Part shown: one piece after another, positions 1 to 32,028 of the stretch
Position numbering within the stretch: the first letter of the stretch is position 1
How the letters are laid out: each line of letters begins with the position of its first letter
Position numbers and translations under genes: made by a program
The notes under the pieces: generated by a model
Database searches by the model: none
The model's input: only the letters and a program-made list of their open reading frames with translations
What the model was told of the DNA's origin: nothing
Virus genome (UHGV): UHGV-0115055
Reading direction: 5' to 3' (one strand)
From: a virus
DNA: 32,028 bases

Positions 1-49
1 TACAATGCGGGTTTGAGCGGCATAAATTACCACTGAAAGCCCTTAAACG

Positions 50-1063
50 TTACTCTACTGTGGACACTGTGTGGACACTCTCGGCCTCAGTACCACCTCT
101 TAGCGGATTAAGAGAAATGGCGTCCTGAAGGTACTCTGGCGCAAAATGAGCGTAAACCATAGTTTGTTCAATCCGCGTGTGACCTAGTATCCGTTGTAGC
201 GTGATAATACTTCCTCCATTAATCATGAAATGAGTGGCAAAGCTGTGCCTTAGTGCATGTGTGGCTTGCCCCATTGGCAAATCCGGTTTTATTGCTTTCA
301 TTGTTCGTCTGAAGCGAGGGTAATCAGCATCAGGGAATAAAAAACCTCGTTTGTTATCCGCGATCATTTTGGCAACAGCCTCTGAGATCGGGACGGTGCG
401 TGGTTTGTTTGTTTTCGTTTTAACAAACGTGACGCGGTTATGGATGATATTTTCTGCTTTCAAACGAGCTGCTTCTCCCCAACGTGCTCCAGTACTCAGG
501 CAAAGAATCGCAATCTTTTTATTGTCGCCGTCAAGAGCAGCAAGCAGTAAGGCAATTTCTTCCTGCGTGAGATAGCCTGTGTCTGGTTTTTCCTCCTTAA
601 GCTTTTTTGTCCCTCTGATAGGGTGCTCACCAAAGAATAACTCCGCTTCAATCAGGGCTGTAAACATGCCGCTAATACATGTTAAATCACGATTGATACT
701 CGAAGGTTTAATACCCTGACTTCTTCGGGTGGCGCAGTACTGGCTGATAAGCGATTTCGTAATTTGAAATGCGCATGGGTCATTCGTTATTTTTGTGAAG
801 ATTTCAATTTTTCCAAGATTAGATTTCCCATGCTCTTCGTGTTTACCCTTTAAATCCCACCAGATCTGTGTCAGCTCCGACAGACGTCGCTTGTCTGTTG
901 GTTTTGATAGCCATTCTTTATTGTGGTGGTTGTACAACGTGTATTTCTCGAAAGCGACAGCTTCGCTTTTCTTATCAAACTTCCTACGGATGCGTTTTCC
1001 ATTACGTCCAGTAGGGCGGATGTCCACTTCATATCGACCATCATCGAGTTTTTTGATTGCCAT
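50..1063 (-). CDS. int: tyrosine site-specific integrase (P2 Int-like)
   Basis: 337 aa; C-terminal catalytic region HALRHSFATH...LGHTRIEQTMVYAHF carries the tyrosine-recombinase R/H-x-x-R/Y signature; GGAGGG RBS upstream of ATG at 1063; first gene of a P2-ordered prophage. Confidence 0.93.
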   Translation of the reverse strand: MAIKKLDDGRYEVDIRPTGRNGKRIRRKFDKKSEAVAFEKYTLYNHHNKEWLSKPTDKRRLSELTQIWWDLKGKHEEHGKSNLGKIEIFTKITNDPCAFQITKSLISQYCATRRSQGIKPSSINRDLTCISGMFTALIEAELFFGEHPIRGTKKLKEEKPDTGYLTQEEIALLLAALDGDNKKIAILCLSTGARWGEAARLKAENIIHNRVTFVKTKTNKPRTVPISEAVAKMIADNKRGFLFPDADYPRFRRTMKAIKPDLPMGQATHALRHSFATHFMINGGSIITLQRILGHTRIEQTMVYAHFAPEYLQDAISLNPLRGGTEAESVHTVSTVE

Positions 1064-1178
1064 CAGAAAACCCTCCGAGTGGTGTGTTTTTTGGCGACTA
1101 CTAATCGCTTTTTTCGTGGTGGCTGAAATTTAGCCACCAATAGTAGGCACTTGTGATGAATATATTCACGATGAATTG

Positions 1179-1478
1179 TTAACCAGTCTTTTGACCGGAG
1201 TGGGGCGACGTTGTTTCGTTTTGCCCAAAGTGTGCGAGAGCGGGCGCAATTTGCCCGGACTCAGGAGCGATCTGATTGGTCATGAACCATAAAGTGTATT
1301 TGGTGAATTGTGGGGTCTGCAGGATGTTCATCATGACATCTGTTGGAGGTGTTGAACGACCACTTTCATAGTAACTCAGCGTGCCATACGGAACCCCTGT
1401 TAAATCAGCAAGTTGTTGTCTGCTCAAATACTCTGATTTTCGCATTAAGACTATCTTCTCGCTTATCGTGTTTGACAT
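1179..1478 (-). CDS. C: immunity repressor (P2 C-like, HTH)
   Basis: 99 aa, same length as P2 C; helix-turn-helix-like segment LSRQQLADLTGVPYGTLSYYESG; divergent from cox across an operator-like intergenic region. Confidence 0.85.
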   Translation of the reverse strand: MSNTISEKIVLMRKSEYLSRQQLADLTGVPYGTLSYYESGRSTPPTDVMMNILQTPQFTKYTLWFMTNQIAPESGQIAPALAHFGQNETTSPHSGQKTG

Positions 1479-1592
1479 GGTGTTTAGATCTCAATAGTAT
1501 TTAGTTTAGATGTAGATTGTTTAGTGCTTGGATGTGTGCACTAAAAGGCATTATAAGGCATTAAACGCAATTCATGAGGGCTGGAGGACGAC
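1479..1592. promoter_or_regulatory. immunity switch region between C and cox (divergent promoters plus candidate operator repeats)
   Basis: Direct repeats GTTTAGAT at 1482-1489 and 1504-1511 (22 bp centre to centre, two helical turns) plus a partial third GTTTAGTG at 1519-1526; second repeat pair AGGCATTA at 1546-1553 and 1556-1563; AT-rich; sits between divergent repressor and cox genes. Confidence 0.5.
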
Positions 1593-1868
1593 ATGAGCAA
1601 GCAAGTAACACTCATGACTGATGCGATTCCTTATCAGGAGTTCGCAAAACTAATAGGAAAATCGACAGGAGCGGTTCGTCGGATGATCGATAAAGGAAAG
1701 CTGCCTGTAATTGATATGACCGATCCACAATCAGCTTCAGGTCGTGCAGGTGAATATTGGGTATACCTTCCGGCATGGAATAACGGACTAAAACTGGCTT
1801 ATGAAAGCCGCCCTAAAGAGATTCGTGACGGCTGGTTGATGTGGTTAGGTCTCGGTGAACCACGTTAA
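1593..1868 (+). CDS. cox: Cox-like excisionase / early-promoter repressor
   Basis: 91 aa as in P2 Cox; first gene of rightward early operon; GGAGGA RBS at 1583-1588. Confidence 0.85.
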   Translation: MSKQVTLMTDAIPYQEFAKLIGKSTGAVRRMIDKGKLPVIDMTDPQSASGRAGEYWVYLPAWNNGLKLAYESRPKEIRDGWLMWLGLGEPR

Positions 1869-1878
1869 GGAGAACCGT

Positions 1879-2049
1879 ATGAATGAACCTCGTTGTATTG
1901 CTCAGTTATTGCGTAACGAAAGCCCCAGGGCGATTGACTTCACCATCACCCACGGTAAGGGGCGTAAGGGAATCATTATCCGCACCAAAAAACAGAGTCC
2001 GTTAAAAAAGGCTCTGACCTTTCTGAAAAGCCGGAGGGTATGGAAATGA
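1879..2049 (+). CDS. small hypothetical early protein (P2 orf78 position)
   Basis: Track ORF 1855-2049 overlaps cox; internal ATG at 1879 is preceded by AAGGAG (1867-1872), so the start was trimmed. Position matches the small ORF between cox and B in P2. Confidence 0.45.
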   Translation: MNEPRCIAQLLRNESPRAIDFTITHGKGRKGIIIRTKKQSPLKKALTFLKSRRVWK

Positions 2050-2546
2050 CAGTGATGACGCTCAATCTCGTTGAAAAACAGCCAGCAGCTATGCGCCGGA
2101 TAATTGGTAAGCATCTTGCCGTTCCTCGCTGGCAGGATACATGTGATTATTATAATCAGATGATGGAGCGCGAACGGCTAACGGTTTGCTTTCATGCGCA
2201 GTTAAAACAGCGTCACGCAACGATGCGTTTTGAAGAAATGAACGACGTCGAACGTGAACGACTGGTTTGTGCAATTGATGAATTGCGTGGCGCATTCTCA
2301 AAACGCCGTCAGGTCGGCGCAAGTGAGTATGCATATATTAGTTTTTTAACAGTCAGTCAGCGTCGTACTTTATTTATGCATGCCGGATTGACTGAAAAAG
2401 AATTCAACCAGCCATACTGGCGAATTAATGAAGAATCATGTTACTGGCGTGATGCTTTATTCCGTGCATTACGTGAATTATTCAGTCTGTTTGAGTATGC
2501 ACCGACAATTCTGACGTCGGTAAAACCAGAGCAATATCTGCATTAA
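2046..2546 (+). CDS. B: P2 gpB-like replication-associated protein (helicase-loading role in P2)
   Basis: 166-168 aa, matching P2 B in size and position between cox and orf80-83/A. Function inferred from synteny only. Confidence 0.6.
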   Translation: MTVMTLNLVEKQPAAMRRIIGKHLAVPRWQDTCDYYNQMMERERLTVCFHAQLKQRHATMRFEEMNDVERERLVCAIDELRGAFSKRRQVGASEYAYISFLTVSQRRTLFMHAGLTEKEFNQPYWRINEESCYWRDALFRALRELFSLFEYAPTILTSVKPEQYLH

Positions 2547-2609
2547 ATAATTAACCAGAGTTTTTAACGCACTTAATCGTGCGGAGCTTCTTTTTGCCTG
2601 GAGAAAGTC

Positions 2610-2834
2610 ATGCATACAGTTTCTGAAAATCAGTGCGGTAAATACGCATTACTGCTGCAACAGGCCAGAACCGAAGCACAGGCCGACGCTGCGACGCGCT
2701 TTTCTTCTCATCTTGACGCCATGATTCGCCACATCACAAAGGCGGAGTTATCCCGCGTGGAGATAGTTGAGCTGCTCAGTCAGGAGTCGGAAAAATTTCA
2801 CAATATCGGATTGTCTCGCGGGGAGGTGCTTTGA
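2610..2834 (+). CDS. hypothetical early protein (P2 orf80 position)
   Basis: 74 aa ORF in the early operon; start overlaps neighbouring genes in operon fashion. Confidence 0.6.
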
Positions 2835-3136
2835 TGTCCTGTTCTCGTTCGGTTGTATTACTGAATAACGCCTTAAAAATCGCCGTTATGAAAAATGGTG
2901 ATTTGTCTCTTATTCAACTTGGTCTTGATAAAGAAAAACGCGAAATAACTGAGTCTGTTATCGCGATTTATCAGAACGAATTAAATCTCCTGTCTGATGT
3001 GGTCAATTTACTTGTTAAACGCGCTGTATTTCACAAGAAAATCTCCTCCGTGGATGAACTGACAAAATTAACGACAGAAATTGCCAGCTATTGCGCTGAT
3101 GAATTTAAAAAACTTAACGACAAAAGGAGCTGGTAA
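2831..3136 (+). CDS. hypothetical early protein (P2 orf81 position)
   Basis: 101 aa; ATGA overlap with the upstream ORF stop, indicating translational coupling. Confidence 0.6.
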
Positions 3137-3360
3137 TGCCGGACAACGTAGATTTTATTCAGGAACAACAGGCTGAATTACTGGAGCGTCAGATTAACGC
3201 GGCAAGGGTAAAACATTGCGGTGCTTCTGCGCTGGTTTGCGAAGAGTGTGACGCGCCAATACCTGCTGCCCGTCGTGCGGCTTATCCGTCAGCCACGCGT
3301 TGTGTTTCCTGTCAGTCAGTCTTTGAAGCAAAAAACAAACATTACCGGAGAACGGCATGA
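3136..3360 (+). CDS. TraR/DksA-family C4 zinc-finger protein (P2 orf82 position)
   Basis: 74 aa with CxxC-x17-CxxC arrangement (CEECDAP...CVSCQ), typical of TraR/DksA-type zinc fingers. Confidence 0.75.
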   Translation: MPDNVDFIQEQQAELLERQINAARVKHCGASALVCEECDAPIPAARRAAYPSATRCVSCQSVFEAKNKHYRRTA

Positions 3361-3632
3361 GTATTCGTATTGAAATTGGCGAACGTTATGTCGTTACCAG
3401 TGACAGCTTTCAGTTTATTCTCCACGAGAAAAAGAGAGCGGAAAGCGGTAAAAACGCCGGTCAGGAATGGCTGGCGGTGGTTGGTTATTACCCGAAATTA
3501 AGCCAGCTCGTTTCCGGCCTGATGCATCACGATATTCTGACCGGAAGCGCAAAATCTTTTGCTGATTTAAACGCGCAGGTTGAGCAACTCAGCAGGCGTT
3601 GTTCAGAGGCTTTTGGCTCACATGGACGTTAA
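3357..3632 (+). CDS. hypothetical early protein (P2 orf83 position)
   Basis: 91 aa ORF immediately upstream of A, overlapping its start. Confidence 0.6.
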   Translation: MSIRIEIGERYVVTSDSFQFILHEKKRAESGKNAGQEWLAVVGYYPKLSQLVSGLMHHDILTGSAKSFADLNAQVEQLSRRCSEAFGSHGR

Positions 3633-5907
3633 AGCCTCCGGGCGTTTTGTCCCTCCGTCAGCATTTGCCGCAGGCACCGGTAAGACGTTTACCGGTGCTT
3701 ATGCATGGAACGCGCCACGCGAGGCCGTCGGGCGCGAAAGACCCCTTACACGTGACGAGATGCGTCAGGTGCAAGGTGTTTTATCCACGATTAACCGCCT
3801 GCCTTACTTTTTGCGTTCGCTGTTTACTTCACGCTATGACTACATCCGGCGCAATAAAAGCCCGGTGCACGGGTTTTATTTCCTCACATCCACTTTTCAG
3901 CGTCGTTTATGGCCGCGCATTGAGCGCGTGAATCAGCGCCATGAAATGAACACCGACGCGTCGTTGCTGTTTCTGGCAGAGCGTGACCACTATGCGCGCC
4001 TGCCTGGAATGAATGACAAGGAGCTGAAAAAGTTTGCCGCCCGTATCTCATCGCAGCTTTTCATGATGTATGAGGAACTCTGCGATGCATGGGGTGATGC
4101 GCATGGTGAAAAAGAATCGCTGTTTACGGATGAGGCGCAGGCTCACCTCTATGGTCATGTTGCTGGCGCTGCACGTGCTTTCAATATTTCCCCGCTCTAC
4201 TGGAAAAAATACCGTAAAGGACAGATGACCACGAGGCAGGCATATTCTGCCATTGCCCGTCTGTTTAACGATGAGTGGTGGATTAGTCAGCTTAAAGGCC
4301 AGCGTATGCGCTGGCATGAGGCGTTACTGATTGCTGTCGGGGAGGTCAATAAAGACCGTTCTCCTTATGCCAGTAAACATGCCATTCGTGATGTGCGTGC
4401 GCGCCGCCAGGCAAATCTGGAATTTCTTAAATCGTGTGACCTTGAAAACAGGGAAACCGGCGAGCGCATCGACCTTATCAGTAAGGTGATGGGCAGTATT
4501 TCTAATCCTGAAATTCGCCGGATGGAGCTGATGAACACCATTGCCGGTATTGAGCGTTACGCCGCCGCAGAGGGTGATGTGGGGATGTTTATCACGCTGA
4601 CCGCGCCGTCAAAGTATCACCCGACACGTCAGGTCGGAAAAGGCGAAAGTAAAACCGTTCAGCTTAATCACGGCTGGAACGATGAGGCATTTAATCCAAA
4701 GGATGCGCAGCGTTATCTCTGCCGTATCTGGAGCCTGATGCGCACGGCATTCAAGGATAATGATTTACAGGTCTACGGTTTGCGAGTCGTCGAGCCACAC
4801 CACGACGGAACGCCGCACTGGCATATGATGCTTTTTTGTCATCCACGCCAGCGTAACCAGATTATCGAAATCATGCGTCGCTATGCGCTCAAAGAGGATG
4901 GCGACGAAAGAGGAGCCGCGCGAAACCGTTTTCAGGCAAAACACCTTAACCGGGGCGGTGCTGCGGGATATATCGCGAAATACATTTCAAAAAACATCGA
5001 CGGCTATGCACTGGATGGTCAGCTCGATAACGACACCGGCAGGCCGCTGAAAGACACTGCAGCGGCTGTTACCGCATGGGCGTCAACGTGGCGCATTCCG
5101 CAATTTAAAACAGTTGGCCTGCCGACAATGGGGGCTTACCGTGAACTACGCAAATTGCCTCGCGGCGTCAGCATTGCTGATGAGTTTGACGAGCGCGTCG
5201 AGGCTGCACGCGCCGCCGCAGACAGTGGTGATTTTGCGTTGTATATCAGCGCGCAGGGTGGGGCAAATGTCCCGCGCGATTGTCAGACTGTCAGGGTCGC
5301 CCGTAGCCCGTCGGATGACGTTAACGAGTATGAGGAAGAAGTCGAGAGAGTGGTCGGCATTTACGCGCCGCATCTCGGCGCGCGTCATATTCATATCACC
5401 AGAACGACGGACTGGCGCATTGTGCCGAAAGTTCCGGTCGTGGAGCCTTTGACTTTAAAAAGCGGCATCGCCGCGCCTCGGAGTCCTGTCAATAACTGTG
5501 GAAAGCTCACCGGTGGTGATACCTCGTTACCGGCTCCCACACCTTCTGAACACGCCGCAGCAGTGCTTAATCTGGTTGATGATGGTGTTATCGAATGGAA
5601 TGACCCGGAGGTCGTGAGGGCGCTCAGGGGGGCATTAAAACACGGCCTGAGAACATCTAATCGTCAGCAAAGAAACGGAAGCCCGTTAAAACCACATGAA
5701 ATAGCACCGTCGGCCAGACTGACCCGGTCGGAACGATTGCAAATTACCCGTATCCGCGTTGACCTCGCTCAGAACGGTATCAGGCCGCAACGATGGGAGC
5801 TTGAGGTGCTGGCGCGTGGCGCGACCGTAAATTATGACGGGAAAAAATTCACGTATCCGGTCGCTGATGAGTGGCCGGGATTCTCAACAGTAATGGCGCG
5901 GATATAA
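3622..5907 (+). CDS. A: rolling-circle replication initiation endonuclease (P2 gpA-like)
   Basis: ~761 aa from ATG at 3622 (track ORF begins at 3580 but overlaps orf83; the MDVKASGRFVPP start fits P2 A). Contains HUH-type motif (HHDGTPHWHMMLF) and catalytic-tyrosine region (GYIAKYISKN) typical of rolling-circle initiators. Confidence 0.93.
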   Translation: MDVKASGRFVPPSAFAAGTGKTFTGAYAWNAPREAVGRERPLTRDEMRQVQGVLSTINRLPYFLRSLFTSRYDYIRRNKSPVHGFYFLTSTFQRRLWPRIERVNQRHEMNTDASLLFLAERDHYARLPGMNDKELKKFAARISSQLFMMYEELCDAWGDAHGEKESLFTDEAQAHLYGHVAGAARAFNISPLYWKKYRKGQMTTRQAYSAIARLFNDEWWISQLKGQRMRWHEALLIAVGEVNKDRSPYASKHAIRDVRARRQANLEFLKSCDLENRETGERIDLISKVMGSISNPEIRRMELMNTIAGIERYAAAEGDVGMFITLTAPSKYHPTRQVGKGESKTVQLNHGWNDEAFNPKDAQRYLCRIWSLMRTAFKDNDLQVYGLRVVEPHHDGTPHWHMMLFCHPRQRNQIIEIMRRYALKEDGDERGAARNRFQAKHLNRGGAAGYIAKYISKNIDGYALDGQLDNDTGRPLKDTAAAVTAWASTWRIPQFKTVGLPTMGAYRELRKLPRGVSIADEFDERVEAARAAADSGDFALYISAQGGANVPRDCQTVRVARSPSDDVNEYEEEVERVVGIYAPHLGARHIHITRTTDWRIVPKVPVVEPLTLKSGIAAPRSPVNNCGKLTGGDTSLPAPTPSEHAAAVLNLVDDGVIEWNDPEVVRALRGALKHGLRTSNRQQRNGSPLKPHEIAPSARLTRSERLQITRIRVDLAQNGIRPQRWELEVLARGATVNYDGKKFTYPVADEWPGFSTVMARI

Positions 5908-6210
5908 TGACAAAGATTCACAAAGTAAAGCTGCACGCAAGATATTTCAACCTTGTGCTGGAGGGAAAAGAAACGCACAGAATTTAGGGGGATAGCCGTT
6001 ATCATGTGTATGAAGCACTTGAAATGTATCTGCATCACTTGGGAGTGTGTCAACGGGGAATTTCCATCTATGTGATTTTTTGAGAGCAATGCAGTGAAGA
6101 TAAAGATACTTATTATAAATCAATGTGATAGATGGTGCCTCGCAAACGTAAATGATAGTTTTGAAGCTTCAGGGCTGATGTCGTTCATAAGACTATGTTT
6201 ACGCTATCAT

Positions 6211-6241
6211 TTATGATAAAAATAATTAATTTTTATCATAA
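6211..6241. promoter_or_regulatory. 31-bp perfect palindrome (13-bp arms TTATGATAAAAAT / ATTTTTATCATAA, 5-bp spacer AATTA) immediately upstream of the island 1 nuclease-like gene; candidate operator
   Basis: Read directly from sequence; lies 17-23 bp upstream of the likely start codons (6258/6264). Confidence 0.5.
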
Positions 6242-6257
6242 AGATTCAACAGAGGAT

Positions 6258-7769
6258 ATGTTGATGAATCAACTAAAATCAATGAATATCAATAAGTTAC
6301 TTTTGGATGTTGATAACCCTCGTTTCCCGACGTCAGCAGAAAATCAGCGTGATGCTATTGCCAAGATGCTTGACATGCAGTACGACCGCATTTATCGCTT
6401 GGCTAAAGATATTGCTTCGAAAGGTTTAGATCCGTCTGAAAACATATTAGTTTATCCTAGTGAAGAGGAATCTGGCTTTTTCGTCGTTGCTGAAGGTAAT
6501 CGTCGAGTTACAGCCCTTAAACTTTTACACTCTCCTAGACTTGCACCAACAGAAAAAGCACGGAAAGCTTTTGAAAAACTTAAGATTACTCAGCTTAAAG
6601 ATATTAATGTTATAGATAACTGCGTTCTTTTTGACGATGATGAATATGAGCATTGGGTCAATTTAAAGCATACTGGTCAAAATGCTGGAGTTGGAAGAGT
6701 TGAATGGACTGCAACAGAAAAAGCACGACATCTGGCTAGGATGGGTAAGCAGTCATTTGGTAATCAAATACTTACATTTATAGAGTTCAATACTGATTTA
6801 TATAAAGAGATAATTGCTAAAAAAAGACTTTTAAAAATCACAAACATCACGCGTCTTTTTGGTGATTTAAAGGTGAGGGATTATTTTAATTTAAAAAGCA
6901 TTAATGGAGTTCTATACTCATATCAGCCTTATGAACGTTTTTGTGCACAATTAAAAAATATTTTAGATGTAATGATTGAAGAGGATGATAAAGGTAAGGC
7001 TTGTTTTACTGTTAATAGGATTCGTAGCCAAGATGACAGGGTTACATTTATTATTGAACAAAAAATAAAACCTTCAGAATCTCTTTTAGATAAGCCGTGG
7101 AGTTTACTGGAGCCTAAATCTTTTCTTACAGAGAAAAAACATGATTCTATTGACAAGAATGATGCATCTGTGAGTGTAAAGAAAGTAGGTCTTTCAGAAG
7201 GTGATGCCTTAAAGAATACAGGTGTGGATAAACAGGAAGATGATTATTCTAGACATGTAGGCACAGAAGAGAGTAAATCTAAAGTTTCGGGCACGGAACA
7301 GAATAAAAACAAGGGAAAAACTCCTCCTAAAGTAGATCGTAATGTGTTGGTGCCATCTTATGTGAAATTTAATTTTAGAGGGCATAAGAAATGCTCTAGA
7401 ATATTTAATGAGCTTAAGTCGCATCTGACATTTGATAACACCCCTAATGCTATCTCAATATTGTTGAGAATATTTATAGATCTCTCTGTAAGCACTTTTG
7501 TTGAAGAAAACAAGTTACAATTTAAGGAACCACATAGAACTCCAGGGCTTCATGATAAGGTTAAAATGTGTGCTAATTTCCTTCGGGAAAATAAAAAGAT
7601 GACGGGGAGTCAATGTACGGCTGTAATAACTTTCTCGAGCCAAATAACTAAACATGATGGTTCATTGCAGCAGTATGTACATAACCCACACTTAATTCCC
7701 TCAAAAGAGGCTGTCAACACTGAGTGGGATAACTTTGAGTTGTTATTAAGCCTTATTTGGAGTGAGTGA
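6258..7769 (+). CDS. ParB/Srx-like N-terminal domain protein (putative nuclease or NTP-dependent DNA-binding effector), cargo gene
   Basis: Track ORF 6195-7769 (524 aa); likely start at ATG 6258 or 6264 (GAGGA at 6252-6256; the palindrome would otherwise be inside the coding region). N-terminus has ParB-box-like motifs: LLLDVDNPRFP (like the ParB ...NP.QPR motif) and VVAEGNRRVTALKLL (like GxRRxxA). A K/E/S-rich low-complexity linker near 7100-7350 precedes an uncharacterised C-terminal domain. AT-rich codon usage unlike the backbone. Confidence 0.7.
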   Translation: MLMNQLKSMNINKLLLDVDNPRFPTSAENQRDAIAKMLDMQYDRIYRLAKDIASKGLDPSENILVYPSEEESGFFVVAEGNRRVTALKLLHSPRLAPTEKARKAFEKLKITQLKDINVIDNCVLFDDDEYEHWVNLKHTGQNAGVGRVEWTATEKARHLARMGKQSFGNQILTFIEFNTDLYKEIIAKKRLLKITNITRLFGDLKVRDYFNLKSINGVLYSYQPYERFCAQLKNILDVMIEEDDKGKACFTVNRIRSQDDRVTFIIEQKIKPSESLLDKPWSLLEPKSFLTEKKHDSIDKNDASVSVKKVGLSEGDALKNTGVDKQEDDYSRHVGTEESKSKVSGTEQNKNKGKTPPKVDRNVLVPSYVKFNFRGHKKCSRIFNELKSHLTFDNTPNAISILLRIFIDLSVSTFVEENKLQFKEPHRTPGLHDKVKMCANFLRENKKMTGSQCTAVITFSSQITKHDGSLQQYVHNPHLIPSKEAVNTEWDNFELLLSLIWSE

Positions 7770-7838
7770 GATTTGTCTACATCTGGACATGGATGTCCAG
7801 AAACTGATAAACTACAAAATCAGGAATGAGAGGGATTT

Positions 7839-8723
7839 ATGAAATTTTATACTCCATTAAGATACCCCGGCGGGAAAGGTAAGTTATCTTACTTTTTAAA
7901 AGATGTTATTGAAAAAAACTCGTTGAATGATGGAGCATATGCAGAACCTTACGCTGGTGGTGCAGGGGTGGCTTTAGAATTATTATTGGAAGAGTATGTC
8001 CGTAAAATCTATATAAATGATGCAGATTTTGCTGTTTATTCTTTTTGGTCATCTGTTGTTAGTGATACTGATGAGCTTTGCCGACTTATTAGCCGAGCAA
8101 AGATAGATATGGATGAATGGTCTTTTCATCGCTATGTTATTTCGAATCCTTCTGAGTTTACTAAGCTTGAGGTTGGCTTTGCTGCGTTTTTCTTAAATAG
8201 AACAAATCGTTCAGGTATTCTCAAGGCGGGGGTTATAGGCGGGAAATCACAAAATGGAAAATGGAAAATGGATGTTCGCTTTAACAGGGCGGATTTAATT
8301 TCAAGAATTGAGAAGATAGCAAATTATAATCAAAGAATAGTAGTAACTAATCTGGATGCTTTGGATTTTCTTGATGCCTTGAATTTTATGGATAATATGG
8401 GAAAGGTGGATAAAAATAAAATTCTTTTGTATTTGGATCCTCCTTACTATATTAAAGGGCAAGGGCTTTACAGGAATTTTTATGAGCATGATGACCATGT
8501 ATTGGTTATGAAGAAACTCACAGAAATTAATTTCCCAAATTGGCTTGTTTCTTATGATAACGCTAAAGAAATTAAAGATATTTATAATGGATTTCCGCAA
8601 GTTGAGTATTCATTGCAATATACAGCGCATCTCAAAAAATCTGGAGAGGAAGTGATGATTTTTTCTCCTGAAATAATTATTCCTAATACCCTGAAAGGGG
8701 TCTCAATGCCAACTTGCGCCTGA
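7839..8723 (+). CDS. D12-class (Dam-like) N6-adenine DNA methyltransferase, cargo gene
   Basis: 294 aa; N-terminal YPGGKGKL (Dam family GGK motif), AdoMet-binding motif I AEPYAGGAGV, catalytic motif IV LDPPYY. RBS GAGAGG upstream. AT-rich. Confidence 0.88.
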   Translation: MKFYTPLRYPGGKGKLSYFLKDVIEKNSLNDGAYAEPYAGGAGVALELLLEEYVRKIYINDADFAVYSFWSSVVSDTDELCRLISRAKIDMDEWSFHRYVISNPSEFTKLEVGFAAFFLNRTNRSGILKAGVIGGKSQNGKWKMDVRFNRADLISRIEKIANYNQRIVVTNLDALDFLDALNFMDNMGKVDKNKILLYLDPPYYIKGQGLYRNFYEHDDHVLVMKKLTEINFPNWLVSYDNAKEIKDIYNGFPQVEYSLQYTAHLKKSGEEVMIFSPEIIIPNTLKGVSMPTCA

Positions 8724-8870
8724 TTTTACTTATTTTTTGTCAGTAAGTAATTAGTTTGGTGCATTTATTTGCATTCATTTTTAAATGCCAGTTCTGGCAT
8801 CTAACATCAGTGCTGGCGCATTCTAACCATTACTGCTGCACTGCATTTAAAGCCCTGCATGAAGCGGGCG

Positions 8871-8889
8871 GGCGAGGCGGGGAAAGCAC
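8871..8889. other. cos: cos site, candidate 19-nt cohesive end GGCGAGGCGGGGAAAGCAC
   Basis: GC-rich 19-mer located where P2 cos lies (between accessory region and Q); sequence matches my recollection of the P2 cohesive end, not verified against a reference. Confidence 0.6.
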
Positions 8890-9029
8890 TGCGCGCTGGC
8901 GGTGGTGCTGATTTTATTTTTTCAGCGTCTGAGCGCGTCGTGATGGCGTTTAGATTGTTCGCCGGGGCGTTGGTGTGTCTGCGGGCTGTTTTGTGCGGTG
9001 GTGAGCGTGTGAGGGCGTGATGGCGGGTT

Positions 9030-9054
9030 GTAAAAAAGCCGCCCGCAGGCGGCG
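9030..9054 (-). terminator. rho-independent terminator downstream of Q (minus strand)
   Basis: Minus-strand hairpin GCCGCCTGCGGGCGGC followed by a TTTTTT run (plus strand shows AAAAAA 9032-9037 then stem 9038-9053) right after the Q stop codon. Confidence 0.55.
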
Positions 9055-9058
9055 ATGT

Positions 9059-10093
9059 TCAGCCGTTGTCAGTGTCCAGTGAGTAGTTTTTAAAGCGGAT
9101 GACCTCCTGACCGAGCCAGCCGTTTATTTCCCGAATCCTGTCCTGTAACGGGATTAGCTCATTGCGGACAAAGACCTTTGCCACTTTCTCAATATCGCCC
9201 AGTGACCCGACGTTCTCCGGCTTGCCACCCATCAACTGAAAGGGGATGCGGTGTGCGTCCAGCAGGTCAGCGGCGCTGGCTTTTTTGATATTAAAAAAAT
9301 CGTCCTTCGTCGCCACTTCACTGAGCGGGATAATTTTAATGCCGTCGGCTTTCCCCTGCGGGGCATAGAGAAACAGGTTTTTAAAGTTGTTGCGGCCTTT
9401 CGACTTCACCATGTTTTCGCGAAGCATTTCGATATCGTTGCGATCCTGCACGGCATCGGTAACGTACATGATGTATCCGGCATGTGCGCCGTTTTCGTAA
9501 TACTTGCGGCGGAACAGCGTGGCCGACTCATTCAGCCAGGCAGAGTTAAGGGCGCTGAGATATTCCGGCAGGCCGTACAGCTCCTGATTAATATCCGGCT
9601 CCAGCAGGTGAAACACGGAGCCGGGCGTGAAAGGTGTCGGCTCGTTGAAGGACGGCACCCACCAGTAAACATCCTCCTCCACGCCACGACGGGTATATTT
9701 GGCCGGTGAGGTTTCCAGTCTGATGACCTTACCGGTGGTGCTGTAACGCTTTTCCAGAAACGCATTACCGAACACCAGAAAATCCAGCACAAAGCGGCTG
9801 AAATCCTGCTGGGAAAGCCACGGATGCGGGATAAACGTTGAGGCCAGAATATTACGTTTGACGTAAATCGGTGAGCTGTGATGCACGGCAGCACGCAGGC
9901 TTTTTGCCAGACCGGTAAAGCTGACCGGTGGCTCATACCATCTGCCGTTACTGATGCATTCGACGTAATCCAGAATGTCACGGCGGTCGAGTACCGGCAC
10001 CGGCTCGCCAAAGGTGAATGCCTCCATTTTCGGGGCGCTGGCGGTCATTGTTTTTGCCGCTGGTCGCGGTGTTTTCCCTTTTTTCTTGCTCAT
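9059..10093 (-). CDS. Q: portal (capsid vertex) protein
   Basis: 344 aa as in P2 Q; adjacent to cos and divergent from the O-N-M-L capsid operon. Confidence 0.93.
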   Translation of the reverse strand: MSKKKGKTPRPAAKTMTASAPKMEAFTFGEPVPVLDRRDILDYVECISNGRWYEPPVSFTGLAKSLRAAVHHSSPIYVKRNILASTFIPHPWLSQQDFSRFVLDFLVFGNAFLEKRYSTTGKVIRLETSPAKYTRRGVEEDVYWWVPSFNEPTPFTPGSVFHLLEPDINQELYGLPEYLSALNSAWLNESATLFRRKYYENGAHAGYIMYVTDAVQDRNDIEMLRENMVKSKGRNNFKNLFLYAPQGKADGIKIIPLSEVATKDDFFNIKKASAADLLDAHRIPFQLMGGKPENVGSLGDIEKVAKVFVRNELIPLQDRIREINGWLGQEVIRFKNYSLDTDNG

Positions 10094-11895
10094 CAGTAAA
10101 ACTCCAGAATGGTGGATGTCAGCGGGGTGCTGATACCCGCGGTGAGTGGCTCATTTAACAGGGCATGCATGGTCGCCCAGGCGAGGTCGGCGTGGCTGGC
10201 TTCCTCGCTGCGGCTGGCCTCATAGGTGGCGCTGCGTCCGCTGCTGGTCATGGTCTTGCGGATAGCCATAAACGAGCTGGTGATGTCGGTGGCGCTGACG
10301 TCATATTCCAGACAGCCACGGCGAATAACGTCTTTTGCCTTGAGCACCATTGCGGTTTTCATTTCCGGCGTGTAGCGGATGTCGCGCGCGGCGGGATAGA
10401 ACGAGCGCACGAGCTGGAACACGCCGACACCGAGGCCGGTGGCATCAATACCGATGTATTCGACGTTGTATTTTTCGGTGAGTTTGCGGATGGATTCAGC
10501 CTGAGTGGCAAAGTCCATGCCTTTCCACTGGTGACGCTCAAGGATCCTGAATTTGCCACCGGCCACCACCGGCGGTGCCAGTACCACGCATCCGGCGCTG
10601 TCGCCACGGTGTGACGGATCGTAACCAATCCATACCGGGCGTGAGCCGAACGGATTGGCGGCAAACGGCGCATAGTCTTCCCATTCTTCCAGCGTGTCGA
10701 CCATGCAGCGTTGCAGCTCCTCGAACGGGAACACCGACGCCTTGTCGTCAACAAATTCACACATGAACAGGTTTTTAAAATCGTCGGCGCTGTTTTCACG
10801 TTTGAGCTGCTCAATGTCGAACAGTGTGCAGCCACCTTTCAGGGCGTCCTCAATGGTGACAATCTGCCGCCACTGGCCGTCCGCACAGAGAAGACCTCCG
10901 GCAAGGGCGTTATGACTGACGTCGATTTCCACGCGTTCGGCGGCGCTGGCGCGTCCCCGGTTGAACAGTTCACCCGACCAGAACGGGTAGGCGTCGTGCG
11001 CCAGTGTGGACGGGGTGGAGAAATAGGTCGAGCGCAGGTGACTCTGTGAGGCCATACCTGATGCCACCTTACGCAGTACCTGAAAATTCGGGATCCAGAA
11101 AATCTCATCGACGTACAGGTCGCCGTTATGGCTCTGCGCGGTGTTGGAGTTGGTGCCGAGAAAAATCAGTTTTGCGCCGTTATTGCCCAGGACAATCGGG
11201 TCACCGGTCAGGTCAACGTCAACCAGCCGGGCAAAGGCGATGATGTATTCGCGGAACACATACGCCTGCGTTTTACTGGCCGACAGAAAAATCTGGTTAT
11301 GACCGGTTTTCAGGGCGCGCAGCAGCGCCTCGCGGGAAAAATAAAACGTCGCGCCAATCTGGCGGGATTTCAGGATATCGCGGATGCGGTGCTCAAGCCC
11401 GGCGCGATACCAGTGCAACTGATAGTCGAAAGACTGCTCAAAGAAAATCTGCTCCAGCTTTTCGATGGCCTCGTCACTGAAAAAATTCTTTTTCGGTTTG
11501 CGACGCCCGCCTTTGTTGCGGTTAGCGACGTTCGGATTAAGGTCTGCCTCGTTGCCGGTCTGACTGTAGCGGTTGACCCGCGCCAGTCGTTCAATCTGGC
11601 GTCCCAGCAGGTCAATTTCCTTGAAGTCACCGCCGGTTTTCTGCGGTTTGATGATGAGCTGGGTCAGCCGCGCTTCCAGACTCATTTCGACACGGCTGAT
11701 GGGGGCAACGCTGTCCCAGCCGTCGCGCTGTTTCCAGCTCTGCACCGTCGGGCGTTTCATCTGCAACATGGCGGCAATCTGCGGCACGGAAAACCCCTGC
11801 CAGTACAGCAGCGCCGCCTGACGACGCGGATCGTGTAAAAGAGTGGTGTCTGTGGTGATGGTCATGAATACCTCGCCGTGATGAATACACGGCAA
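10093..11895 (-). CDS. P: terminase large subunit (ATPase)
   Basis: 600 aa, position and size of P2 P; overlaps Q start by one base (coupled). Confidence 0.92.
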   Translation of the reverse strand: MPCIHHGEVFMTITTDTTLLHDPRRQAALLYWQGFSVPQIAAMLQMKRPTVQSWKQRDGWDSVAPISRVEMSLEARLTQLIIKPQKTGGDFKEIDLLGRQIERLARVNRYSQTGNEADLNPNVANRNKGGRRKPKKNFFSDEAIEKLEQIFFEQSFDYQLHWYRAGLEHRIRDILKSRQIGATFYFSREALLRALKTGHNQIFLSASKTQAYVFREYIIAFARLVDVDLTGDPIVLGNNGAKLIFLGTNSNTAQSHNGDLYVDEIFWIPNFQVLRKVASGMASQSHLRSTYFSTPSTLAHDAYPFWSGELFNRGRASAAERVEIDVSHNALAGGLLCADGQWRQIVTIEDALKGGCTLFDIEQLKRENSADDFKNLFMCEFVDDKASVFPFEELQRCMVDTLEEWEDYAPFAANPFGSRPVWIGYDPSHRGDSAGCVVLAPPVVAGGKFRILERHQWKGMDFATQAESIRKLTEKYNVEYIGIDATGLGVGVFQLVRSFYPAARDIRYTPEMKTAMVLKAKDVIRRGCLEYDVSATDITSSFMAIRKTMTSSGRSATYEASRSEEASHADLAWATMHALLNEPLTAGISTPLTSTILEFY

Positions 11896-12038
11896 GGCTA
11901 CTGAGTCGCGCCCCGCGATTCGCTAAGGTGCTGTTGTGTCAGTGATAAGCCATCCGGGACTGATGGCGGAGGATGCGCATCGTCGGGAAACTGATGCCGA
12001 CATGTGACTCCTCTAATCACTATTCAGGACTCCTGACA

Positions 12039-12893
12039 ATGGCAAAAAAAGTCTCAAAATTCTTTCGTATCGGCGTTGAGGGTGACACCTGTGACGGGCG
12101 TGTCATCAGTGCGCAGGATATTCAGGAAATGGCCGAAACCTTTGACCCGCGTGTCTATGGGTGCCGCATTAACCTGGAACATCTGCGCGGCATCCTGCCA
12201 GACGGTATTTTTAAGCGTTATGGCGATGTGGCCGAACTGAAGGCCGAAAAGATTGACGACGATTCGGCGCTGAAAGGCAAATGGGCGCTGTTTGCGAAAA
12301 TCACCCCGACCGATGACCTTATCGCGATGAACAAGGCCGCGCAGAAGGTCTATACCTCAATGGAAATTCAGCCGAATTTTGCCAACACCGGCAAATGTTA
12401 TCTGGTGGGTCTGGCCGTCACCGATGACCCGGCAAGCCTCGGCACGGAATACCTGGAATTCTGCCGCACGGCAAAACACAACCCCCTGAACCGCTTCAAA
12501 TTAAGCCCTGAAAACCTGATTTCAGTGGCAACGCCCGTTGAGCTGGAATTTGAAGACCTGCCTGAAACCGTGTTCACCGCCCTGACCGAAAAGGTGAAAT
12601 CCATTTTTGGCCGCAAACAGGCCAGCGATGACGCCCGTCTGAATGACGTGCATGAAGCGGTGACCGCTGTTGCTGAACATGTGCAGGAAAAACTGAGCGC
12701 CACTGAGCAGCGCCTCGCTGAGATGGAAAACGCCTTTTCCGCACTTAAGCAGGAGGTGACTGACAGGGCGGATGAAACCAGCCAGGCATTCACCCGCCTG
12801 AAAAACAGTCTCGATAACACCGAAAGTCTGACCCAGCAGCGCCGCAGCAAGGCCACCGGCGGTGGCGGTGACGCCCTGATGACGAACTGCTGA
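12039..12893 (+). CDS. O: capsid scaffolding protein
   Basis: 284 aa from ATG at 12039 (track ORF extends upstream to 11973); coiled-coil-like C-terminus; directly upstream of major capsid gene. Confidence 0.88.
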   Translation: MAKKVSKFFRIGVEGDTCDGRVISAQDIQEMAETFDPRVYGCRINLEHLRGILPDGIFKRYGDVAELKAEKIDDDSALKGKWALFAKITPTDDLIAMNKAAQKVYTSMEIQPNFANTGKCYLVGLAVTDDPASLGTEYLEFCRTAKHNPLNRFKLSPENLISVATPVELEFEDLPETVFTALTEKVKSIFGRKQASDDARLNDVHEAVTAVAEHVQEKLSATEQRLAEMENAFSALKQEVTDRADETSQAFTRLKNSLDNTESLTQQRRSKATGGGGDALMTNC

Positions 12894-12951
12894 CCGGCGT
12901 CAGTCAGTCCGGGAAAACCTTCACGATTAACCCTTAATTTCAGGAAAAACT

Positions 12952-14025
12952 ATGCGCCAGGAAACCCGCTTTAAATTTAATGCCTACCTGTCCCGTGTTG
13001 CCGAACTGAACGGCATCGACGCCGGTGATGTGTCGAAAAAATTCACCGTTGAACCGTCGGTCACCCAGACCCTGATGAACACCATGCAGGAGTCCTCTGA
13101 CTTTCTGACCCGCATCAATATTGTGCCGGTCAGCGAAATGAAAGGGGAAAAAATTGGTATCGGTGTCACCGGCTCCATCGCCAGCACCACCGACACCGCC
13201 GGTGGCACCGAGCGTCAGCCGAAGGACTTCTCGAAGCTGGCGTCAAACAAGTACGAATGCGACCAGATTAACTTCGATTTTTATATCCGCTACAAAACGC
13301 TTGATCTGTGGGCGCGTTATCAGGATTTCCAGCTCCGTATCCGTAACGCCATTATCAAACGTCAGTCCCTTGATTTCATCATGGCCGGTTTTAACGGCGT
13401 GAAGCGTGCCGAAACCTCTGACCGCAGCAGCAATCCGATGCTGCAGGATGTGGCGGTCGGCTGGCTGCAGAAATACCGCAATGAAGCACCGGCGCGCGTG
13501 ATGAGCAAGGTCACTGACGAGGAAGGCCGCACCACCTCTGAGGTTATCCGCGTGGGCAAGGGCGGTGATTATGCCAGCCTTGATGCACTGGTGATGGATG
13601 CGACCAACAACCTGATTGAGCCGTGGTATCAGGAAGACCCTGACCTTGTGGTGATTGTGGGACGTCAGCTACTGGCAGACAAATATTTCCCCATCGTCAA
13701 CAAGGAGCAGGACAACAGCGAAATGCTGGCCGCTGACGTCATCATCAGCCAGAAACGCATCGGTAACCTGCCGGCGGTACGCGTCCCGTACTTCCCGGCG
13801 GATGCGATGCTCATCACGAAGCTGGAAAACCTGTCCATCTACTACATGGATGACAGCCATCGCCGCGTGATTGAGGAAAACCCGAAACTCGACCGCGTGG
13901 AGAACTACGAGTCAATGAACATTGATTACGTGGTGGAAGACTACGCCGCCGGTTGTCTGGTGGAAAAAATTAAGGTCGGTGATTTTTCCACACCGGCTAA
14001 GGCGACCGCAGAGCCGGGAGCGTAA
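12952..14025 (+). CDS. N: major capsid protein
   Basis: 357 aa, P2 N size and position. Confidence 0.93.
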   Translation: MRQETRFKFNAYLSRVAELNGIDAGDVSKKFTVEPSVTQTLMNTMQESSDFLTRINIVPVSEMKGEKIGIGVTGSIASTTDTAGGTERQPKDFSKLASNKYECDQINFDFYIRYKTLDLWARYQDFQLRIRNAIIKRQSLDFIMAGFNGVKRAETSDRSSNPMLQDVAVGWLQKYRNEAPARVMSKVTDEEGRTTSEVIRVGKGGDYASLDALVMDATNNLIEPWYQEDPDLVVIVGRQLLADKYFPIVNKEQDNSEMLAADVIISQKRIGNLPAVRVPYFPADAMLITKLENLSIYYMDDSHRRVIEENPKLDRVENYESMNIDYVVEDYAAGCLVEKIKVGDFSTPAKATAEPGA

Positions 14026-14028
14026 CCG

Positions 14029-14766
14029 ATGACGAGTCCCGCACAGCGCCACATGATGCGGGTCTCGGCAGCGATGACCGCGCAGCGGGAAGCCGCCCCG
14101 CTGCGACATGCAACTGTCTATGAGCAGATGCTGGTTAAGCTCGCCGCAGACCAGCGCACACTGAAAGCGATTTATTCAAAAGAGCTGAAGGCCGCGAAAA
14201 AACGCGAACTGCTGCCGTTCTGGTTGCCGTGGGTGAACGGCGTGCTGGAGCAGGGCAAAGGTGCACAGGATGACATTCTGATGACGGTCATGCTGTGGCG
14301 TCTGGATACCGGCGATATTGCCGGTGCGCTGGAGATTGCCCGTTATGCCCTGAAGTACGGTCTGACCATGCCGGGTAAACACCGCCGTACCCCGCCGTAC
14401 ATGTTCACCGAGGAGGTCGCGCTTGCGGCCATGCGCGCTCACGCTGCCGGTGAGTCTGTGGATACCCGCCTGCTGACGGAGACCCTTGAACTGACCGCCA
14501 CGGCTGACATGCCTGATGAAGTGCGCGCAAAGCTGCACAAAATCACCGGTCTGTTTCTGCGTGACGCTGGTGATGCCGCAGGGGCGCTGGCGCATCTGCA
14601 ACGTGCGACACAGCTCGACTGTCAGGCAGGCGTCAAAAAAGAGATTGAACGACTGGAGCGGGAGCTGAAACCGAAGCCGGAGCCAAAAGCGGTCACCCGC
14701 GCCCCGCGTAAGACCCGGAGTGCGCCCCCGGCAAAACGTGGACGCCCGAAAAAGAAAGCCAGTTAA
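14029..14766 (+). CDS. M: terminase small (endonuclease) subunit
   Basis: 245 aa, P2 M size and position; basic C-terminal tail (RKTRSAPPAKRGRPKKKAS). Confidence 0.88.
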   Translation: MTSPAQRHMMRVSAAMTAQREAAPLRHATVYEQMLVKLAADQRTLKAIYSKELKAAKKRELLPFWLPWVNGVLEQGKGAQDDILMTVMLWRLDTGDIAGALEIARYALKYGLTMPGKHRRTPPYMFTEEVALAAMRAHAAGESVDTRLLTETLELTATADMPDEVRAKLHKITGLFLRDAGDAAGALAHLQRATQLDCQAGVKKEIERLERELKPKPEPKAVTRAPRKTRSAPPAKRGRPKKKAS

Positions 14767-14865
14767 CAACCGAATGCGCCCCGCGTCAGGGCGGCACGCC
14801 GGTCAGTGAGGGTGAATCACCTGACACTGCACCGGCGTCCACCGCCCGACTTTTCAGAGGTAGTC

Positions 14866-15375
14866 ATGATGACGCTGATTATTCCGCGAAAGGAGGCTCC
14901 CGTGTCCGGTGAGGGTACGGTGGTCATCCCGCAACCGGCAGGCGACGAGCCGGTGATTAAAAACACGTTCTTTTTTCCCGATATCGACCCGAAGCGCGTC
15001 CGGGAACGTATGCGCCTTGAGCAGACCGTCGCCCCCGCCCGTCTGCGTGAGGCCATCAAGTCAGGCATGGCGGAGACGAATGCGGAGCTGTACGAGTACC
15101 GCGAACAGAAAATTGCCGCCGGTTTTACGCGTCTGGCGGACGTCCCGGCGGACGACATCGACGGTGAAAGCATCAAAGTTTTTTACTACGAGCGCGCCGT
15201 GTGTGCGATGGCGACCGCGTCGCTTTATGAACGTTATCGCGGTGTGGATGCCAGTGCGAAAGGCGACAAGAAGGCCGACAGCATTGACAGCACCATTGAT
15301 GAGCTGTGGCGGGATATGCGCTGGGCAGTGGCGCGCATCCAGGACAAGCCGCGCTGCATCGTGAGTCAAATCTGA
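14866..15375 (+). CDS. L: head completion/stabilisation protein
   Basis: 169 aa from ATG at 14866 (track ORF starts at 14806); P2 L size and position. Confidence 0.85.
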   Translation: MMTLIIPRKEAPVSGEGTVVIPQPAGDEPVIKNTFFFPDIDPKRVRERMRLEQTVAPARLREAIKSGMAETNAELYEYREQKIAAGFTRLADVPADDIDGESIKVFYYERAVCAMATASLYERYRGVDASAKGDKKADSIDSTIDELWRDMRWAVARIQDKPRCIVSQI

Positions 15376-15578
15376 TGAAGACCTTTGCGCTACAGGGCGA
15401 CACGCTCGACGCCATTTGTGTCCGGTATTACGGGCGCACTGAGGGCGTGGTTGAGACCGTGCTCGCCGCAAATCCGGGACTGGCTGAACTGGGTGCGGTG
15501 CTGCCACACGGCACCGCCGTCGAACTGCCCGACGTTCAGACCGCGCCCGTGGCTGAAACTGTCAATCTGTGGGAGTAA
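15375..15578 (+). CDS. X: tail protein X
   Basis: 67 aa from ATG at 15375 overlapping the L stop (ATGA); P2 X size and position. Confidence 0.8.
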   Translation: MKTFALQGDTLDAICVRYYGRTEGVVETVLAANPGLAELGAVLPHGTAVELPDVQTAPVAETVNLWE

Positions 15579-15581
15579 CGC

Positions 15582-15863
15582 ATGACAGCAGAAGAAAAAA
15601 GCGTCCTGTCGCTTTTCATGATTGGGGTGCTGATTGTTGTCGGCAAGGTGCTTGCCGGTGGTGAACCCATCACCCCGCGTCTGTTTATCGGGCGCATGTT
15701 GCTCGGTGGTTTTGTCTCGATGGTTGCCGGTGTTGTTCTGGTGCAGTTTCCTGACCTGTCACTGCCTGCGGTGTGCGGTATCGGCTCCATGCTGGGTATC
15801 GCCGGTTATCAGGTGATTGAGATTGCCATTCAGCGCCGCTTTAAGGGCAGGGGGAAACCGTAA
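15582..15863 (+). CDS. Y: holin
   Basis: 93 aa with hydrophobic transmembrane segments and a charged C-terminus; P2 Y size and position at the start of the lysis cassette. Confidence 0.88.
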   Translation: MTAEEKSVLSLFMIGVLIVVGKVLAGGEPITPRLFIGRMLLGGFVSMVAGVVLVQFPDLSLPAVCGIGSMLGIAGYQVIEIAIQRRFKGRGKP

Positions 15864-16360
15864 TGCCGGTTATTAACACGCATCAGAATATCGCCGCCTT
15901 TCTCGACATGCTGGCCGTGTCCGAAGGGACGGCAAACCATCCGCTGACGAAAAACCGGGGCTATGACGTGATAGTCACCGGACTGGACGGGAAGCCGGAA
16001 ATTTTCACCGACTACAGTGACCACCCGTTCGCACATGGCCGACCGGCGAAGGTGTTTAACCGTCGCGGTGAAAAATCCACGGCCTCCGGTCGCTATCAGC
16101 AGCTTTACCTGTTCTGGCCGCACTACCGCAAACAGCTTGCCCTGCCGGATTTCAGTCCGTTGTCACAGGACAGGCTCGCCATTCAGTTGATCCGCGAACG
16201 CGGTGCACTGGATGACATCCGGGCGGGACGCATTGAGCGCGCCATTTCACGCTGTCGCAATATCTGGGCGTCCCTGCCGGGTGCCGGTTACGGTCAGCGT
16301 GAGCATTCACTGGAAAAACTGGTCACCGTCTGGCGTACCGCTGGCGGCGTACCGGCTTAA
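15863..16360 (+). CDS. K: endolysin (lysozyme-like)
   Basis: 165 aa; P2 K size and position; follows holin with overlapping start. Confidence 0.88.
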   Translation: MPVINTHQNIAAFLDMLAVSEGTANHPLTKNRGYDVIVTGLDGKPEIFTDYSDHPFAHGRPAKVFNRRGEKSTASGRYQQLYLFWPHYRKQLALPDFSPLSQDRLAIQLIRERGALDDIRAGRIERAISRCRNIWASLPGAGYGQREHSLEKLVTVWRTAGGVPA

Positions 16361-16374
16361 ACGGAGTAAACACC

Positions 16375-16800
16375 ATGAAGAAATTATCCCTTTCACTGAT
16401 GCTGAACGTGTCGCTGGCGCTGATGCTGGCACTGTCCCTGATTTACCCGCAGAGCGTGGCCGTCAGTTTTGTCGCTGCCTGGGCGATTCTGGCGACGGTT
16501 ATCTGTGTGGTTGCCGTTGGTGTCGGCGTGTATGCCACTGAGTATGTGCTGGAACGCTACGGGCGGGAGCTGCCGCCGGAATCGCTGGCCGTGAAGATTG
16601 TCACGTCGCTGTGTTTGCAGCCGGTGCCGTGGCGCAGGCGGGCAGCGGCTCTGGTGGTGATGGTGGCGACGTTTATCTCGCTGGTCGCTGCCGGGTGGAT
16701 TTTTACCGCGCTGATTTATCTCGTGGCGTCGCTGTTCTTCCGGCTGATATGTACGGCCTGCCGTCAGCGTCTTGAGGGGCGGGAACCATGTCAAGGCTGA
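16375..16800 (+). CDS. lysA: lysis timing membrane protein LysA
   Basis: 141 aa, strongly hydrophobic with multiple TM segments; P2 lysA size and position. Confidence 0.8.
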   Translation: MKKLSLSLMLNVSLALMLALSLIYPQSVAVSFVAAWAILATVICVVAVGVGVYATEYVLERYGRELPPESLAVKIVTSLCLQPVPWRRRAAALVVMVATFISLVAAGWIFTALIYLVASLFFRLICTACRQRLEGREPCQG

Positions 16801-17213
16801 TGATTGTGCTGGTTGTGTTGTTATCGCTGGCGGTGGCCGGTCTGTTTCTGGTGAAACATAAAAATGCCAGCCTGCGCGCCTCGCTGGACAGGGCGAACAA
16901 CGTCGCCAGTGAACAGCAGACGACCATCACCATGCTGAAAAACCAGCTTCATGTTGCACTCACCAGGGCAGACAAAAACGAGCTGGCGCAGGTGGCACTG
17001 CGTCAGGAACTGGAGAACGCCGCGAAGCGTGAAGCACAGCGCGAGAAAACCATCACGAGGTTACTCAATGAAAACGAAGATTTTCGCCGCTGGTACGGCG
17101 CTGACCTGCCTGATGCTGTGCGCCGGTTGCACCAGCGTCCGGCCTGCACCGACGCCAGTGATTGTCCACAACGCCTGCCCGAAAGTGAGCCTTTGCCCGA
17201 TGCCGGGCAGTGA
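16788..17213 (+). CDS. lysB: Rz-like i-spanin LysB
   Basis: 141 aa, N-terminal TM helix then coiled-coil-like region; P2 lysB size and position. Confidence 0.8.
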   Translation: MSRLMIVLVVLLSLAVAGLFLVKHKNASLRASLDRANNVASEQQTTITMLKNQLHVALTRADKNELAQVALRQELENAAKREAQREKTITRLLNENEDFRRWYGADLPDAVRRLHQRPACTDASDCPQRLPESEPLPDAGQ

Positions 17214-17358
17214 CCCGCAGACGAACGGCGATTTAAGTGCCGATATCCGGCAGCTTGAGAACGCGCTGGCACGCTGTGCCAGCCAGGTAAAAATGATTAA
17301 ACACTGTCAGGACGAAAACGATGCTCAAACCCGACAGCCTGCGCAGGGCGCTGACTGA
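17068..17358 (+). CDS. lysC: Rz1-like o-spanin lipoprotein LysC, nested in an alternative frame across the lysB 3' end
   Basis: 96 aa from ATG at 17068; lipoprotein signal with lipobox LCAGC; begins inside lysB in another frame and extends past it, as in P2. Confidence 0.75.
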   Translation: MKTKIFAAGTALTCLMLCAGCTSVRPAPTPVIVHNACPKVSLCPMPGSDPQTNGDLSADIRQLENALARCASQVKMIKHCQDENDAQTRQPAQGAD

Positions 17359-17788
17359 TGCCGTCACGGTGCTGAAAACTAACCCCGATATGCTGCGGAT
17401 ATTCGTTGATAACGGGAGTATTGCCTCCACACTAGCGACGTCGCTGTCATTCGAAAAGCGTTACACGCTCAATGTCATTGTGACCGACTTTACCGGTGAT
17501 TTTGACCTGCTCATCGTGCCGGTGCTGGCGTGGCTGCGGGAAAATCAGCCCGACATCATGACCACCGACGAAGGCCAGAAAAAAGGTTTCACGTTTTATG
17601 CAGACATCAACAATGACAGCAGCTTTGATATCAGCATCAGCCTGATGCTGACCGAGCGCACGCTGGTCAGTGAGGTGGACGGCGCGCTGCATGTGAAGAA
17701 TATCCCGGAACCCACGCCGCCGGAGCCGGTCACCCGCCCGATGGAGCTTTATATCAATGGCGAACTGGTGAGCAAGTGGGATGAATGA
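17321..17788 (+). CDS. R: tail completion protein R
   Basis: 155 aa, P2 R size and position. Confidence 0.88.
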   Translation: MLKPDSLRRALTDAVTVLKTNPDMLRIFVDNGSIASTLATSLSFEKRYTLNVIVTDFTGDFDLLIVPVLAWLRENQPDIMTTDEGQKKGFTFYADINNDSSFDISISLMLTERTLVSEVDGALHVKNIPEPTPPEPVTRPMELYINGELVSKWDE

Positions 17789-18233
17789 GTTTAAGCGTTT
17801 TGAAGACCGGCTGACCGGGCTGATTGAATCGCTGTCACCGTCAGGGCGTCGGCGACTGAGTGCCGAACTGGCGAAACGTCTGCGGCAGAGTCAGCAGCGT
17901 CGGGTGATGGCACAGAAAGCCCCGGACGGCACACCCTACGCGCCACGCCAGCAGCAGAGCGTCAGAAAAAAGACCGGTCGCGTTAAGCGAAAAATGTTTG
18001 CGAAACTTATTACCAGTCGTTTTTTGCATATCCGCGCCAGCCCGGAACAGGCATCAATGGAGTTTTACGGCGGGAAGTCACCGAAAATCGCCAGTGTGCA
18101 TCAGTTTGGTCTGTCGGAAGAAAACCGGAAAGACGGTAAGAAAATTGATTATCCGGCGCGCCCTCTGCTCGGCTTCACCGGTGAGGATGTGCAGATGATT
18201 GAAGAGATTATCCTGGCTCACCTCGACCGTTAG
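17781..18233 (+). CDS. S: tail completion protein S
   Basis: 150 aa, P2 S size and position. Confidence 0.88.
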   Translation: MNEFKRFEDRLTGLIESLSPSGRRRLSAELAKRLRQSQQRRVMAQKAPDGTPYAPRQQQSVRKKTGRVKRKMFAKLITSRFLHIRASPEQASMEFYGGKSPKIASVHQFGLSEENRKDGKKIDYPARPLLGFTGEDVQMIEEIILAHLDR

Positions 18234-18299
18234 TTGTGCCATTCCCGACACCTCATCGTCACATTGCCGCCGGTATGACCCGGCGGCATCCTTCCCGTT

Positions 18300-18935
18300 A
18301 TGAACACTCTCGCAAATATTCAGGAACTCGCGCGCGCACTGCGCAACATGATTCGCACCGGCCTTGTCGTCGAAACCAACCTTAAATCCGGTCGCTGCCG
18401 TGTGCAGACCGGCGGCATGTGCACCGACTGGCTTCAGTGGCTGACCTGTCGTGCCGGGCGTTCGCGCACATGGTGGGCACCTTCCGAGGGGGAGCAGGTG
18501 CTGATTCTGGCCGTGGGCGGTGAACTTGACACGGCGTTTGTTCTGCCGGGGATTTATTCCGGCGATAACCCCGCGCCGTCTGCGTCGGCGGATGCCCTGC
18601 ATATCCGTTTCCCTGACGGGGCGGTGATTGAGTATGAACCCAAAACCAGTGCACTCACGGTAAGCGGAATTAAAACGGCTAGCGTGACGGCTTCTGATTC
18701 TGTTACTGCCACGGTGCCGGTGGTCATGGTGAAAGCGTCAACCCGCATCACACTGGACACACCGGAGGTGGTCTGCACCAACAGGCTGATTACCGGCACG
18801 CTGGAAGTGCAGAAAGGCGGAACGATGCACGGCAACATTGAACATACCGGTGGTGAACTCTCATCAAACGGTAAGGTACTGCATACCCATAAACACCCCG
18901 GCGACAGCGGCGGCACAACCGGGAGTCCTCTATGA
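18300..18935 (+). CDS. V: baseplate spike protein V
   Basis: 211 aa, P2 V size and position. Confidence 0.9.
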   Translation: MNTLANIQELARALRNMIRTGLVVETNLKSGRCRVQTGGMCTDWLQWLTCRAGRSRTWWAPSEGEQVLILAVGGELDTAFVLPGIYSGDNPAPSASADALHIRFPDGAVIEYEPKTSALTVSGIKTASVTASDSVTATVPVVMVKASTRITLDTPEVVCTNRLITGTLEVQKGGTMHGNIEHTGGELSSNGKVLHTHKHPGDSGGTTGSPL

Positions 18936-19279
18936 CAGCGCGTTATCTCGGAATGAATCGCAGTGATGGCCTGACTGTCACTGACCTTGAGCATATCAGC
19001 CAGAGTATCGGCGATATCCTGCGCACACCGGTCGGCTCACGGGTGATGCGTCGTGATTACGGCTCGTTGCTGGCGTCAATGATTGACCAGCCGCAGACCC
19101 CGGCGCTTGAGTTGCAGATTAAGGTCGCCTGTTACATGGCGGTGCTGAAATGGGAACCCCGCGTCACCCTGTCATCCGTCACCACGGCGCGCAGCTTTGA
19201 CGGGCGAATGACGGTCACGTTAACCGGCCAGCACAACGACACCGGCCAGCCACTTTCGTTAACCATCCCTGTGAGTTGA
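18932..19279 (+). CDS. W: baseplate wedge protein W (gp25-like)
   Basis: 115 aa, P2 W size and position. Confidence 0.9.
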   Translation: MTARYLGMNRSDGLTVTDLEHISQSIGDILRTPVGSRVMRRDYGSLLASMIDQPQTPALELQIKVACYMAVLKWEPRVTLSSVTTARSFDGRMTVTLTGQHNDTGQPLSLTIPVS

Positions 19280-19283
19280 AACC

Positions 19284-20192
19284 ATGCCGATTATCGACCT
19301 GAACCAGCTACCCGCACCGGATGTGGTCGAGGAGCTGGACTTTGAAACCATTCTTGCCGAACGCAAGGCGACACTGATTTCCCTTTACCCGGAAGACCAG
19401 CAGGAGGCGGTCGCCCGTACCCTGACGCTGGAATCTGAGCCTCTCGTCAAACTGCTGGAGGAAAATGCTTATCGTGAGCTTATCTGGCGTCAGCGTGTGA
19501 ATGAGGCCGCACGGGCGGTGATGCTGGCCTGTGCCGCCGGTAATGACCTTGATGTGATTGGTGCCAATTACAACACCACGCGCCTGACTATCACCCCGGC
19601 AGATGATTCGACCATCCCGCCGACACCGGCAGTAATGGAATCTGACACCGATTATCGGCTGCGTATTCAGCAGGCGTTTGAGGGCTTAAGTGTCGCCGGG
19701 TCGGTGGGTGCCTATCAGTATCATGGCCGCAGTGCCGACGGGCGTGTCGCGGATATCTCTGTCACCAGTCCGTCTCCGGCCTGTGTCACCATCTCCGTGC
19801 TGTCACGTGAAAATAACGGCGTCGCATCCGAAGACCTGCTGGCTGTGGTGCGTAACGCCCTTAATGGCGAGGATGTCAGGCCGGTGGCCGACCGCGTGAC
19901 CGTGCAGTCTGCCGCCATTGTTGAATACCAGATAAACGCCACGCTTTACCTTTACCCTGGTCCCGAAAGCGAACCCATCCGCGCCGCCGCCGTGAAAAAA
20001 CTGGAAGCGTACATCACGGCACAGCACCGGCTGGGGCGCGACATCCGTCTGTCTGCCATTTATGCCGCTTTGCATGTGGAAGGCGTGCAGCGTGTCGAAC
20101 TGACTGCACCGCTGGCTGACATCGTGCTCAACAGTACGCAGGCGTCTTTCTGCACCGAATACAGCGTCGTGACCGGAGGCTCGGATGAGTGA
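19284..20192 (+). CDS. J: baseplate protein J
   Basis: 302 aa, P2 J size and position. Confidence 0.9.
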   Translation: MPIIDLNQLPAPDVVEELDFETILAERKATLISLYPEDQQEAVARTLTLESEPLVKLLEENAYRELIWRQRVNEAARAVMLACAAGNDLDVIGANYNTTRLTITPADDSTIPPTPAVMESDTDYRLRIQQAFEGLSVAGSVGAYQYHGRSADGRVADISVTSPSPACVTISVLSRENNGVASEDLLAVVRNALNGEDVRPVADRVTVQSAAIVEYQINATLYLYPGPESEPIRAAAVKKLEAYITAQHRLGRDIRLSAIYAALHVEGVQRVELTAPLADIVLNSTQASFCTEYSVVTGGSDE

Positions 20193-20715
20193 TTCGCGAC
20201 TGCTGCCGACCGGCTCATCACCGCTTGAGGTCGCCGCCGCAAAAGCCTGTGCGGAAATTGAAAAAACGCCGGTCAGTATTCGTGAGCTGTGGAACCCGGA
20301 CACCTGCCCGGCAAATCTGCTGCCGTGGCTGGCGTGGGCGTTTTCGGTCGACAGGTGGGATGAACAGTGGCCGGAAGCGACCAAACGCGCCGTTATCCGC
20401 GATGCCTATTTCATCCACTGTCATAAAGGCACTATAGGTGCAATCCGGCGTGTGGTGGAGCCGCTCGGCTATCTCATTAACGTAAAGGAATGGTGGGAGA
20501 CAAACGACCCGCCCGGAACCTTCCGCCTTGATATCGGCGTACTGGAAAGCGGCATCACGGAGGAGATGTATCTGGAAATGGAACGGCTTATTGCCGATGC
20601 CAAACCCGCAAGTCGCCACCTTATCGGTCTGAACATTATCCAGGACATTCCCGGCTATCTGTATACAGGCGGTGTGGTCTGTGATGGTGATGTTATTACT
20701 GTTTATCCCGGATAA
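20185..20715 (+). CDS. I: baseplate/tail fibre attachment protein I
   Basis: 176 aa, P2 I size and position. Confidence 0.9.
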   Translation: MSDSRLLPTGSSPLEVAAAKACAEIEKTPVSIRELWNPDTCPANLLPWLAWAFSVDRWDEQWPEATKRAVIRDAYFIHCHKGTIGAIRRVVEPLGYLINVKEWWETNDPPGTFRLDIGVLESGITEEMYLEMERLIADAKPASRHLIGLNIIQDIPGYLYTGGVVCDGDVITVYPG

Positions 20716-20725
20716 GTGAGAAACA

Positions 20726-23347
20726 ATGAGCACGAAATTTAAAACCGTTATCACTACTGCCGGAGCCGCAAAGCTGGCAGCCGCCACTGTCCCCGGCGGG
20801 AAAAAAGTAACTCTGTCTGCAATGGCCGTGGGTGACGGTAATGGCAAATTGCCGGTGCCGGATGCTGGTCAGACGAAACTGGTGCATGAGGTCTGGCGTC
20901 ACGCCCTGAATAAAGTCAGCGTGGATAATAAGAATAAAAACTATATCGTGGCTGAACTGGTTGTACCGCCCGAAGTGGGCGGCTTCTGGATGCGTGAGCT
21001 TGGTTTGTATGACGATGCCGGAACACTGATTGCGGTCGCCAACATGGCGGAAAGCTATAAGCCAGAACTGGCTGAAGGCTCCGGACGTGCGCAGACCTGC
21101 CGCATGGTTGTTATTGTCAGCAACGTGTCGTGCGTTGAGCTGAGTATTGATGCCAGCACAGTGATGGCGACGCAGGATTACGTCGATGACAAAATCGCAG
21201 AGCATGAGCAGTCCCGCCGCCATCCTGACGCCACGCTGACAGAAAAAGGTTTTACTCAGTTAAGCAGTGCAACAAACAGCACCAGTGAAAAGCAGGCTGC
21301 AACGCCAAAGGCAGTAAAAGCAGCCTATGACAATGCTGAGAAACGTCTGCAGAAAGACCAGAACGGTGGCGATATTCCAGATAAGGGCGCTTTTCTGGAC
21401 AATATTGGCGTTACCAGCCTGACGTTTATGAAACACAATGGAATGATTCCAACCACTGACAATCTTGACTCCTATGGCCCAGAAGAAAAATATCTTGGAA
21501 CGTGGTCATGTCCGTCACAATCCACTGCAAAACCAGAGTCTGGTTACCCTGAAGATAAAGGCAATGGGGTTCTGGAAGTATTCAATGCTGGTCGCTTTCA
21601 CTGCACACAACGCTACACCACCCGAACCGGTAATATTTACATTCGGATGCTTGATGCAGAATGGAACCCAGCCAGTCCAACATGGAGTGCATGGAGAGTT
21701 ATTACAAGCGGGACTCGACCATTAAGCACGTCAATTGACCTGAATTCTTTAGGTGGTGCGGAACACCTGGGAATATGGCGCAATAGCAGTACATCAATAG
21801 CCTCATTTGACCGTCATTTCCCGGAGGAAGGGAGTTTTGGGCAGGGTATTCTGGAAGTCTTTGAAGGCGGTCTGTATGGGAGGATGCAACGTTACACCAC
21901 CCGTAGTGGGACTATGTACATTCGCGGACTGACTGCCTCATGGGATGCAGAAAATCCACAATGGGAGGACTGGATTGCTGTTGGGTATCAGTCCACGGGA
22001 TGGACTTATTCAGGGGATCTTGATGACCTTTTAAAGCCTGGTATTTATAGCGTTACGAAACAGGCCACAAATGCACCTGTCACCGACTCTAAAGATCTTG
22101 CTGTTGGCTCAATAGTTGAAGTGAAAAAACGTTGTGATATTGAATCGTATATCCAGACATACACGACTGTTTCAGCAACGGATGCCTATAAAAACCGGAC
22201 ATTTCAGCGAACCCGCGCCAGCGGTGAAACTGACTGGGGGGAATGGGCGGAAGTATACAACTCAAAATCATTACTCACTAAATTAGGTGTCGGCGGTGTT
22301 ACCGACAGGTTATCCAGTCTGGACTGGCAGACCTACGACTTTATACCGGGCAGCATGATAACTGTCAGGCTTTCAGATATGACCAATATTCCCGATGGGA
22401 TGGAATGGGGCGTCATTGATACTAACCTGATAAATATCACTGTTGGCCCCAGTGAAGGCGGAGGTGTCGCCCGTTCAATGCATGTATGGCGCAGCACTTC
22501 AAACAAAACCAACTATCGTTTTTTTACAGTCCGCTTATATGGCAATCCTGGGGAGCGTAGCTTCAATATTCGTCGGCTACCAATTATCGACGAAGCCCAG
22601 ACATGGGAGGCAAAACAGACATTCAGTGCAGGCCTTTCTGGTGAACTGTCCGGCAATGCGGCTACAGCAACAAAGCTGAAAACGGCAAGGACAATTAACG
22701 GCGTAAAATTTGACGGCTCGGCAAATATTGAAGCGTTTCCGCCTGGTGTTCCGCTGCCGTGGCCATCAGATACACCACCTGCAGGCTATGCAATCATGCA
22801 GGGGCAGACGTTTGATAAGGCAGCATATCCGAAACTGGCTATAGCCTATCCTTCTGGTGTTATTCCTGATATGCGCGGCTGGACAATCAAGGGCAAACCC
22901 GCCAGTGGGCGTGCTGTATTGTCACAGGAACAGGACGGGATTAAATCGCATACTCACAGTGCCAGTGCGTCAAATACGGATTTGGGAACGAAAACAACCA
23001 GTTCGTTTGATTACGGCACGAAGACGGTCAGTACGTTTAATCATGGCACAAAATCAACGAACAATACGGGCAATCATACGCACACTGTCGGTGGTGTTTA
23101 TGGCGGCGACTCTGTCGGTGGAAAACAGCGTGTACAGGCTTCAGGAAACAATCAGGTGTCCAGCACCGCCGGAGCGCACGCCCATACGGTGGATATTGGT
23201 CAGCATAACCACACTGTAGGTATTGGTGCCCATGCACACACTGTGGCCCTGGGTGCGCACGGACACACCATCACGGTAAATGCTACGGGTAATACCGAAA
23301 ACACCGTCAAAAACATCGCATTTAACTATATTGTGAGGCTTGCATAA
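20726..23347 (+). CDS. H: tail fibre protein H (mosaic: conserved N-terminal anchor, divergent receptor-binding distal part)
   Basis: 873 aa, longer than P2 H (669 aa). N-terminal ~160 aa are P2-H-like; the remainder has an internal duplicated ~50 aa domain and a C-terminal array of H-x-H-T repeats; GC content drops in the distal part. Confidence 0.9.
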
Positions 23348-23925
23348 TGGCTTTCAGAATGAGTGCAGAAGCACAAACTATCCGCGTTTTCAATTTACTT
23401 GATGGAACCAATGAATTTATTGGTGAAAGTGACGCATATATTCCGCCGCATACAGGTCTGCCTGCAAACAGTACAGATATTGCACCGCCTGATATTCCTG
23501 CTGGTTATGCAGCCGTTTTCAATGCAGATGAAATGAAATGGGAACTGATGGAAGACCATCGCGGAAAGACCGTCTATGAAACGAAAACGGGAGCAGCCAT
23601 TTATATTTCTGAACTTGGCGTATTACCTCCAGACGTGACAGCCATTTCCCCGGATGGGGATTATCAGAAATGGAACGGCAATGCGTGGGTGAATGATGAG
23701 AATGCAGAGCGTGATGCGCTTGTCAGAGCGGCTGACTCTCAGAAGAAAGAGCTGATTGCATATGCAGGTGAAATTATTGCCACTCTGCAGGATGCTGTCG
23801 ATTTAGATATGGCTACCGAGGAAGAAAAGTTAAGCCTGACACACTGGAAAAAATACCGTGTGCTACTGAATCGCGTTCAGCCGGAAAATGCCCCGGATAT
23901 TGAATGGCCGAAAATGCCGCAATAA
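23347..23925 (+). CDS. G: tail fibre assembly chaperone G
   Basis: 192 aa directly downstream of H with ATAATG overlap; position of P2 G. Confidence 0.85.
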
Positions 23926-23959
23926 ATCGTATTAGAACTGGTGTGAGATTAGTCATCTA

Positions 23960-24001
23960 TGGCACAGAGTAAAACCTAATCTGACAGTCCACTCTGTGCC
24001 A
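23960..24001. repeat. 11-bp perfect inverted repeat (TGGCACAGAGT ... ACTCTGTGCCA) with 20-nt loop immediately after gene G
   Basis: Read from sequence; possible stem-loop at the end of the H-G transcript or a boundary element of the cargo island. Confidence 0.4.
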
Positions 24002-24492
24002 GCAGCAATTGCGTGGCCAAAGGAAACACTGCCAGCACAATCAGGTATTGATATGTCGATGTAGTCCTGAATGGCTGGCAACTCACCTAACCTAATGAGC
24101 TCCCGTTCAACCGGAACATAAGGTCAATTCTGTTGTATGATTTTTCCCTTTTTGAAAGAATAATAGCGATAAATGACGAATTTTTGGAACCCTGCTTGTT
24201 GCTGAAGATACGTTGTCACAATGGAAGAACGTGACTTACATCGAAGTGATGGGAGTATCCGTCAAGATCTAATACACGAAAATAGAAGTGAAAAGGTACG
24301 CTGCGAGGGCGCTCGCCTGTCCGCTCTGTCTGCGAAGAAATAATTTATTTTAGGCCACCCAAGCGGCTTGTTTAAGATTAGTACTCTTATCTAGAAAACT
24401 CGTAACTGACTTGAATGTATGGTAACATGATAATAACAAGGTTCGAACATCCGCCAATGCAATATACTTAGAACATATAAATTGAATCTGAC

Positions 24493-25374
24493 ATGGATAA
24501 AAATAAATTGGTTAAATTTTCACTAGTCGAAAACGCCTTGGATTCTATTGAGCTAGGTTTGGAGTATTTTTACGAAGCAAAAAAAGAATTCACGCCACGT
24601 AAATATAAACAATGCCTAATTAATATGTTTCATGGCTCGGAGTTAATCCTGAAAGAAATATTGAGTAGGATAAATATTATACTCATATTCGACAAAAACT
24701 CTTTATTTAAAATTTGCAAAGATCCTTTAAGTCCTACTGGGGATGAGTTGTATAAATTAAAATCAATAGATATTAATAGCTTATGCGATGAGGTTGTGAA
24801 GCATTATCCGGACGAGTTTAAAGGAAAGCTTAATATTGTCAAGGGCCTAGCTAGAGAAAGAAACAAGATACAGCATTTTGCAATCGAAATATCACCAGAG
24901 ATATTATCAAGGTTACTCTCAAGTCTTTACATTGATGTTTTTAAGCCATCCTTTAAAATAATTTTATCTGAGCTTGATTATGTTAATCAATACAATTCGC
25001 TGATTGAAAGGCAGATTATAGGTGCTGAAAAGACATTTCTTAAAATACAAGGTGATACTGATAACTATTTAGCTCTTTGTCCAAAGTGCGAGAACCATTC
25101 TCACTTTATATTGTACAAAGGTACGGGTTACCCTGTTGAGACCTATTGTATTTGCTGTGATTATAAAAATACAGATATTGACATATCAGATTATCTGGTA
25201 TGTCCTGAATGCGGATTCCCGTCATTGATATTTGATGAAAAAAATAATGCAGGAGTCTGCCTCAACGAGAAGTGTTACTATGGAATACAAGGTGGATTCG
25301 TAGAAATGGAACCATGTGAAAATTGTGATGGCTTTATTATTGAAGGTTCATGCCCAGAATGTGATACGGATTGA
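24493..25374 (+). CDS. cargo protein: putative HEPN-like domain fused to three C-terminal Cys4 zinc-ribbon units; candidate single-gene anti-phage (abortive infection) effector
   Basis: 293 aa in a strongly AT-rich island at the P2 Z/fun position. R-N-x3-H motif (ARERNKIQHF) typical of HEPN RNases in a predicted helical N-terminal region; C-terminus has paired Cys motifs CPKC..CICC, CPEC..CLNEKC, CENC..CPEC. Possible extended -10 promoter (TGaTAATAA around 24428-24436) upstream. Confidence 0.7.
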   Translation: MDKNKLVKFSLVENALDSIELGLEYFYEAKKEFTPRKYKQCLINMFHGSELILKEILSRINIILIFDKNSLFKICKDPLSPTGDELYKLKSIDINSLCDEVVKHYPDEFKGKLNIVKGLARERNKIQHFAIEISPEILSRLLSSLYIDVFKPSFKIILSELDYVNQYNSLIERQIIGAEKTFLKIQGDTDNYLALCPKCENHSHFILYKGTGYPVETYCICCDYKNTDIDISDYLVCPECGFPSLIFDEKNNAGVCLNEKCYYGIQGGFVEMEPCENCDGFIIEGSCPECDTD

Positions 25375-25552
25375 GATTACTCGACGATTGGTGCAACTGC
25401 ATGCTTGCAAAACTCTATGGTGCTAACGGAGTCAATTACTGAATTGTTGTTACCCATTGACGGATAGATTTCGGTTGCTTAACTGTGAATGGAGTAGCAT
25501 GACAGAGTTTTTTACCAGTCCGATTAGCTTCTATCAAATAGCAGTTCGGACA

Positions 25553-25579
25553 GGCGGGCTGATTGCCCGCCTTTTCTTT
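25553..25579 (+). terminator. rho-independent terminator at the right end of cargo island 2
   Basis: GC stem GGCGGGC / GCCCGCC with loop TGATT followed by TTTTCTTT; located between the cargo gene and the FI late operon. Confidence 0.6.
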
Positions 25580-25675
25580 ATCTGTTGTTTCATCCCCTGA
25601 CCAGCCAGGTCAAATAGCGTCTCATGCTCTGCACAACAGAAAATAGTTGCACCCATTAACCACGGAGTTAAACGG

Positions 25676-26866
25676 ATGAGTGACTATCATCACGGCGTGC
25701 AGGTGCTGGAGATTAACGACGGCACCCGCGTCATTTCCACCGTATCAACCGCCATTGTCGGCATGGTCTGCACAGCCAGCGATGCGGATGCGGAAACCTT
25801 CCCCCTCAATAAACCGGTGCTGATTACCAATGTGCAGAGCGCAATTGCAAAGGCTGGTAAAAAAGGCACGCTGGCGGCATCGTTGCAGGCCATCGCCGAC
25901 CAGTCAAAACCGGTCACCGTTGTCGTGCGTGTGGAAGACGGCACCGGCGACGACGAGGAAACGAAACTCGCGCAGACCGTTTCCAATATCATCGGCACCA
26001 CCGACGAAAACGGTCAGTACACCGGACTGAAAGCCCTGCTGGCGGCGGAGTCGGTAACCGGTGTTAAACCGCGTATTCTCGGTGTGCCGGGGCTGGATAC
26101 CAAAGAGGTGGCTGTTGCACTGGCATCCGTCTGTCAGAAGCTGCGCGCTTTCGGGTATATCAGCGCATGGGGCTGTAAAACCATTTCCGAGGTGAAAGCC
26201 TACCGTCAGAATTTCAGCCAGCGTGAGCTGATGGTCATCTGGCCGGATTTCCTCGCATGGGATACGGTCACCAGTACCACCGCCACCGCGTATGCCACCG
26301 CCCGTGCGCTGGGTCTGCGTGCCAGAATCGACCAAGAGCAGGGCTGGCATAAAACGCTGTCCAACGTCGGGGTAAACGGTGTTACCGGCATCAGTGCGTC
26401 CGTATTCTGGGATTTGCAGGAGTCCAGCACCGATGCTGACCTGCTGAACGAGTCAGGTGTCACAACGCTGATTCGCCGTGACGGTTTCCGCTTCTGGGGT
26501 AACCGTACCTGCTCTGATGACCCGCTGTTCCTCTTTGAAAACTACACCCGCACCGCGCAGGTGCTGGCCGACACGATGGCTGAGGCGCACATGTGGGCGG
26601 TGGACAAGCCCATCACCGCAACGCTGATTCGCGACATCGTTGACGGCATCAATGCCAAATTCCGAGAGCTGAAAACAAACGGCTATATCGTGGATGCGAC
26701 CTGCTGGTTCAGTGAAGAATCCAACGATGCGGAAACCCTCAAGGCCGGAAAACTGTATATCGACTACGACTATACCCCGGTGCCTCCTCTTGAAAACCTG
26801 ACCCTGCGCCAGCGTATTACTGATAAATACCTGGCAAATCTGGTCACCTCGGTTAACAGCAATTAA
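25676..26866 (+). CDS. FI: contractile tail sheath protein
   Basis: 396 aa, P2 FI size and position. Confidence 0.93.
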   Translation: MSDYHHGVQVLEINDGTRVISTVSTAIVGMVCTASDADAETFPLNKPVLITNVQSAIAKAGKKGTLAASLQAIADQSKPVTVVVRVEDGTGDDEETKLAQTVSNIIGTTDENGQYTGLKALLAAESVTGVKPRILGVPGLDTKEVAVALASVCQKLRAFGYISAWGCKTISEVKAYRQNFSQRELMVIWPDFLAWDTVTSTTATAYATARALGLRARIDQEQGWHKTLSNVGVNGVTGISASVFWDLQESSTDADLLNESGVTTLIRRDGFRFWGNRTCSDDPLFLFENYTRTAQVLADTMAEAHMWAVDKPITATLIRDIVDGINAKFRELKTNGYIVDATCWFSEESNDAETLKAGKLYIDYDYTPVPPLENLTLRQRITDKYLANLVTSVNSN

Positions 26867-26878
26867 GGAGCCTGACTG

Positions 26879-27397
26879 ATGGCAATGCCGCGCAAACTCA
26901 AATACATGAATGTCTTTCTGAACGGTTACAGCTATCAGGGCGTTGCAAAGTCCGTCACGCTGCCAAAACTGACCCGTAAGCTCGAAAACTATCGCGGTGC
27001 GGGGATGAACGGCAGCGCACCGGTAGACCTCGGCCTTGATGATGATGCGCTGTCAATGGAGTGGTCGCTCGGTGGATTCCCGGATTCGGTTATCTGGGAG
27101 CTTTACGCTGCAACCAGTGCTGATGCCGTACCGATTCGTTTTGCTGGTTCTTACCAGCGCGACGATACCGGCGAAACGGTGGCCGTCGAAGTGGTCATGC
27201 GTGGGCGTCAGAAAGAAGTCGATACCGGCGAGGGGAAACAGGGAGAGGATACCGAATCGAAACTCCCGGTGATTTGTACTTATTTCCGGCTGACGATGGA
27301 CGGTAAGGAGCTGGTCGAAATCGACACCATCAACATGATTGAGAAGGTGAACGGCGTCGACCGGCTGGAGCAACACCGCCGAAATATCGGCCTGTGA
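26879..27397 (+). CDS. FII: tail tube protein
   Basis: 172 aa, P2 FII size and position. Confidence 0.93.
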   Translation: MAMPRKLKYMNVFLNGYSYQGVAKSVTLPKLTRKLENYRGAGMNGSAPVDLGLDDDALSMEWSLGGFPDSVIWELYAATSADAVPIRFAGSYQRDDTGETVAVEVVMRGRQKEVDTGEGKQGEDTESKLPVICTYFRLTMDGKELVEIDTINMIEKVNGVDRLEQHRRNIGL

Positions 27398-27453
27398 TTT
27401 TCATCCGGTCAGCCAGGCTGACCGGTTAACCCTGATTCAGAAGTGAGAAAACC

Positions 27454-27729
27454 ATGAACAAAGAAAATGTCATTACCCTGGACAATCCGGTCAAACGTGG
27501 TGAGCAGGTTATCGAACAGGTCACGCTGATGAAACCCAATGCGGGGACGCTGCGCGGTGTCAGTCTGGCTGCGGTTGCAAACTCCGAAGTCGATGCACTG
27601 ATTAAGGTGCTGCCGCGCATGACGGCACCGATGCTGACCGAGCAGGAGGTCGCCGCGCTGGAACTGCCTGACCTTGTGGCGCTGGCCGGTAAGGTGGTCG
27701 GTTTTTTGTCGCCGAACTCGGTGCAGTGA
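27454..27729 (+). CDS. E: tail assembly chaperone E
   Basis: 91 aa, P2 E size and position; slippery heptamer T-TTT-TTG at 27702-27708 near its 3' end. Confidence 0.88.
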   Translation: MNKENVITLDNPVKRGEQVIEQVTLMKPNAGTLRGVSLAAVANSEVDALIKVLPRMTAPMLTEQEVAALELPDLVALAGKVVGFLSPNSVQ

Positions 27730-27881
27730 CGTTTCCGAAAAATCTGTCGGTCGATGACCTGATGGCGGATGTGGCAGTGATATTTCACTGGCCGCCATCA
27801 GAACTGTATCCCATGAGCCTGACCGAACTCATCACATGGCGCGAAAAGGCGCTCCGGCGAAGCGGAAACACGAATGAGTAA
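27454..27881 (+). CDS. E': tail assembly chaperone E+E' fusion, produced by programmed -1 ribosomal frameshift at 27702-27708
   Basis: After a -1 shift at T-TTT-TTG the frame stays open to TAA at 27879-27881, overlapping the T start (27874), giving a product of roughly 142 aa as in P2. This is the tape-measure chaperone frameshift arrangement conserved in tailed phages. Confidence 0.7.
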
Positions 27882-30321
27882 CAATGTAAAATTACAGGTA
27901 TTGCTCAGGGCTGTTGACCAGGCATCCCGCCCGTTTAAATCCATCCGCACAGCGAGTAAGTCGCTGTCGGGGGATATCCGGGAAACACAAAAATCACTGC
28001 GCGAGCTGAACGGTCACGCATCCCGTATTGAGGGATTTCGCAAGACCAGCGCACAGCTCGCCGTGACTGGTCATGCACTTGAAAAGGCACGGCAGGAAGC
28101 CGAAGCCCTTGCCACACAGTTTAAAAACACCGAACGTCCGACCCGTGCTCAGGCGAAAGTGCTGGAATCCGCAAAGCGTGCGGCGGAGGACTTACAGGCG
28201 AAATATAACCGCCTGACGGATTCCGTTAAACGCCAGCAGCGGGAACTGGCCGCTGTGGGAATTAATACCCGCAATCTTGCACATGATGAGCAGGGGCTGA
28301 AAAACCGTATCAGTGAAACCACCGCACAACTTAACCGGCAGCGTGACGCGCTGGCGCGTGTCAGTGCGCAACAGGCAAAACTTAACGCAGTAAAACAGCG
28401 TTATCAGGCCGGAAAGGAACTGGCCGGAAATATGGCCTCAGTGGGCACAGCCGGTGTGGGGATTGCGGCGGCGGGAACGATGGCCGGAGTTAAGCTGCTG
28501 ATGCCCGGTTATGAGTTTGCGCAGAAAAACTCAGAATTGCAGGCCGTGCTCGGAGTGGCAAAAGACTCCGCCGAAATGACCGCACTACGCAAGCAGGCGC
28601 GCCAGCTCGGCGACAATACCGCAGCCTCGGCAGATGATGCAGCCGGTGCGCAGATTATCATTGCGAAAGCCGGTGGGGATGTTGATGCCATTCAGGCGGC
28701 AACGCCGGTCACGCTGAATATGGCGCTGGCGAACCGCCGCACGATGGAAGAAAACGCCGCCCTGTTGATGGGGATGAAATCCGCCTTTCAGCTTTCAAAC
28801 GATAAGGTCGCTCATATCGGGGATGTTCTCTCCATGACGATGAACAAAACCGCCGCCGATTTTGACGGCATGAGCGATGCGCTGACCTATGCCGCACCTG
28901 TGGCAAAAAATGCCGGTGTCAGCATTGAAGAAACCGCCGCAATGGTCGGGGCGCTGCATGATGCAAAAATTACCGGTTCAATGGCGGGGACGGGAAGCCG
29001 TGCCGTGTTAAGCCGCCTGCAGGCACCGACGGGAAAAGCATGGGATGCACTGAAAGAGCTTGGTGTGAAAACCTCAGACAGTAAGGGAAACACCCGGCCA
29101 GTATTTACCATTCTGAAAGAAATGCAGGCCAGCTTTGAGAAAAACCGGCTCGGTACTGCCCAGCAGGCTGAATACATGAAAACCATTTTCGGGGAGGAGG
29201 CCAGCTCAGCCGCCGCCGTGCTGATGACTGCCGCCTCAACCGGAAAGCTGGACAAACTGACCGCTGCGTTTAAAGCCTCAGACGGAAAGACCGCAGAGCT
29301 GGTAAATATCATGCAGGACAACCTCGGCGGTGACTTTAAGGAGTTTCAGTCCGCTTATGAGGCGGTGGGGACTGACCTGTTTGACCAGCAGGAAGGCGCA
29401 CTGCGTAAGCTCACGCAGACGGCCACAAAGTATGTGTTAAAACTCGACGGCTGGATACAGAAAAACAAATCACTGGCGTCAACCATCGGCATCATTGTCG
29501 GTGGTGCACTGGCGCTGACTGGTGTCATCGGTGCCATTGGCCTCGTAGCCTGGCCGGTTATCACCGGCATCAATGCCATTATCGCGGCAGCAGGCGCAAT
29601 GGGGGCAATCTTCACGACGGTTGGCAGTGCTGTTATGACGGCCATCGGGGCGATTAGCTGGCCGGTTGTGGCCGTGGTGGCCGCTATTGTCGCCGGGGCG
29701 TTGCTTATCCGTAAATACTGGGAGCCTGTCAGCGCATTCTTTGGCGGTGTGGTGGAAGGGCTGAAAGCGGCATTTGCGCCGGTGGGGGAACTGTTCACGC
29801 CACTTAAGCCGGTGTTTGACTGGCTGGGCGAAAAGTTACAGGCCGCGTGGCAGTGGTTTAAAAACCTGATTGCCCCGGTCAAAGCCACTCAGGACGCGCT
29901 GAACCGTTGCCGTGACACGGGCGTCATGTTCGGGCAGGCACTGGCTGACGCGCTGATGCTGCCGCTTAATGCGTTCAACAAACTGCGCAGCGGTATTGAC
30001 TGGGTACTGGAAAAACTCGGTGTCATCAACAAAGAGTCAGACACACTTGACCAGACCGCCGCCAGAACTCAAGCCGCCACGTATGGCAGCGGTGGTTATA
30101 TTCCGGCGACCAGCTCTTATGCAGGTTATCAGGCTTATCAGCCGGTCACGGCACCGGCTGGCCGCTCTTATGTAGACCAGAGTAAAAACGAATATCACAT
30201 CAGCCTGACGGGGGGTACTGCGCCGGGGACACAGCTTGACCGCCAGTTACAGGATGCGCTCGAAAAATACGAGCGGGATAAACGTGCGCGCGCCCGTGCC
30301 AGCATGATGCATGACGGTTAA
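27874..30321 (+). CDS. T: tail tape measure protein
   Basis: 815 aa, P2 T size and position; coiled-coil-rich N-terminal half and Gly/Ala-rich hydrophobic segment. Confidence 0.93.
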   Translation: MSNNVKLQVLLRAVDQASRPFKSIRTASKSLSGDIRETQKSLRELNGHASRIEGFRKTSAQLAVTGHALEKARQEAEALATQFKNTERPTRAQAKVLESAKRAAEDLQAKYNRLTDSVKRQQRELAAVGINTRNLAHDEQGLKNRISETTAQLNRQRDALARVSAQQAKLNAVKQRYQAGKELAGNMASVGTAGVGIAAAGTMAGVKLLMPGYEFAQKNSELQAVLGVAKDSAEMTALRKQARQLGDNTAASADDAAGAQIIIAKAGGDVDAIQAATPVTLNMALANRRTMEENAALLMGMKSAFQLSNDKVAHIGDVLSMTMNKTAADFDGMSDALTYAAPVAKNAGVSIEETAAMVGALHDAKITGSMAGTGSRAVLSRLQAPTGKAWDALKELGVKTSDSKGNTRPVFTILKEMQASFEKNRLGTAQQAEYMKTIFGEEASSAAAVLMTAASTGKLDKLTAAFKASDGKTAELVNIMQDNLGGDFKEFQSAYEAVGTDLFDQQEGALRKLTQTATKYVLKLDGWIQKNKSLASTIGIIVGGALALTGVIGAIGLVAWPVITGINAIIAAAGAMGAIFTTVGSAVMTAIGAISWPVVAVVAAIVAGALLIRKYWEPVSAFFGGVVEGLKAAFAPVGELFTPLKPVFDWLGEKLQAAWQWFKNLIAPVKATQDALNRCRDTGVMFGQALADALMLPLNAFNKLRSGIDWVLEKLGVINKESDTLDQTAARTQAATYGSGGYIPATSSYAGYQAYQPVTAPAGRSYVDQSKNEYHISLTGGTAPGTQLDRQLQDALEKYERDKRARARASMMHDG

Positions 30322-30335
30322 GGAGGTGACGAAAA

Positions 30336-30815
30336 ATGATGCTCGCGTTAGGTATGTTTGTTTTTATGCGCCAGACGCTGCCACACCAGACCATGCAGCG
30401 TGAATCAGATTATCGCTGGCCGTCAAATTCCCGTATCGGTAAACGGGATGCCTACCAGTTTCTCGGTGTGGGTGAGGAAAACATGACGCTTGCCGGTGTG
30501 CTTTATCCCGAACTGACCGGCGGAAAGCTGACGATGACCACGCTCAGGCTGATGGCAGATGAAGGCCGGGCGTGGCCGTTGCTGGATGGCACTGGCATGA
30601 TTTACGGCATGTATGTCATCAGCAAGGTGAGTGAAACAGGGAGTATTTTCTTTGCAGACGGCACACCCCGGAAAATTGATTTTACGCTGTCGCTCACCCG
30701 CGTTGATGAATCACTGGCCGCGCTTTATGGCGATATCGGTAAACAGGCGGAATCGCTCATCGGTAAGGCTGGCAGTATGGCGACCAGATTCACGGGTATG
30801 ACGGGGGCGGGATAA
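30336..30815 (+). CDS. U: tail protein U
   Basis: 159 aa, P2 U size and position. Confidence 0.9.
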   Translation: MMLALGMFVFMRQTLPHQTMQRESDYRWPSNSRIGKRDAYQFLGVGEENMTLAGVLYPELTGGKLTMTTLRLMADEGRAWPLLDGTGMIYGMYVISKVSETGSIFFADGTPRKIDFTLSLTRVDESLAALYGDIGKQAESLIGKAGSMATRFTGMTGAG

Positions 30816-31978
30816 TGCTGGATACGCTGACATTTGATGCAGGCAGTACGCTGACGCCGGATTACATGCTGATGCTCGACAGCAGGGATATTACCGGCAA
30901 TATCAGCGACCGTCTGATGAGCATGACCCTGACGGATAACCGGGGCTTTGAGGCTGACCAGCTTGATATTGAACTGAACGATGCCGACGGGCAGGTCGAG
31001 CTGCCGGTTCGTGGCGCTGTCCTGACGGTGTATATCGGCTGGAAAGGTTTTGCCCTGGTGTGCAAAGGGAAATTTACCGTTGATGAGGTTGAACACCGGG
31101 GCGCACCGGATGTGGTCACCATCCGCGCCCGGAGTGCAGATTTTCGCGGGACGCTCAATTCCCGCCGTGAAGGCTCCTGGCATGACACCACGCTCGGTGC
31201 GATTGTTGAGGCGATAGCCTCCCGTAACAGGCTGGAAGCCAGTGTCGCGCCGTCACTGGCAGGAATTAAAATCCCGCACATCGACCAGTCGCAGGAGTCT
31301 GATGCGAAATTCCTGACCCGTCTTGCAGAACGCAACGGCGGTGAGGTGTCGGTAAAAATGGGAAAACTGTTGTTTCTCAAAGCGGGGCAGGGGGTGACGG
31401 CCAGCGGTAAAAAAATCCCGCAGATTACCATCACCCGCAGCGACGGCGACCGTCATCATTTTGCGATTGCTGACCGTGGAGCCTATACCGGCGTAACGGC
31501 AAAGTGGTTACACACCAAAGACCCGAAACCACAAAAGCAGAAGGTAAAACTGAAACGCAAAAAGAAAGAAAAACATCTGCGCGCACTGGAGCACCCGAAA
31601 GCAAAACCGGTCAGGCAGAAGAAAGCGCCTAAAGTACCGGAGGCGCGCGAAGGTGAATACATGGTCGGGGAAGCTGACAACGTTTTTGCCCTGACCACGG
31701 TATATGCCACGAAAGCGCAGGCCATGCGCGCCGCTCAGGCGAAGTGGGATAAGCTGCAACGGGGTGTAGCGGAGTTCTCCATCAGCCTGGCTACCGGTCG
31801 GGCAGATATTTACACGGAAACACCGGTCAAAGTGTCAGGCTTTAAGCGTGTCATAGACGAGCAGGACTGGACAATCACTAAGGTGACACATTTTCTGAAT
31901 AATAGCGGCTTCACGACGTCCTTAGAGCTTGAGGTAAGGCTTTCTGATGTGGAGTACGAAACCGAAGATGATGAGTGA
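30815..31978 (+). CDS. D: tail protein D (late control/tail gene D)
   Basis: 387 aa, P2 D size and position; start overlaps the U stop. Confidence 0.9.
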   Translation: MLDTLTFDAGSTLTPDYMLMLDSRDITGNISDRLMSMTLTDNRGFEADQLDIELNDADGQVELPVRGAVLTVYIGWKGFALVCKGKFTVDEVEHRGAPDVVTIRARSADFRGTLNSRREGSWHDTTLGAIVEAIASRNRLEASVAPSLAGIKIPHIDQSQESDAKFLTRLAERNGGEVSVKMGKLLFLKAGQGVTASGKKIPQITITRSDGDRHHFAIADRGAYTGVTAKWLHTKDPKPQKQKVKLKRKKKEKHLRALEHPKAKPVRQKKAPKVPEAREGEYMVGEADNVFALTTVYATKAQAMRAAQAKWDKLQRGVAEFSISLATGRADIYTETPVKVSGFKRVIDEQDWTITKVTHFLNNSGFTTSLELEVRLSDVEYETEDDE

Positions 31979-32028
31979 TGTGTTTTATTTTATCTGTTTG
32001 TTTTATAAGGATAAATTAACTAAAATGG

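What the first reader, a model, noticed from the sequence alone, without database searches (positions are those of the whole stretch)
5908..8870. Cargo island at the P2 tin/old hotspot: ParB/Srx-like protein plus Dam-like methyltransferase, a candidate restriction-modification-like or defense module
Between replication gene A and cos, where P2 carries orf91/tin/old, this prophage has a visibly AT-rich insert encoding two co-oriented genes: a ~500 aa protein with an N-terminal ParB/Srx-like domain (DNPRF and GNRRVTA motifs) and a 294 aa D12-class N6-adenine methyltransferase (YPGGK, AEPYAGGAG, DPPY). This slot is a recognised hotspot for anti-phage systems in P2-like prophages. A ParB-fold protein paired with a Dam-type methylase is not a classical restriction-modification architecture I can name, so it may be an undescribed self/non-self module in which methylation protects the host or phage genome from the ParB-fold effector. 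The alternative is a phage anti-restriction/epigenetic module.
Basis: partly seen in the sequence, partly recalled or inferred. Interest (0 to 1): 0.85.

Follow-up and report, generated by a model that had tools for sequence, protein, structure and literature searches.

The report
Known PD-lambda-5 phage-defence cassette in P2 prophage
The two AT-rich genes between the P2 replication gene and cos are a near-identical copy of PD-lambda-5, an anti-phage system already found and shown to work in E. coli in 2022, so the region is real but not new, although how the system works is still unknown.

Summary
An AT-rich insert (33-38% GC, flanks 52-59%) lies between P2 gene A and cos. It carries a 501-aa ParB-fold protein (6264-7769) and a 294-aa D12-class DNA methyltransferase (7839-8723).

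The "undescribed" reading is wrong. Both proteins match the PADLOC models PD-Lambda-5_A and PD-Lambda-5_B over their full length (E 9.5e-168 and 1.4e-121). The methyltransferase is 292/294 identical to RCQ13838.1, the ECOR7 type specimen of PD-lambda-5 (Vassallo et al. 2022). That system was cloned, protected against nine of ten phages, sits in the same P2 hotspot, and was annotated "ParB/HEPN, methyltransferase".

New here:
- Structure prediction supports a ParB/Srx N-domain and a HEPN C-domain. The HEPN lacks the canonical Rx4-6H motif.
- A confidently modelled central domain has no solved structural relative.
- The gene pair is almost obligatory: 71 of 78 viral loci and 5 of 5 other loci.
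- A promoter-like element for the methyltransferase recurs in the intergenic spacer across the family.
- The same methyltransferase clade pairs with an ABC/OLD-like ATPase in about 105 E. coli genomes.
- The closest solved methyltransferase is an N4-cytosine enzyme.

The mechanism (methylation-gated self/non-self with a HEPN effector) remains inference.

The parts
5907..5988 (+). Stub of P2 orf91 (DUF3850), 26 codons plus stop. It marks the left edge of the cargo replacement.
   Evidence: RefSeq annotates the equivalent stretch as a partial DUF3850 pseudogene. Sequence read.
5989..6263 (+). AT-rich leader upstream of gene A, presumed to hold its native promoter. RBS GAGGA at 6252-6256.
   Evidence: Sequence. 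One promoter-like match, TTTACG-17-AATAAT, at 6198-6226 (consensus match only). The validated ECOR7 clone carried 272 bp upstream as its native promoter. The promoter position is inferred.
6264..7769 (+). PD-lambda-5_A, 501 aa. Domains: ParB/Srx N-domain (about aa 1-140), central domain with no solved structural relative (about aa 143-290), disordered low-complexity linker (aa 291-355), HEPN-fold C-domain (aa 356-501).
7782..7801 (+). Perfect inverted repeat TCTGGACAT-gg-ATGTCCAGA just after the stop codon of A. It overlaps the -35 of the promoter-like site.
   Evidence: Sequence. In six related cassettes 90.6% of cells pair, against 25-48% when the partner is slid. Four pairs change on both sides and G-U pairs are tolerated. 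Only six sequences, so support is modest.
7784..7813 (+). Promoter-like element for the methyltransferase gene: -35 TGGACA, 18-nt spacer, extended -10 TGaTAAACT.
   Evidence: Scan. The pattern TGGNCN-N16-18-TANNNT occurs in 17 of 43 distinct A-B spacers of homologous cassettes down to 26% protein identity, against 0.56 +/- 0.74 in shuffles. No transcription data.
7839..8723 (+). PD-lambda-5_B, 294 aa, alpha-class (D12) DNA methyltransferase. RBS GAGAGGG at 7828-7834.
   Evidence: Pfam PF02086, E 3.6e-16. PADLOC PDLC04018, E 1.4e-121. 292/294 identical to RCQ13838.1. The only solved relative by sequence is M.CbeI 7M6B.
8872..8890 (.). P2-type cos (19-nt cohesive-end sequence). The right limit of the hotspot lies just before it.
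   Evidence: The sequence GGCGAGGCGGGGAAAGCAC was read; its identity as P2 cos is from memory. Homology to P2-like phages resumes at about 8833-8840.

Best explanation
This is a copy of the PD-lambda-5 anti-phage system, carried as cargo in hotspot 1 (between gene A and cos/Q) of a P2-like prophage. That identification is essentially certain.

Most likely mechanism, all of it inferred:
1. The methyltransferase PD-lambda-5_B is made from its own intergenic promoter. It marks the resident chromosome and prophage at a short, family-conserved motif. The mark is probably N6-methyladenine.
2. PD-lambda-5_A surveys DNA with its ParB/Srx-type nucleotide-binding N-domain and its central domain of unknown fold.
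3. On unmarked, incoming DNA the ParB-type N-domains engage. This brings two HEPN domains together and switches on the effector. The most likely activity is RNA cleavage that stops phage gene expression, possibly at the cost of the infected cell.
4. Methylation of self DNA keeps the effector off.

This is restriction-modification logic with an abortive-infection-type effector in place of a classical restriction endonuclease.
For: Identity:
- Full-length PADLOC hits to PD-Lambda-5_A and PD-Lambda-5_B.
- The methyltransferase is 99.3% identical to the ECOR7 type protein RCQ13838.1.
- The two-gene span is the same: 2460 bp here, 2461 bp in Table S2.
- The P2 slot is the same.

Function (published, PMC9519451):
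- It had to be cloned in an mrr-deleted host. I read this as evidence that the methyltransferase is active on the chromosome.

Domains:
- Invariant NPR and EGNRR motifs align with ParB QPR and GERR in hhalign.

Coupling:
- A D12 methyltransferase lies immediately 3' of the A homologue in 71 of 78 viral loci and in all 5 other loci examined, down to 26% identity. Of the seven exceptions, four stop at a contig edge, one has a truncated A with a methyltransferase-like ORF next to it, and two have other genes there.
- The methyltransferase, including its target-recognition region, is more conserved than A (49-61% against 32-40% mean pairwise identity).
- A promoter-like element for the methyltransferase recurs across the family.
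- The same methyltransferase clade is paired with a different effector-like ATPase in other prophages, as expected if it supplies a self mark.

Precedent: ParB-HEPN fusions, and HEPN genes in operons with a ParB nuclease and a DNA methylase, were predicted to be R-M/Abi hybrids in 2013 (PMC3710099).
Against: - No experiment I found addresses the mechanism.
- The HEPN domain lacks the canonical Rx4-6H motif. H473 is conserved, no arginine lies 5-7 residues before it, and the invariant R402 sits on another helix. RNase activity is therefore not assured.
- The central domain has no detectable DNA-binding or methyl-reader relative.
- Whether A is toxic without B, and whether phage that escape become modified and resistant, is not reported.
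- T-even phages carry glucosyl-hydroxymethylcytosine and resist most R-M systems, yet they are the best-restricted phages. This fits a reader of adenine methylation, or a trigger that is not DNA methylation at all.
- The closest solved methyltransferase is an N4-cytosine enzyme.
Confidence: 0.55

Rival explanations
1. Restriction by DNA cleavage. The ParB/Srx domain of protein A is itself the nuclease and nicks or cuts unmethylated DNA. The HEPN domain is a regulatory, dimerisation or back-up module. On this reading the system is a true but unconventional restriction-modification pair giving direct immunity.
For: Members of the ParB/Srx superfamily are reported to have nuclease and NTPase activities (Maindola et al. 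2014 and RK2 ParB, as cited in PMC10853773 and PMC12839542). The invariant E77-G-N-R-R and H136-T-G-x-N-x-G-x-G motifs look like an enzymatic site. The HEPN domain lacks the canonical Rx4-6H. The methyltransferase linkage is as tight as in R-M systems.
Against: The best structural matches of the N-domain are CTP-switch DNA clamps and nucleotide binders (KorB, PadC, Noc, ParB, sulfiredoxin), not dedicated nucleases. H473, R402 and E383 of the HEPN domain are as invariant as the ParB motifs, which argues that the HEPN domain is functional. The discoverers describe the system as RM plus Abi.
Confidence: 0.2
2. Two functions that merely travel together. The methyltransferase is a phage anti-restriction or epigenetic enzyme that protects P2-like DNA in new hosts. 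Protein A is a stand-alone abortive-infection protein triggered by a phage protein, not by methylation state.
For: Orphan phage methyltransferases are common. PADLOC also matches B to orphan methyltransferase models, though much more weakly. HEPN Abi proteins often act alone. Strong activity against T-even phages does not require DNA-methylation sensing.
Against: Near-obligate adjacency over a family spanning 25-100% identity and many genomic contexts. In ~105 E. coli genomes the same methyltransferase clade is found paired with a defence-type ATPase. These patterns are what self-marking partners show, not independent cargo.
Confidence: 0.12
3. An ordinary ParB-type partition or regulatory protein with an orphan methylase, with no role in defence.
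For: A weak NCBIfam hit to plasmid partition RepB (E 0.014, 14.8 bits). One database entry names a homologue an IbrB-like regulator.
Against: The RepB score is far below the cut-off of 201.5. No ParA gene is adjacent. A C-terminal HEPN domain replaces the ParB dimerisation domain. A virtually identical cassette has published anti-phage activity.
Confidence: 0.02

Closest known systems
PD-lambda-5 (Vassallo et al. 2022, Nat Microbiol, PMC9519451; E. coli ECOR7, RCQ13837.1 and RCQ13838.1; PADLOC PD-Lambda-5_A and _B)
   Same: Same two genes, same order, and essentially the same span (2460 bp here, 2461 bp published). Same P2 hotspot between the replication endonuclease and the portal gene. The methyltransferase is 292/294 identical. 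A matches the family model end to end.
   Different: Nothing of substance: two amino-acid differences in B. A could not be compared directly with RCQ13837.1, because that sequence was not retrievable with these tools.
ParB-HEPN fusions (Saro_3948 type), and MAE_28990 HEPN genes in operons with a ParB nuclease and a DNA methylase (Anantharaman et al. 2013, PMC3710099)
   Same: The same combination of ParB, HEPN and DNA methylase, predicted there to be an R-M/abortive-infection hybrid.
   Different: Those are computational families. I did not test whether this protein belongs to either one. Here the HEPN domain lacks the canonical arginine of Rx4-6H.
PD-T4-2 (DUF262 ParB-like protein plus a HEPN RiboL-PSP protein), and GmrSD/BrxU/SspE (DUF262 ParB-like NTPase fused to an HNH/DUF1524 nuclease)
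   Different: No DUF262 signature and no HNH domain here. Those systems have no methyltransferase partner, and GmrSD and SspE respond to modified DNA rather than unmodified DNA (from my own knowledge).
PrrC-EcoprrI and RloC (an anticodon nuclease guarding a restriction-modification system)
   Same: Restriction-modification logic combined with an RNA-cutting abortive-infection effector. Cited as the analogy for PD-lambda-5 in PMC10799925.
   Different: Those are add-ons to a complete type I R-M system with its own endonuclease. Here no separate restriction endonuclease exists.
M.CbeI (PDB 7M6B), alpha-class N4-cytosine methyltransferase of Caldicellulosiruptor bescii
   Same: The only solved structure detectable by sequence (E 2.3e-12 with the single protein, 9.7e-22 with a profile). 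It aligns over almost the whole length, including DPPY.
   Different: Low identity. The base and motif modified by PD-lambda-5_B are unknown. The published need for an mrr-deleted host fits adenine methylation better (my inference).

Membership tests
PD-lambda-5 defence system | Protein matching the PD-Lambda-5_A profile over its full length | tested here: met
   PDLC03998: E 9.5e-168, 556.8 bits, residues 24-523 of the long ORF against profile positions 1-465 of 466. All 25 listed hits, of 26 families matched, are PD-Lambda-5_A models.
PD-lambda-5 defence system | Adjacent methyltransferase matching the PD-Lambda-5_B profile | tested here: met
   PDLC04018: E 1.4e-121. 292/294 identical to RCQ13838.1 of ECOR7. 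Genes are co-oriented and 69 nt apart.
PD-lambda-5 defence system | ParB N-domain plus HEPN C-domain architecture, as annotated by the discoverers | tested here: met
   [not shown]
PD-lambda-5 defence system | Protects E. coli against phages | not testable with these tools
   Published for the ECOR7 copy. Inferred for this copy from near identity and intact reading frames.
HEPN ribonucleases | Rx4-6H catalytic motif | tested here: not met
   In 103 aligned homologues H473 is 96% conserved, but no arginine lies 5-7 residues upstream (LQQYVHN). The invariant R402 is on a different helix. The fold is HEPN; catalysis is unproven.
Classical type II restriction-modification | A restriction endonuclease with a PD-(D/E)XK, HNH, GIY-YIG or PLD domain next to the methyltransferase | tested here: not met
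   No such domain by Pfam, NCBIfam or PDB profile search or by fold search. No third gene lies in the insert.
ParABS partition / canonical ParB | ParA partner gene, an HTH DNA-binding domain and a C-terminal dimerisation domain | tested here: not met
   [not shown]
ParB/Srx superfamily (fold level) | ParB N-domain fold with the GxRR phosphate-binding motif and the upstream PR motif | tested here: met
   [not shown]
Dam family (NCBIfam TIGR00571) | Score above the family cut-off | tested here: not met
   47 bits against a cut-off of 114.85. No E. coli, T4 or DpnM Dam structure is found even with a profile; only M.CbeI is. The protein does meet Pfam D12 class (60.1 bits against 22).

The most novel reading that the evidence does not exclude
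PD-lambda-5 may be the compact prototype of a broad class of "methylation-gated abortive-infection" modules. In these, a conserved alpha-class methyltransferase with its own promoter supplies the self mark, and interchangeable effectors read the absence of that mark. Two effectors are seen here: a ParB-type nucleotide-switch sensor that assembles a non-canonical HEPN nuclease, and, in about 105 other E. coli genomes, an ABC/OLD-like ATPase. The restriction arm would then act on RNA or on the cell rather than cutting the invading DNA. The central orphan domain of protein A would be a new kind of reader of unmethylated DNA.
Probability: 0.3. Interest if true: 0.65.

Novelty: already known. Interest (0 to 1): 0.22.

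Why it matters
For the genome scan, this flagged region can be closed as a correctly spotted but already catalogued defence system in the expected P2 hotspot.

Some interest remains because PD-lambda-5 gave some of the broadest protection in its screen and still has no published mechanism. The family is large: 3084 clusters at 50% identity with E up to 0.001.

The analysis gives concrete handles for anyone who takes it up:
- a list of invariant residues to mutate;
- a separate, conserved methyltransferase promoter;
- an orphan central domain as the candidate specificity module;
- a warning that the modified base is not established;
- a sister module in which the same methyltransferase clade is paired with an ATPase.

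Tried and rejected
Searches that gave nothing for protein A:
- Pfam and NCBIfam give nothing useful.
- A profile search of PDB sequences finds nothing.
- The cargo has no match in the phage GenBank collection.

Central domain:
- Foldseek alignments to ParB, Noc and KorB ran over 209-287 columns, which suggested a ParB-like HTH domain.

Intergenic palindrome:
- I considered it as a conserved operator. The exact palindrome is not conserved in distant loci.
- What recurs is a hairpin-forming inverted repeat plus a promoter-like TGGNCA...TANNNT element.

TGGCCA motif:
- A recurrent TGGCCA follows the stop codon of A in distant homologues. I considered it as a possible methyltransferase target (GGCC, as for M.CbeI).
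- Its fixed 17-nt distance from a TAnnnT hexamer makes a -35 element the simpler reading.

Other dead ends and rejected families:
- I could not test whether PD-lambda-5-positive genomes lack mrr, because search results cannot be intersected by genome.
- Membership of partition ParB, classical type II R-M, GmrSD-like type IV enzymes and the Dam family was considered and rejected (see the membership table).
Full report
OBSERVATION

The window is a P2-like prophage. It has an integrase ORF at 50-1063 (-) and a gene A-like replication endonuclease ending at 5907 (+). The sequence I recall as the 19-nt P2 cos is at 8872-8890. Portal Q (9059-10093, -) and the large terminase (10093-11895, -) follow.

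Between A and cos the GC content drops to 0.33-0.38, from 0.52-0.59 on either side.

The insert begins after a 26-codon stub of P2 orf91 (DUF3850) at 5907-5988. It ends where homology to P2-like phages resumes, at about 8833-8840.

It holds two co-oriented genes.
- The first is listed as ORF 6195-7769. The GAGGA box at 6252-6256, the RefSeq annotation and every homologue point to ATG 6264, giving 501 aa.
- The second is 7839-8723, 294 aa.

WHAT IT IS

Pfam recognises only the second protein, as a D12-class methyltransferase (E 3.6e-16). NCBIfam gives nothing above its cut-offs.

The PADLOC library is decisive:
- Protein A matches PD-Lambda-5_A end to end (PDLC03998, E 9.5e-168). All 25 listed hits, of 26 families matched, are models of that same component.
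- Protein B matches PD-Lambda-5_B (PDLC04018, E 1.4e-121).

PD-lambda-5 was found by functional selection in E. coli ECOR7 (Vassallo et al. 2022, PMC9519451). The paper's tables describe it as follows:
- "ParB/HEPN, methyltransferase", proteins RCQ13837.1 and RCQ13838.1, with a two-gene span of 2461 bp.
- It lies in a P2-like prophage between the replication endonuclease and the portal gene.
- It was cloned with its native promoter in MG1655 lacking the mrr region.

The window's methyltransferase is in the same 90% cluster as RCQ13838.1 and is 292/294 identical to it. The window's two-gene span is 2460 bp. This is therefore another copy of the published system.

Distribution of this copy:
- The same cassette, at 99% identity or more, is in 22 of 5426 complete E. 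coli genomes, always on the chromosome.
- It also occurs in several IMG/VR P2-like contigs.
- It is absent from the GenBank phage collection.

ANATOMY OF PROTEIN A

I aligned 45 homologues (78-29% identity) and later 103. The invariant residues are N18 and R20 (DxxNPRF), E77-G-N-R-R81, H136, G138, G142 and W148 (a glycine-rich HTGxNxGxG segment), R197, R359, E383, R402 and H473. Residues 291-355 form a variable low-complexity linker.

Foldseek ranks Noc, KorB and Caulobacter ParB first (probability 0.97-1.0).

This firms up the published annotation. The published HEPN support was only 35.6% and 8% HHpred probability.

Two qualifications follow.
- The HEPN domain has no canonical Rx4-6H. The histidine (H473, in QQYVHN) is conserved. 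No arginine precedes it, and the invariant arginine (R402) lies on another helix.

THE METHYLTRANSFERASE

It has the alpha-class motif order and DPPY. It scores below the NCBIfam dam threshold (47 against 114.85).

By sequence, alone or as a profile, the only solved relative is 7M6B. That structure is M.CbeI, an alpha-class N4-cytosine methyltransferase (PMC8616854). The modified base is therefore not settled by sequence. The published need for an mrr-deleted host favours adenine methylation, but that is my inference.

Across 59 cassette pairs the methyltransferase is more conserved than protein A (49-61% against 32-40% mean pairwise identity). Its presumed target-recognition region is not hypervariable. 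This suggests a similar target across the family.

LINKAGE AND CONTEXT

- All four distant homologues I looked up (five loci, 28-46% identity) have a D12 methyltransferase immediately downstream.
- In a scan of viral contigs, 71 of 78 loci have one directly 3' of the A homologue, in 8 cases convergently oriented.
- Of the seven exceptions, four stop at a contig edge. One has a truncated A next to a methyltransferase-like ORF. Two have other genes there, one of which looks like a transposase to me.
- About 22 of the viral loci are in the P2-type A...Q/P slot, including cassettes only 26-45% identical. Others lie in unrelated prophages or between housekeeping genes.
- The family is large: 3084 clusters at 50% identity with E up to 0.001, and 373 with E up to 1e-30. 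Most are 440-515 aa with the same two-block match.

REGULATORY DETAIL NOT IN THE PAPER

The 69-nt spacer contains a perfect inverted repeat (7782-7801). This overlaps a promoter-like site: TGGACA, 18 nt, then TGaTAAACT (7784-7813).
- In six related cassettes the repeat is kept through compensatory and G-U changes. 90.6% of cells pair, against 25-48% when the partner is slid. There are only six sequences.
- The pattern TGGNCN-N16-18-TANNNT is present in 17 of 43 distinct spacers, down to 26% protein identity. Shuffles give 0.56 +/- 0.74.

I read this as a separate, conserved promoter for the methyltransferase. That is the arrangement expected if the modification enzyme must be expressed independently of a dangerous partner. 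It is a sequence inference only.

A SISTER MODULE

About 105 complete E. coli genomes carry a methyltransferase 51% identical to this one. It scores 411 bits on the PD-Lambda-5_B model. Its upstream partner is a 570-577-aa ABC-type ATPase with PtuA-, GajA-, AriA- and ATPase-Toprim-like matches, at prophage ends next to the integrase. The same methyltransferase clade thus serves at least two different partners.

MECHANISM

Shown by others: the cassette defends broadly.

Shown here: the fold assignments, the invariant residues, the near-obligate gene pairing and the promoter-like element.

Inferred:
- The methyltransferase marks self DNA.
- Protein A uses a ParB-type nucleotide-dependent N-domain and the orphan central domain to detect unmarked DNA.
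- Engagement of two N-domains brings two HEPN domains together and activates them.

The main rival is that the ParB domain itself cuts DNA. A weaker rival is that the two genes act independently. I found no mechanistic follow-up in the literature. The 2013 HEPN survey had already predicted ParB-HEPN-methylase combinations to be R-M/Abi hybrids.

VERDICT

It is already known and named, so its novelty as a finding is nil and its interest is low. What interest remains lies in the unresolved mechanism and in the small additions listed above.

Noticed in passing
window 24493-25374 (+): A second AT-rich slot (GC 0.31-0.41) lies between the tail-fibre assembly gene (23347-23925) and the tail sheath gene (25676-26866). 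This is the P2 Z/fun hotspot 2. It holds a 293-aa ORF whose N-terminal half matches the PADLOC candidate PDC-S64 (E 2.6e-22) and PHROG 20819 (unknown function, E 6.1e-80). The C-terminal half is cysteine-rich. It is probably a second defence cargo gene.
   Followed up: partly
L085 2839-5551 (E. coli JJ1887); L086 3223-5862: About 105 of 5426 complete E. coli genomes carry a methyltransferase of the PD-lambda-5_B clade (51% identity, 411 bits on PDLC04018). Here it is paired with a 570-577-aa ABC/OLD-like ATPase instead of ParB-HEPN, at prophage ends next to the integrase. No exact PADLOC system name matched the ATPase.
   Followed up: partly
window 7782-7813 and the A-B spacers of L001-L084: A promoter-like element (TGGNCA, 17-18 nt, TAnnnT) directly after the stop codon of A recurs in 17 of 43 distinct spacers, against 0.56 expected. 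In the close relatives it is overlapped by an inverted repeat that is kept through compensatory and G-U changes.
   Followed up: yes
window 7839-8723: The only solved relative of the "DNA adenine methylase" by sequence is M.CbeI (7M6B). This is an alpha-class N4-cytosine methyltransferase that also has DPPY. The adenine label in databases is therefore an assumption.
   Followed up: partly
[not shown]
   Followed up: yes
RefSeq E. coli chromosomes (for example NZ_CP095856.1, NZ_CM130729.1, NZ_CP191562.1): At least eight complete-genome records place this cassette at exactly 2286/2287-5248/5249 (seven at 2287-5249, one at 2286-5248). That means the record starts at the first base of P2 gene A. 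Presumably genome-rotation software took the phage replication gene for a start gene.
   Followed up: no
window 5907-5988: The stop codon of gene A overlaps the start codon of a 26-codon remnant of orf91 (DUF3850). The cargo therefore replaced everything from inside orf91 to just before cos.
   Followed up: yes

Follow-up and report, generated by a model that had tools for sequence, protein, structure and literature searches.

The gene at positions 6264-7769 of the window (the whole stretch of viral DNA that was analysed, 32,028 nt) is, with near certainty, PD-λ-5A; this gene and that of the methylase PD-λ-5B make up the cargo of the gene A/gene Q defence hotspot in a P2-like prophage of E. 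coli. The finding is a rediscovery, that is, another copy of a known and tested defence system in a known hotspot. A preliminary description of this DNA had seen in the flagged gene a possible "new effector type" and had made no link between it and the adjacent methylase. The suggestion of novelty does not hold, as PD-λ-5 was tested in 2022 under the label ParB/HEPN, and both ParB-HEPN fusions and operons combining HEPN, ParB and methylase had already been catalogued in 2013 (Anantharaman et al., PMC3710099).

Identity of the system

The protein encoded by the flagged gene (the A protein) matches the PADLOC profile PD-Lambda-5_A (PDLC03998) at E 8.1e-168, from residue 3 to 502 in the numbering of a 503-aa version and over positions 1-465 of the 466 in the profile, and the product of the following gene (the B protein) matches PD-Lambda-5_B (PDLC04018) at E 1.4e-121. 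Moreover, the B protein shares 292 of 294 residues (99%) with RCQ13838.1, the PD-λ-5B protein of E. coli ECOR7. Vassallo et al. 2022 (PMC9519451) discovered PD-λ-5, composed of RCQ13837.1 and RCQ13838.1, in ECOR7 by means of a functional selection and labelled it "ParB/HEPN, methyltransferase" (Tables S1-S3). The published HHpred matches of PD-λ-5A, to ParBc at residues 6-89 (96.4%), DUF4145 at 388-418 and HEPN_RiboL-PSP at 469-498 (PMC9519451), land on the same features in the A protein of the window. The ECOR7 system and the one described here thus have the same two genes in the same order, the same P2 hotspot and the same domain coordinates, with no difference of substance between them.

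When tested, the ECOR7 system altered the plating or plaque size of nine of ten phages and acted most strongly on the T-even phages (PMC9519451). Literature searches, directed at mechanistic work on PD-λ-5 and at defence systems combining ParB, HEPN and a methylase, returned catalogue mentions alone, and PD-λ-5 is not mentioned by Rousset et al. 2022.

Prophage setting and gene limits

Pfam matches and RefSeq annotation of the flanking genes identify the window as a P2-like E. coli prophage, in which the following features are relevant to the locus.

3580-5907, + strand: P2 gene A replication endonuclease, left flank (Pfam Phage_GPA, E 6e-124; RefSeq annotation)
5990-8850, approximate, no strand: low-GC cargo island, P2 defence hotspot #1 (composition; PMC9519451, PMC9122126)
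6251-6256, + strand: Shine-Dalgarno-like AGAGGA (read from the sequence)
6264-7769, + strand: PD-λ-5A gene, 501 aa plus stop (PADLOC E 8e-168; RefSeq; PHROG 9592, E 4e-210; AlphaFold2 mean pLDDT 82)
7782-7801, no strand: perfect 9-bp inverted repeat TCTGGACAT-GG-ATGTCCAGA in the gap that separates gene A from gene B (sequence)
7839-8723, + strand: PD-λ-5B, D12-class (Dam-family) N6-adenine DNA methyltransferase with DPPY and a SAM-binding EPYAGGAG (Pfam MethyltransfD12 PF02086, E 3.6e-16; PADLOC E 1.4e-121)
9059-10093, - strand: P2 gene Q portal protein, right flank (Pfam Phage_portal, E 5e-14; RefSeq annotation)

The island has a GC content of 0.35-0.39 against 0.53-0.55 in the flanking genes, and it holds two co-oriented genes, A (6264-7769) followed by B (7839-8723), both on the + strand; no third gene was found in it. 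Its place between homologues of gene A and gene Q and its atypical composition are those of hotspot #1. The same slot of P2-like prophages houses four systems of the Vassallo collection and the classical tin and old genes (PMC9519451). Of the 5426 complete genomes of E. coli that were searched, 22 have the island at an identity of at least 99%. The inverted repeat between the two genes is possibly an operator or a small hairpin; as a conserved regulatory site it was rejected, being absent from distant homologous loci, and it is regarded as a local feature.

The open reading frame reported in the preliminary description, 6258-7769, is real, and only its start was probably placed 6 nt too early. 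The longest version of the frame covers 6195-7769, whereas the RefSeq coding sequence is 6264-7769 (501 aa, WP_001072651.1, 'ParB N-terminal domain-containing protein'). The PADLOC profile begins at residue 3 of the 503-aa version that starts at 6258, which is the methionine of the 6264 start, and the AGAGGA motif is upstream of the ATG at 6264 by 7 nt, whereas a mere 1 nt separates it from the ATG at 6258. The start at 6264 was therefore adopted on the strength of the RefSeq limits, the beginning of the profile match and the spacing of the AGAGGA.

Domain architecture of PD-λ-5A

The A protein was modelled with AlphaFold2 (mean pLDDT 82) and aligned with 66 relatives that are 28-78% identical to it; the percentages of conservation given below refer to 115 diverse relatives taken from clusters at 50% identity. 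Four parts can be distinguished on the + strand, rather than the three of the preliminary description, which had overlooked a conserved middle domain of about 170 residues.

6264-6599, + strand: predicted ParB/Srx-fold N-terminal domain, residues 1-112, with NPR (18-20) and EGNRR (77-81)
6600-7115, + strand: conserved middle domain, residues 113-284 (conservation; secondary structure; Foldseek span)
7116-7331, + strand: disordered K/S/D/E-rich linker, residues 285-356 (pLDDT; composition)
7332-7766, + strand: predicted HEPN-fold C-terminal domain, residues 357-501, with the motif L468-Q469-Q-Y471-V-H473-N474 and conserved R359, E383, R402 and D406

The ParB/Srx fold that had been proposed for the N-terminus is borne out by the AlphaFold2 model, for which Foldseek returned KorB (8qa8) and Caulobacter ParB (7bm8) as the best structural matches, with probabilities of 0.99-1.0, and sulfiredoxins at lower rank. 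The expected motifs are conserved as well. The GxRRxxA signature fits G78-N79-R80-R81-V-T-A84, in which G78, N79, R80 and R81 are 100% conserved (n=115), while the other signature, given earlier as 'NP..R', actually reads N18-P19-R20 (NPR) and is 99% conserved. At the level of sequence profiles the domain is scarcely visible: HMMER gave no match to Pfam ParBc (PF02195) at E <=1 in the window protein or in any of the 66 relatives, Pfam as a whole gave no match to the A protein, NCBIfam gave a single weak one (RepB, E 0.014), and searches of the PDB with phmmer and with the family profile returned noise only (eL24, CENP-C). The assignment to the ParB/Srx fold rests on predicted structure, on motifs and on the published HHpred match, and is invisible to searches at the HMMER level.

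The middle domain contains a glycine-rich loop, W131-x4-H136-T-G-x-N-x-G142-x-G-x-V-x-W148, and, in the AlphaFold2 model, a helix-helix-β-hairpin element around T193 and R197. Its conservation is striking, with H136, G142, W148 and R197 at 100% and W131 at 98% (n=115). Pfam found no family for it in the window protein or in the 66 relatives. The Foldseek alignments to KorB and ParB, 200-287 columns long, reach past the N-domain into this region, and in KorB and ParB the corresponding region is the DNA-binding domain. From the structural correspondence we infer that the middle domain may bind DNA.

The low-complexity linker that had been placed at about 7100-7350 (residues 280-363) is indeed rich in K, S, D and E and disordered. 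Within residues 285-356 the composition is 19% K, 12.5% S, 10% D and 8% E, and the pLDDT lies below 50 across most of 292-351. The linker shows no conservation, and relatives have anything between 9 and 124 residues in it (median 24), against 73 in the window protein.

The C-terminal region, which the preliminary description could not assign, comprises about 145 residues that structure prediction and fold search place in the HEPN fold. Modelled alone (pLDDT 94, pTM 0.89), it forms a four-helix up-and-down bundle of HEPN topology, and on this model the domain is a HEPN-fold domain. Pfam searches with 66 full-length members and 26 C-terminal segments gave sub-threshold matches only (DUF5677 in 7 of the 66, DUF4145 in one and Csm6 HEPN in one), which were not relied on.

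The motif of this domain departs from the canonical HEPN one. Across the family the relevant segment reads [L/F/M]468-[N/H/Q]469-x-[Y/F]471-[V/I]-H473-[N/S/D]474; the histidine H473 is kept in 95%, and position 469, at -4 from it, is polar (N, H or Q) in 96%. The arginine of the canonical Rx4-6H motif is absent, none of 75 relatives having an R at -4 to -6 from the histidine. Its expected site (-5, residue 468) is hydrophobic (L, F or M), a placement which assumes that the N or H at -4 is the polar residue that follows the canonical arginine. Other polar residues of the HEPN domain are conserved (n=115), namely R359 (96%), E383 (96%), R402 (96%) and E/D406 (98%), a pattern across the family that argues for an active site and against a mere scaffold. 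There are precedents for such variation. HEPN families with a conserved histidine and without the arginine are on record (c2405, PMC3710099), and the active site of the HEPN RNases RnlA and LsoA requires, besides R318 and H323, an Arg/Glu pair (R255, E258) that precedes the Rx4-6H motif (PMC8266594). These precedents make a variant HEPN active site plausible, and by analogy they are suggestive of a variant catalytic site in PD-λ-5A. The HEPN domain of PD-λ-5A may equally be non-catalytic, as are those of Roquin and sacsin.

Partner methylase and spread of the family

The B protein scores weakly against the Dam subfamily (47 bits, with a cut-off of 115). Mrr does not attack ordinary Dam GATC methylation. 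PD-λ-5 could be cloned only in a Δmrr host (PMC9519451), a requirement which implies that the methylase is active and that its mark is recognised by Mrr. The mark of PD-λ-5B would therefore differ from ordinary Dam GATC methylation, with which the weak Dam-subfamily score agrees.

When 1.84 billion cluster representatives were searched with residues 1-285 of the A protein, 2915 relatives came up at E <=1e-3, of which 1532 reached E <=1e-10. Among the matches listed, a HEPN-like C-terminal domain is kept in 112 of 114 representatives of at least 400 aa, and it would follow from this retention that the ParB-HEPN fusion is an ancestral and stable architecture rather than a one-off. In a scan of one genome per GTDB species, relatives were encountered in 256 stretches, ranging over Proteobacteria, Bacteroidota, Firmicutes, Gemmatimonadota, Leptospira, Dehalococcoidia, Patescibacteria and Micrarchaeota. 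Within the best 80 of these 256 loci, a D12 methylase ORF lies immediately downstream on the same strand in 76 and immediately downstream in convergent orientation in one, and in the remaining three the contig ends within 270 nt; the methylase thus adjoins the A gene in all 77 informative loci of the best 80. The same pair was seen on six more contigs examined singly. Judged by this gene order, A and B form an obligate two-gene mobile module. The partnership with a methylase in every informative locus, across Proteobacteria, Bacteroidota, Firmicutes, Gemmatimonadota, Patescibacteria and Micrarchaeota, argues strongly that self-recognition would be based on methylation.

Two of the six contigs examined singly may be recorded here. 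In a Vibrio prophage the A-B pair comes after a CI-like repressor, and in Methylomonas it lies beside a Tn7-like element.

The best structural matches being KorB and chromosomal ParB, and the only NCBIfam match, however weak, being RepB, one might suppose that the A protein is an ordinary partition or regulatory ParB homologue, which binds a centromere or acts as a repressor and has no role in defence. This supposition is very improbable. The island contains neither a ParA gene nor a parS-like repeat array, HEPN stands where ParB has its C-terminal dimerisation domain, a Pfam ParBc match at E <=1 is lacking in the 66 members, the methylase partner is obligate (77/77), and the near-identical ECOR7 system protects against phages. 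Furthermore, P2-type prophages integrate and need no partition. A partition-protein homologue, which the preliminary description had itself held out as the case against its reading, is effectively refuted by the missing ParA and parS, the HEPN C-terminus and the methylase partner.

Proposed mechanism and its alternatives

The discoverers of PD-λ-5 suggested that it is a "compacted RM+Abi" (PMC9519451), and the mechanism proposed here spells out that idea. PD-λ-5B would methylate adenines of the host's own DNA at a motif other than GATC. The putative nucleotide-binding ParB/Srx domain of PD-λ-5A, together with the middle domain, would engage DNA and distinguish methylated self from unmethylated incoming DNA. 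Engagement of unmethylated phage DNA would switch on the HEPN domain, probably by the pairing of two HEPN domains, and the long flexible linker would allow the effector domain to move relative to the DNA-bound sensor. The HEPN domain would then cleave RNA by way of a putative variant site (H473, N/H/Q469, R402 and E/D406), and the infection would be stopped. The net result would be an RM-like system in one polypeptide, in which the 'restriction' arm includes or consists of an RNase. As we infer each of these steps, the passage from methylation sensing to a HEPN RNase is put forward as a proposition on which the balance is even; for the explanation as a whole, identity and mechanism taken together, the balance tips slightly in favour.

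Searches of the A protein with Pfam, NCBIfam and fold comparison for the nuclease domains of classical Type II RM systems found no PD-(D/E)XK, HNH, GIY-YIG or PLD domain. A Type IV (modification-dependent) reading was rejected because the obligate co-encoded methylase would make host DNA the target.

The main alternative concerns the target, DNA or RNA. T-even glucosyl-hmC DNA resists most DNA-cleaving restriction enzymes. The tested system is strongest on precisely these phages, and the screen that yielded PD-λ-5 threw out clones with the high-frequency escape phenotype that is typical of RM (PMC9519451); for these two reasons, and because of the conservation of polar residues in the HEPN domain, an effector that acts on RNA, or is otherwise non-classical, is favoured. 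It could be argued instead that DNA is the target, with the ParB/Srx domain serving as the killing activity, an NTP-regulated nickase or nuclease of the kind found in some conflict proteins of the ParB superfamily, and the arginine-less HEPN as a non-catalytic dimerisation or regulatory module, so that PD-λ-5 would be an unusual RM system whose restriction enzyme is of ParB type. The want of the canonical arginine in all 75 relatives, by which the HEPN may be non-catalytic, speaks against the proposed HEPN RNase; on the other hand, five polar residues of the HEPN are 95-98% conserved among representatives of clusters at <=50% identity, which is unusual for a pure scaffold, and both the discarding of RM-type escape clones and the strength of the system on phages with glucosyl-hmC DNA are awkward for a DNA target. 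Overall we hold a DNA target to be rather unlikely.

It is also conceivable that the HEPN RNase acts as a guard in the manner of PrrC, being silenced by the methylase, or by the ParB module when on methylated DNA, and freed once a phage disturbs either methylation or restriction, for instance by means of an anti-restriction protein or by depleting SAM; unmethylated DNA alone would not be the trigger. This is the general model of Anantharaman et al. for RM-associated HEPN domains (PMC3710099), it has been echoed for PD-λ-5 as 'dual RM/Abi' (PMC10799925), and the strict adjacency of A and B would suit a dependence like that of toxin and antitoxin. However, the island encodes no distinct restriction enzyme that a phage could inhibit, the effect on nine of ten unrelated phages is hard to square with a specific anti-restriction trigger, and the HEPN fusions noted in the survey are with nucleases or helicases, not methylases (PMC3710099). 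Such a guard, including the exclusion of unmethylated DNA as a trigger, is considered improbable.

Returning to the proposed sensing of methylation by PD-λ-5A, a more specific form may be offered, tentatively and with less confidence than the general scheme: PD-λ-5A might act as a nucleotide-gated DNA clamp of the ParB type, which loads on DNA or slides along it, reads adenine methylation and licenses an arginine-less HEPN RNase where the DNA is unmethylated, the family-specific and 100% conserved HTGxNxGxG...W loop being part of the switch. If the clamp reading is true, PD-λ-5 would be a single-polypeptide 'restriction by RNase', in which the ParB NTP switch, and not a nuclease, discriminates self from non-self. 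In broader terms, should the effector be the HEPN domain, PD-λ-5 would show the sensing of DNA modification wired to RNA cleavage in one protein. As PD-λ-5 had already been catalogued and tested, and its location is a textbook hotspot, neither is to be counted as new; what is added to the known system is incremental, namely support from predicted structures for both folds, the loss of the motif arginine throughout the family, the conserved middle domain with its glycine-rich loop, the size of the family and the 77/77 linkage to the methylase.

Comparison with known systems

Among the cases of Anantharaman et al. 2013, the Saro_3948 fusion and the MAE_28990 operons, for instance, show the same combination of ParB, HEPN and DNA methylase in an RM-like setting. 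Going by the listed descriptions, on which this comparison is based, the HEPN family of Saro_3948 is 'mostly active' and that of MAE_28990 keeps the motif, whereas PD-λ-5A is without the arginine. PD-T4-2, an anti-phage system of E. coli, likewise pairs ParB-superfamily and HEPN domains (Vassallo Table S3, PMC9519451), but there they are separate proteins, of the DUF262 branch of ParB and of the HEPN_RiboL-PSP type, and no methylase is named among the components in that listing.

The layout of sensor and effector is shared with SspE and GmrSD/BrxU, in which a DUF262 ParB-like NTPase is joined to a DUF1524 HNH domain; their effector is a DNA-cutting HNH, in contrast to the HEPN domain in the effector position of PD-λ-5A. 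GmrSD moreover attacks modified DNA, following the logic of Type IV systems, and has no cognate methylase, unlike PD-λ-5. The coupling of a HEPN RNase to RM is likewise seen in PrrC and RloC with Type I RM (EcoprrI), as an abortive back-up (PMC3710099); PrrC, however, is an ABC-ATPase-HEPN protein in its own right and stands guard over a complete Type I enzyme, while the HEPN domain of PD-λ-5 is fused to ParB, with no separate restriction enzyme. Finally, the fold of the N-domain and the phosphate-binding GxRR motif are common to PD-λ-5A, the CTPase clamps ParB and KorB, and PadC. PD-λ-5A differs from ParB and KorB in that it is without a ParA partner, parS and the C-terminal dimerisation domain, and in place of a recognisable Box III motif of the ENLQR type it has the family-specific HTGxNxGxG loop.

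A glycine-rich loop and an intergenic repeat in the cassette

Across the PD-λ-5A family, the conservation of the invariant GNRR motif in the ParB/Srx N-domain is followed most closely by that of a glycine-rich loop, in which H136, G142 and W148 are invariant (n=115 sequences). The structural model has low confidence at this loop (pLDDT 61-71), and a comparison with Box III of ParB revealed no recognisable counterpart. The gap of 69 nt that separates the ParB-HEPN gene from that of the D12 adenine methylase, PD-λ-5B, contains a perfect inverted repeat, which could be an operator or hairpin governing methylase expression; the repeat is not conserved in the distant homologous loci in which it was sought.

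6654-6707: glycine-rich loop W-x4-H-T-G-x-N-x-G-x-G-x-V-x-W, PD-λ-5A residues 131-148
7782-7801: perfect 9-bp inverted repeat, TCTGGACAT-GG-ATGTCCAGA

Genomic neighbourhoods and host range

The PD-λ-5 cassette is carried by several kinds of mobile element. A Vibrio prophage (L009 4260-7405) has the pair immediately downstream of its CI-like repressor (HTH and S24 peptidase) and in the same orientation, a placement that fits expression of the pair in the lysogen, and in Methylomonas (L006 7565-13300) it adjoins a Tn7-like TnsA/TnsB/TniB/TniQ module. Some family members may be housed in larger RM-like clusters: in a distant metagenomic homologue (30% identical; L004 8255-11927, L005 3919-7591), the genes after the pair encode a protein of 662 aa that has no match in Pfam and another with a weak match to DpnII/MboI, the GATC restriction enzymes. 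Homologues of the ParB-HEPN protein are also encoded by Micrarchaeota, which are ultra-small archaea (L062, L084), and by CPR bacteria of the Patescibacteria/Saccharibacteria (L042, L071). Such a broad range of hosts was not expected of a system whose original definition came from an E. coli prophage.

Cargo sites in the P2-like prophage

Immediately after gene A, the P2 replication endonuclease gene, RefSeq annotates a frameshifted and truncated DUF3850 pseudogene, which looks like the leftover of a former cargo gene after cassette exchange at the hotspot. A second island of low GC content lies elsewhere in the window.

5907-5988: DUF3850 pseudogene
23950-25650: second low-GC island, GC 0.36
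24493-25374 (+): ORF of the island, 293 aa

The product of this ORF has matches in two collections, to PDC-S64, a PADLOC candidate (E 2.6e-22), and to PHROG 20819, and it combines an HEPN-like Rx4H motif (R-N-K-I-Q-H) with a Cys-rich, zinc-ribbon-like C-terminus. By synteny with P2, the flanking genes are taken to be a putative tail-fibre assembly gene (23347-23925, which comes after the large tail-fibre-like ORF at 20726-23347) and a putative tail-sheath gene (25676-26866), and with flanks of this identity the island would correspond to the second P2 hotspot, the fun/Z site, of Vassallo et al. 2022 (PMC9519451).

What the first reader, a model, noticed from the sequence alone, without database searches (positions are those of the whole stretch)
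7839..8723. Dam-family methyltransferase encoded as prophage cargo
The motifs clearly indicate an N6-adenine methylase of the Dam/D12 class, but the gene is strongly AT-rich and sits in a horizontally acquired island, so its specificity need not be GATC. If the host is already Dam-positive, a second Dam-like enzyme implies a different target motif or a role tied to the neighbouring ParB-like gene.
Basis: partly seen in the sequence, partly recalled or inferred. Interest (0 to 1): 0.55.

Follow-up and report, generated by a model that had tools for sequence, protein, structure and literature searches.

The report
Methylase half of PD-λ-5 phage defence
The gene is a real DNA methyltransferase, but it is the second gene of PD-λ-5, a two-gene anti-phage system already found by experiment in E. 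coli and carried in the usual cargo slot of P2-like prophages, so it is a known thing whose target sequence and mechanism are still unsolved.

Summary
ORF 7839..8723 (+, 294 aa) is an intact D12-class (alpha-group) DNA methyltransferase with a PYAGGAG motif I and DPPY motif IV. It is 35% GC against 53% in its flanks. It sits in the cargo slot of an E. coli P2-like prophage, between replication gene A and the cos site/portal gene Q.

It is not an orphan Dam. With the co-oriented upstream gene (6264..7769, 501 aa) it matches the PADLOC models PD-Lambda-5_B (E 1e-121) and PD-Lambda-5_A (E 1e-167). PD-λ-5 was found by functional selection in ECOR7 (Vassallo et al. 2022), in this same P2 slot, and gave broad anti-phage protection.

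The MTase fails the Dam equivalog cut-off (47 vs 114.85 bits). Its closest solved relative is M.CbeI, a DPPY enzyme that makes N4-methylcytosine at GGCC, so "N6-adenine" is likely but not proven.

Of 80 distant relatives, 60 (one of them only a cut fragment) have a ParB-like gene directly upstream. Another 13 have an OLD-type ATPase instead, which fits a self-marking module paired with an effector.

The partner models as a KorB/ParB-like N-terminal half plus a HEPN-fold C-terminal domain that lacks the canonical Rx4-6H motif.

Verdict: already known. The target motif and mechanism remain open. Interest is low to moderate.

The parts
7839..8723 (+). PD-λ-5 B: D12-class (alpha-group) DNA methyltransferase, 294 aa; motif I at nt 7944-7967, DPPY at nt 8436-8447
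   Evidence: Pfam PF02086 at E 3.6e-16. PADLOC PD-Lambda-5_B at E 1.4e-121 over the full length, and MTase_II at E 3.3e-103. The AlphaFold model is nearest to M.CbeI 7m6b (E 1.9e-11), then E. coli Dam and DpnM. RefSeq names it WP_000675356.1 'DNA adenine methylase'.
6264..7769 (+). PD-λ-5 A: 501-aa partner. It has a ParB/Srx-KorB-like N-terminal half (invariant EGNRR), a disordered acidic linker (about residues 291-353) and a HEPN-fold C-terminal domain (invariant R402, Y471, H473, N474; no canonical Rx4-6H).
7783..7813 (+). Spacer between A and B holding a promoter-like site for the methylase gene (-35 TGGACA 7784-7789, 18-nt spacer, TG-extended -10 TAAACT 7808-7813), overlapped by the perfect palindrome CTGGACAT-GG-ATGTCCAG (7783-7800)
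   Evidence: The same arrangement, TGG(A/C)CA-N17/18-TAnnnT placed just after the A stop codon, occurs in 8 of 22 spacers of at least 42 nt from distant loci, against a mean of 0.14 (maximum 2) in 500 shuffles. The palindrome is kept with one mismatch in Salmonella. Its function is inferred, not shown.
5908..9058 (.). AT-rich cargo island (37% GC) in P2 'hotspot 1', between replication gene A and portal gene Q
   Evidence: Composition. Only 22 of the 2151 genomes matching the query (which includes conserved P2 flanks) hold at least 80% of the island. The same slot is described for PD-λ-5, tin and old in PMC9519451.
3580..5907 (+). P2 gene A-type replication endonuclease (left flank of the slot)
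   Evidence: RefSeq 'replication endonuclease' in the 99.6% identical locus L001. Pfam Phage_GPA on the equivalent genes.
8871..8889 (+). GGCGAGGCGGGGAAAGCAC, the P2-type cohesive-end (cos) sequence, at the right edge of the slot
   Evidence: The sequence was read. Its identity with the P2 cos site rests on my own recollection and was not tested here.
9059..10093 (-). P2 Q-type portal gene (right flank of the slot)
   Evidence: ORF. RefSeq 'phage portal protein'. Pfam Phage_portal.

Best explanation
The gene encodes the methyltransferase (B) subunit of the PD-λ-5 anti-phage system, carried as a two-gene cassette in the variable defence slot of an E. coli P2-like prophage.

Most likely working model. 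The steps below are marked as shown or inferred.
1. The enzyme is an active AdoMet-dependent DNA amino-methyltransferase. This is inferred from intact, invariant motifs and from the fold.
2. It constitutively marks the lysogen's own DNA at a short sequence that is not the Dam site GATC. This is inferred from failing the Dam equivalog test and from the published use of a host with the mrr region deleted. The mark is probably m6A, but m4C is not excluded.
3. The mark keeps the upstream protein A from acting on self DNA. Protein A has a ParB/KorB-like nucleotide-switch and DNA-binding half joined by a flexible linker to a HEPN-fold domain. This step is inferred from strict gene linkage and from the alternative pairing of the same methylase clade with OLD-type nucleases.
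4. Unmarked incoming phage DNA is recognised by A, which then blocks infection. It may cut DNA through the ParB-like domain, act as an RNase-type abortive effector through the HEPN-like domain, or both. This is the 'compact RM+Abi' idea of the discoverers. Only the anti-phage phenotype is shown, and only by others.
5. In this lineage the methylase appears to have its own promoter, directly after the stop codon of gene A. That would let modification be expressed independently of the effector (inferred).
For: Identity. PADLOC gives full-length matches to PD-Lambda-5_B (E 1.4e-121) and PD-Lambda-5_A (E 9.5e-168). The cassette length (2460 nt here, 2461 nt for ECOR7 in Table S2), the domain labels ('ParB/HEPN, methyltransferase') and the P2 slot all agree with Vassallo et al. 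2022. That paper reports protection (EOP or plaque size) against all but one of 10 phages tested, strongest against the T-even phages.

Not Dam. TIGR00571 scores 47 bits against a cut-off of 114.85. Identity to K-12 Dam is 23% over 202 aa, with K129, S125 and R124 at the positions of Dam R124, N120 and Y119. A sequence profile of the family finds only M.CbeI in the PDB, not Dam, T4 Dam or DpnM.

Fold. The nearest structures are M.CbeI, then Dam, then DpnM.

Linkage. Of 80 loci encoding relatives of 46-59% identity from many phyla, 58 have an A-like ORF directly upstream on the same strand. L072 has a divergent one, and L058 has a cut upstream ORF that looks A-like by eye only. Another 13 have an AAA_15/AAA_21 ATPase of the OLD/ATPase-Toprim kind instead. 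Four lack upstream DNA. Only 3 of the 76 loci with upstream DNA lack a recognisable partner.

Mobility. Closer relatives sit in the same slot of P2-like prophages in Salmonella, Serratia and Aeromonas, and also in a lambdoid prophage (Proteus) and a Mu-like prophage (Shewanella).

Partner anatomy.

Promoter.

Activity in vivo. The system was cloned in MG1655 deleted for the region containing mrr.
Against: No methylome, nuclease or RNase data for PD-λ-5 turned up in the literature library searched. Steps 2-4 are therefore inference.

The paper does not say why the mrr-region deletion was needed.

My co-occurrence test was uninformative. Among the 22 island carriers, 2 show a second match to the island-plus-mrr query. 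I presume that match is mrr but did not verify it. The background rate is 17.5% of all genomes, so 3.9 were expected.

The screen discarded clones that showed high-frequency epigenetic escape plaques and carried an identifiable RM system, and the PD-λ-5 clone was kept. This may mean it does not behave like a classical RM system.

Strong protection against T-even phages, whose DNA resists most restriction enzymes, also does not fit simple restriction.

The canonical HEPN Rx4-6H motif is missing in this clade, so RNase activity is doubtful.

ParB/Srx domains are more often nucleotide switches than nucleases.

The closest characterised relative makes m4C, not m6A (PMC3425538).
Confidence: 0.8

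Rival explanations
1. Orphan phage Dam-like methylase. The enzyme works alone. It might protect the phage's own DNA from host restriction, or act as an epigenetic regulator, possibly at GATC. The ParB-like neighbour would then be functionally unrelated.
For: It belongs to the D12 class, and RefSeq names it 'DNA adenine methylase'. Orphan Dam-like methylases are common in temperate phages (general knowledge). PADLOC orphan-methylase models also give weaker matches (oMTase, E 2e-21).
Against: It is below the Dam equivalog cut-off. In 73 of the 76 loci with upstream DNA, the upstream gene on the same strand is a ParB-like protein or an OLD-type ATPase, across phyla. The pair travels as a unit between P2-like, lambdoid and Mu-like prophages. 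The cloned two-gene cassette gives anti-phage defence (PMC9519451). The prophage holds only 22 GATC sites against 124 expected, which leaves little for a GATC enzyme to act on.
Confidence: 0.05
2. Same defence role, different chemistry. The enzyme is an N4-cytosine methyltransferase like M.CbeI and DmtB, not an adenine methylase. The self-mark would then be m4C.
For: M.CbeI (7m6b) is the only PDB sequence found by phmmer or by the family profile (E 2e-12 and 1e-20), and it is the best structural match. It has FxGxG and DPPY motifs and was annotated as a D12 adenine methylase, yet it makes m4C at GGCC (PMC3425538). The deleted 'region containing mrr' may also include mcrBC (adjacent in K-12). 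From my own knowledge, McrBC attacks m4C-containing DNA.
Against: Identity to M.CbeI is only about 24%, no closer than Dam in pairwise identity. DPPY is overwhelmingly an adenine-methylase motif. The authors name mrr, classically the restriction system for methylated adenine. Strong protection against T-even phages, whose cytosines are all glucosyl-hydroxymethylated, is easier to explain if self and non-self are told apart at adenines (inference).
Confidence: 0.15
3. Not restriction-like at all. The methylase might mark the invader, with A attacking marked DNA (Pgl-like reverse logic). Alternatively, B might simply be the antidote of a toxin-antitoxin-type abortive module, in which A is a toxin released on infection.
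For: The HEPN fold is typical of abortive-infection and toxin proteins. The clone was not discarded as RM-like in the original screen. Defence is strongest against T-even phages. Anantharaman et al. 2013 proposed that HEPN domains linked to R-M genes act as a second, suicidal line of defence.
Against: The need for a host lacking a methylation-dependent restriction system implies that the host chromosome is methylated in uninfected cells (inference). The same methylase clade is alternatively paired with OLD-type nucleases, as expected of a self-marking module. No sign of protein-protein antidote features was sought or found.
Confidence: 0.12

Closest known systems
PD-λ-5 (Vassallo et al. 2022, Nat Microbiol; ECOR7, proteins RCQ13837.1/RCQ13838.1; PADLOC/DefenseFinder 'PD-Lambda-5')
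   Same: The gene order is the same, with the ParB/HEPN gene first and the D12 methylase second. The cassette length, HMM families and P2 slot between the replication endonuclease and the portal also match. This locus is a copy of that system.
   Different: Nothing substantive was found. I could not align directly to the ECOR7 sequences, because they are not retrievable with these tools.
E. coli Dam / T4 Dam / DpnM (GATC-specific D12 methylases)
   Same: The alpha-group motif order and fold are shared, and so is the Pfam family.
   Different: Identity is 23%. The protein scores below the NCBIfam Dam cut-off, and the Dam DNA-contact residues are not conserved. It is genetically linked to an effector gene rather than being solitary.
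M.CbeI / DmtB (alpha-class DPPY methylases that make m4C at GGCC)
   Same: It is the closest solved and characterised relative by both sequence and structure. M.CbeI is likewise part of a restriction-modification pair.
   Different: Identity is only about 24%. The partner of M.CbeI is a HaeIII-like restriction enzyme, not a ParB-HEPN protein. The base and sequence specificity of the present enzyme are unknown.
ParB-HEPN and ParB + HEPN + methylase neighbourhoods predicted by Anantharaman et al. 2013 (Saro_3948 and MAE_28990 families)
   Same: The domain combination is the same, and so is the proposed 'restriction plus HEPN suicide' logic.
   Different: Those were computational predictions. Here the HEPN-like domain has lost the canonical Rx4-6H motif that some distant family members keep (RTFHSYVH).
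Other P2 hotspot-1 cargo (old, tin; systems of Rousset et al. 2022)
   Same: The insertion slot is the same, and all are presumed to benefit the lysogen by excluding other phages.
   Different: The proteins are unrelated. Rousset et al. do not mention this pair.

Membership tests
PD-λ-5 defence system | Two adjacent co-oriented genes: a ParB/HEPN-type protein followed by a D12 methyltransferase | tested here: met
   ORFs 6264..7769 and 7839..8723, both on the + strand, with a 69-nt spacer.
PD-λ-5 defence system | Both proteins match the PD-Lambda-5_A and PD-Lambda-5_B profile models | tested here: met
   A: E 9.5e-168, covering 1-465 of 466 model positions. B: E 1.4e-121, covering 1-280 of 291.
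PD-λ-5 defence system | Confers anti-phage protection when expressed | not testable with these tools
   Reported for the ECOR7 copy: all but one of 10 phages were affected, in a host with the mrr region deleted (PMC9519451).
D12-class / alpha-group DNA amino-methyltransferases (Pfam PF02086) | Pfam score above the gathering threshold | tested here: met
   60.1 bits against a cut-off of 22, E 3.6e-16.
D12-class / alpha-group DNA amino-methyltransferases (Pfam PF02086) | AdoMet-binding motif I lies N-terminal to catalytic (D/N)PP(Y/F) motif IV, with the recognition region between them | tested here: met
   EPYAGGAG at residues 36-43 and DPPY at 200-203. Both are invariant in alignment A1.
D12-class / alpha-group DNA amino-methyltransferases (Pfam PF02086) | Dam-like fold | tested here: met
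   Model pTM 0.77. Foldseek gives M.CbeI at 1.9e-11, Dam at about 1e-10 and DpnM at 1.9e-9.
D12-class / alpha-group DNA amino-methyltransferases (Pfam PF02086) | The product is N6-methyladenine | not testable with these tools
   M.CbeI shows that the same motifs can give m4C.
Dam orthologues (GATC-specific; NCBIfam TIGR00571) | Score at or above the curated cut-off | tested here: not met
   47 bits against 114.85.
Dam orthologues (GATC-specific; NCBIfam TIGR00571) | Conservation of the Dam residues that read GATC (R124, N120, Y119, L122; roles from my own knowledge of the Dam-DNA structures) | tested here: not met
   The pairwise alignment puts K129, S125, R124 and I127 at those positions. At 23% identity the alignment is only approximate.
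Classical Type II restriction-modification system | Methylase adjacent to a recognisable restriction endonuclease (PD-(D/E)xK, HNH, GIY-YIG or PLD) | tested here: not met
   The partner has no Pfam or NCBIfam match. Its fold is ParB/KorB-like plus HEPN.
Classical Type II restriction-modification system | Phage escapes by acquiring host methylation | not testable with these tools
   The PD-λ-5 clone was not among those discarded for high-frequency escape plaques plus an identifiable RM system. This is only indirect.
ParB/Srx (ParB-KorB CTP-switch) superfamily, for partner A | ParB/Srx fold with the conserved GxxR arginine patch | tested here: met
ParB/Srx (ParB-KorB CTP-switch) superfamily, for partner A | CTP (or other NTP) binding, or nuclease activity | not testable with these tools
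   No data.
HEPN superfamily, for the C-terminal domain of partner A | Four-helix up-down HEPN fold | tested here: met
HEPN superfamily, for the C-terminal domain of partner A | Catalytic Rx4-6H motif | tested here: not met
   It is absent at the canonical helix. Only H473 and N474 are kept. Distant homologues do have RTFHSYVH.

The most novel reading that the evidence does not exclude
PD-λ-5 may not be a compact classical R-M system. It may instead be a new mechanistic type. A KorB/ParB-like nucleotide-switch clamp would read the methylation state laid down by a D12 methylase of unknown, possibly non-adenine, specificity, and would then drive a degenerate HEPN-fold effector. The same methylase clade would serve as a portable 'self-mark' module that is swapped between ParB-HEPN effectors and OLD-type ATPase-nuclease effectors.
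Probability: 0.3. Interest if true: 0.6.

Novelty: already known. Interest (0 to 1): 0.25.

Why it matters
As a finding it mainly adds annotation. The 'DNA adenine methylase' and 'hypothetical protein' in this P2-like prophage are the two genes of a validated anti-phage system, present in 22 of 5426 complete E. coli genomes. Close relatives are very common in Salmonella.

What is still worth knowing is mechanistic, and three questions stand out. Which base and motif does the enzyme mark? How does a ParB/KorB-like protein tell marked DNA from unmarked DNA? Why does the system work so well against T-even phages, which evade most restriction enzymes?

There is also a practical point. A prophage methylase that may make DNA sensitive to Mrr-type restriction would affect the cloning and transfer of DNA from carrier strains.

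Tried and rejected
1. Reading the recurrent (C)TGGCCA motif in the A-B spacers of distant loci as the methylation target (it contains GGCC, the M.CbeI site). Rejected. Its fixed 17-nt distance to a TG-TAnnnT box shows it is most simply a -35 hexamer.

2. Testing the Mrr inference by co-occurrence, using a chimeric island + K-12 mrr query. Among the 22 carriers, 2 gave a second match, against a 17.5% background. This is not significant, and I did not verify that the second match is mrr.

3. Looking for a published target motif or mechanism. I searched for PD-λ-5, the protein accession numbers, 'P2-like prophage' with methylome, and ParB with HEPN and methyltransferase. Nothing went beyond surveys and the original paper.

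4. Looking for the island in phage isolate genomes and in plasmids. Only short weak matches came up.

5. Trying to see the ECOR7 contig itself by exact-protein look-up. The exact protein is listed in 2453 blocks of the collection, always in the same context, but ECOR7 was not among the 10 places shown.

6. Pfam scans of the partner and its homologues. Only sub-threshold hints appeared (DUF5677, DUF4145, Csm6 HEPN). The fold search was needed to support the HEPN assignment.

Full report
**Observation.** The ORF is at exactly 7839..8723 (+), 294 aa.
- It matches Pfam PF02086 (D12-class N6-adenine DNA methyltransferase) over residues 9-255 at E 3.6e-16, well above the gathering score.
- The AdoMet-binding motif I (EPYAGGAG, residues 36-43) precedes the catalytic DPPY (residues 200-203). 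This is the alpha-group order. Both motifs are invariant in 17 homologues of 56-88% identity.
- The gene is 35% GC and its upstream neighbour is 35%. The flanking phage genes are 53-54% GC.

**Setting.** The surroundings are a P2-like prophage of E. coli.
- A GPA-type replication endonuclease lies at 3580..5907. The AT-rich island spans 5908-9058. The sequence GGCGAGGCGGGGAAAGCAC at 8871-8889 is, by my recollection, the P2 cos site. The portal and terminase genes follow on the minus strand.
- 2151 of 5426 complete E. coli genomes match the query, which includes conserved P2 flanks, but only 22 hold the island. It is therefore cargo in a variable slot.

**What it is.** Scanning both island ORFs against PADLOC gives full-length matches to PD-Lambda-5_B (methylase, E 1.4e-121) and PD-Lambda-5_A (upstream ORF, E 9.5e-168). 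PD-λ-5 comes from the functional selection of Vassallo et al. 2022 (PMC9519451).
- It was found in ECOR7 and is listed as 'ParB/HEPN, methyltransferase'. The cassette is 2461 nt there and 2460 nt here (6264..8723).
- It sits between the P2 replication endonuclease and the portal, the slot that holds tin and old in P2.
[quoted passage not shown] - Their HHsearch table gives ParBc at 96% probability for residues 6-89 of A, only faint HEPN-type hits for A, and MethyltransfD12 at 99.9% for B.

Later papers in the library only list the system as HEPN-containing or RM-related. They report neither a mechanism nor a target motif. The locus is thus a copy of a known, validated system.

**Is it Dam?** No.
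- The NCBIfam Dam model scores 47 bits against a cut-off of 114.85.
- Against K-12 Dam, identity is 23% over 202 residues. The positions of Dam R124, N120 and Y119 hold K, S and R. That these are the GATC-reading residues is my own knowledge.
- phmmer and a family profile against all PDB sequences find only 7M6B, not Dam, T4 Dam or DpnM.
- 7M6B is M.CbeI of Caldicellulosiruptor bescii. It was annotated as a D12 adenine methylase and has FxGxG and DPPY motifs, yet it makes N4-methylcytosine at GGCC, as does DmtB of Anabaena.
- An AlphaFold model of the present enzyme (pTM 0.77) is closest to M.CbeI (E 1.9e-11, 24% identity), then E. coli Dam (about 1e-10, 15-18%), then DpnM.
- So the fold and family are secure. 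'N6-adenine' is likely but not proven, and the target sequence cannot be read from the sequence.
- I take the mrr-deleted host as showing that the enzyme methylates the chromosome in a non-Dam pattern. The paper does not say this, and the deleted region may include mcrBC, which lies next to mrr.
- A co-occurrence test with a chimeric query was uninformative. Among the 22 carriers, 2 gave a second, presumed mrr, match against a 17.5% background.

**Linkage.** A scan of species-representative genomes gave 589 relatives. I examined the best 80 (46-59% identity), which come from Proteobacteria, Bacteroidota, Firmicutes, Actinobacteria, Leptospira and an archaeal MAG.
- 58 have an A-like ORF directly upstream on the same strand.
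- One more (L072) has a divergent A confirmed by PADLOC. Another (L058) has a cut upstream ORF that looks A-like by eye only.
- 13 have a 540-590-aa AAA_15/AAA_21 ATPase instead. Two representatives that I scanned match ATPase-Toprim, GajA, AriA and PtuA models best, which makes them OLD-type.
- Four lack upstream DNA. Only three have no recognisable partner.
- Closer relatives occupy the same slot in P2-like prophages of Salmonella (88% identity, very common), Serratia and Aeromonas. They also occur in a lambdoid prophage of Proteus and a Mu-like prophage of Shewanella.
- The exact E. coli protein is listed in 2453 blocks of the assembly collection. All ten places shown have the same context.

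A methylase that always travels with a nuclease-type partner, and whose partner can be swapped, behaves as the self-marking half of a restriction-like module.

**The partner.** Alignment of 39 homologues shows these features:
- an invariant NPRF...EGNRR region (the ParB arginine patch);
- a conserved W..LKHTGQN.G.GR..W block;
- a variable acidic linker;
- a C-terminal domain with invariant R402, Y471, H473 and N474.

The AlphaFold model (pLDDT 77.5) has two folded parts, residues 1-290 and 355-501, joined by a disordered linker.
- Foldseek aligns the N-terminal half over 210-310 columns to C-terminally truncated KorB and to ParB-CTPγS structures at probability about 1.0. This covers the ParB N-domain plus its DNA-binding domain.
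- The canonical HEPN Rx4-6H is absent at the expected helix in this clade. Some distant homologues keep it as RTFHSYVH, ending at the invariant histidine.

Whether A cuts DNA, cuts RNA, or acts as a nucleotide-gated sensor is therefore open.

**Expression.** The 69-nt spacer between A and B carries a promoter-like site.
- The site is TGGACA (7784-7789), an 18-nt spacer, then TG-extended TAAACT (7808-7813). It is overlapped by the perfect palindrome CTGGACAT-GG-ATGTCCAG (7783-7800).
- The same layout, right after the A stop codon, occurs in 8 of 22 long spacers from distant loci, against a mean of 0.14 in shuffles. Several lineages therefore probably give the methylase its own promoter.
- Many other lineages have spacers of 0-5 nt.

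**Best explanation and rivals.**
- I am close to certain (about 0.95) that this is the methylase subunit of PD-λ-5.
- I give roughly 0.55-0.6 to the restriction-like model, in which the mark on self DNA restrains the ParB-HEPN effector and unmarked phage DNA triggers it.
- Points against a purely classical RM reading are: the clone was not discarded as RM-like in the original screen; the strongest effect is on T-even phages; and the partner's domains are unusual.
- The rivals are an orphan Dam-like methylase (about 0.05), the same role with m4C chemistry (about 0.15, not exclusive), and reverse or toxin-antitoxin-like logic (about 0.12).

**Novelty and score.** The finding is already known. 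The pair, however, has a name, a phenotype and detection models. What remains open is the target motif and the mechanism, which the experiments under next steps would settle. Interest 0.25.

Noticed in passing
window 24493..25374 (+), within the AT-rich stretch of about 24000-25500: There is a second AT-rich cargo gene (293 aa, with C-terminal Cys-rich repeats) between the tail-fibre assembly gene (23347..23925) and the tail sheath gene (25676..26866). This is the second P2 defence hotspot, the Z/fun position. It matches the PADLOC candidate system PDC-S64 (E 2.6e-22).
   Followed up: partly
whole window, 1-32028: GATC is strongly avoided across the prophage: 22 sites against 124 expected from a Markov model (observed/expected 0.18). 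It is by far the most depleted 4-base palindrome. GGCC comes next at 0.63.
   Followed up: partly
window about 5907-5988: RefSeq annotates a frameshifted, truncated DUF3850-domain pseudogene directly after gene A in the 99.6% identical locus L001 (L001 6008..6089). It is probably a remnant of earlier cargo in the same slot.
   Followed up: no
loci L016, L020, L021, L027, L044, L046, L056, L060, L064, L065, L070, L076, L079, immediately upstream of the methylase match: In these 13 loci (Neisseria, Acinetobacter, Haemophilus, Cellvibrio, Rheinheimera and others) the PD-λ-5-type methylase is paired with a 540-590-aa AAA_15/AAA_21 ATPase instead of the ParB-HEPN gene. Two representatives that I scanned best match OLD-type ATPase-Toprim/GajA/AriA models. 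I did not check whether PADLOC recognises this methylase + OLD-like pair as a system.
   Followed up: partly
window 7783-7800; L083 about 3945-3962: The perfect 8+8 palindrome CTGGACAT-GG-ATGTCCAG overlaps the -35 box of the putative methylase promoter. Salmonella keeps it with one mismatch, and Serratia keeps the core ACATGGATGT. It may be an operator, for the methylase or for the DNA-binding half of A.
   Followed up: partly
distant PD-λ-5 A homologues P0221, P0226, P0232, P0237 compared with window 6264..7769: The distant homologues keep an Rx6H motif (RTFHSYVH) ending at the invariant histidine of the HEPN-fold domain. The E. coli clade has GSLQQYVH at the same place, so the canonical arginine has been lost.
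   Followed up: partly
RefSeq records NZ_CP095856.1, NZ_CM130729.1, NZ_CP191562.1, NZ_CP062824.1, NZ_CP075716.1 and others: In 9 of the 22 carrier genomes the island lies at record positions 2642/2643-5101/5102. Those 'complete chromosome' records therefore start at or near the start of the P2 replication gene A. This is probably an artefact of automatic start-fixing that mistakes the phage replication gene for a chromosomal start gene.
   Followed up: no
L086 5226..5821 (Serratia): In the Serratia P2-like prophage the same slot holds PD-λ-5 plus a HicA/HicB toxin-antitoxin pair between the methylase and the portal gene. This shows cargo stacking in the hotspot.
   Followed up: no

Follow-up and report, generated by a model that had tools for sequence, protein, structure and literature searches.

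The tail fibre gene H of the viral genome UHGV-0115055 ends in a series of regularly spaced His-x-His (HxH) motifs, and this raises the question of whether the motifs belong to a metal-stabilised receptor-binding tip or have some other origin. The DNA analysed, referred to below as the window, comprises 32,028 nucleotides and represents a P2-like (Peduovirus) prophage that is nearly complete. The analysis indicates, with a probability of about 0.92, that this part of H forms the needle of a receptor-binding tip of the T4 gp37 type placed on a P2-like H shaft, the tip being predicted by homology to form a trimer with six metal sites. The analysis establishes the motifs themselves and their homology, the pattern of conservation, where the mosaic boundaries of H lie and which type of chaperone is encoded downstream.

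Setting and layout of gene H

Gene H follows the baseplate genes J and I, and the gene order around it is the same in Peduovirus P24A7b and Yersinia phage L-413C. The coordinates of the genes and of the parts of H are collected in Table 1. The N-terminus of H (aa 1-151) matches a tail-collar fibre domain, which is the N-terminal domain of P2 gpH (Pfam PF12571, E = 5.9e-57), and a Phage_fiber_2 repeat is found at aa 170-210 (PF03406, E = 2e-21). Judged from this N-terminal domain and from its position after J and I, H is a P2-like (Peduoviridae) tail fibre protein. A Collar domain stands directly before the needle (PF07484, E = 7.2e-10; 39.1 bits, the cut-off being 24), and the ascending limb of the needle gives a weak match, under the cut-off, to the Phage_fiber repeat PF03335 (E = 0.0045). 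The layout of H, as read from the sequence comparisons described below, is a P2/L-413C-type shaft to about aa 655 followed by a T4 gp37-type tip.

Table 1. Coordinates in the window of the genes referred to in the text and of the parts of the H tip.
Feature	Position	Strand	Remarks
Integrase	50-1063	-	
Replication protein A	3580-5907		
J-like ORF	19284-20192		Upstream of H
I-like ORF	20185-20715		Upstream of H
Tail fibre gene H	20726-23347	+	873 aa
Whole T4 gp37-type tip module (collar, needle, head)	22688..23344	+	aa 655-873; phmmer against PDB, 2XGF
Collar domain core	22745..22888	+	aa 674-721; Pfam PF07484
Ascending needle limb	22949..23083	+	aa 742-786; HTH 742-744, GTK decapeptides 754-783, HTH 784-786
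Distal-needle and head cassette, ~250 bp	~23040-23285 (approximate)	+	Differs from P24A7b; sliding 30-nt identity
Head segment	23087..23176	+	aa 788-817; hypervariable turn between limbs, predicted receptor-contact surface
Descending needle limb	23177..23266	+	aa 818-847; four HxHT(V/I), 9-residue period
C-terminal strand returning to collar	23282..23344	+	aa 853-873; sequence identity to T4 gp37 and lambda Stf
Tail fibre assembly chaperone G	23347-23925	+	192 aa; Caudo_TAP; start codon overlaps H stop codon
Tail sheath gene	25676-26866		

Three mutually similar segments of ~50 aa were seen within the H shaft, at aa ~283-520 (window ~21572-22290, + strand). They follow the pattern G(V/I)LEVF...RYTTR(T/S)G..YIR......W..W, the third copy being more diverged, and are reminiscent of the knob domains that R-pyocin fibres have in tandem.

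Homology of the histidine motifs to the T4 gp37 tip

Positions 22920-23300 of the window, read in frame +3, are in frame with the H ORF and cover aa ~733-858. An earlier note on this DNA, made from the sequence alone, had claimed a His-x-His array near the C-terminus of H, and such an array is indeed found. H contains six HxH motifs, all within the last 132 of its 873 residues, at aa 742 (22949-22957), 784 (23075-23083), 818 (23177-23185), 827 (23204-23212), 836 (23231-23239) and 845 (23258-23266). The spacings are 42, 34, 9, 9 and 9 residues, the last four motifs being exactly 9 apart, and these four (AHAHTV, QHNHTV, AHAHTV and AHGHTI) conform to (A/Q)HxHT(V/I). The ladder extends over both limbs of the needle, with two motifs on the ascending and four on the descending limb. 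Three GTK decapeptides begin at aa 754, 764 and 774 (aa 754-783; nt 22985-23074). These had been described as three GTK(T/S)xSxF repeats, a form that the first two fit but that the third does not, sharing only GTK(S) and lacking SxF.

At the DNA level, Tandem Repeats Finder detected no tandem array at 22600-23400, and the only DNA-level repeat in the repeat region is a 14-nt core, CAYACNCACACTGT, which recurs four times with 79-100% identity. Given that there is no tandem array and that this core alone recurs, the periodicity of the H repeats is held at the protein level, and an origin of the protein repeats by recent duplication was rejected on the Tandem Repeats Finder result.

Searching all PDB chains with phmmer matched H residues 655-873 to residues 16-242 of the 242 residues of 2XGF chain A, with ~60% identity (E = 3e-76). 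2XGF is the crystallised tip of T4 gp37 (gp37 residues 785-1026), and the match spans the collar, both needle limbs, the head and the final strand of H. The likeness to the T4 gp37 tip that had been suggested from the motifs is thus one of direct homology from end to end. In T4 gp37 the collar D10 consists of residues 811-881 and 1010-1026 and the needle with its small distal head, D11, of residues 882-1009; HxH motifs coordinate seven irons along the needle, head residues bind OmpC/LPS, and plaque formation is abolished for H929A, H931A (Islam 2019, PMC6957217). In a gp37-type needle the chain reverses its course at the head, giving a six-stranded barrel (PMC12609058).

The T4 tip has seven HxH motifs, at 883, 915, 929, 966, 980, 989 and 998, matching its seven irons in number, and the comparison that the earlier note had proposed finds counterparts in H for six of them. 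The four descending-limb motifs of H align with T4 966/968, 980/982, 989/991 and 998/1000. The ascending limb of H is homologous to T4 gp37 883-931, in D11, and here one T4 motif is without a counterpart, with the aligners differing as to which. H 742 aligns with T4 883, whereas H 784 pairs with T4 929 in HMMER and with T4 915 in MAFFT, and because of this disagreement (915/917 or 929/931) the individual sites of the ascending limb can be equated only tentatively. The MAFFT reading, which leaves the head-proximal T4 929/931 unmatched, is favoured since lambda possesses a third GTK unit as well as an extra HxH unit. On the alignments, T4 929/931 may then be the motif lacking in H.

The H and T4 tips thus have in common the collar, a GTK-type decapeptide repeat, the HxH ladder, an identical stretch of 15 C-terminal residues and a downstream chaperone gene. 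They differ in that H has six HxH motifs rather than seven, an extra GTK decapeptide in the absence of one ascending 14-residue HxH unit, and a descending limb shorter by 5 residues. Furthermore, the shaft that bears the H tip is of P2 type and belongs to a temperate phage, whereas the T4 tip is found on a T-even distal half-fibre.

Conservation was examined by aligning 82 distinct related tips to H. Each of the 12 histidines in the motifs is 99-100% conserved, while the non-motif histidine H773 is conserved in 37% of the tips and column conservation in the head (aa 788-817) is only 20-40%. The same 12 histidines are invariant or nearly so in alignments A1 and A2. Identity to T4, lambda, P24A7b and the T-even phage PTE-Eco15 is 73-99% in the collar, 65-93% in the ascending limb, 71-97% in the descending limb and 90-100% in the final strand, the last being 95% for T4 gp37 and 90% for lambda Stf; over aa 668-741 the collar is 73-82% identical to T4, lambda and RE-2010. 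Identity in the head is 30% to T4, 23% to P24A7b, 23% to lambda and 80% to PTE-Eco15 gp37. The head is hypervariable, whereas identity over the last 21 residues is 90-100% to T4, lambda and P24A7b, and at the level of sequence this agrees with a chain that doubles back. The pattern as a whole is that expected for a metal-pinned scaffold bearing a variable receptor-binding apex.

Proposed architecture of the needle

The arrangement proposed here takes the trimer topology, the binding and identity of the metal, the requirement for the chaperone and the contact of the head with the receptor from the T4 structure and from related work. Three H chains would ascend from the collar as three strands (aa 742-787), turn in the small variable head (aa 788-817), where contact with the receptor is predicted, and return as three descending strands (aa 818-852) ending back at the collar (aa 853-873), giving a six-stranded intertwined needle. 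At each HxH level six imidazoles from the three chains would face the trimer axis and hold one buried metal ion, most likely Fe(II), in octahedral coordination. Six ions per fibre tip are therefore predicted as against seven in T4, and the most probable role of the metal sites is to fix the three chains in register and make the needle stiffer. An AlphaFold2 monomer model of H 641-873, made with a 42-sequence alignment, was of low confidence for the single chain (pLDDT 49.7, pTM 0.19), as is expected if the tip is an obligate intertwined trimer.

In an octahedral Fe site of this kind, three HxH motifs related by symmetry supply the six histidines (Buth 2018, PMC6116203), and this threefold HxH site is a general one, seen in gp37, in the gpV spike of P2 and in the R-pyocin fibre (PMC6116203). 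The coordination in the gpV spike and in the R-pyocin fibre shaft resembles that in the proposed needle, with three chains each giving one HxH to one octahedral Fe (PMC6116203), but those two have single sites in different folds while H would have a ladder of them along a needle that runs up and down. The gpV of the window (18300-18935) carries HTHKH near its C-terminus (aa 195-199, 18882-18896, + strand), and in the P2 gpV spike an HxH motif of this kind binds iron (PMC6116203).

The needle fold could be kept with ions other than iron buried in it, either Zn(II), which is the ion modelled in gp12, the short tail fibre of T4, or some other divalent metal. Nothing in the H sequence specifies the metal, and the HxH site of gp12 does contain zinc in the crystal structure, but that zinc may derive from refolding in a zinc salt (PMC6116203). 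Given that gp37, the direct homologue ~60% identical to H, has iron in its HxH sites, as do P2 gpV, the phi92 spike and both the fibre and the spike of R-pyocin in theirs (PMC6116203), a metal other than iron is unlikely.

The number of HxH motifs varies between related tips, with five in Salmonella phage RE-2010, six in the window, P24A7b and PTE-Eco15, seven in T4 and eight in lambda Stf. Among 108 close database tips there are six motifs in 95, seven in 11 and five in two, indicating that the six-site form is the common form in E. coli prophages. In the two fibres of Bas63 the number of di-His motifs (6 versus 7) tracks the length of the needle (PMC12609058). It may be asked whether the six-site form is a distinct variant of the needle, in which the T4/lambda-type ascending HxH unit has been replaced by an extra metal-free GTK decapeptide, coupled with exchange of a cassette between temperate and virulent phages. 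This is doubtful. Were it true, one level of the stem would lack an ion, with effects on flexibility or on receptor triggering, and the head common to H and a virulent T-even phage would show that temperate and virulent phages have exchanged a defined 'distal needle + head' cassette.

Origin of the tip, its chaperone and its distribution

The H gene is a mosaic. Its first 1958-1973 nt (the N-terminal 653-657 aa) are shared with L-413C H at ~96% (96.5%) nucleotide identity, within the same V-W-J-I-H-G context found in L-413C and P2, and the two genes are then unrelated. The break between shaft and tip is sharp, at window ~22683-22698 (aa ~653-657), and coincides with the first residue of 2XGF homology, aa 655. 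Beyond the equivalent of window 22698 the C-terminus of L-413C H has no HxH motif. The closest phage record is P24A7b (LR595887 / NC_049390), which has the same architecture and gene order as the window and 96.8% nucleotide identity over H and G. Identity to P24A7b in sliding 30-nt segments is 28-30/30 and drops to 9-23/30 only over the cassette listed in Table 1, the divergence being seen from the segment at 23021-23050 to that at 23253-23282. This sole differing patch of the tip stretches between the third GTK unit and the last HxH motif, and the distal needle and head have been replaced within it.

The tip of gp37 from the T-even phage vB_EcoM_PTE-Eco15 is 84% identical to that of H at the protein level, with the descending limb 97% identical and six HxH motifs in a matching arrangement; the head within the ~250-bp cassette thus resembles, by sequence, a T-even phage head. 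The rest of the PTE-Eco15 fibre is unrelated, and since the nucleotide identity is only 78.7% the likeness of the heads is not due to recent transfer. The lambda side tail fibre Stf (orf-314) shares 57% identity over the tip and the three GTK decapeptides, but its head insert is much larger. DNA similarity to lambda stf is 78.5% over 22733-23084 and 71.9% over 23168-23909, continuing through the tip and reaching into the chaperone gene tfa.

Under the proposed architecture, host specificity would lie in the variable head and be swapped as a cassette between conserved His-containing flanks. A related idea, found in older T-even literature, is that the DNA of a 'His box' acts as a recombination site, although none of the papers searched used this term. 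Applied to H, the His-motif DNA would be kept mainly as recombination sites for head-cassette swaps and the metal role would be secondary. The cassette that diverges from P24A7b includes His motifs and is flanked by conserved sequence, a head 80% identical in protein sequence is present in an unrelated T-even phage, and the 14-nt core recurs, all of which might be expected of such sites. The edges of the cassette, however, lie outside the His motifs rather than within them, and the descending His motifs inside the cassette are only ~70% identical to P24A7b in DNA, which indicates that the motifs are conserved as protein and not as DNA. Recombination as the main role is thus quite improbable, though the two roles are not mutually exclusive.

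The protein encoded directly downstream of H, G, matches the Pfam family Caudo_TAP (PF02413, E = 2.6e-40). It is 65% identical over its full length to lambda orf-194 (Tfa) and 28% identical over 181 aa to T4 gp38, while only its C-terminal 141 aa resemble L-413C G (34%). The PTE-Eco15 chaperone is T4 gp38-like and 28% identical to G. By these matches G is an assembly chaperone of the lambda Tfa / T4 gp38 type, and it would be expected to chaperone the trimerisation of H. In the modular model for TFA proteins the N-terminal domain is specific to the fibre and the conserved C-terminal helical domain mediates trimerisation (PMC9608196). The lambda/T4-type N-terminal part of G and its L-413C-like C-terminal part fit this model. 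Taken with the lambda-like DNA running from the tip into tfa, this pattern suggests that the tip moved in company with the part of its chaperone that is specific to the fibre. The overlap of the H stop codon with the G start codon reads TAATG, and a weak 12-nt tandem repeat extending across both codons at 23337-23361 (+ strand; 2.1 copies, score 36) is probably trivial.

The identity of G also bears on whether H might be only a stalk, as in fibres of the T2/S16 type, where a separate downstream adhesin caps the tip and binds the receptor. Many T-even phages do use such a gp38 adhesin and a gene does directly follow H, but G is a Caudo_TAP homologue of the chaperone type and not a glycine-rich adhesin, and H is homologous to the T4-type tip up to its last residue, its own head included. 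This arrangement is very improbable indeed and was rejected.

That the His-x-His pattern is due to chance or low complexity and has no structural role, as might be supposed from a repetitive region rich in G, T, S and H, is effectively refuted by shuffling of the last 140 residues of H (mean 1.11 HxH motifs, with at least six in 12 of 100,000 shuffles) and of whole H (mean 0.53, with at least six in none of 20,000), by the exact 9-residue period, by the conservation of all 12 motif histidines compared with H773, and by the homology to 2XGF, a solved metal-binding needle.

A T4 gp37-type needle is thus the preferred reading, and tips related to that of H are widespread. A tblastn search gave 621 phage records matching the tip, including T-even gp37, lambda Stf, P2-like H and Felixounavirus fibres, and 2242 database proteins match it at E <= 1e-10. 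Of 5426 complete E. coli genomes, 3588 (about two thirds) contain DNA related to the tip and chaperone; the median number of places per genome is two, and the best match, in strain N10, is 99.5% identical. The gp37-type iron needle is structurally characterised and HxH motifs are recognised in lambda, Felixounavirus and other fibres, so that the module is already known and ubiquitous. The finding consequently carries little weight as a discovery, its practical value being in annotation and engineering. The bounds of the module (the junction at ~aa 655, the head and the ~250-bp cassette), together with the cognate chaperone, could be of help in retargeting P2-like particles or tailocins.

Two further loci in the window were observed. 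The two genes that follow replication gene A (6195-8723, + strand) match the anti-phage system PD-Lambda-5, a 524-aa protein matching PD-Lambda-5_A (E = 9.5e-168) and a 294-aa D12-class adenine methyltransferase matching PD-Lambda-5_B (E = 1.4e-121). Their position corresponds to a P2 accessory-gene hotspot. Between the chaperone gene G and the sheath gene there is a 293-aa ORF (24493-25374, + strand) with a GC content of 33% compared with 51% for the window. It has no Pfam match and contains several CxxC pairs in its C-terminal half, while over the N-terminal 170 aa it matches PDC-S64, a candidate defence family in PADLOC (E = 2.6e-22). This ORF is probably cargo at a second P2 hotspot.

What the first reader, a model, noticed from the sequence alone, without database searches (positions are those of the whole stretch)
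23926..25675. Second cargo island at the P2 Z/fun hotspot: single HEPN-like/zinc-ribbon gene
Between tail fibre assembly gene G and the sheath gene FI, where P2 encodes Z/fun (a T5 exclusion gene), this prophage has a strongly AT-rich ~1.7 kb insert with one 293 aa gene, its own promoter-like sequence and a terminator. The protein has an R-N-x3-H motif characteristic of HEPN ribonucleases (ARERNKIQHF) in a predicted helical N-terminal region, then three consecutive Cys4 zinc-ribbon-like units. HEPN RNases are common abortive-infection effectors and toxins; a HEPN fused to a triple zinc ribbon as a stand-alone gene is not an architecture I recognise as a named system.
Basis: partly seen in the sequence, partly recalled or inferred. 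Interest (0 to 1): 0.8.

Follow-up and report, generated by a model that had tools for sequence, protein, structure and literature searches.

The report
Prophage HEPN–zinc-ribbon anti-phage gene
A P2-like E. coli prophage carries, at a known cargo slot in its tail genes, a single gene for a predicted RNA-cutting (HEPN) enzyme fused to three zinc ribbons; this design already has validated anti-phage relatives (HEC-08/DS-38), so it is a new member of a known kind, not a new system.

Summary
A 293-aa gene (24493-25374, +) sits in an AT-rich insert between tail-fibre assembly gene G and sheath gene FI, where phage P2 carries fun(Z).

- **Gene status:** dN/dS is about 0.06, so it is a real, constrained gene.
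- **Corrections:** only 24007-25547 is foreign DNA. The terminator belongs to the conserved P2 backbone. The promoter call is weak.
- **Not unnamed:** the family is homologous end to end to PADLOC candidate PDC-S64 (hhalign 99%). It is more distantly related to HEC-08 (= DS-38), a validated E. coli defence that loses function when its H128 is mutated.
- **Context:** homologues occur as single integron cassettes and near known defence genes. On 267 mostly conjugative plasmids, in three examined cases, the homologue takes the pifA slot directly after genuine pifC.

Most likely it is a stand-alone, prophage-expressed RNase that blocks competing phages, with the strongly acidic zinc module acting as sensor or regulator. 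Trigger, RNA target and phenotype are untested.

The parts
23926..24006 (+). Left backbone segment after gene G. It contains a perfect 11-bp inverted repeat (23960-23970 / 23991-24001) forming a hairpin with no U-tract, at the position of the V-operon terminator in P2.
   Evidence: Shared at 84-94% with over 1000 E. coli prophages and 94 phage records. Aligned with Wphi and THO-015 but not with P2. Repeat I4. Fold -19.1 kcal/mol, z -2.4. P2 annotation.
24007..24492 (+). Foreign non-coding leader of 486 bp, GC 0.38-0.45, origin unknown. It always travels with the gene in E. coli P2-like prophages but is not shared with any homologue locus elsewhere.
   Evidence: No match in E. coli complete genomes, phages or plasmids, and one 30-nt probe found nothing in viral contigs. 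Homology to other loci starts at 24499. 100% identical in L020-L024. No Rfam hit. Only ORFs of 42 aa or less.
24406..24434 (+). Weak sigma-70-like promoter candidate (CTGACT-17-GATAAT), 59 nt upstream of the ATG.
   Evidence: 9/12 consensus match. The region has 13 matches against 6.3 +/- 2.2 expected in shuffles, most on the other strand or inside the gene. Not conserved with homologue loci.
24493..25374 (+). Gene for the 293-aa HEPN-triple zinc ribbon protein, identical to WP_137598284.1 'hypothetical protein [Escherichia coli]'.
24493..24987 (+). HEPN domain (residues 1-165): helix 1 at 11-32, helix 2 at 35-58, a family-specific insert at 59-113 holding the invariant FDKNSL (66-71), helix 3 at 114-128, helix 4 at 135-159.
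24640..24654 (+). E50-L-I-L-K54: the Ex3[KR] acidic motif of HEPN helix 2. E50 and K54 are invariant.
   Evidence: Motif definition in PMC3710099.
24859..24876 (+). R123-N-K-I-Q-H128: the Rx4H catalytic motif at the C-terminal end of helix 3. R, N, K, Q and H are invariant.
   Evidence: It aligns with RNRVVH (H128) of HEC-08. Position rule from PMC3710099.
24988..25062 (+). Linker with helix 170-185 joining the HEPN domain to the zinc module.
25063..25371 (+). Triple Cys4 zinc-ribbon module (residues 191-293), net charge -13.
   Evidence: Conserved Cys. Beta-hairpins in the model. The middle ribbon matches the TFIIB zinc ribbon (1pft E 0.0011; Pfam Zn_Ribbon_TF in 11 of 34 members). Charge.
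25375..25547 (+). Foreign 3' non-coding tail that co-travels with the gene in its closest homologues.
   Evidence: About 80% identical through 25536 in L001 and L012.
25548..25675 (+). Right backbone segment: an intrinsic terminator (stem 25552-25572, T-tract to about 25582), followed by the stretch that aligns with P2's annotated pF activator site and transcription start, ahead of FI.
   Evidence: P2 annotation.

Best explanation
This is a stand-alone, prophage-borne anti-phage (superinfection-exclusion or abortive-infection type) gene. It is carried as swappable cargo in the G/FI hotspot of an E. coli P2-like prophage, the slot that holds fun(Z) in P2. The protein is an N-terminal HEPN ribonuclease domain of the DUF3644 / EC042_2821-like clade, fused to a strongly acidic module of three Cys4 zinc ribbons. 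It belongs to the superfamily that includes PADLOC candidate PDC-S64 and the validated defence HEC-08 (= DS-38).

Proposed mechanism:
1. The gene is expressed in the lysogen from a promoter in its own leader (inferred).
2. The protein stays inactive, because no antitoxin gene is present (absence of a partner shown; latency inferred).
3. Infection by another phage is sensed through the zinc-ribbon module, more probably by binding a protein than nucleic acid given its charge (inferred).
4. Two HEPN domains then pair their Rx4H motifs into an active metal-independent RNase that cuts phage or host RNA and stops the infection (inferred from HEPN biochemistry and from HEC-08's loss of defence when H128 is mutated).

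Shown here: fold, motifs, homology, single-gene mobility, purifying selection, hotspot location. Inferred: expression, trigger, RNA target, phenotype.

For: Family: PADLOC PDC-S64 E 2.6e-22. hhalign of the family against a bona fide PDC-S64 member (P0069, 2.8e-96 to the model) gives 99.0% probability, E 6.6e-18, over 241 columns spanning both domains. Against HEC-08 it gives 82%, E 1e-5, over 214 columns with the catalytic motifs aligned. HEC-08 defends E. coli and its H128 mutant does not. The same protein was validated as DS-38, with 4-5.7 log protection against Bas19 and Bas25.

Single-gene unit: neighbours differ in every context. In L008 it is one integron cassette between VCR-like repeats.

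Defence context: the same prophage carries a complete PD-Lambda-5 system at the other hotspot. Homologues lie near Avs4-like, EcoRII R-M, type IV REase-like, Abi and REase genes. On plasmids, in three examined cases, the homologue sits 1 nt after a 1089-bp gene; in two of them that gene was shown to be genuine pifC (81-83% identical to F PifC), the slot F gives to pifA.

Selection and mobility: dN/dS 0.066. The whole insert is 100% identical in backbones whose FI genes differ by up to 3.7%, matching the reported rapid swapping of P2 defence loci.
Against: There is no experimental data for this protein or its close subfamily. PDC-S64 itself is untested. The PADLOC match covers only the N-terminal half of the PDC-S64 model, and the HEC-08 model match is weak (E 3e-4), so the validated relative is distant (20% identity). 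The promoter is only a weak consensus match, there is no clear Shine-Dalgarno, and the leader is of unknown origin, so expression in the lysogen is unproven. Dimerisation, RNase activity and the role of the zinc module are inferred. An acidic zinc module could equally be a structural or autoinhibitory element.
Confidence: 0.65

Rival explanations
1. The gene acts mainly against other mobile elements (conjugative plasmids, satellites) or as a competition or stabilisation factor for its carrier, rather than against lytic phages. The HEPN RNase would destroy RNAs needed by the rival element, such as replication primers.
For: Other HEPN single-gene systems (Ishtar) clear plasmid RP4. The family is abundant on conjugative plasmids, 253 of 267, and occurs in an ICE, settings where inter-element competition matters.
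Against: Ishtar is not homologous (hhalign probability 3.6%) and lacks zinc ribbons. The validated relative HEC-08/DS-38 protects against phages. The pifA slot and the P2 fun(Z) slot are classical phage-exclusion positions.
Confidence: 0.12
2. The HEPN domain is not an RNase here. It would bind a nucleotide or ligand, or act on DNA, and the protein would be a regulator or sensor with some other output.
Against: Non-catalytic HEPN families have lost the Rx4-6H motif. Here R, N and H are invariant across 34 sequences, and an R[NDHK]xxxH motif (mostly RNxxxH) recurs in 94 distant relatives found by regex; the Ex3K residues are invariant within the 34-sequence family. In HEC-08 the motif histidine is required for defence. 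There is no other effector domain in 293 aa.
Confidence: 0.08
3. It is a toxin of an addiction (toxin-antitoxin) module that stabilises the prophage, or a phage-beneficial moron unrelated to immunity.
For: The closest structural matches include HepT toxins of HepT/MNT toxin-antitoxin pairs. AT-rich morons in tail-gene regions are not always defences (notes non-defence cargo in P2 hotspots).
Against: No antitoxin-like or MNT gene is adjacent in the window or in any of about 12 distinct contexts. The gene exists as a solitary integron cassette. It carries a large extra sensor-like module absent from HepT toxins.
Confidence: 0.06
4. It is a decaying or chance ORF in AT-rich junk DNA.
For: Weak translation and promoter signals. 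Annotated only as 'hypothetical protein'.
Against: dN/dS 0.066 at near-saturated dS. Full-length conservation in 33 clusters and 263 plasmid copies. Confident structure model.
Confidence: 0.01

Closest known systems
HEC-08 (Payne et al. 2024, bioRxiv 10.1101/2024.01.29.577857), the same protein as DS-38/'HEP2' (DefensePredictor, PMC13092281); E. coli WP_001313577.1 / WP_150698383.1, 366 aa
   Same: A single-gene system with an N-terminal DUF3644-type HEPN carrying RNxxxH (the histidine is H128 in both proteins) and a Cys-rich, strongly acidic C-terminal multi-zinc-finger module. Homology is detectable by sequence (BLASTP E 5e-5; hhalign 82%), with the catalytic motif and first ribbons aligned.
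   Different: Only 20% identity. HEC-08 is 73 aa longer and has 8 CxxC motifs against 6 here. It lacks the FDKNSL insert. It was found embedded in Hma systems rather than in a prophage hotspot. The HEC-08 HMM match is weak (E 3e-4). HEC-08 is experimentally validated and this protein is not.
PDC-S64 (PADLOC-DB v2 phage defence candidate, untested)
   Same: Best library match (E 2.6e-22). The family profile aligns to a genuine member across both the HEPN and zinc-ribbon regions at 99% probability. Same size class, and six CxxC motifs are typical.
   Different: The HMM match covers only profile positions 2-157 of 339. This subfamily has its own conserved insert (residues 59-113) and ribbon spacing. 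PDC-S64 was defined by embedding in BREX, DISARM or type I R-M systems, which is not the context here.
EC042_2821 / DUF3644 HEPN family (Anantharaman et al. 2013, PMC3710099)
   Same: Described as a HEPN with conserved Rx4-6H, fused to zinc-ribbon, REase or wHTH modules, in defence contexts. Distant relatives of this protein hit DUF3644 and show those alternative fusions.
   Different: The window protein itself does not reach any Pfam threshold, and only 3 of 34 members weakly hit PF05168 HEPN. Only the plasmid homologue weakly hits DUF3644, at E 0.0031.
PD-T7-4 (Vassallo et al. 2022)
   Same: It is figured next to DS-38 as having a Zn-finger domain, in the part of the paper that compares HEPN proteins, and it is an E. 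coli defence.
   Different: No PADLOC PD-T7-4 model matched the window protein even at E up to 10. Its Zn-finger domain is stated to be distinct from that of DS-38.
P2 Fun(Z) and F-plasmid PifA (positional analogues)
   Same: Fun(Z) occupies the same G/FI slot in P2 and blocks T5. PifA occupies the slot after pifC that this protein's plasmid homologues occupy. Both are classical single-protein phage-exclusion genes, from established knowledge.
   Different: No sequence similarity to Fun(Z). PifA is annotated in the F record as a 741-aa P-loop NTPase-fold protein, not a HEPN protein. Fun(Z) is on the opposite strand.
HepT/MNT type VII toxin-antitoxin HEPN toxins (e.g. SO_3166, 5yep)
   Different: No MNT antitoxin partner. 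An extra 130-aa linker plus zinc module. A 55-aa insert between helices 2 and 3.

Membership tests
HEPN superfamily | Four-helix up-and-down bundle core | tested here: met
HEPN superfamily | Rx4-6H motif at the end of helix 3, with a polar residue (N, D or H) right after R | tested here: met
   R123-N124-K-I-Q-H128 closes helix 114-128. R, N and H are invariant in 34 sequences. Rule from PMC3710099.
HEPN superfamily | Conserved acidic residue in helix 2 (Ex3[KR]) | tested here: met
   E50-x3-K54 is invariant and lies in helix 35-58.
HEPN superfamily | Metal-independent RNase activity, usually as a dimer | not testable with these tools
   Needs biochemistry, or at least a multimer structure prediction, which the tool does not offer.
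PDC-S64 (PADLOC candidate) | Significant match to the PDC-S64 HMM | tested here: inconclusive
   PDLC05059 E 2.6e-22, but only residues 7-174 against profile 2-157 of 339. PADLOC coverage cut-offs could not be applied.
PDC-S64 (PADLOC candidate) | Homology over both the HEPN and zinc-ribbon regions to a bona fide member | tested here: met
   hhalign of A1 against P0069 (PDC-S64 E 2.8e-96, full length): 99.0% probability, E 6.6e-18, query 7-287 to target 1-298.
PDC-S64 (PADLOC candidate) | Found embedded in BREX, DISARM or type I R-M loci (the basis of its discovery) | tested here: not met
   Here it lies in a prophage tail-gene hotspot. Homologues are in integrons, plasmids and prophage ends; one is beside, not inside, an EcoRII R-M.
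HEC-08 / DS-38 | [quoted passage not shown] | tested here: met
   Architecture as described. Motifs aligned. Cys and charge comparison.
HEC-08 / DS-38 | Close sequence membership (HMM match) | tested here: not met
   HEC-08 HMM E 3.1e-4, covering only residues 138-262. 20% identity. hhalign 82%. It is a distant homologue, not a member of that cluster.
HEC-08 / DS-38 | Anti-phage phenotype that depends on the Rx4H histidine | not testable with these tools
   Requires plaque assays with wild type and H128A.
HepT/MNT toxin-antitoxin | Adjacent MNT (nucleotidyltransferase) antitoxin gene | tested here: not met
   No partner ORF in the window or in any homologue locus.
Ishtar (anti-plasmid HEPN) | Homology to Ishtar family proteins | tested here: not met
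   hhalign probability 3.6% to WP_011133822.1. Ishtar has no Cys-rich C-terminus.
PD-T7-4 | Match to PADLOC PD-T7-4 models | tested here: not met
   Not among the hits at E up to 10.
P2 Fun(Z) | Sequence homology to Fun(Z) | tested here: not met
   BLASTP best E 3.3. Only the genomic slot is shared.

The most novel reading that the evidence does not exclude
The acidic triple zinc-ribbon may be a portable infection-sensor module that can be bolted onto different HEPN effectors. Here it is joined to a DUF3644-like HEPN; in P0048 it is joined to a DUF4145-like domain. It may hold the RNase off, for example as a pseudo-substrate, until a specific basic phage protein binds it. Because close homologues replace PifA directly behind PifC on hundreds of conjugative plasmids, the family could be an unrecognised second pif-type exclusion effector. 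Studying it could reveal a new trigger-recognition principle for single-protein HEPN defences.
Probability: 0.15. Interest if true: 0.6.

Novelty: new member of a known kind. Interest (0 to 1): 0.3.

Why it matters
The finding adds an uncharacterised, well-delimited subfamily to the HEPN-zinc-finger single-gene defences, whose trigger and RNA target are still unknown even for the validated members (HEC-08/DS-38). That subfamily comprises WP_137598284.1 and its relatives at 42% identity or more, with plasmid copies at 43-49%. It offers a compact 293-aa model with a confident structure prediction and clear mutational targets: R123, H128, E50, the twelve cysteines and the FDKNSL insert.

It also ties together three mobile 'defence marketplaces' carrying the same gene: the tail-gene hotspot of P2-like prophages, Vibrio-type chromosomal integrons, and the pif operon of IncF and IncI plasmids. 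This illustrates cassette swapping between diverged P2 backbones. For annotation, the gene should stop being called 'hypothetical protein'. It is not a new kind of system.

Tried and rejected
- **A conserved partner gene.** The genes of about 460 aa upstream in L001 and L002 are unrelated and have no Pfam or PADLOC hits. Rejected.
- **Relationship to Ishtar** (HEPN plus a beta-rich C-terminus, anti-plasmid). hhalign gives 3.6%. Rejected.
- **Homology to the cargo of other P2-like phages at this site.** Wphi orf44 and P2 Fun(Z) show none.
- **Origin of the 486-bp leader.** No match in E. coli complete genomes, phages or plasmids, and one 30-nt probe found nothing in viral contigs. No Rfam family. 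Unexplained.
- **Sequence-only search of the PDB.** It found only the TFIIB zinc ribbon; the HEPN assignment needed fold comparison.
- **BFVD viral fold search.** Nothing significant. The afdb50 library was unavailable.
- **Literature.** 'PDC-S64', 'WP_000253407' and pifC with HEPN returned nothing relevant. The 'Esos' integron HEPN system could not be compared because no sequence was held.
- **A wrong inference of mine, corrected.** I first inferred that the exact protein was absent from public data because the top hit was 87% identical. The exact look-up found it as WP_137598284.1.
Full report
**What is there.** The window is a P2-like prophage, running from the integrase at 50-1063 to gene D at 30815-31978. 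Between the tail-fibre assembly gene G (23347-23925, Caudo_TAP E 2.6e-40) and the sheath gene FI (25676-26866) lie 1,750 bp holding one substantial ORF: 24493-25374 (+), 293 aa. GC falls to 0.31-0.33 over the gene against 0.45-0.58 in the flanks. In phage P2 the same interval holds fun(Z), which blocks T5, flanked by the V-operon terminator and the pF activator site and promoter. In Wphi it holds an unrelated orf44, and in E. coli THO-015 it is almost empty. A 2026 preprint lists defence hotspots 'within the late genes' and tail genes of P2-like phages.

**Boundaries and signals.** Only 24007-25547 is foreign. 23926-24006 and 25548-25675 match hundreds of P2-like prophages. The right segment is conserved even in P2. 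The terminator is therefore backbone, not cargo. The left segment carries a perfect 11-bp inverted repeat without a U-tract. The proposed promoter (24406-24434) is a 9/12 match in a region where such matches are common, and no Shine-Dalgarno is visible. The 486-bp leader (24007-24492) matches nothing in any collection searched and is not shared with homologue loci, whose similarity starts at the start codon. It stays unexplained.

**The gene is real and constrained.** The exact protein is WP_137598284.1, 'hypothetical protein [Escherichia coli]', on 10 contigs. All 14 contigs read have the same G-gene-FI layout. The whole 1,750-bp interval is 100% identical in five of them, while the neighbouring FI differs by up to 44 substitutions. 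That indicates recent transfer of the module between diverged backbones. Against the closest diverged homologue (87% aa), dN/dS is 0.066 at dS about 0.97.

**Fold and motifs.** An alignment of 34 family sequences shows three sets of conserved residues:
- invariant R123, N124, K125, Q127 and H128;
- invariant E50 and K54;
- an invariant FDKNSL (66-71).

**It is a known architecture.** PADLOC matches the candidate PDC-S64 (E 2.6e-22, N-terminal half) and, weakly, HEC-08. PHROGs has a full-length family of unknown function (phrog_20819, 6e-80). An exhaustive profile search finds 537 representatives at E 1e-3 or better. Among the 94 distant representatives that my regex picked out for an R[NDHK]xxxH motif (mostly RNxxxH) followed by a CxxC, 76 have four or more CxxC after the motif, typically six. 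Others swap the C-terminus for REase-like or helicase modules, as described for the EC042_2821 / DUF3644 HEPN family in 2013. Profile-profile comparison with a genuine PDC-S64 member gives 99% probability over both domains. [quoted passage not shown] I took its sequence from the supplement. It aligns to the present family at 82% probability, with RNRVVH on RNKIQH and the first ribbons in register. The same protein, WP_001313577.1, was independently validated as DS-38 and figured next to PD-T7-4, whose Zn-finger domain is described as distinct, in the part of that paper that compares HEPN proteins. The claim that no named system has this design does not hold.

**Context elsewhere.**
- Neighbours differ in every locus, so there is no conserved partner.
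- In a Vibrio-type contig the homologue is a single integron cassette bracketed by VCR-like repeats.
- In Enterobacter it sits at a different P2-prophage site, next to ogr.
- In Providencia it lies between integrases near an Avs4-like gene.
- In Salmonella diarizonae it is in an ICE beside EcoRII R-M.
- In Serratia it is on a plasmid next to an Abi protein and a restriction endonuclease.

Unexpectedly, 267 plasmids, 253 of them conjugative, encode homologues at 43-49% identity, 263 of them full length. In IncF (Klebsiella) and IncI (E. coli) examples, the gene follows 1 nt after a gene 81-83% identical to F-plasmid PifC. A Salmonella plasmid has the same 1089-bp upstream gene at the same spacing, though I did not compare it with PifC. 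This is the arrangement F uses for pifA. From established knowledge, pifA is F's T7-exclusion gene. I found no paper that mentions both pifC and a HEPN gene. The same prophage also carries a complete PD-Lambda-5 system at its other hotspot.

**Mechanism.** Shown: a HEPN fold with an intact catalytic constellation, three zinc ribbons, single-gene mobility, purifying selection and defence-type contexts. Inferred:
1. Expression in the lysogen.
2. Latency without an antitoxin.
3. Activation by infection.
4. HEPN dimerisation into an RNase that halts infection.

One new clue concerns the zinc module. It is consistently very acidic (-13 here, family mean -11.8, HEC-08 -18), while the HEPN domain is about neutral. 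That argues against nucleic-acid binding and for protein recognition or autoinhibition. The same triple-ribbon module is also fused to a different N-terminal domain, weakly DUF4145-like, in P0048, which suggests a portable module.

**Verdict.** This is a new, untested member of a known kind: the HEPN-zinc-finger single-gene defences PDC-S64, HEC-08/DS-38 and, by analogy, PD-T7-4. It sits in a known P2 hotspot. Interest is modest at 0.3. Its value lies in being a compact model for an unsolved sensing mechanism, and in the link to the pif operon noticed along the way.

Noticed in passing
window 6195-7769 and 7839-8723 (+): The other cargo island, between replication gene A and portal gene Q, is a complete two-gene PD-Lambda-5 defence system: PD-Lambda-5_A E 9.5e-168 and PD-Lambda-5_B (a D12-class adenine methyltransferase) E 1.4e-121.
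   Followed up: partly
L014 5914-7873; L015 4923-6882; L019 2923-4882; F plasmid L017 12446-15761: On IncF, IncI and other enterobacterial plasmids a 289-aa homologue (44% identity, e.g. WP_000253407.1) sits 1 nt after a 1089-bp gene. In L014 and L015 that gene is 81-83% identical to F PifC; in L019 it was not compared. The homologue thus replaces pifA in the pif operon. 267 plasmids carry the homologue, 253 of them conjugative. No paper in the library mentions both pifC and a HEPN gene.
   Followed up: partly
L008 3459-4621 (whole locus 1-12492): The homologue is a solitary integron cassette. VCR-like repeats of about 125 nt bracket it (3459-3585 and 4495-4621), and at least 14 copies punctuate the array.
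   Followed up: yes
window 24007-24492: A 486-bp non-coding leader of intermediate GC travels with the gene in all E. coli copies at 100% identity, but it has no detectable relative in E. coli genomes, phages or plasmids, and none in homologue loci. One 30-nt probe found nothing in viral contigs. Its origin and function (promoter, regulator or remnant) are unknown.
   Followed up: partly
window 23926-25675 compared with L020-L024: The whole insert is 100% identical in five contigs, while the adjacent FI gene differs by 0-44 substitutions and the tail-fibre H genes differ in length. That is evidence of recent cassette exchange between diverged P2-like backbones.
   Followed up: yes
protein residues 191-293 (window 25063-25371); A1 alignment; HEC-08: The zinc-ribbon module is strongly acidic throughout the superfamily (window -13, family mean -11.8, HEC-08 -18, distant relatives mean -10.4), while the HEPN domain is about neutral.
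   Followed up: partly
P0048 (372 aa, metagenomic representative): The same triple zinc-ribbon module (E 7.9e-35 to profile positions 167-291) is fused to an unrelated N-terminal domain of about 245 aa with a weak DUF4145 (HEPN-type) hit at E 0.011. This suggests the ribbon module is portable between HEPN types.
   Followed up: partly
window 23960-24001: A perfect 11-bp inverted repeat (TGGCACAGAGT / ACTCTGTGCCA, 20-nt loop) lies in the conserved segment just after gene G. It is shared with Wphi and an E. coli prophage but not with P2, and it has no U-tract.
   Followed up: partly
L003 / L004 8001-8894: In Enterobacter P2-like prophages a 73%-identical homologue sits at a different site, at the prophage end next to ogr, while the G/FI interval there is short. 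The same gene therefore uses different P2 hotspots.
   Followed up: no
L005 2360-4987: Next to the Providencia homologue lies an 874-aa Avs4-like NTPase (PADLOC Avs4 E 4e-88, matching only profile 166-744 of 1570), flanked by two IS3-type transposase genes. It may be a truncated Avs.
   Followed up: no
window 23800-23888: A sub-threshold partial Rfam match to IS009 (28.9 bits against a gathering score of 117) inside the 3' end of gene G. It is probably meaningless.
   Followed up: no
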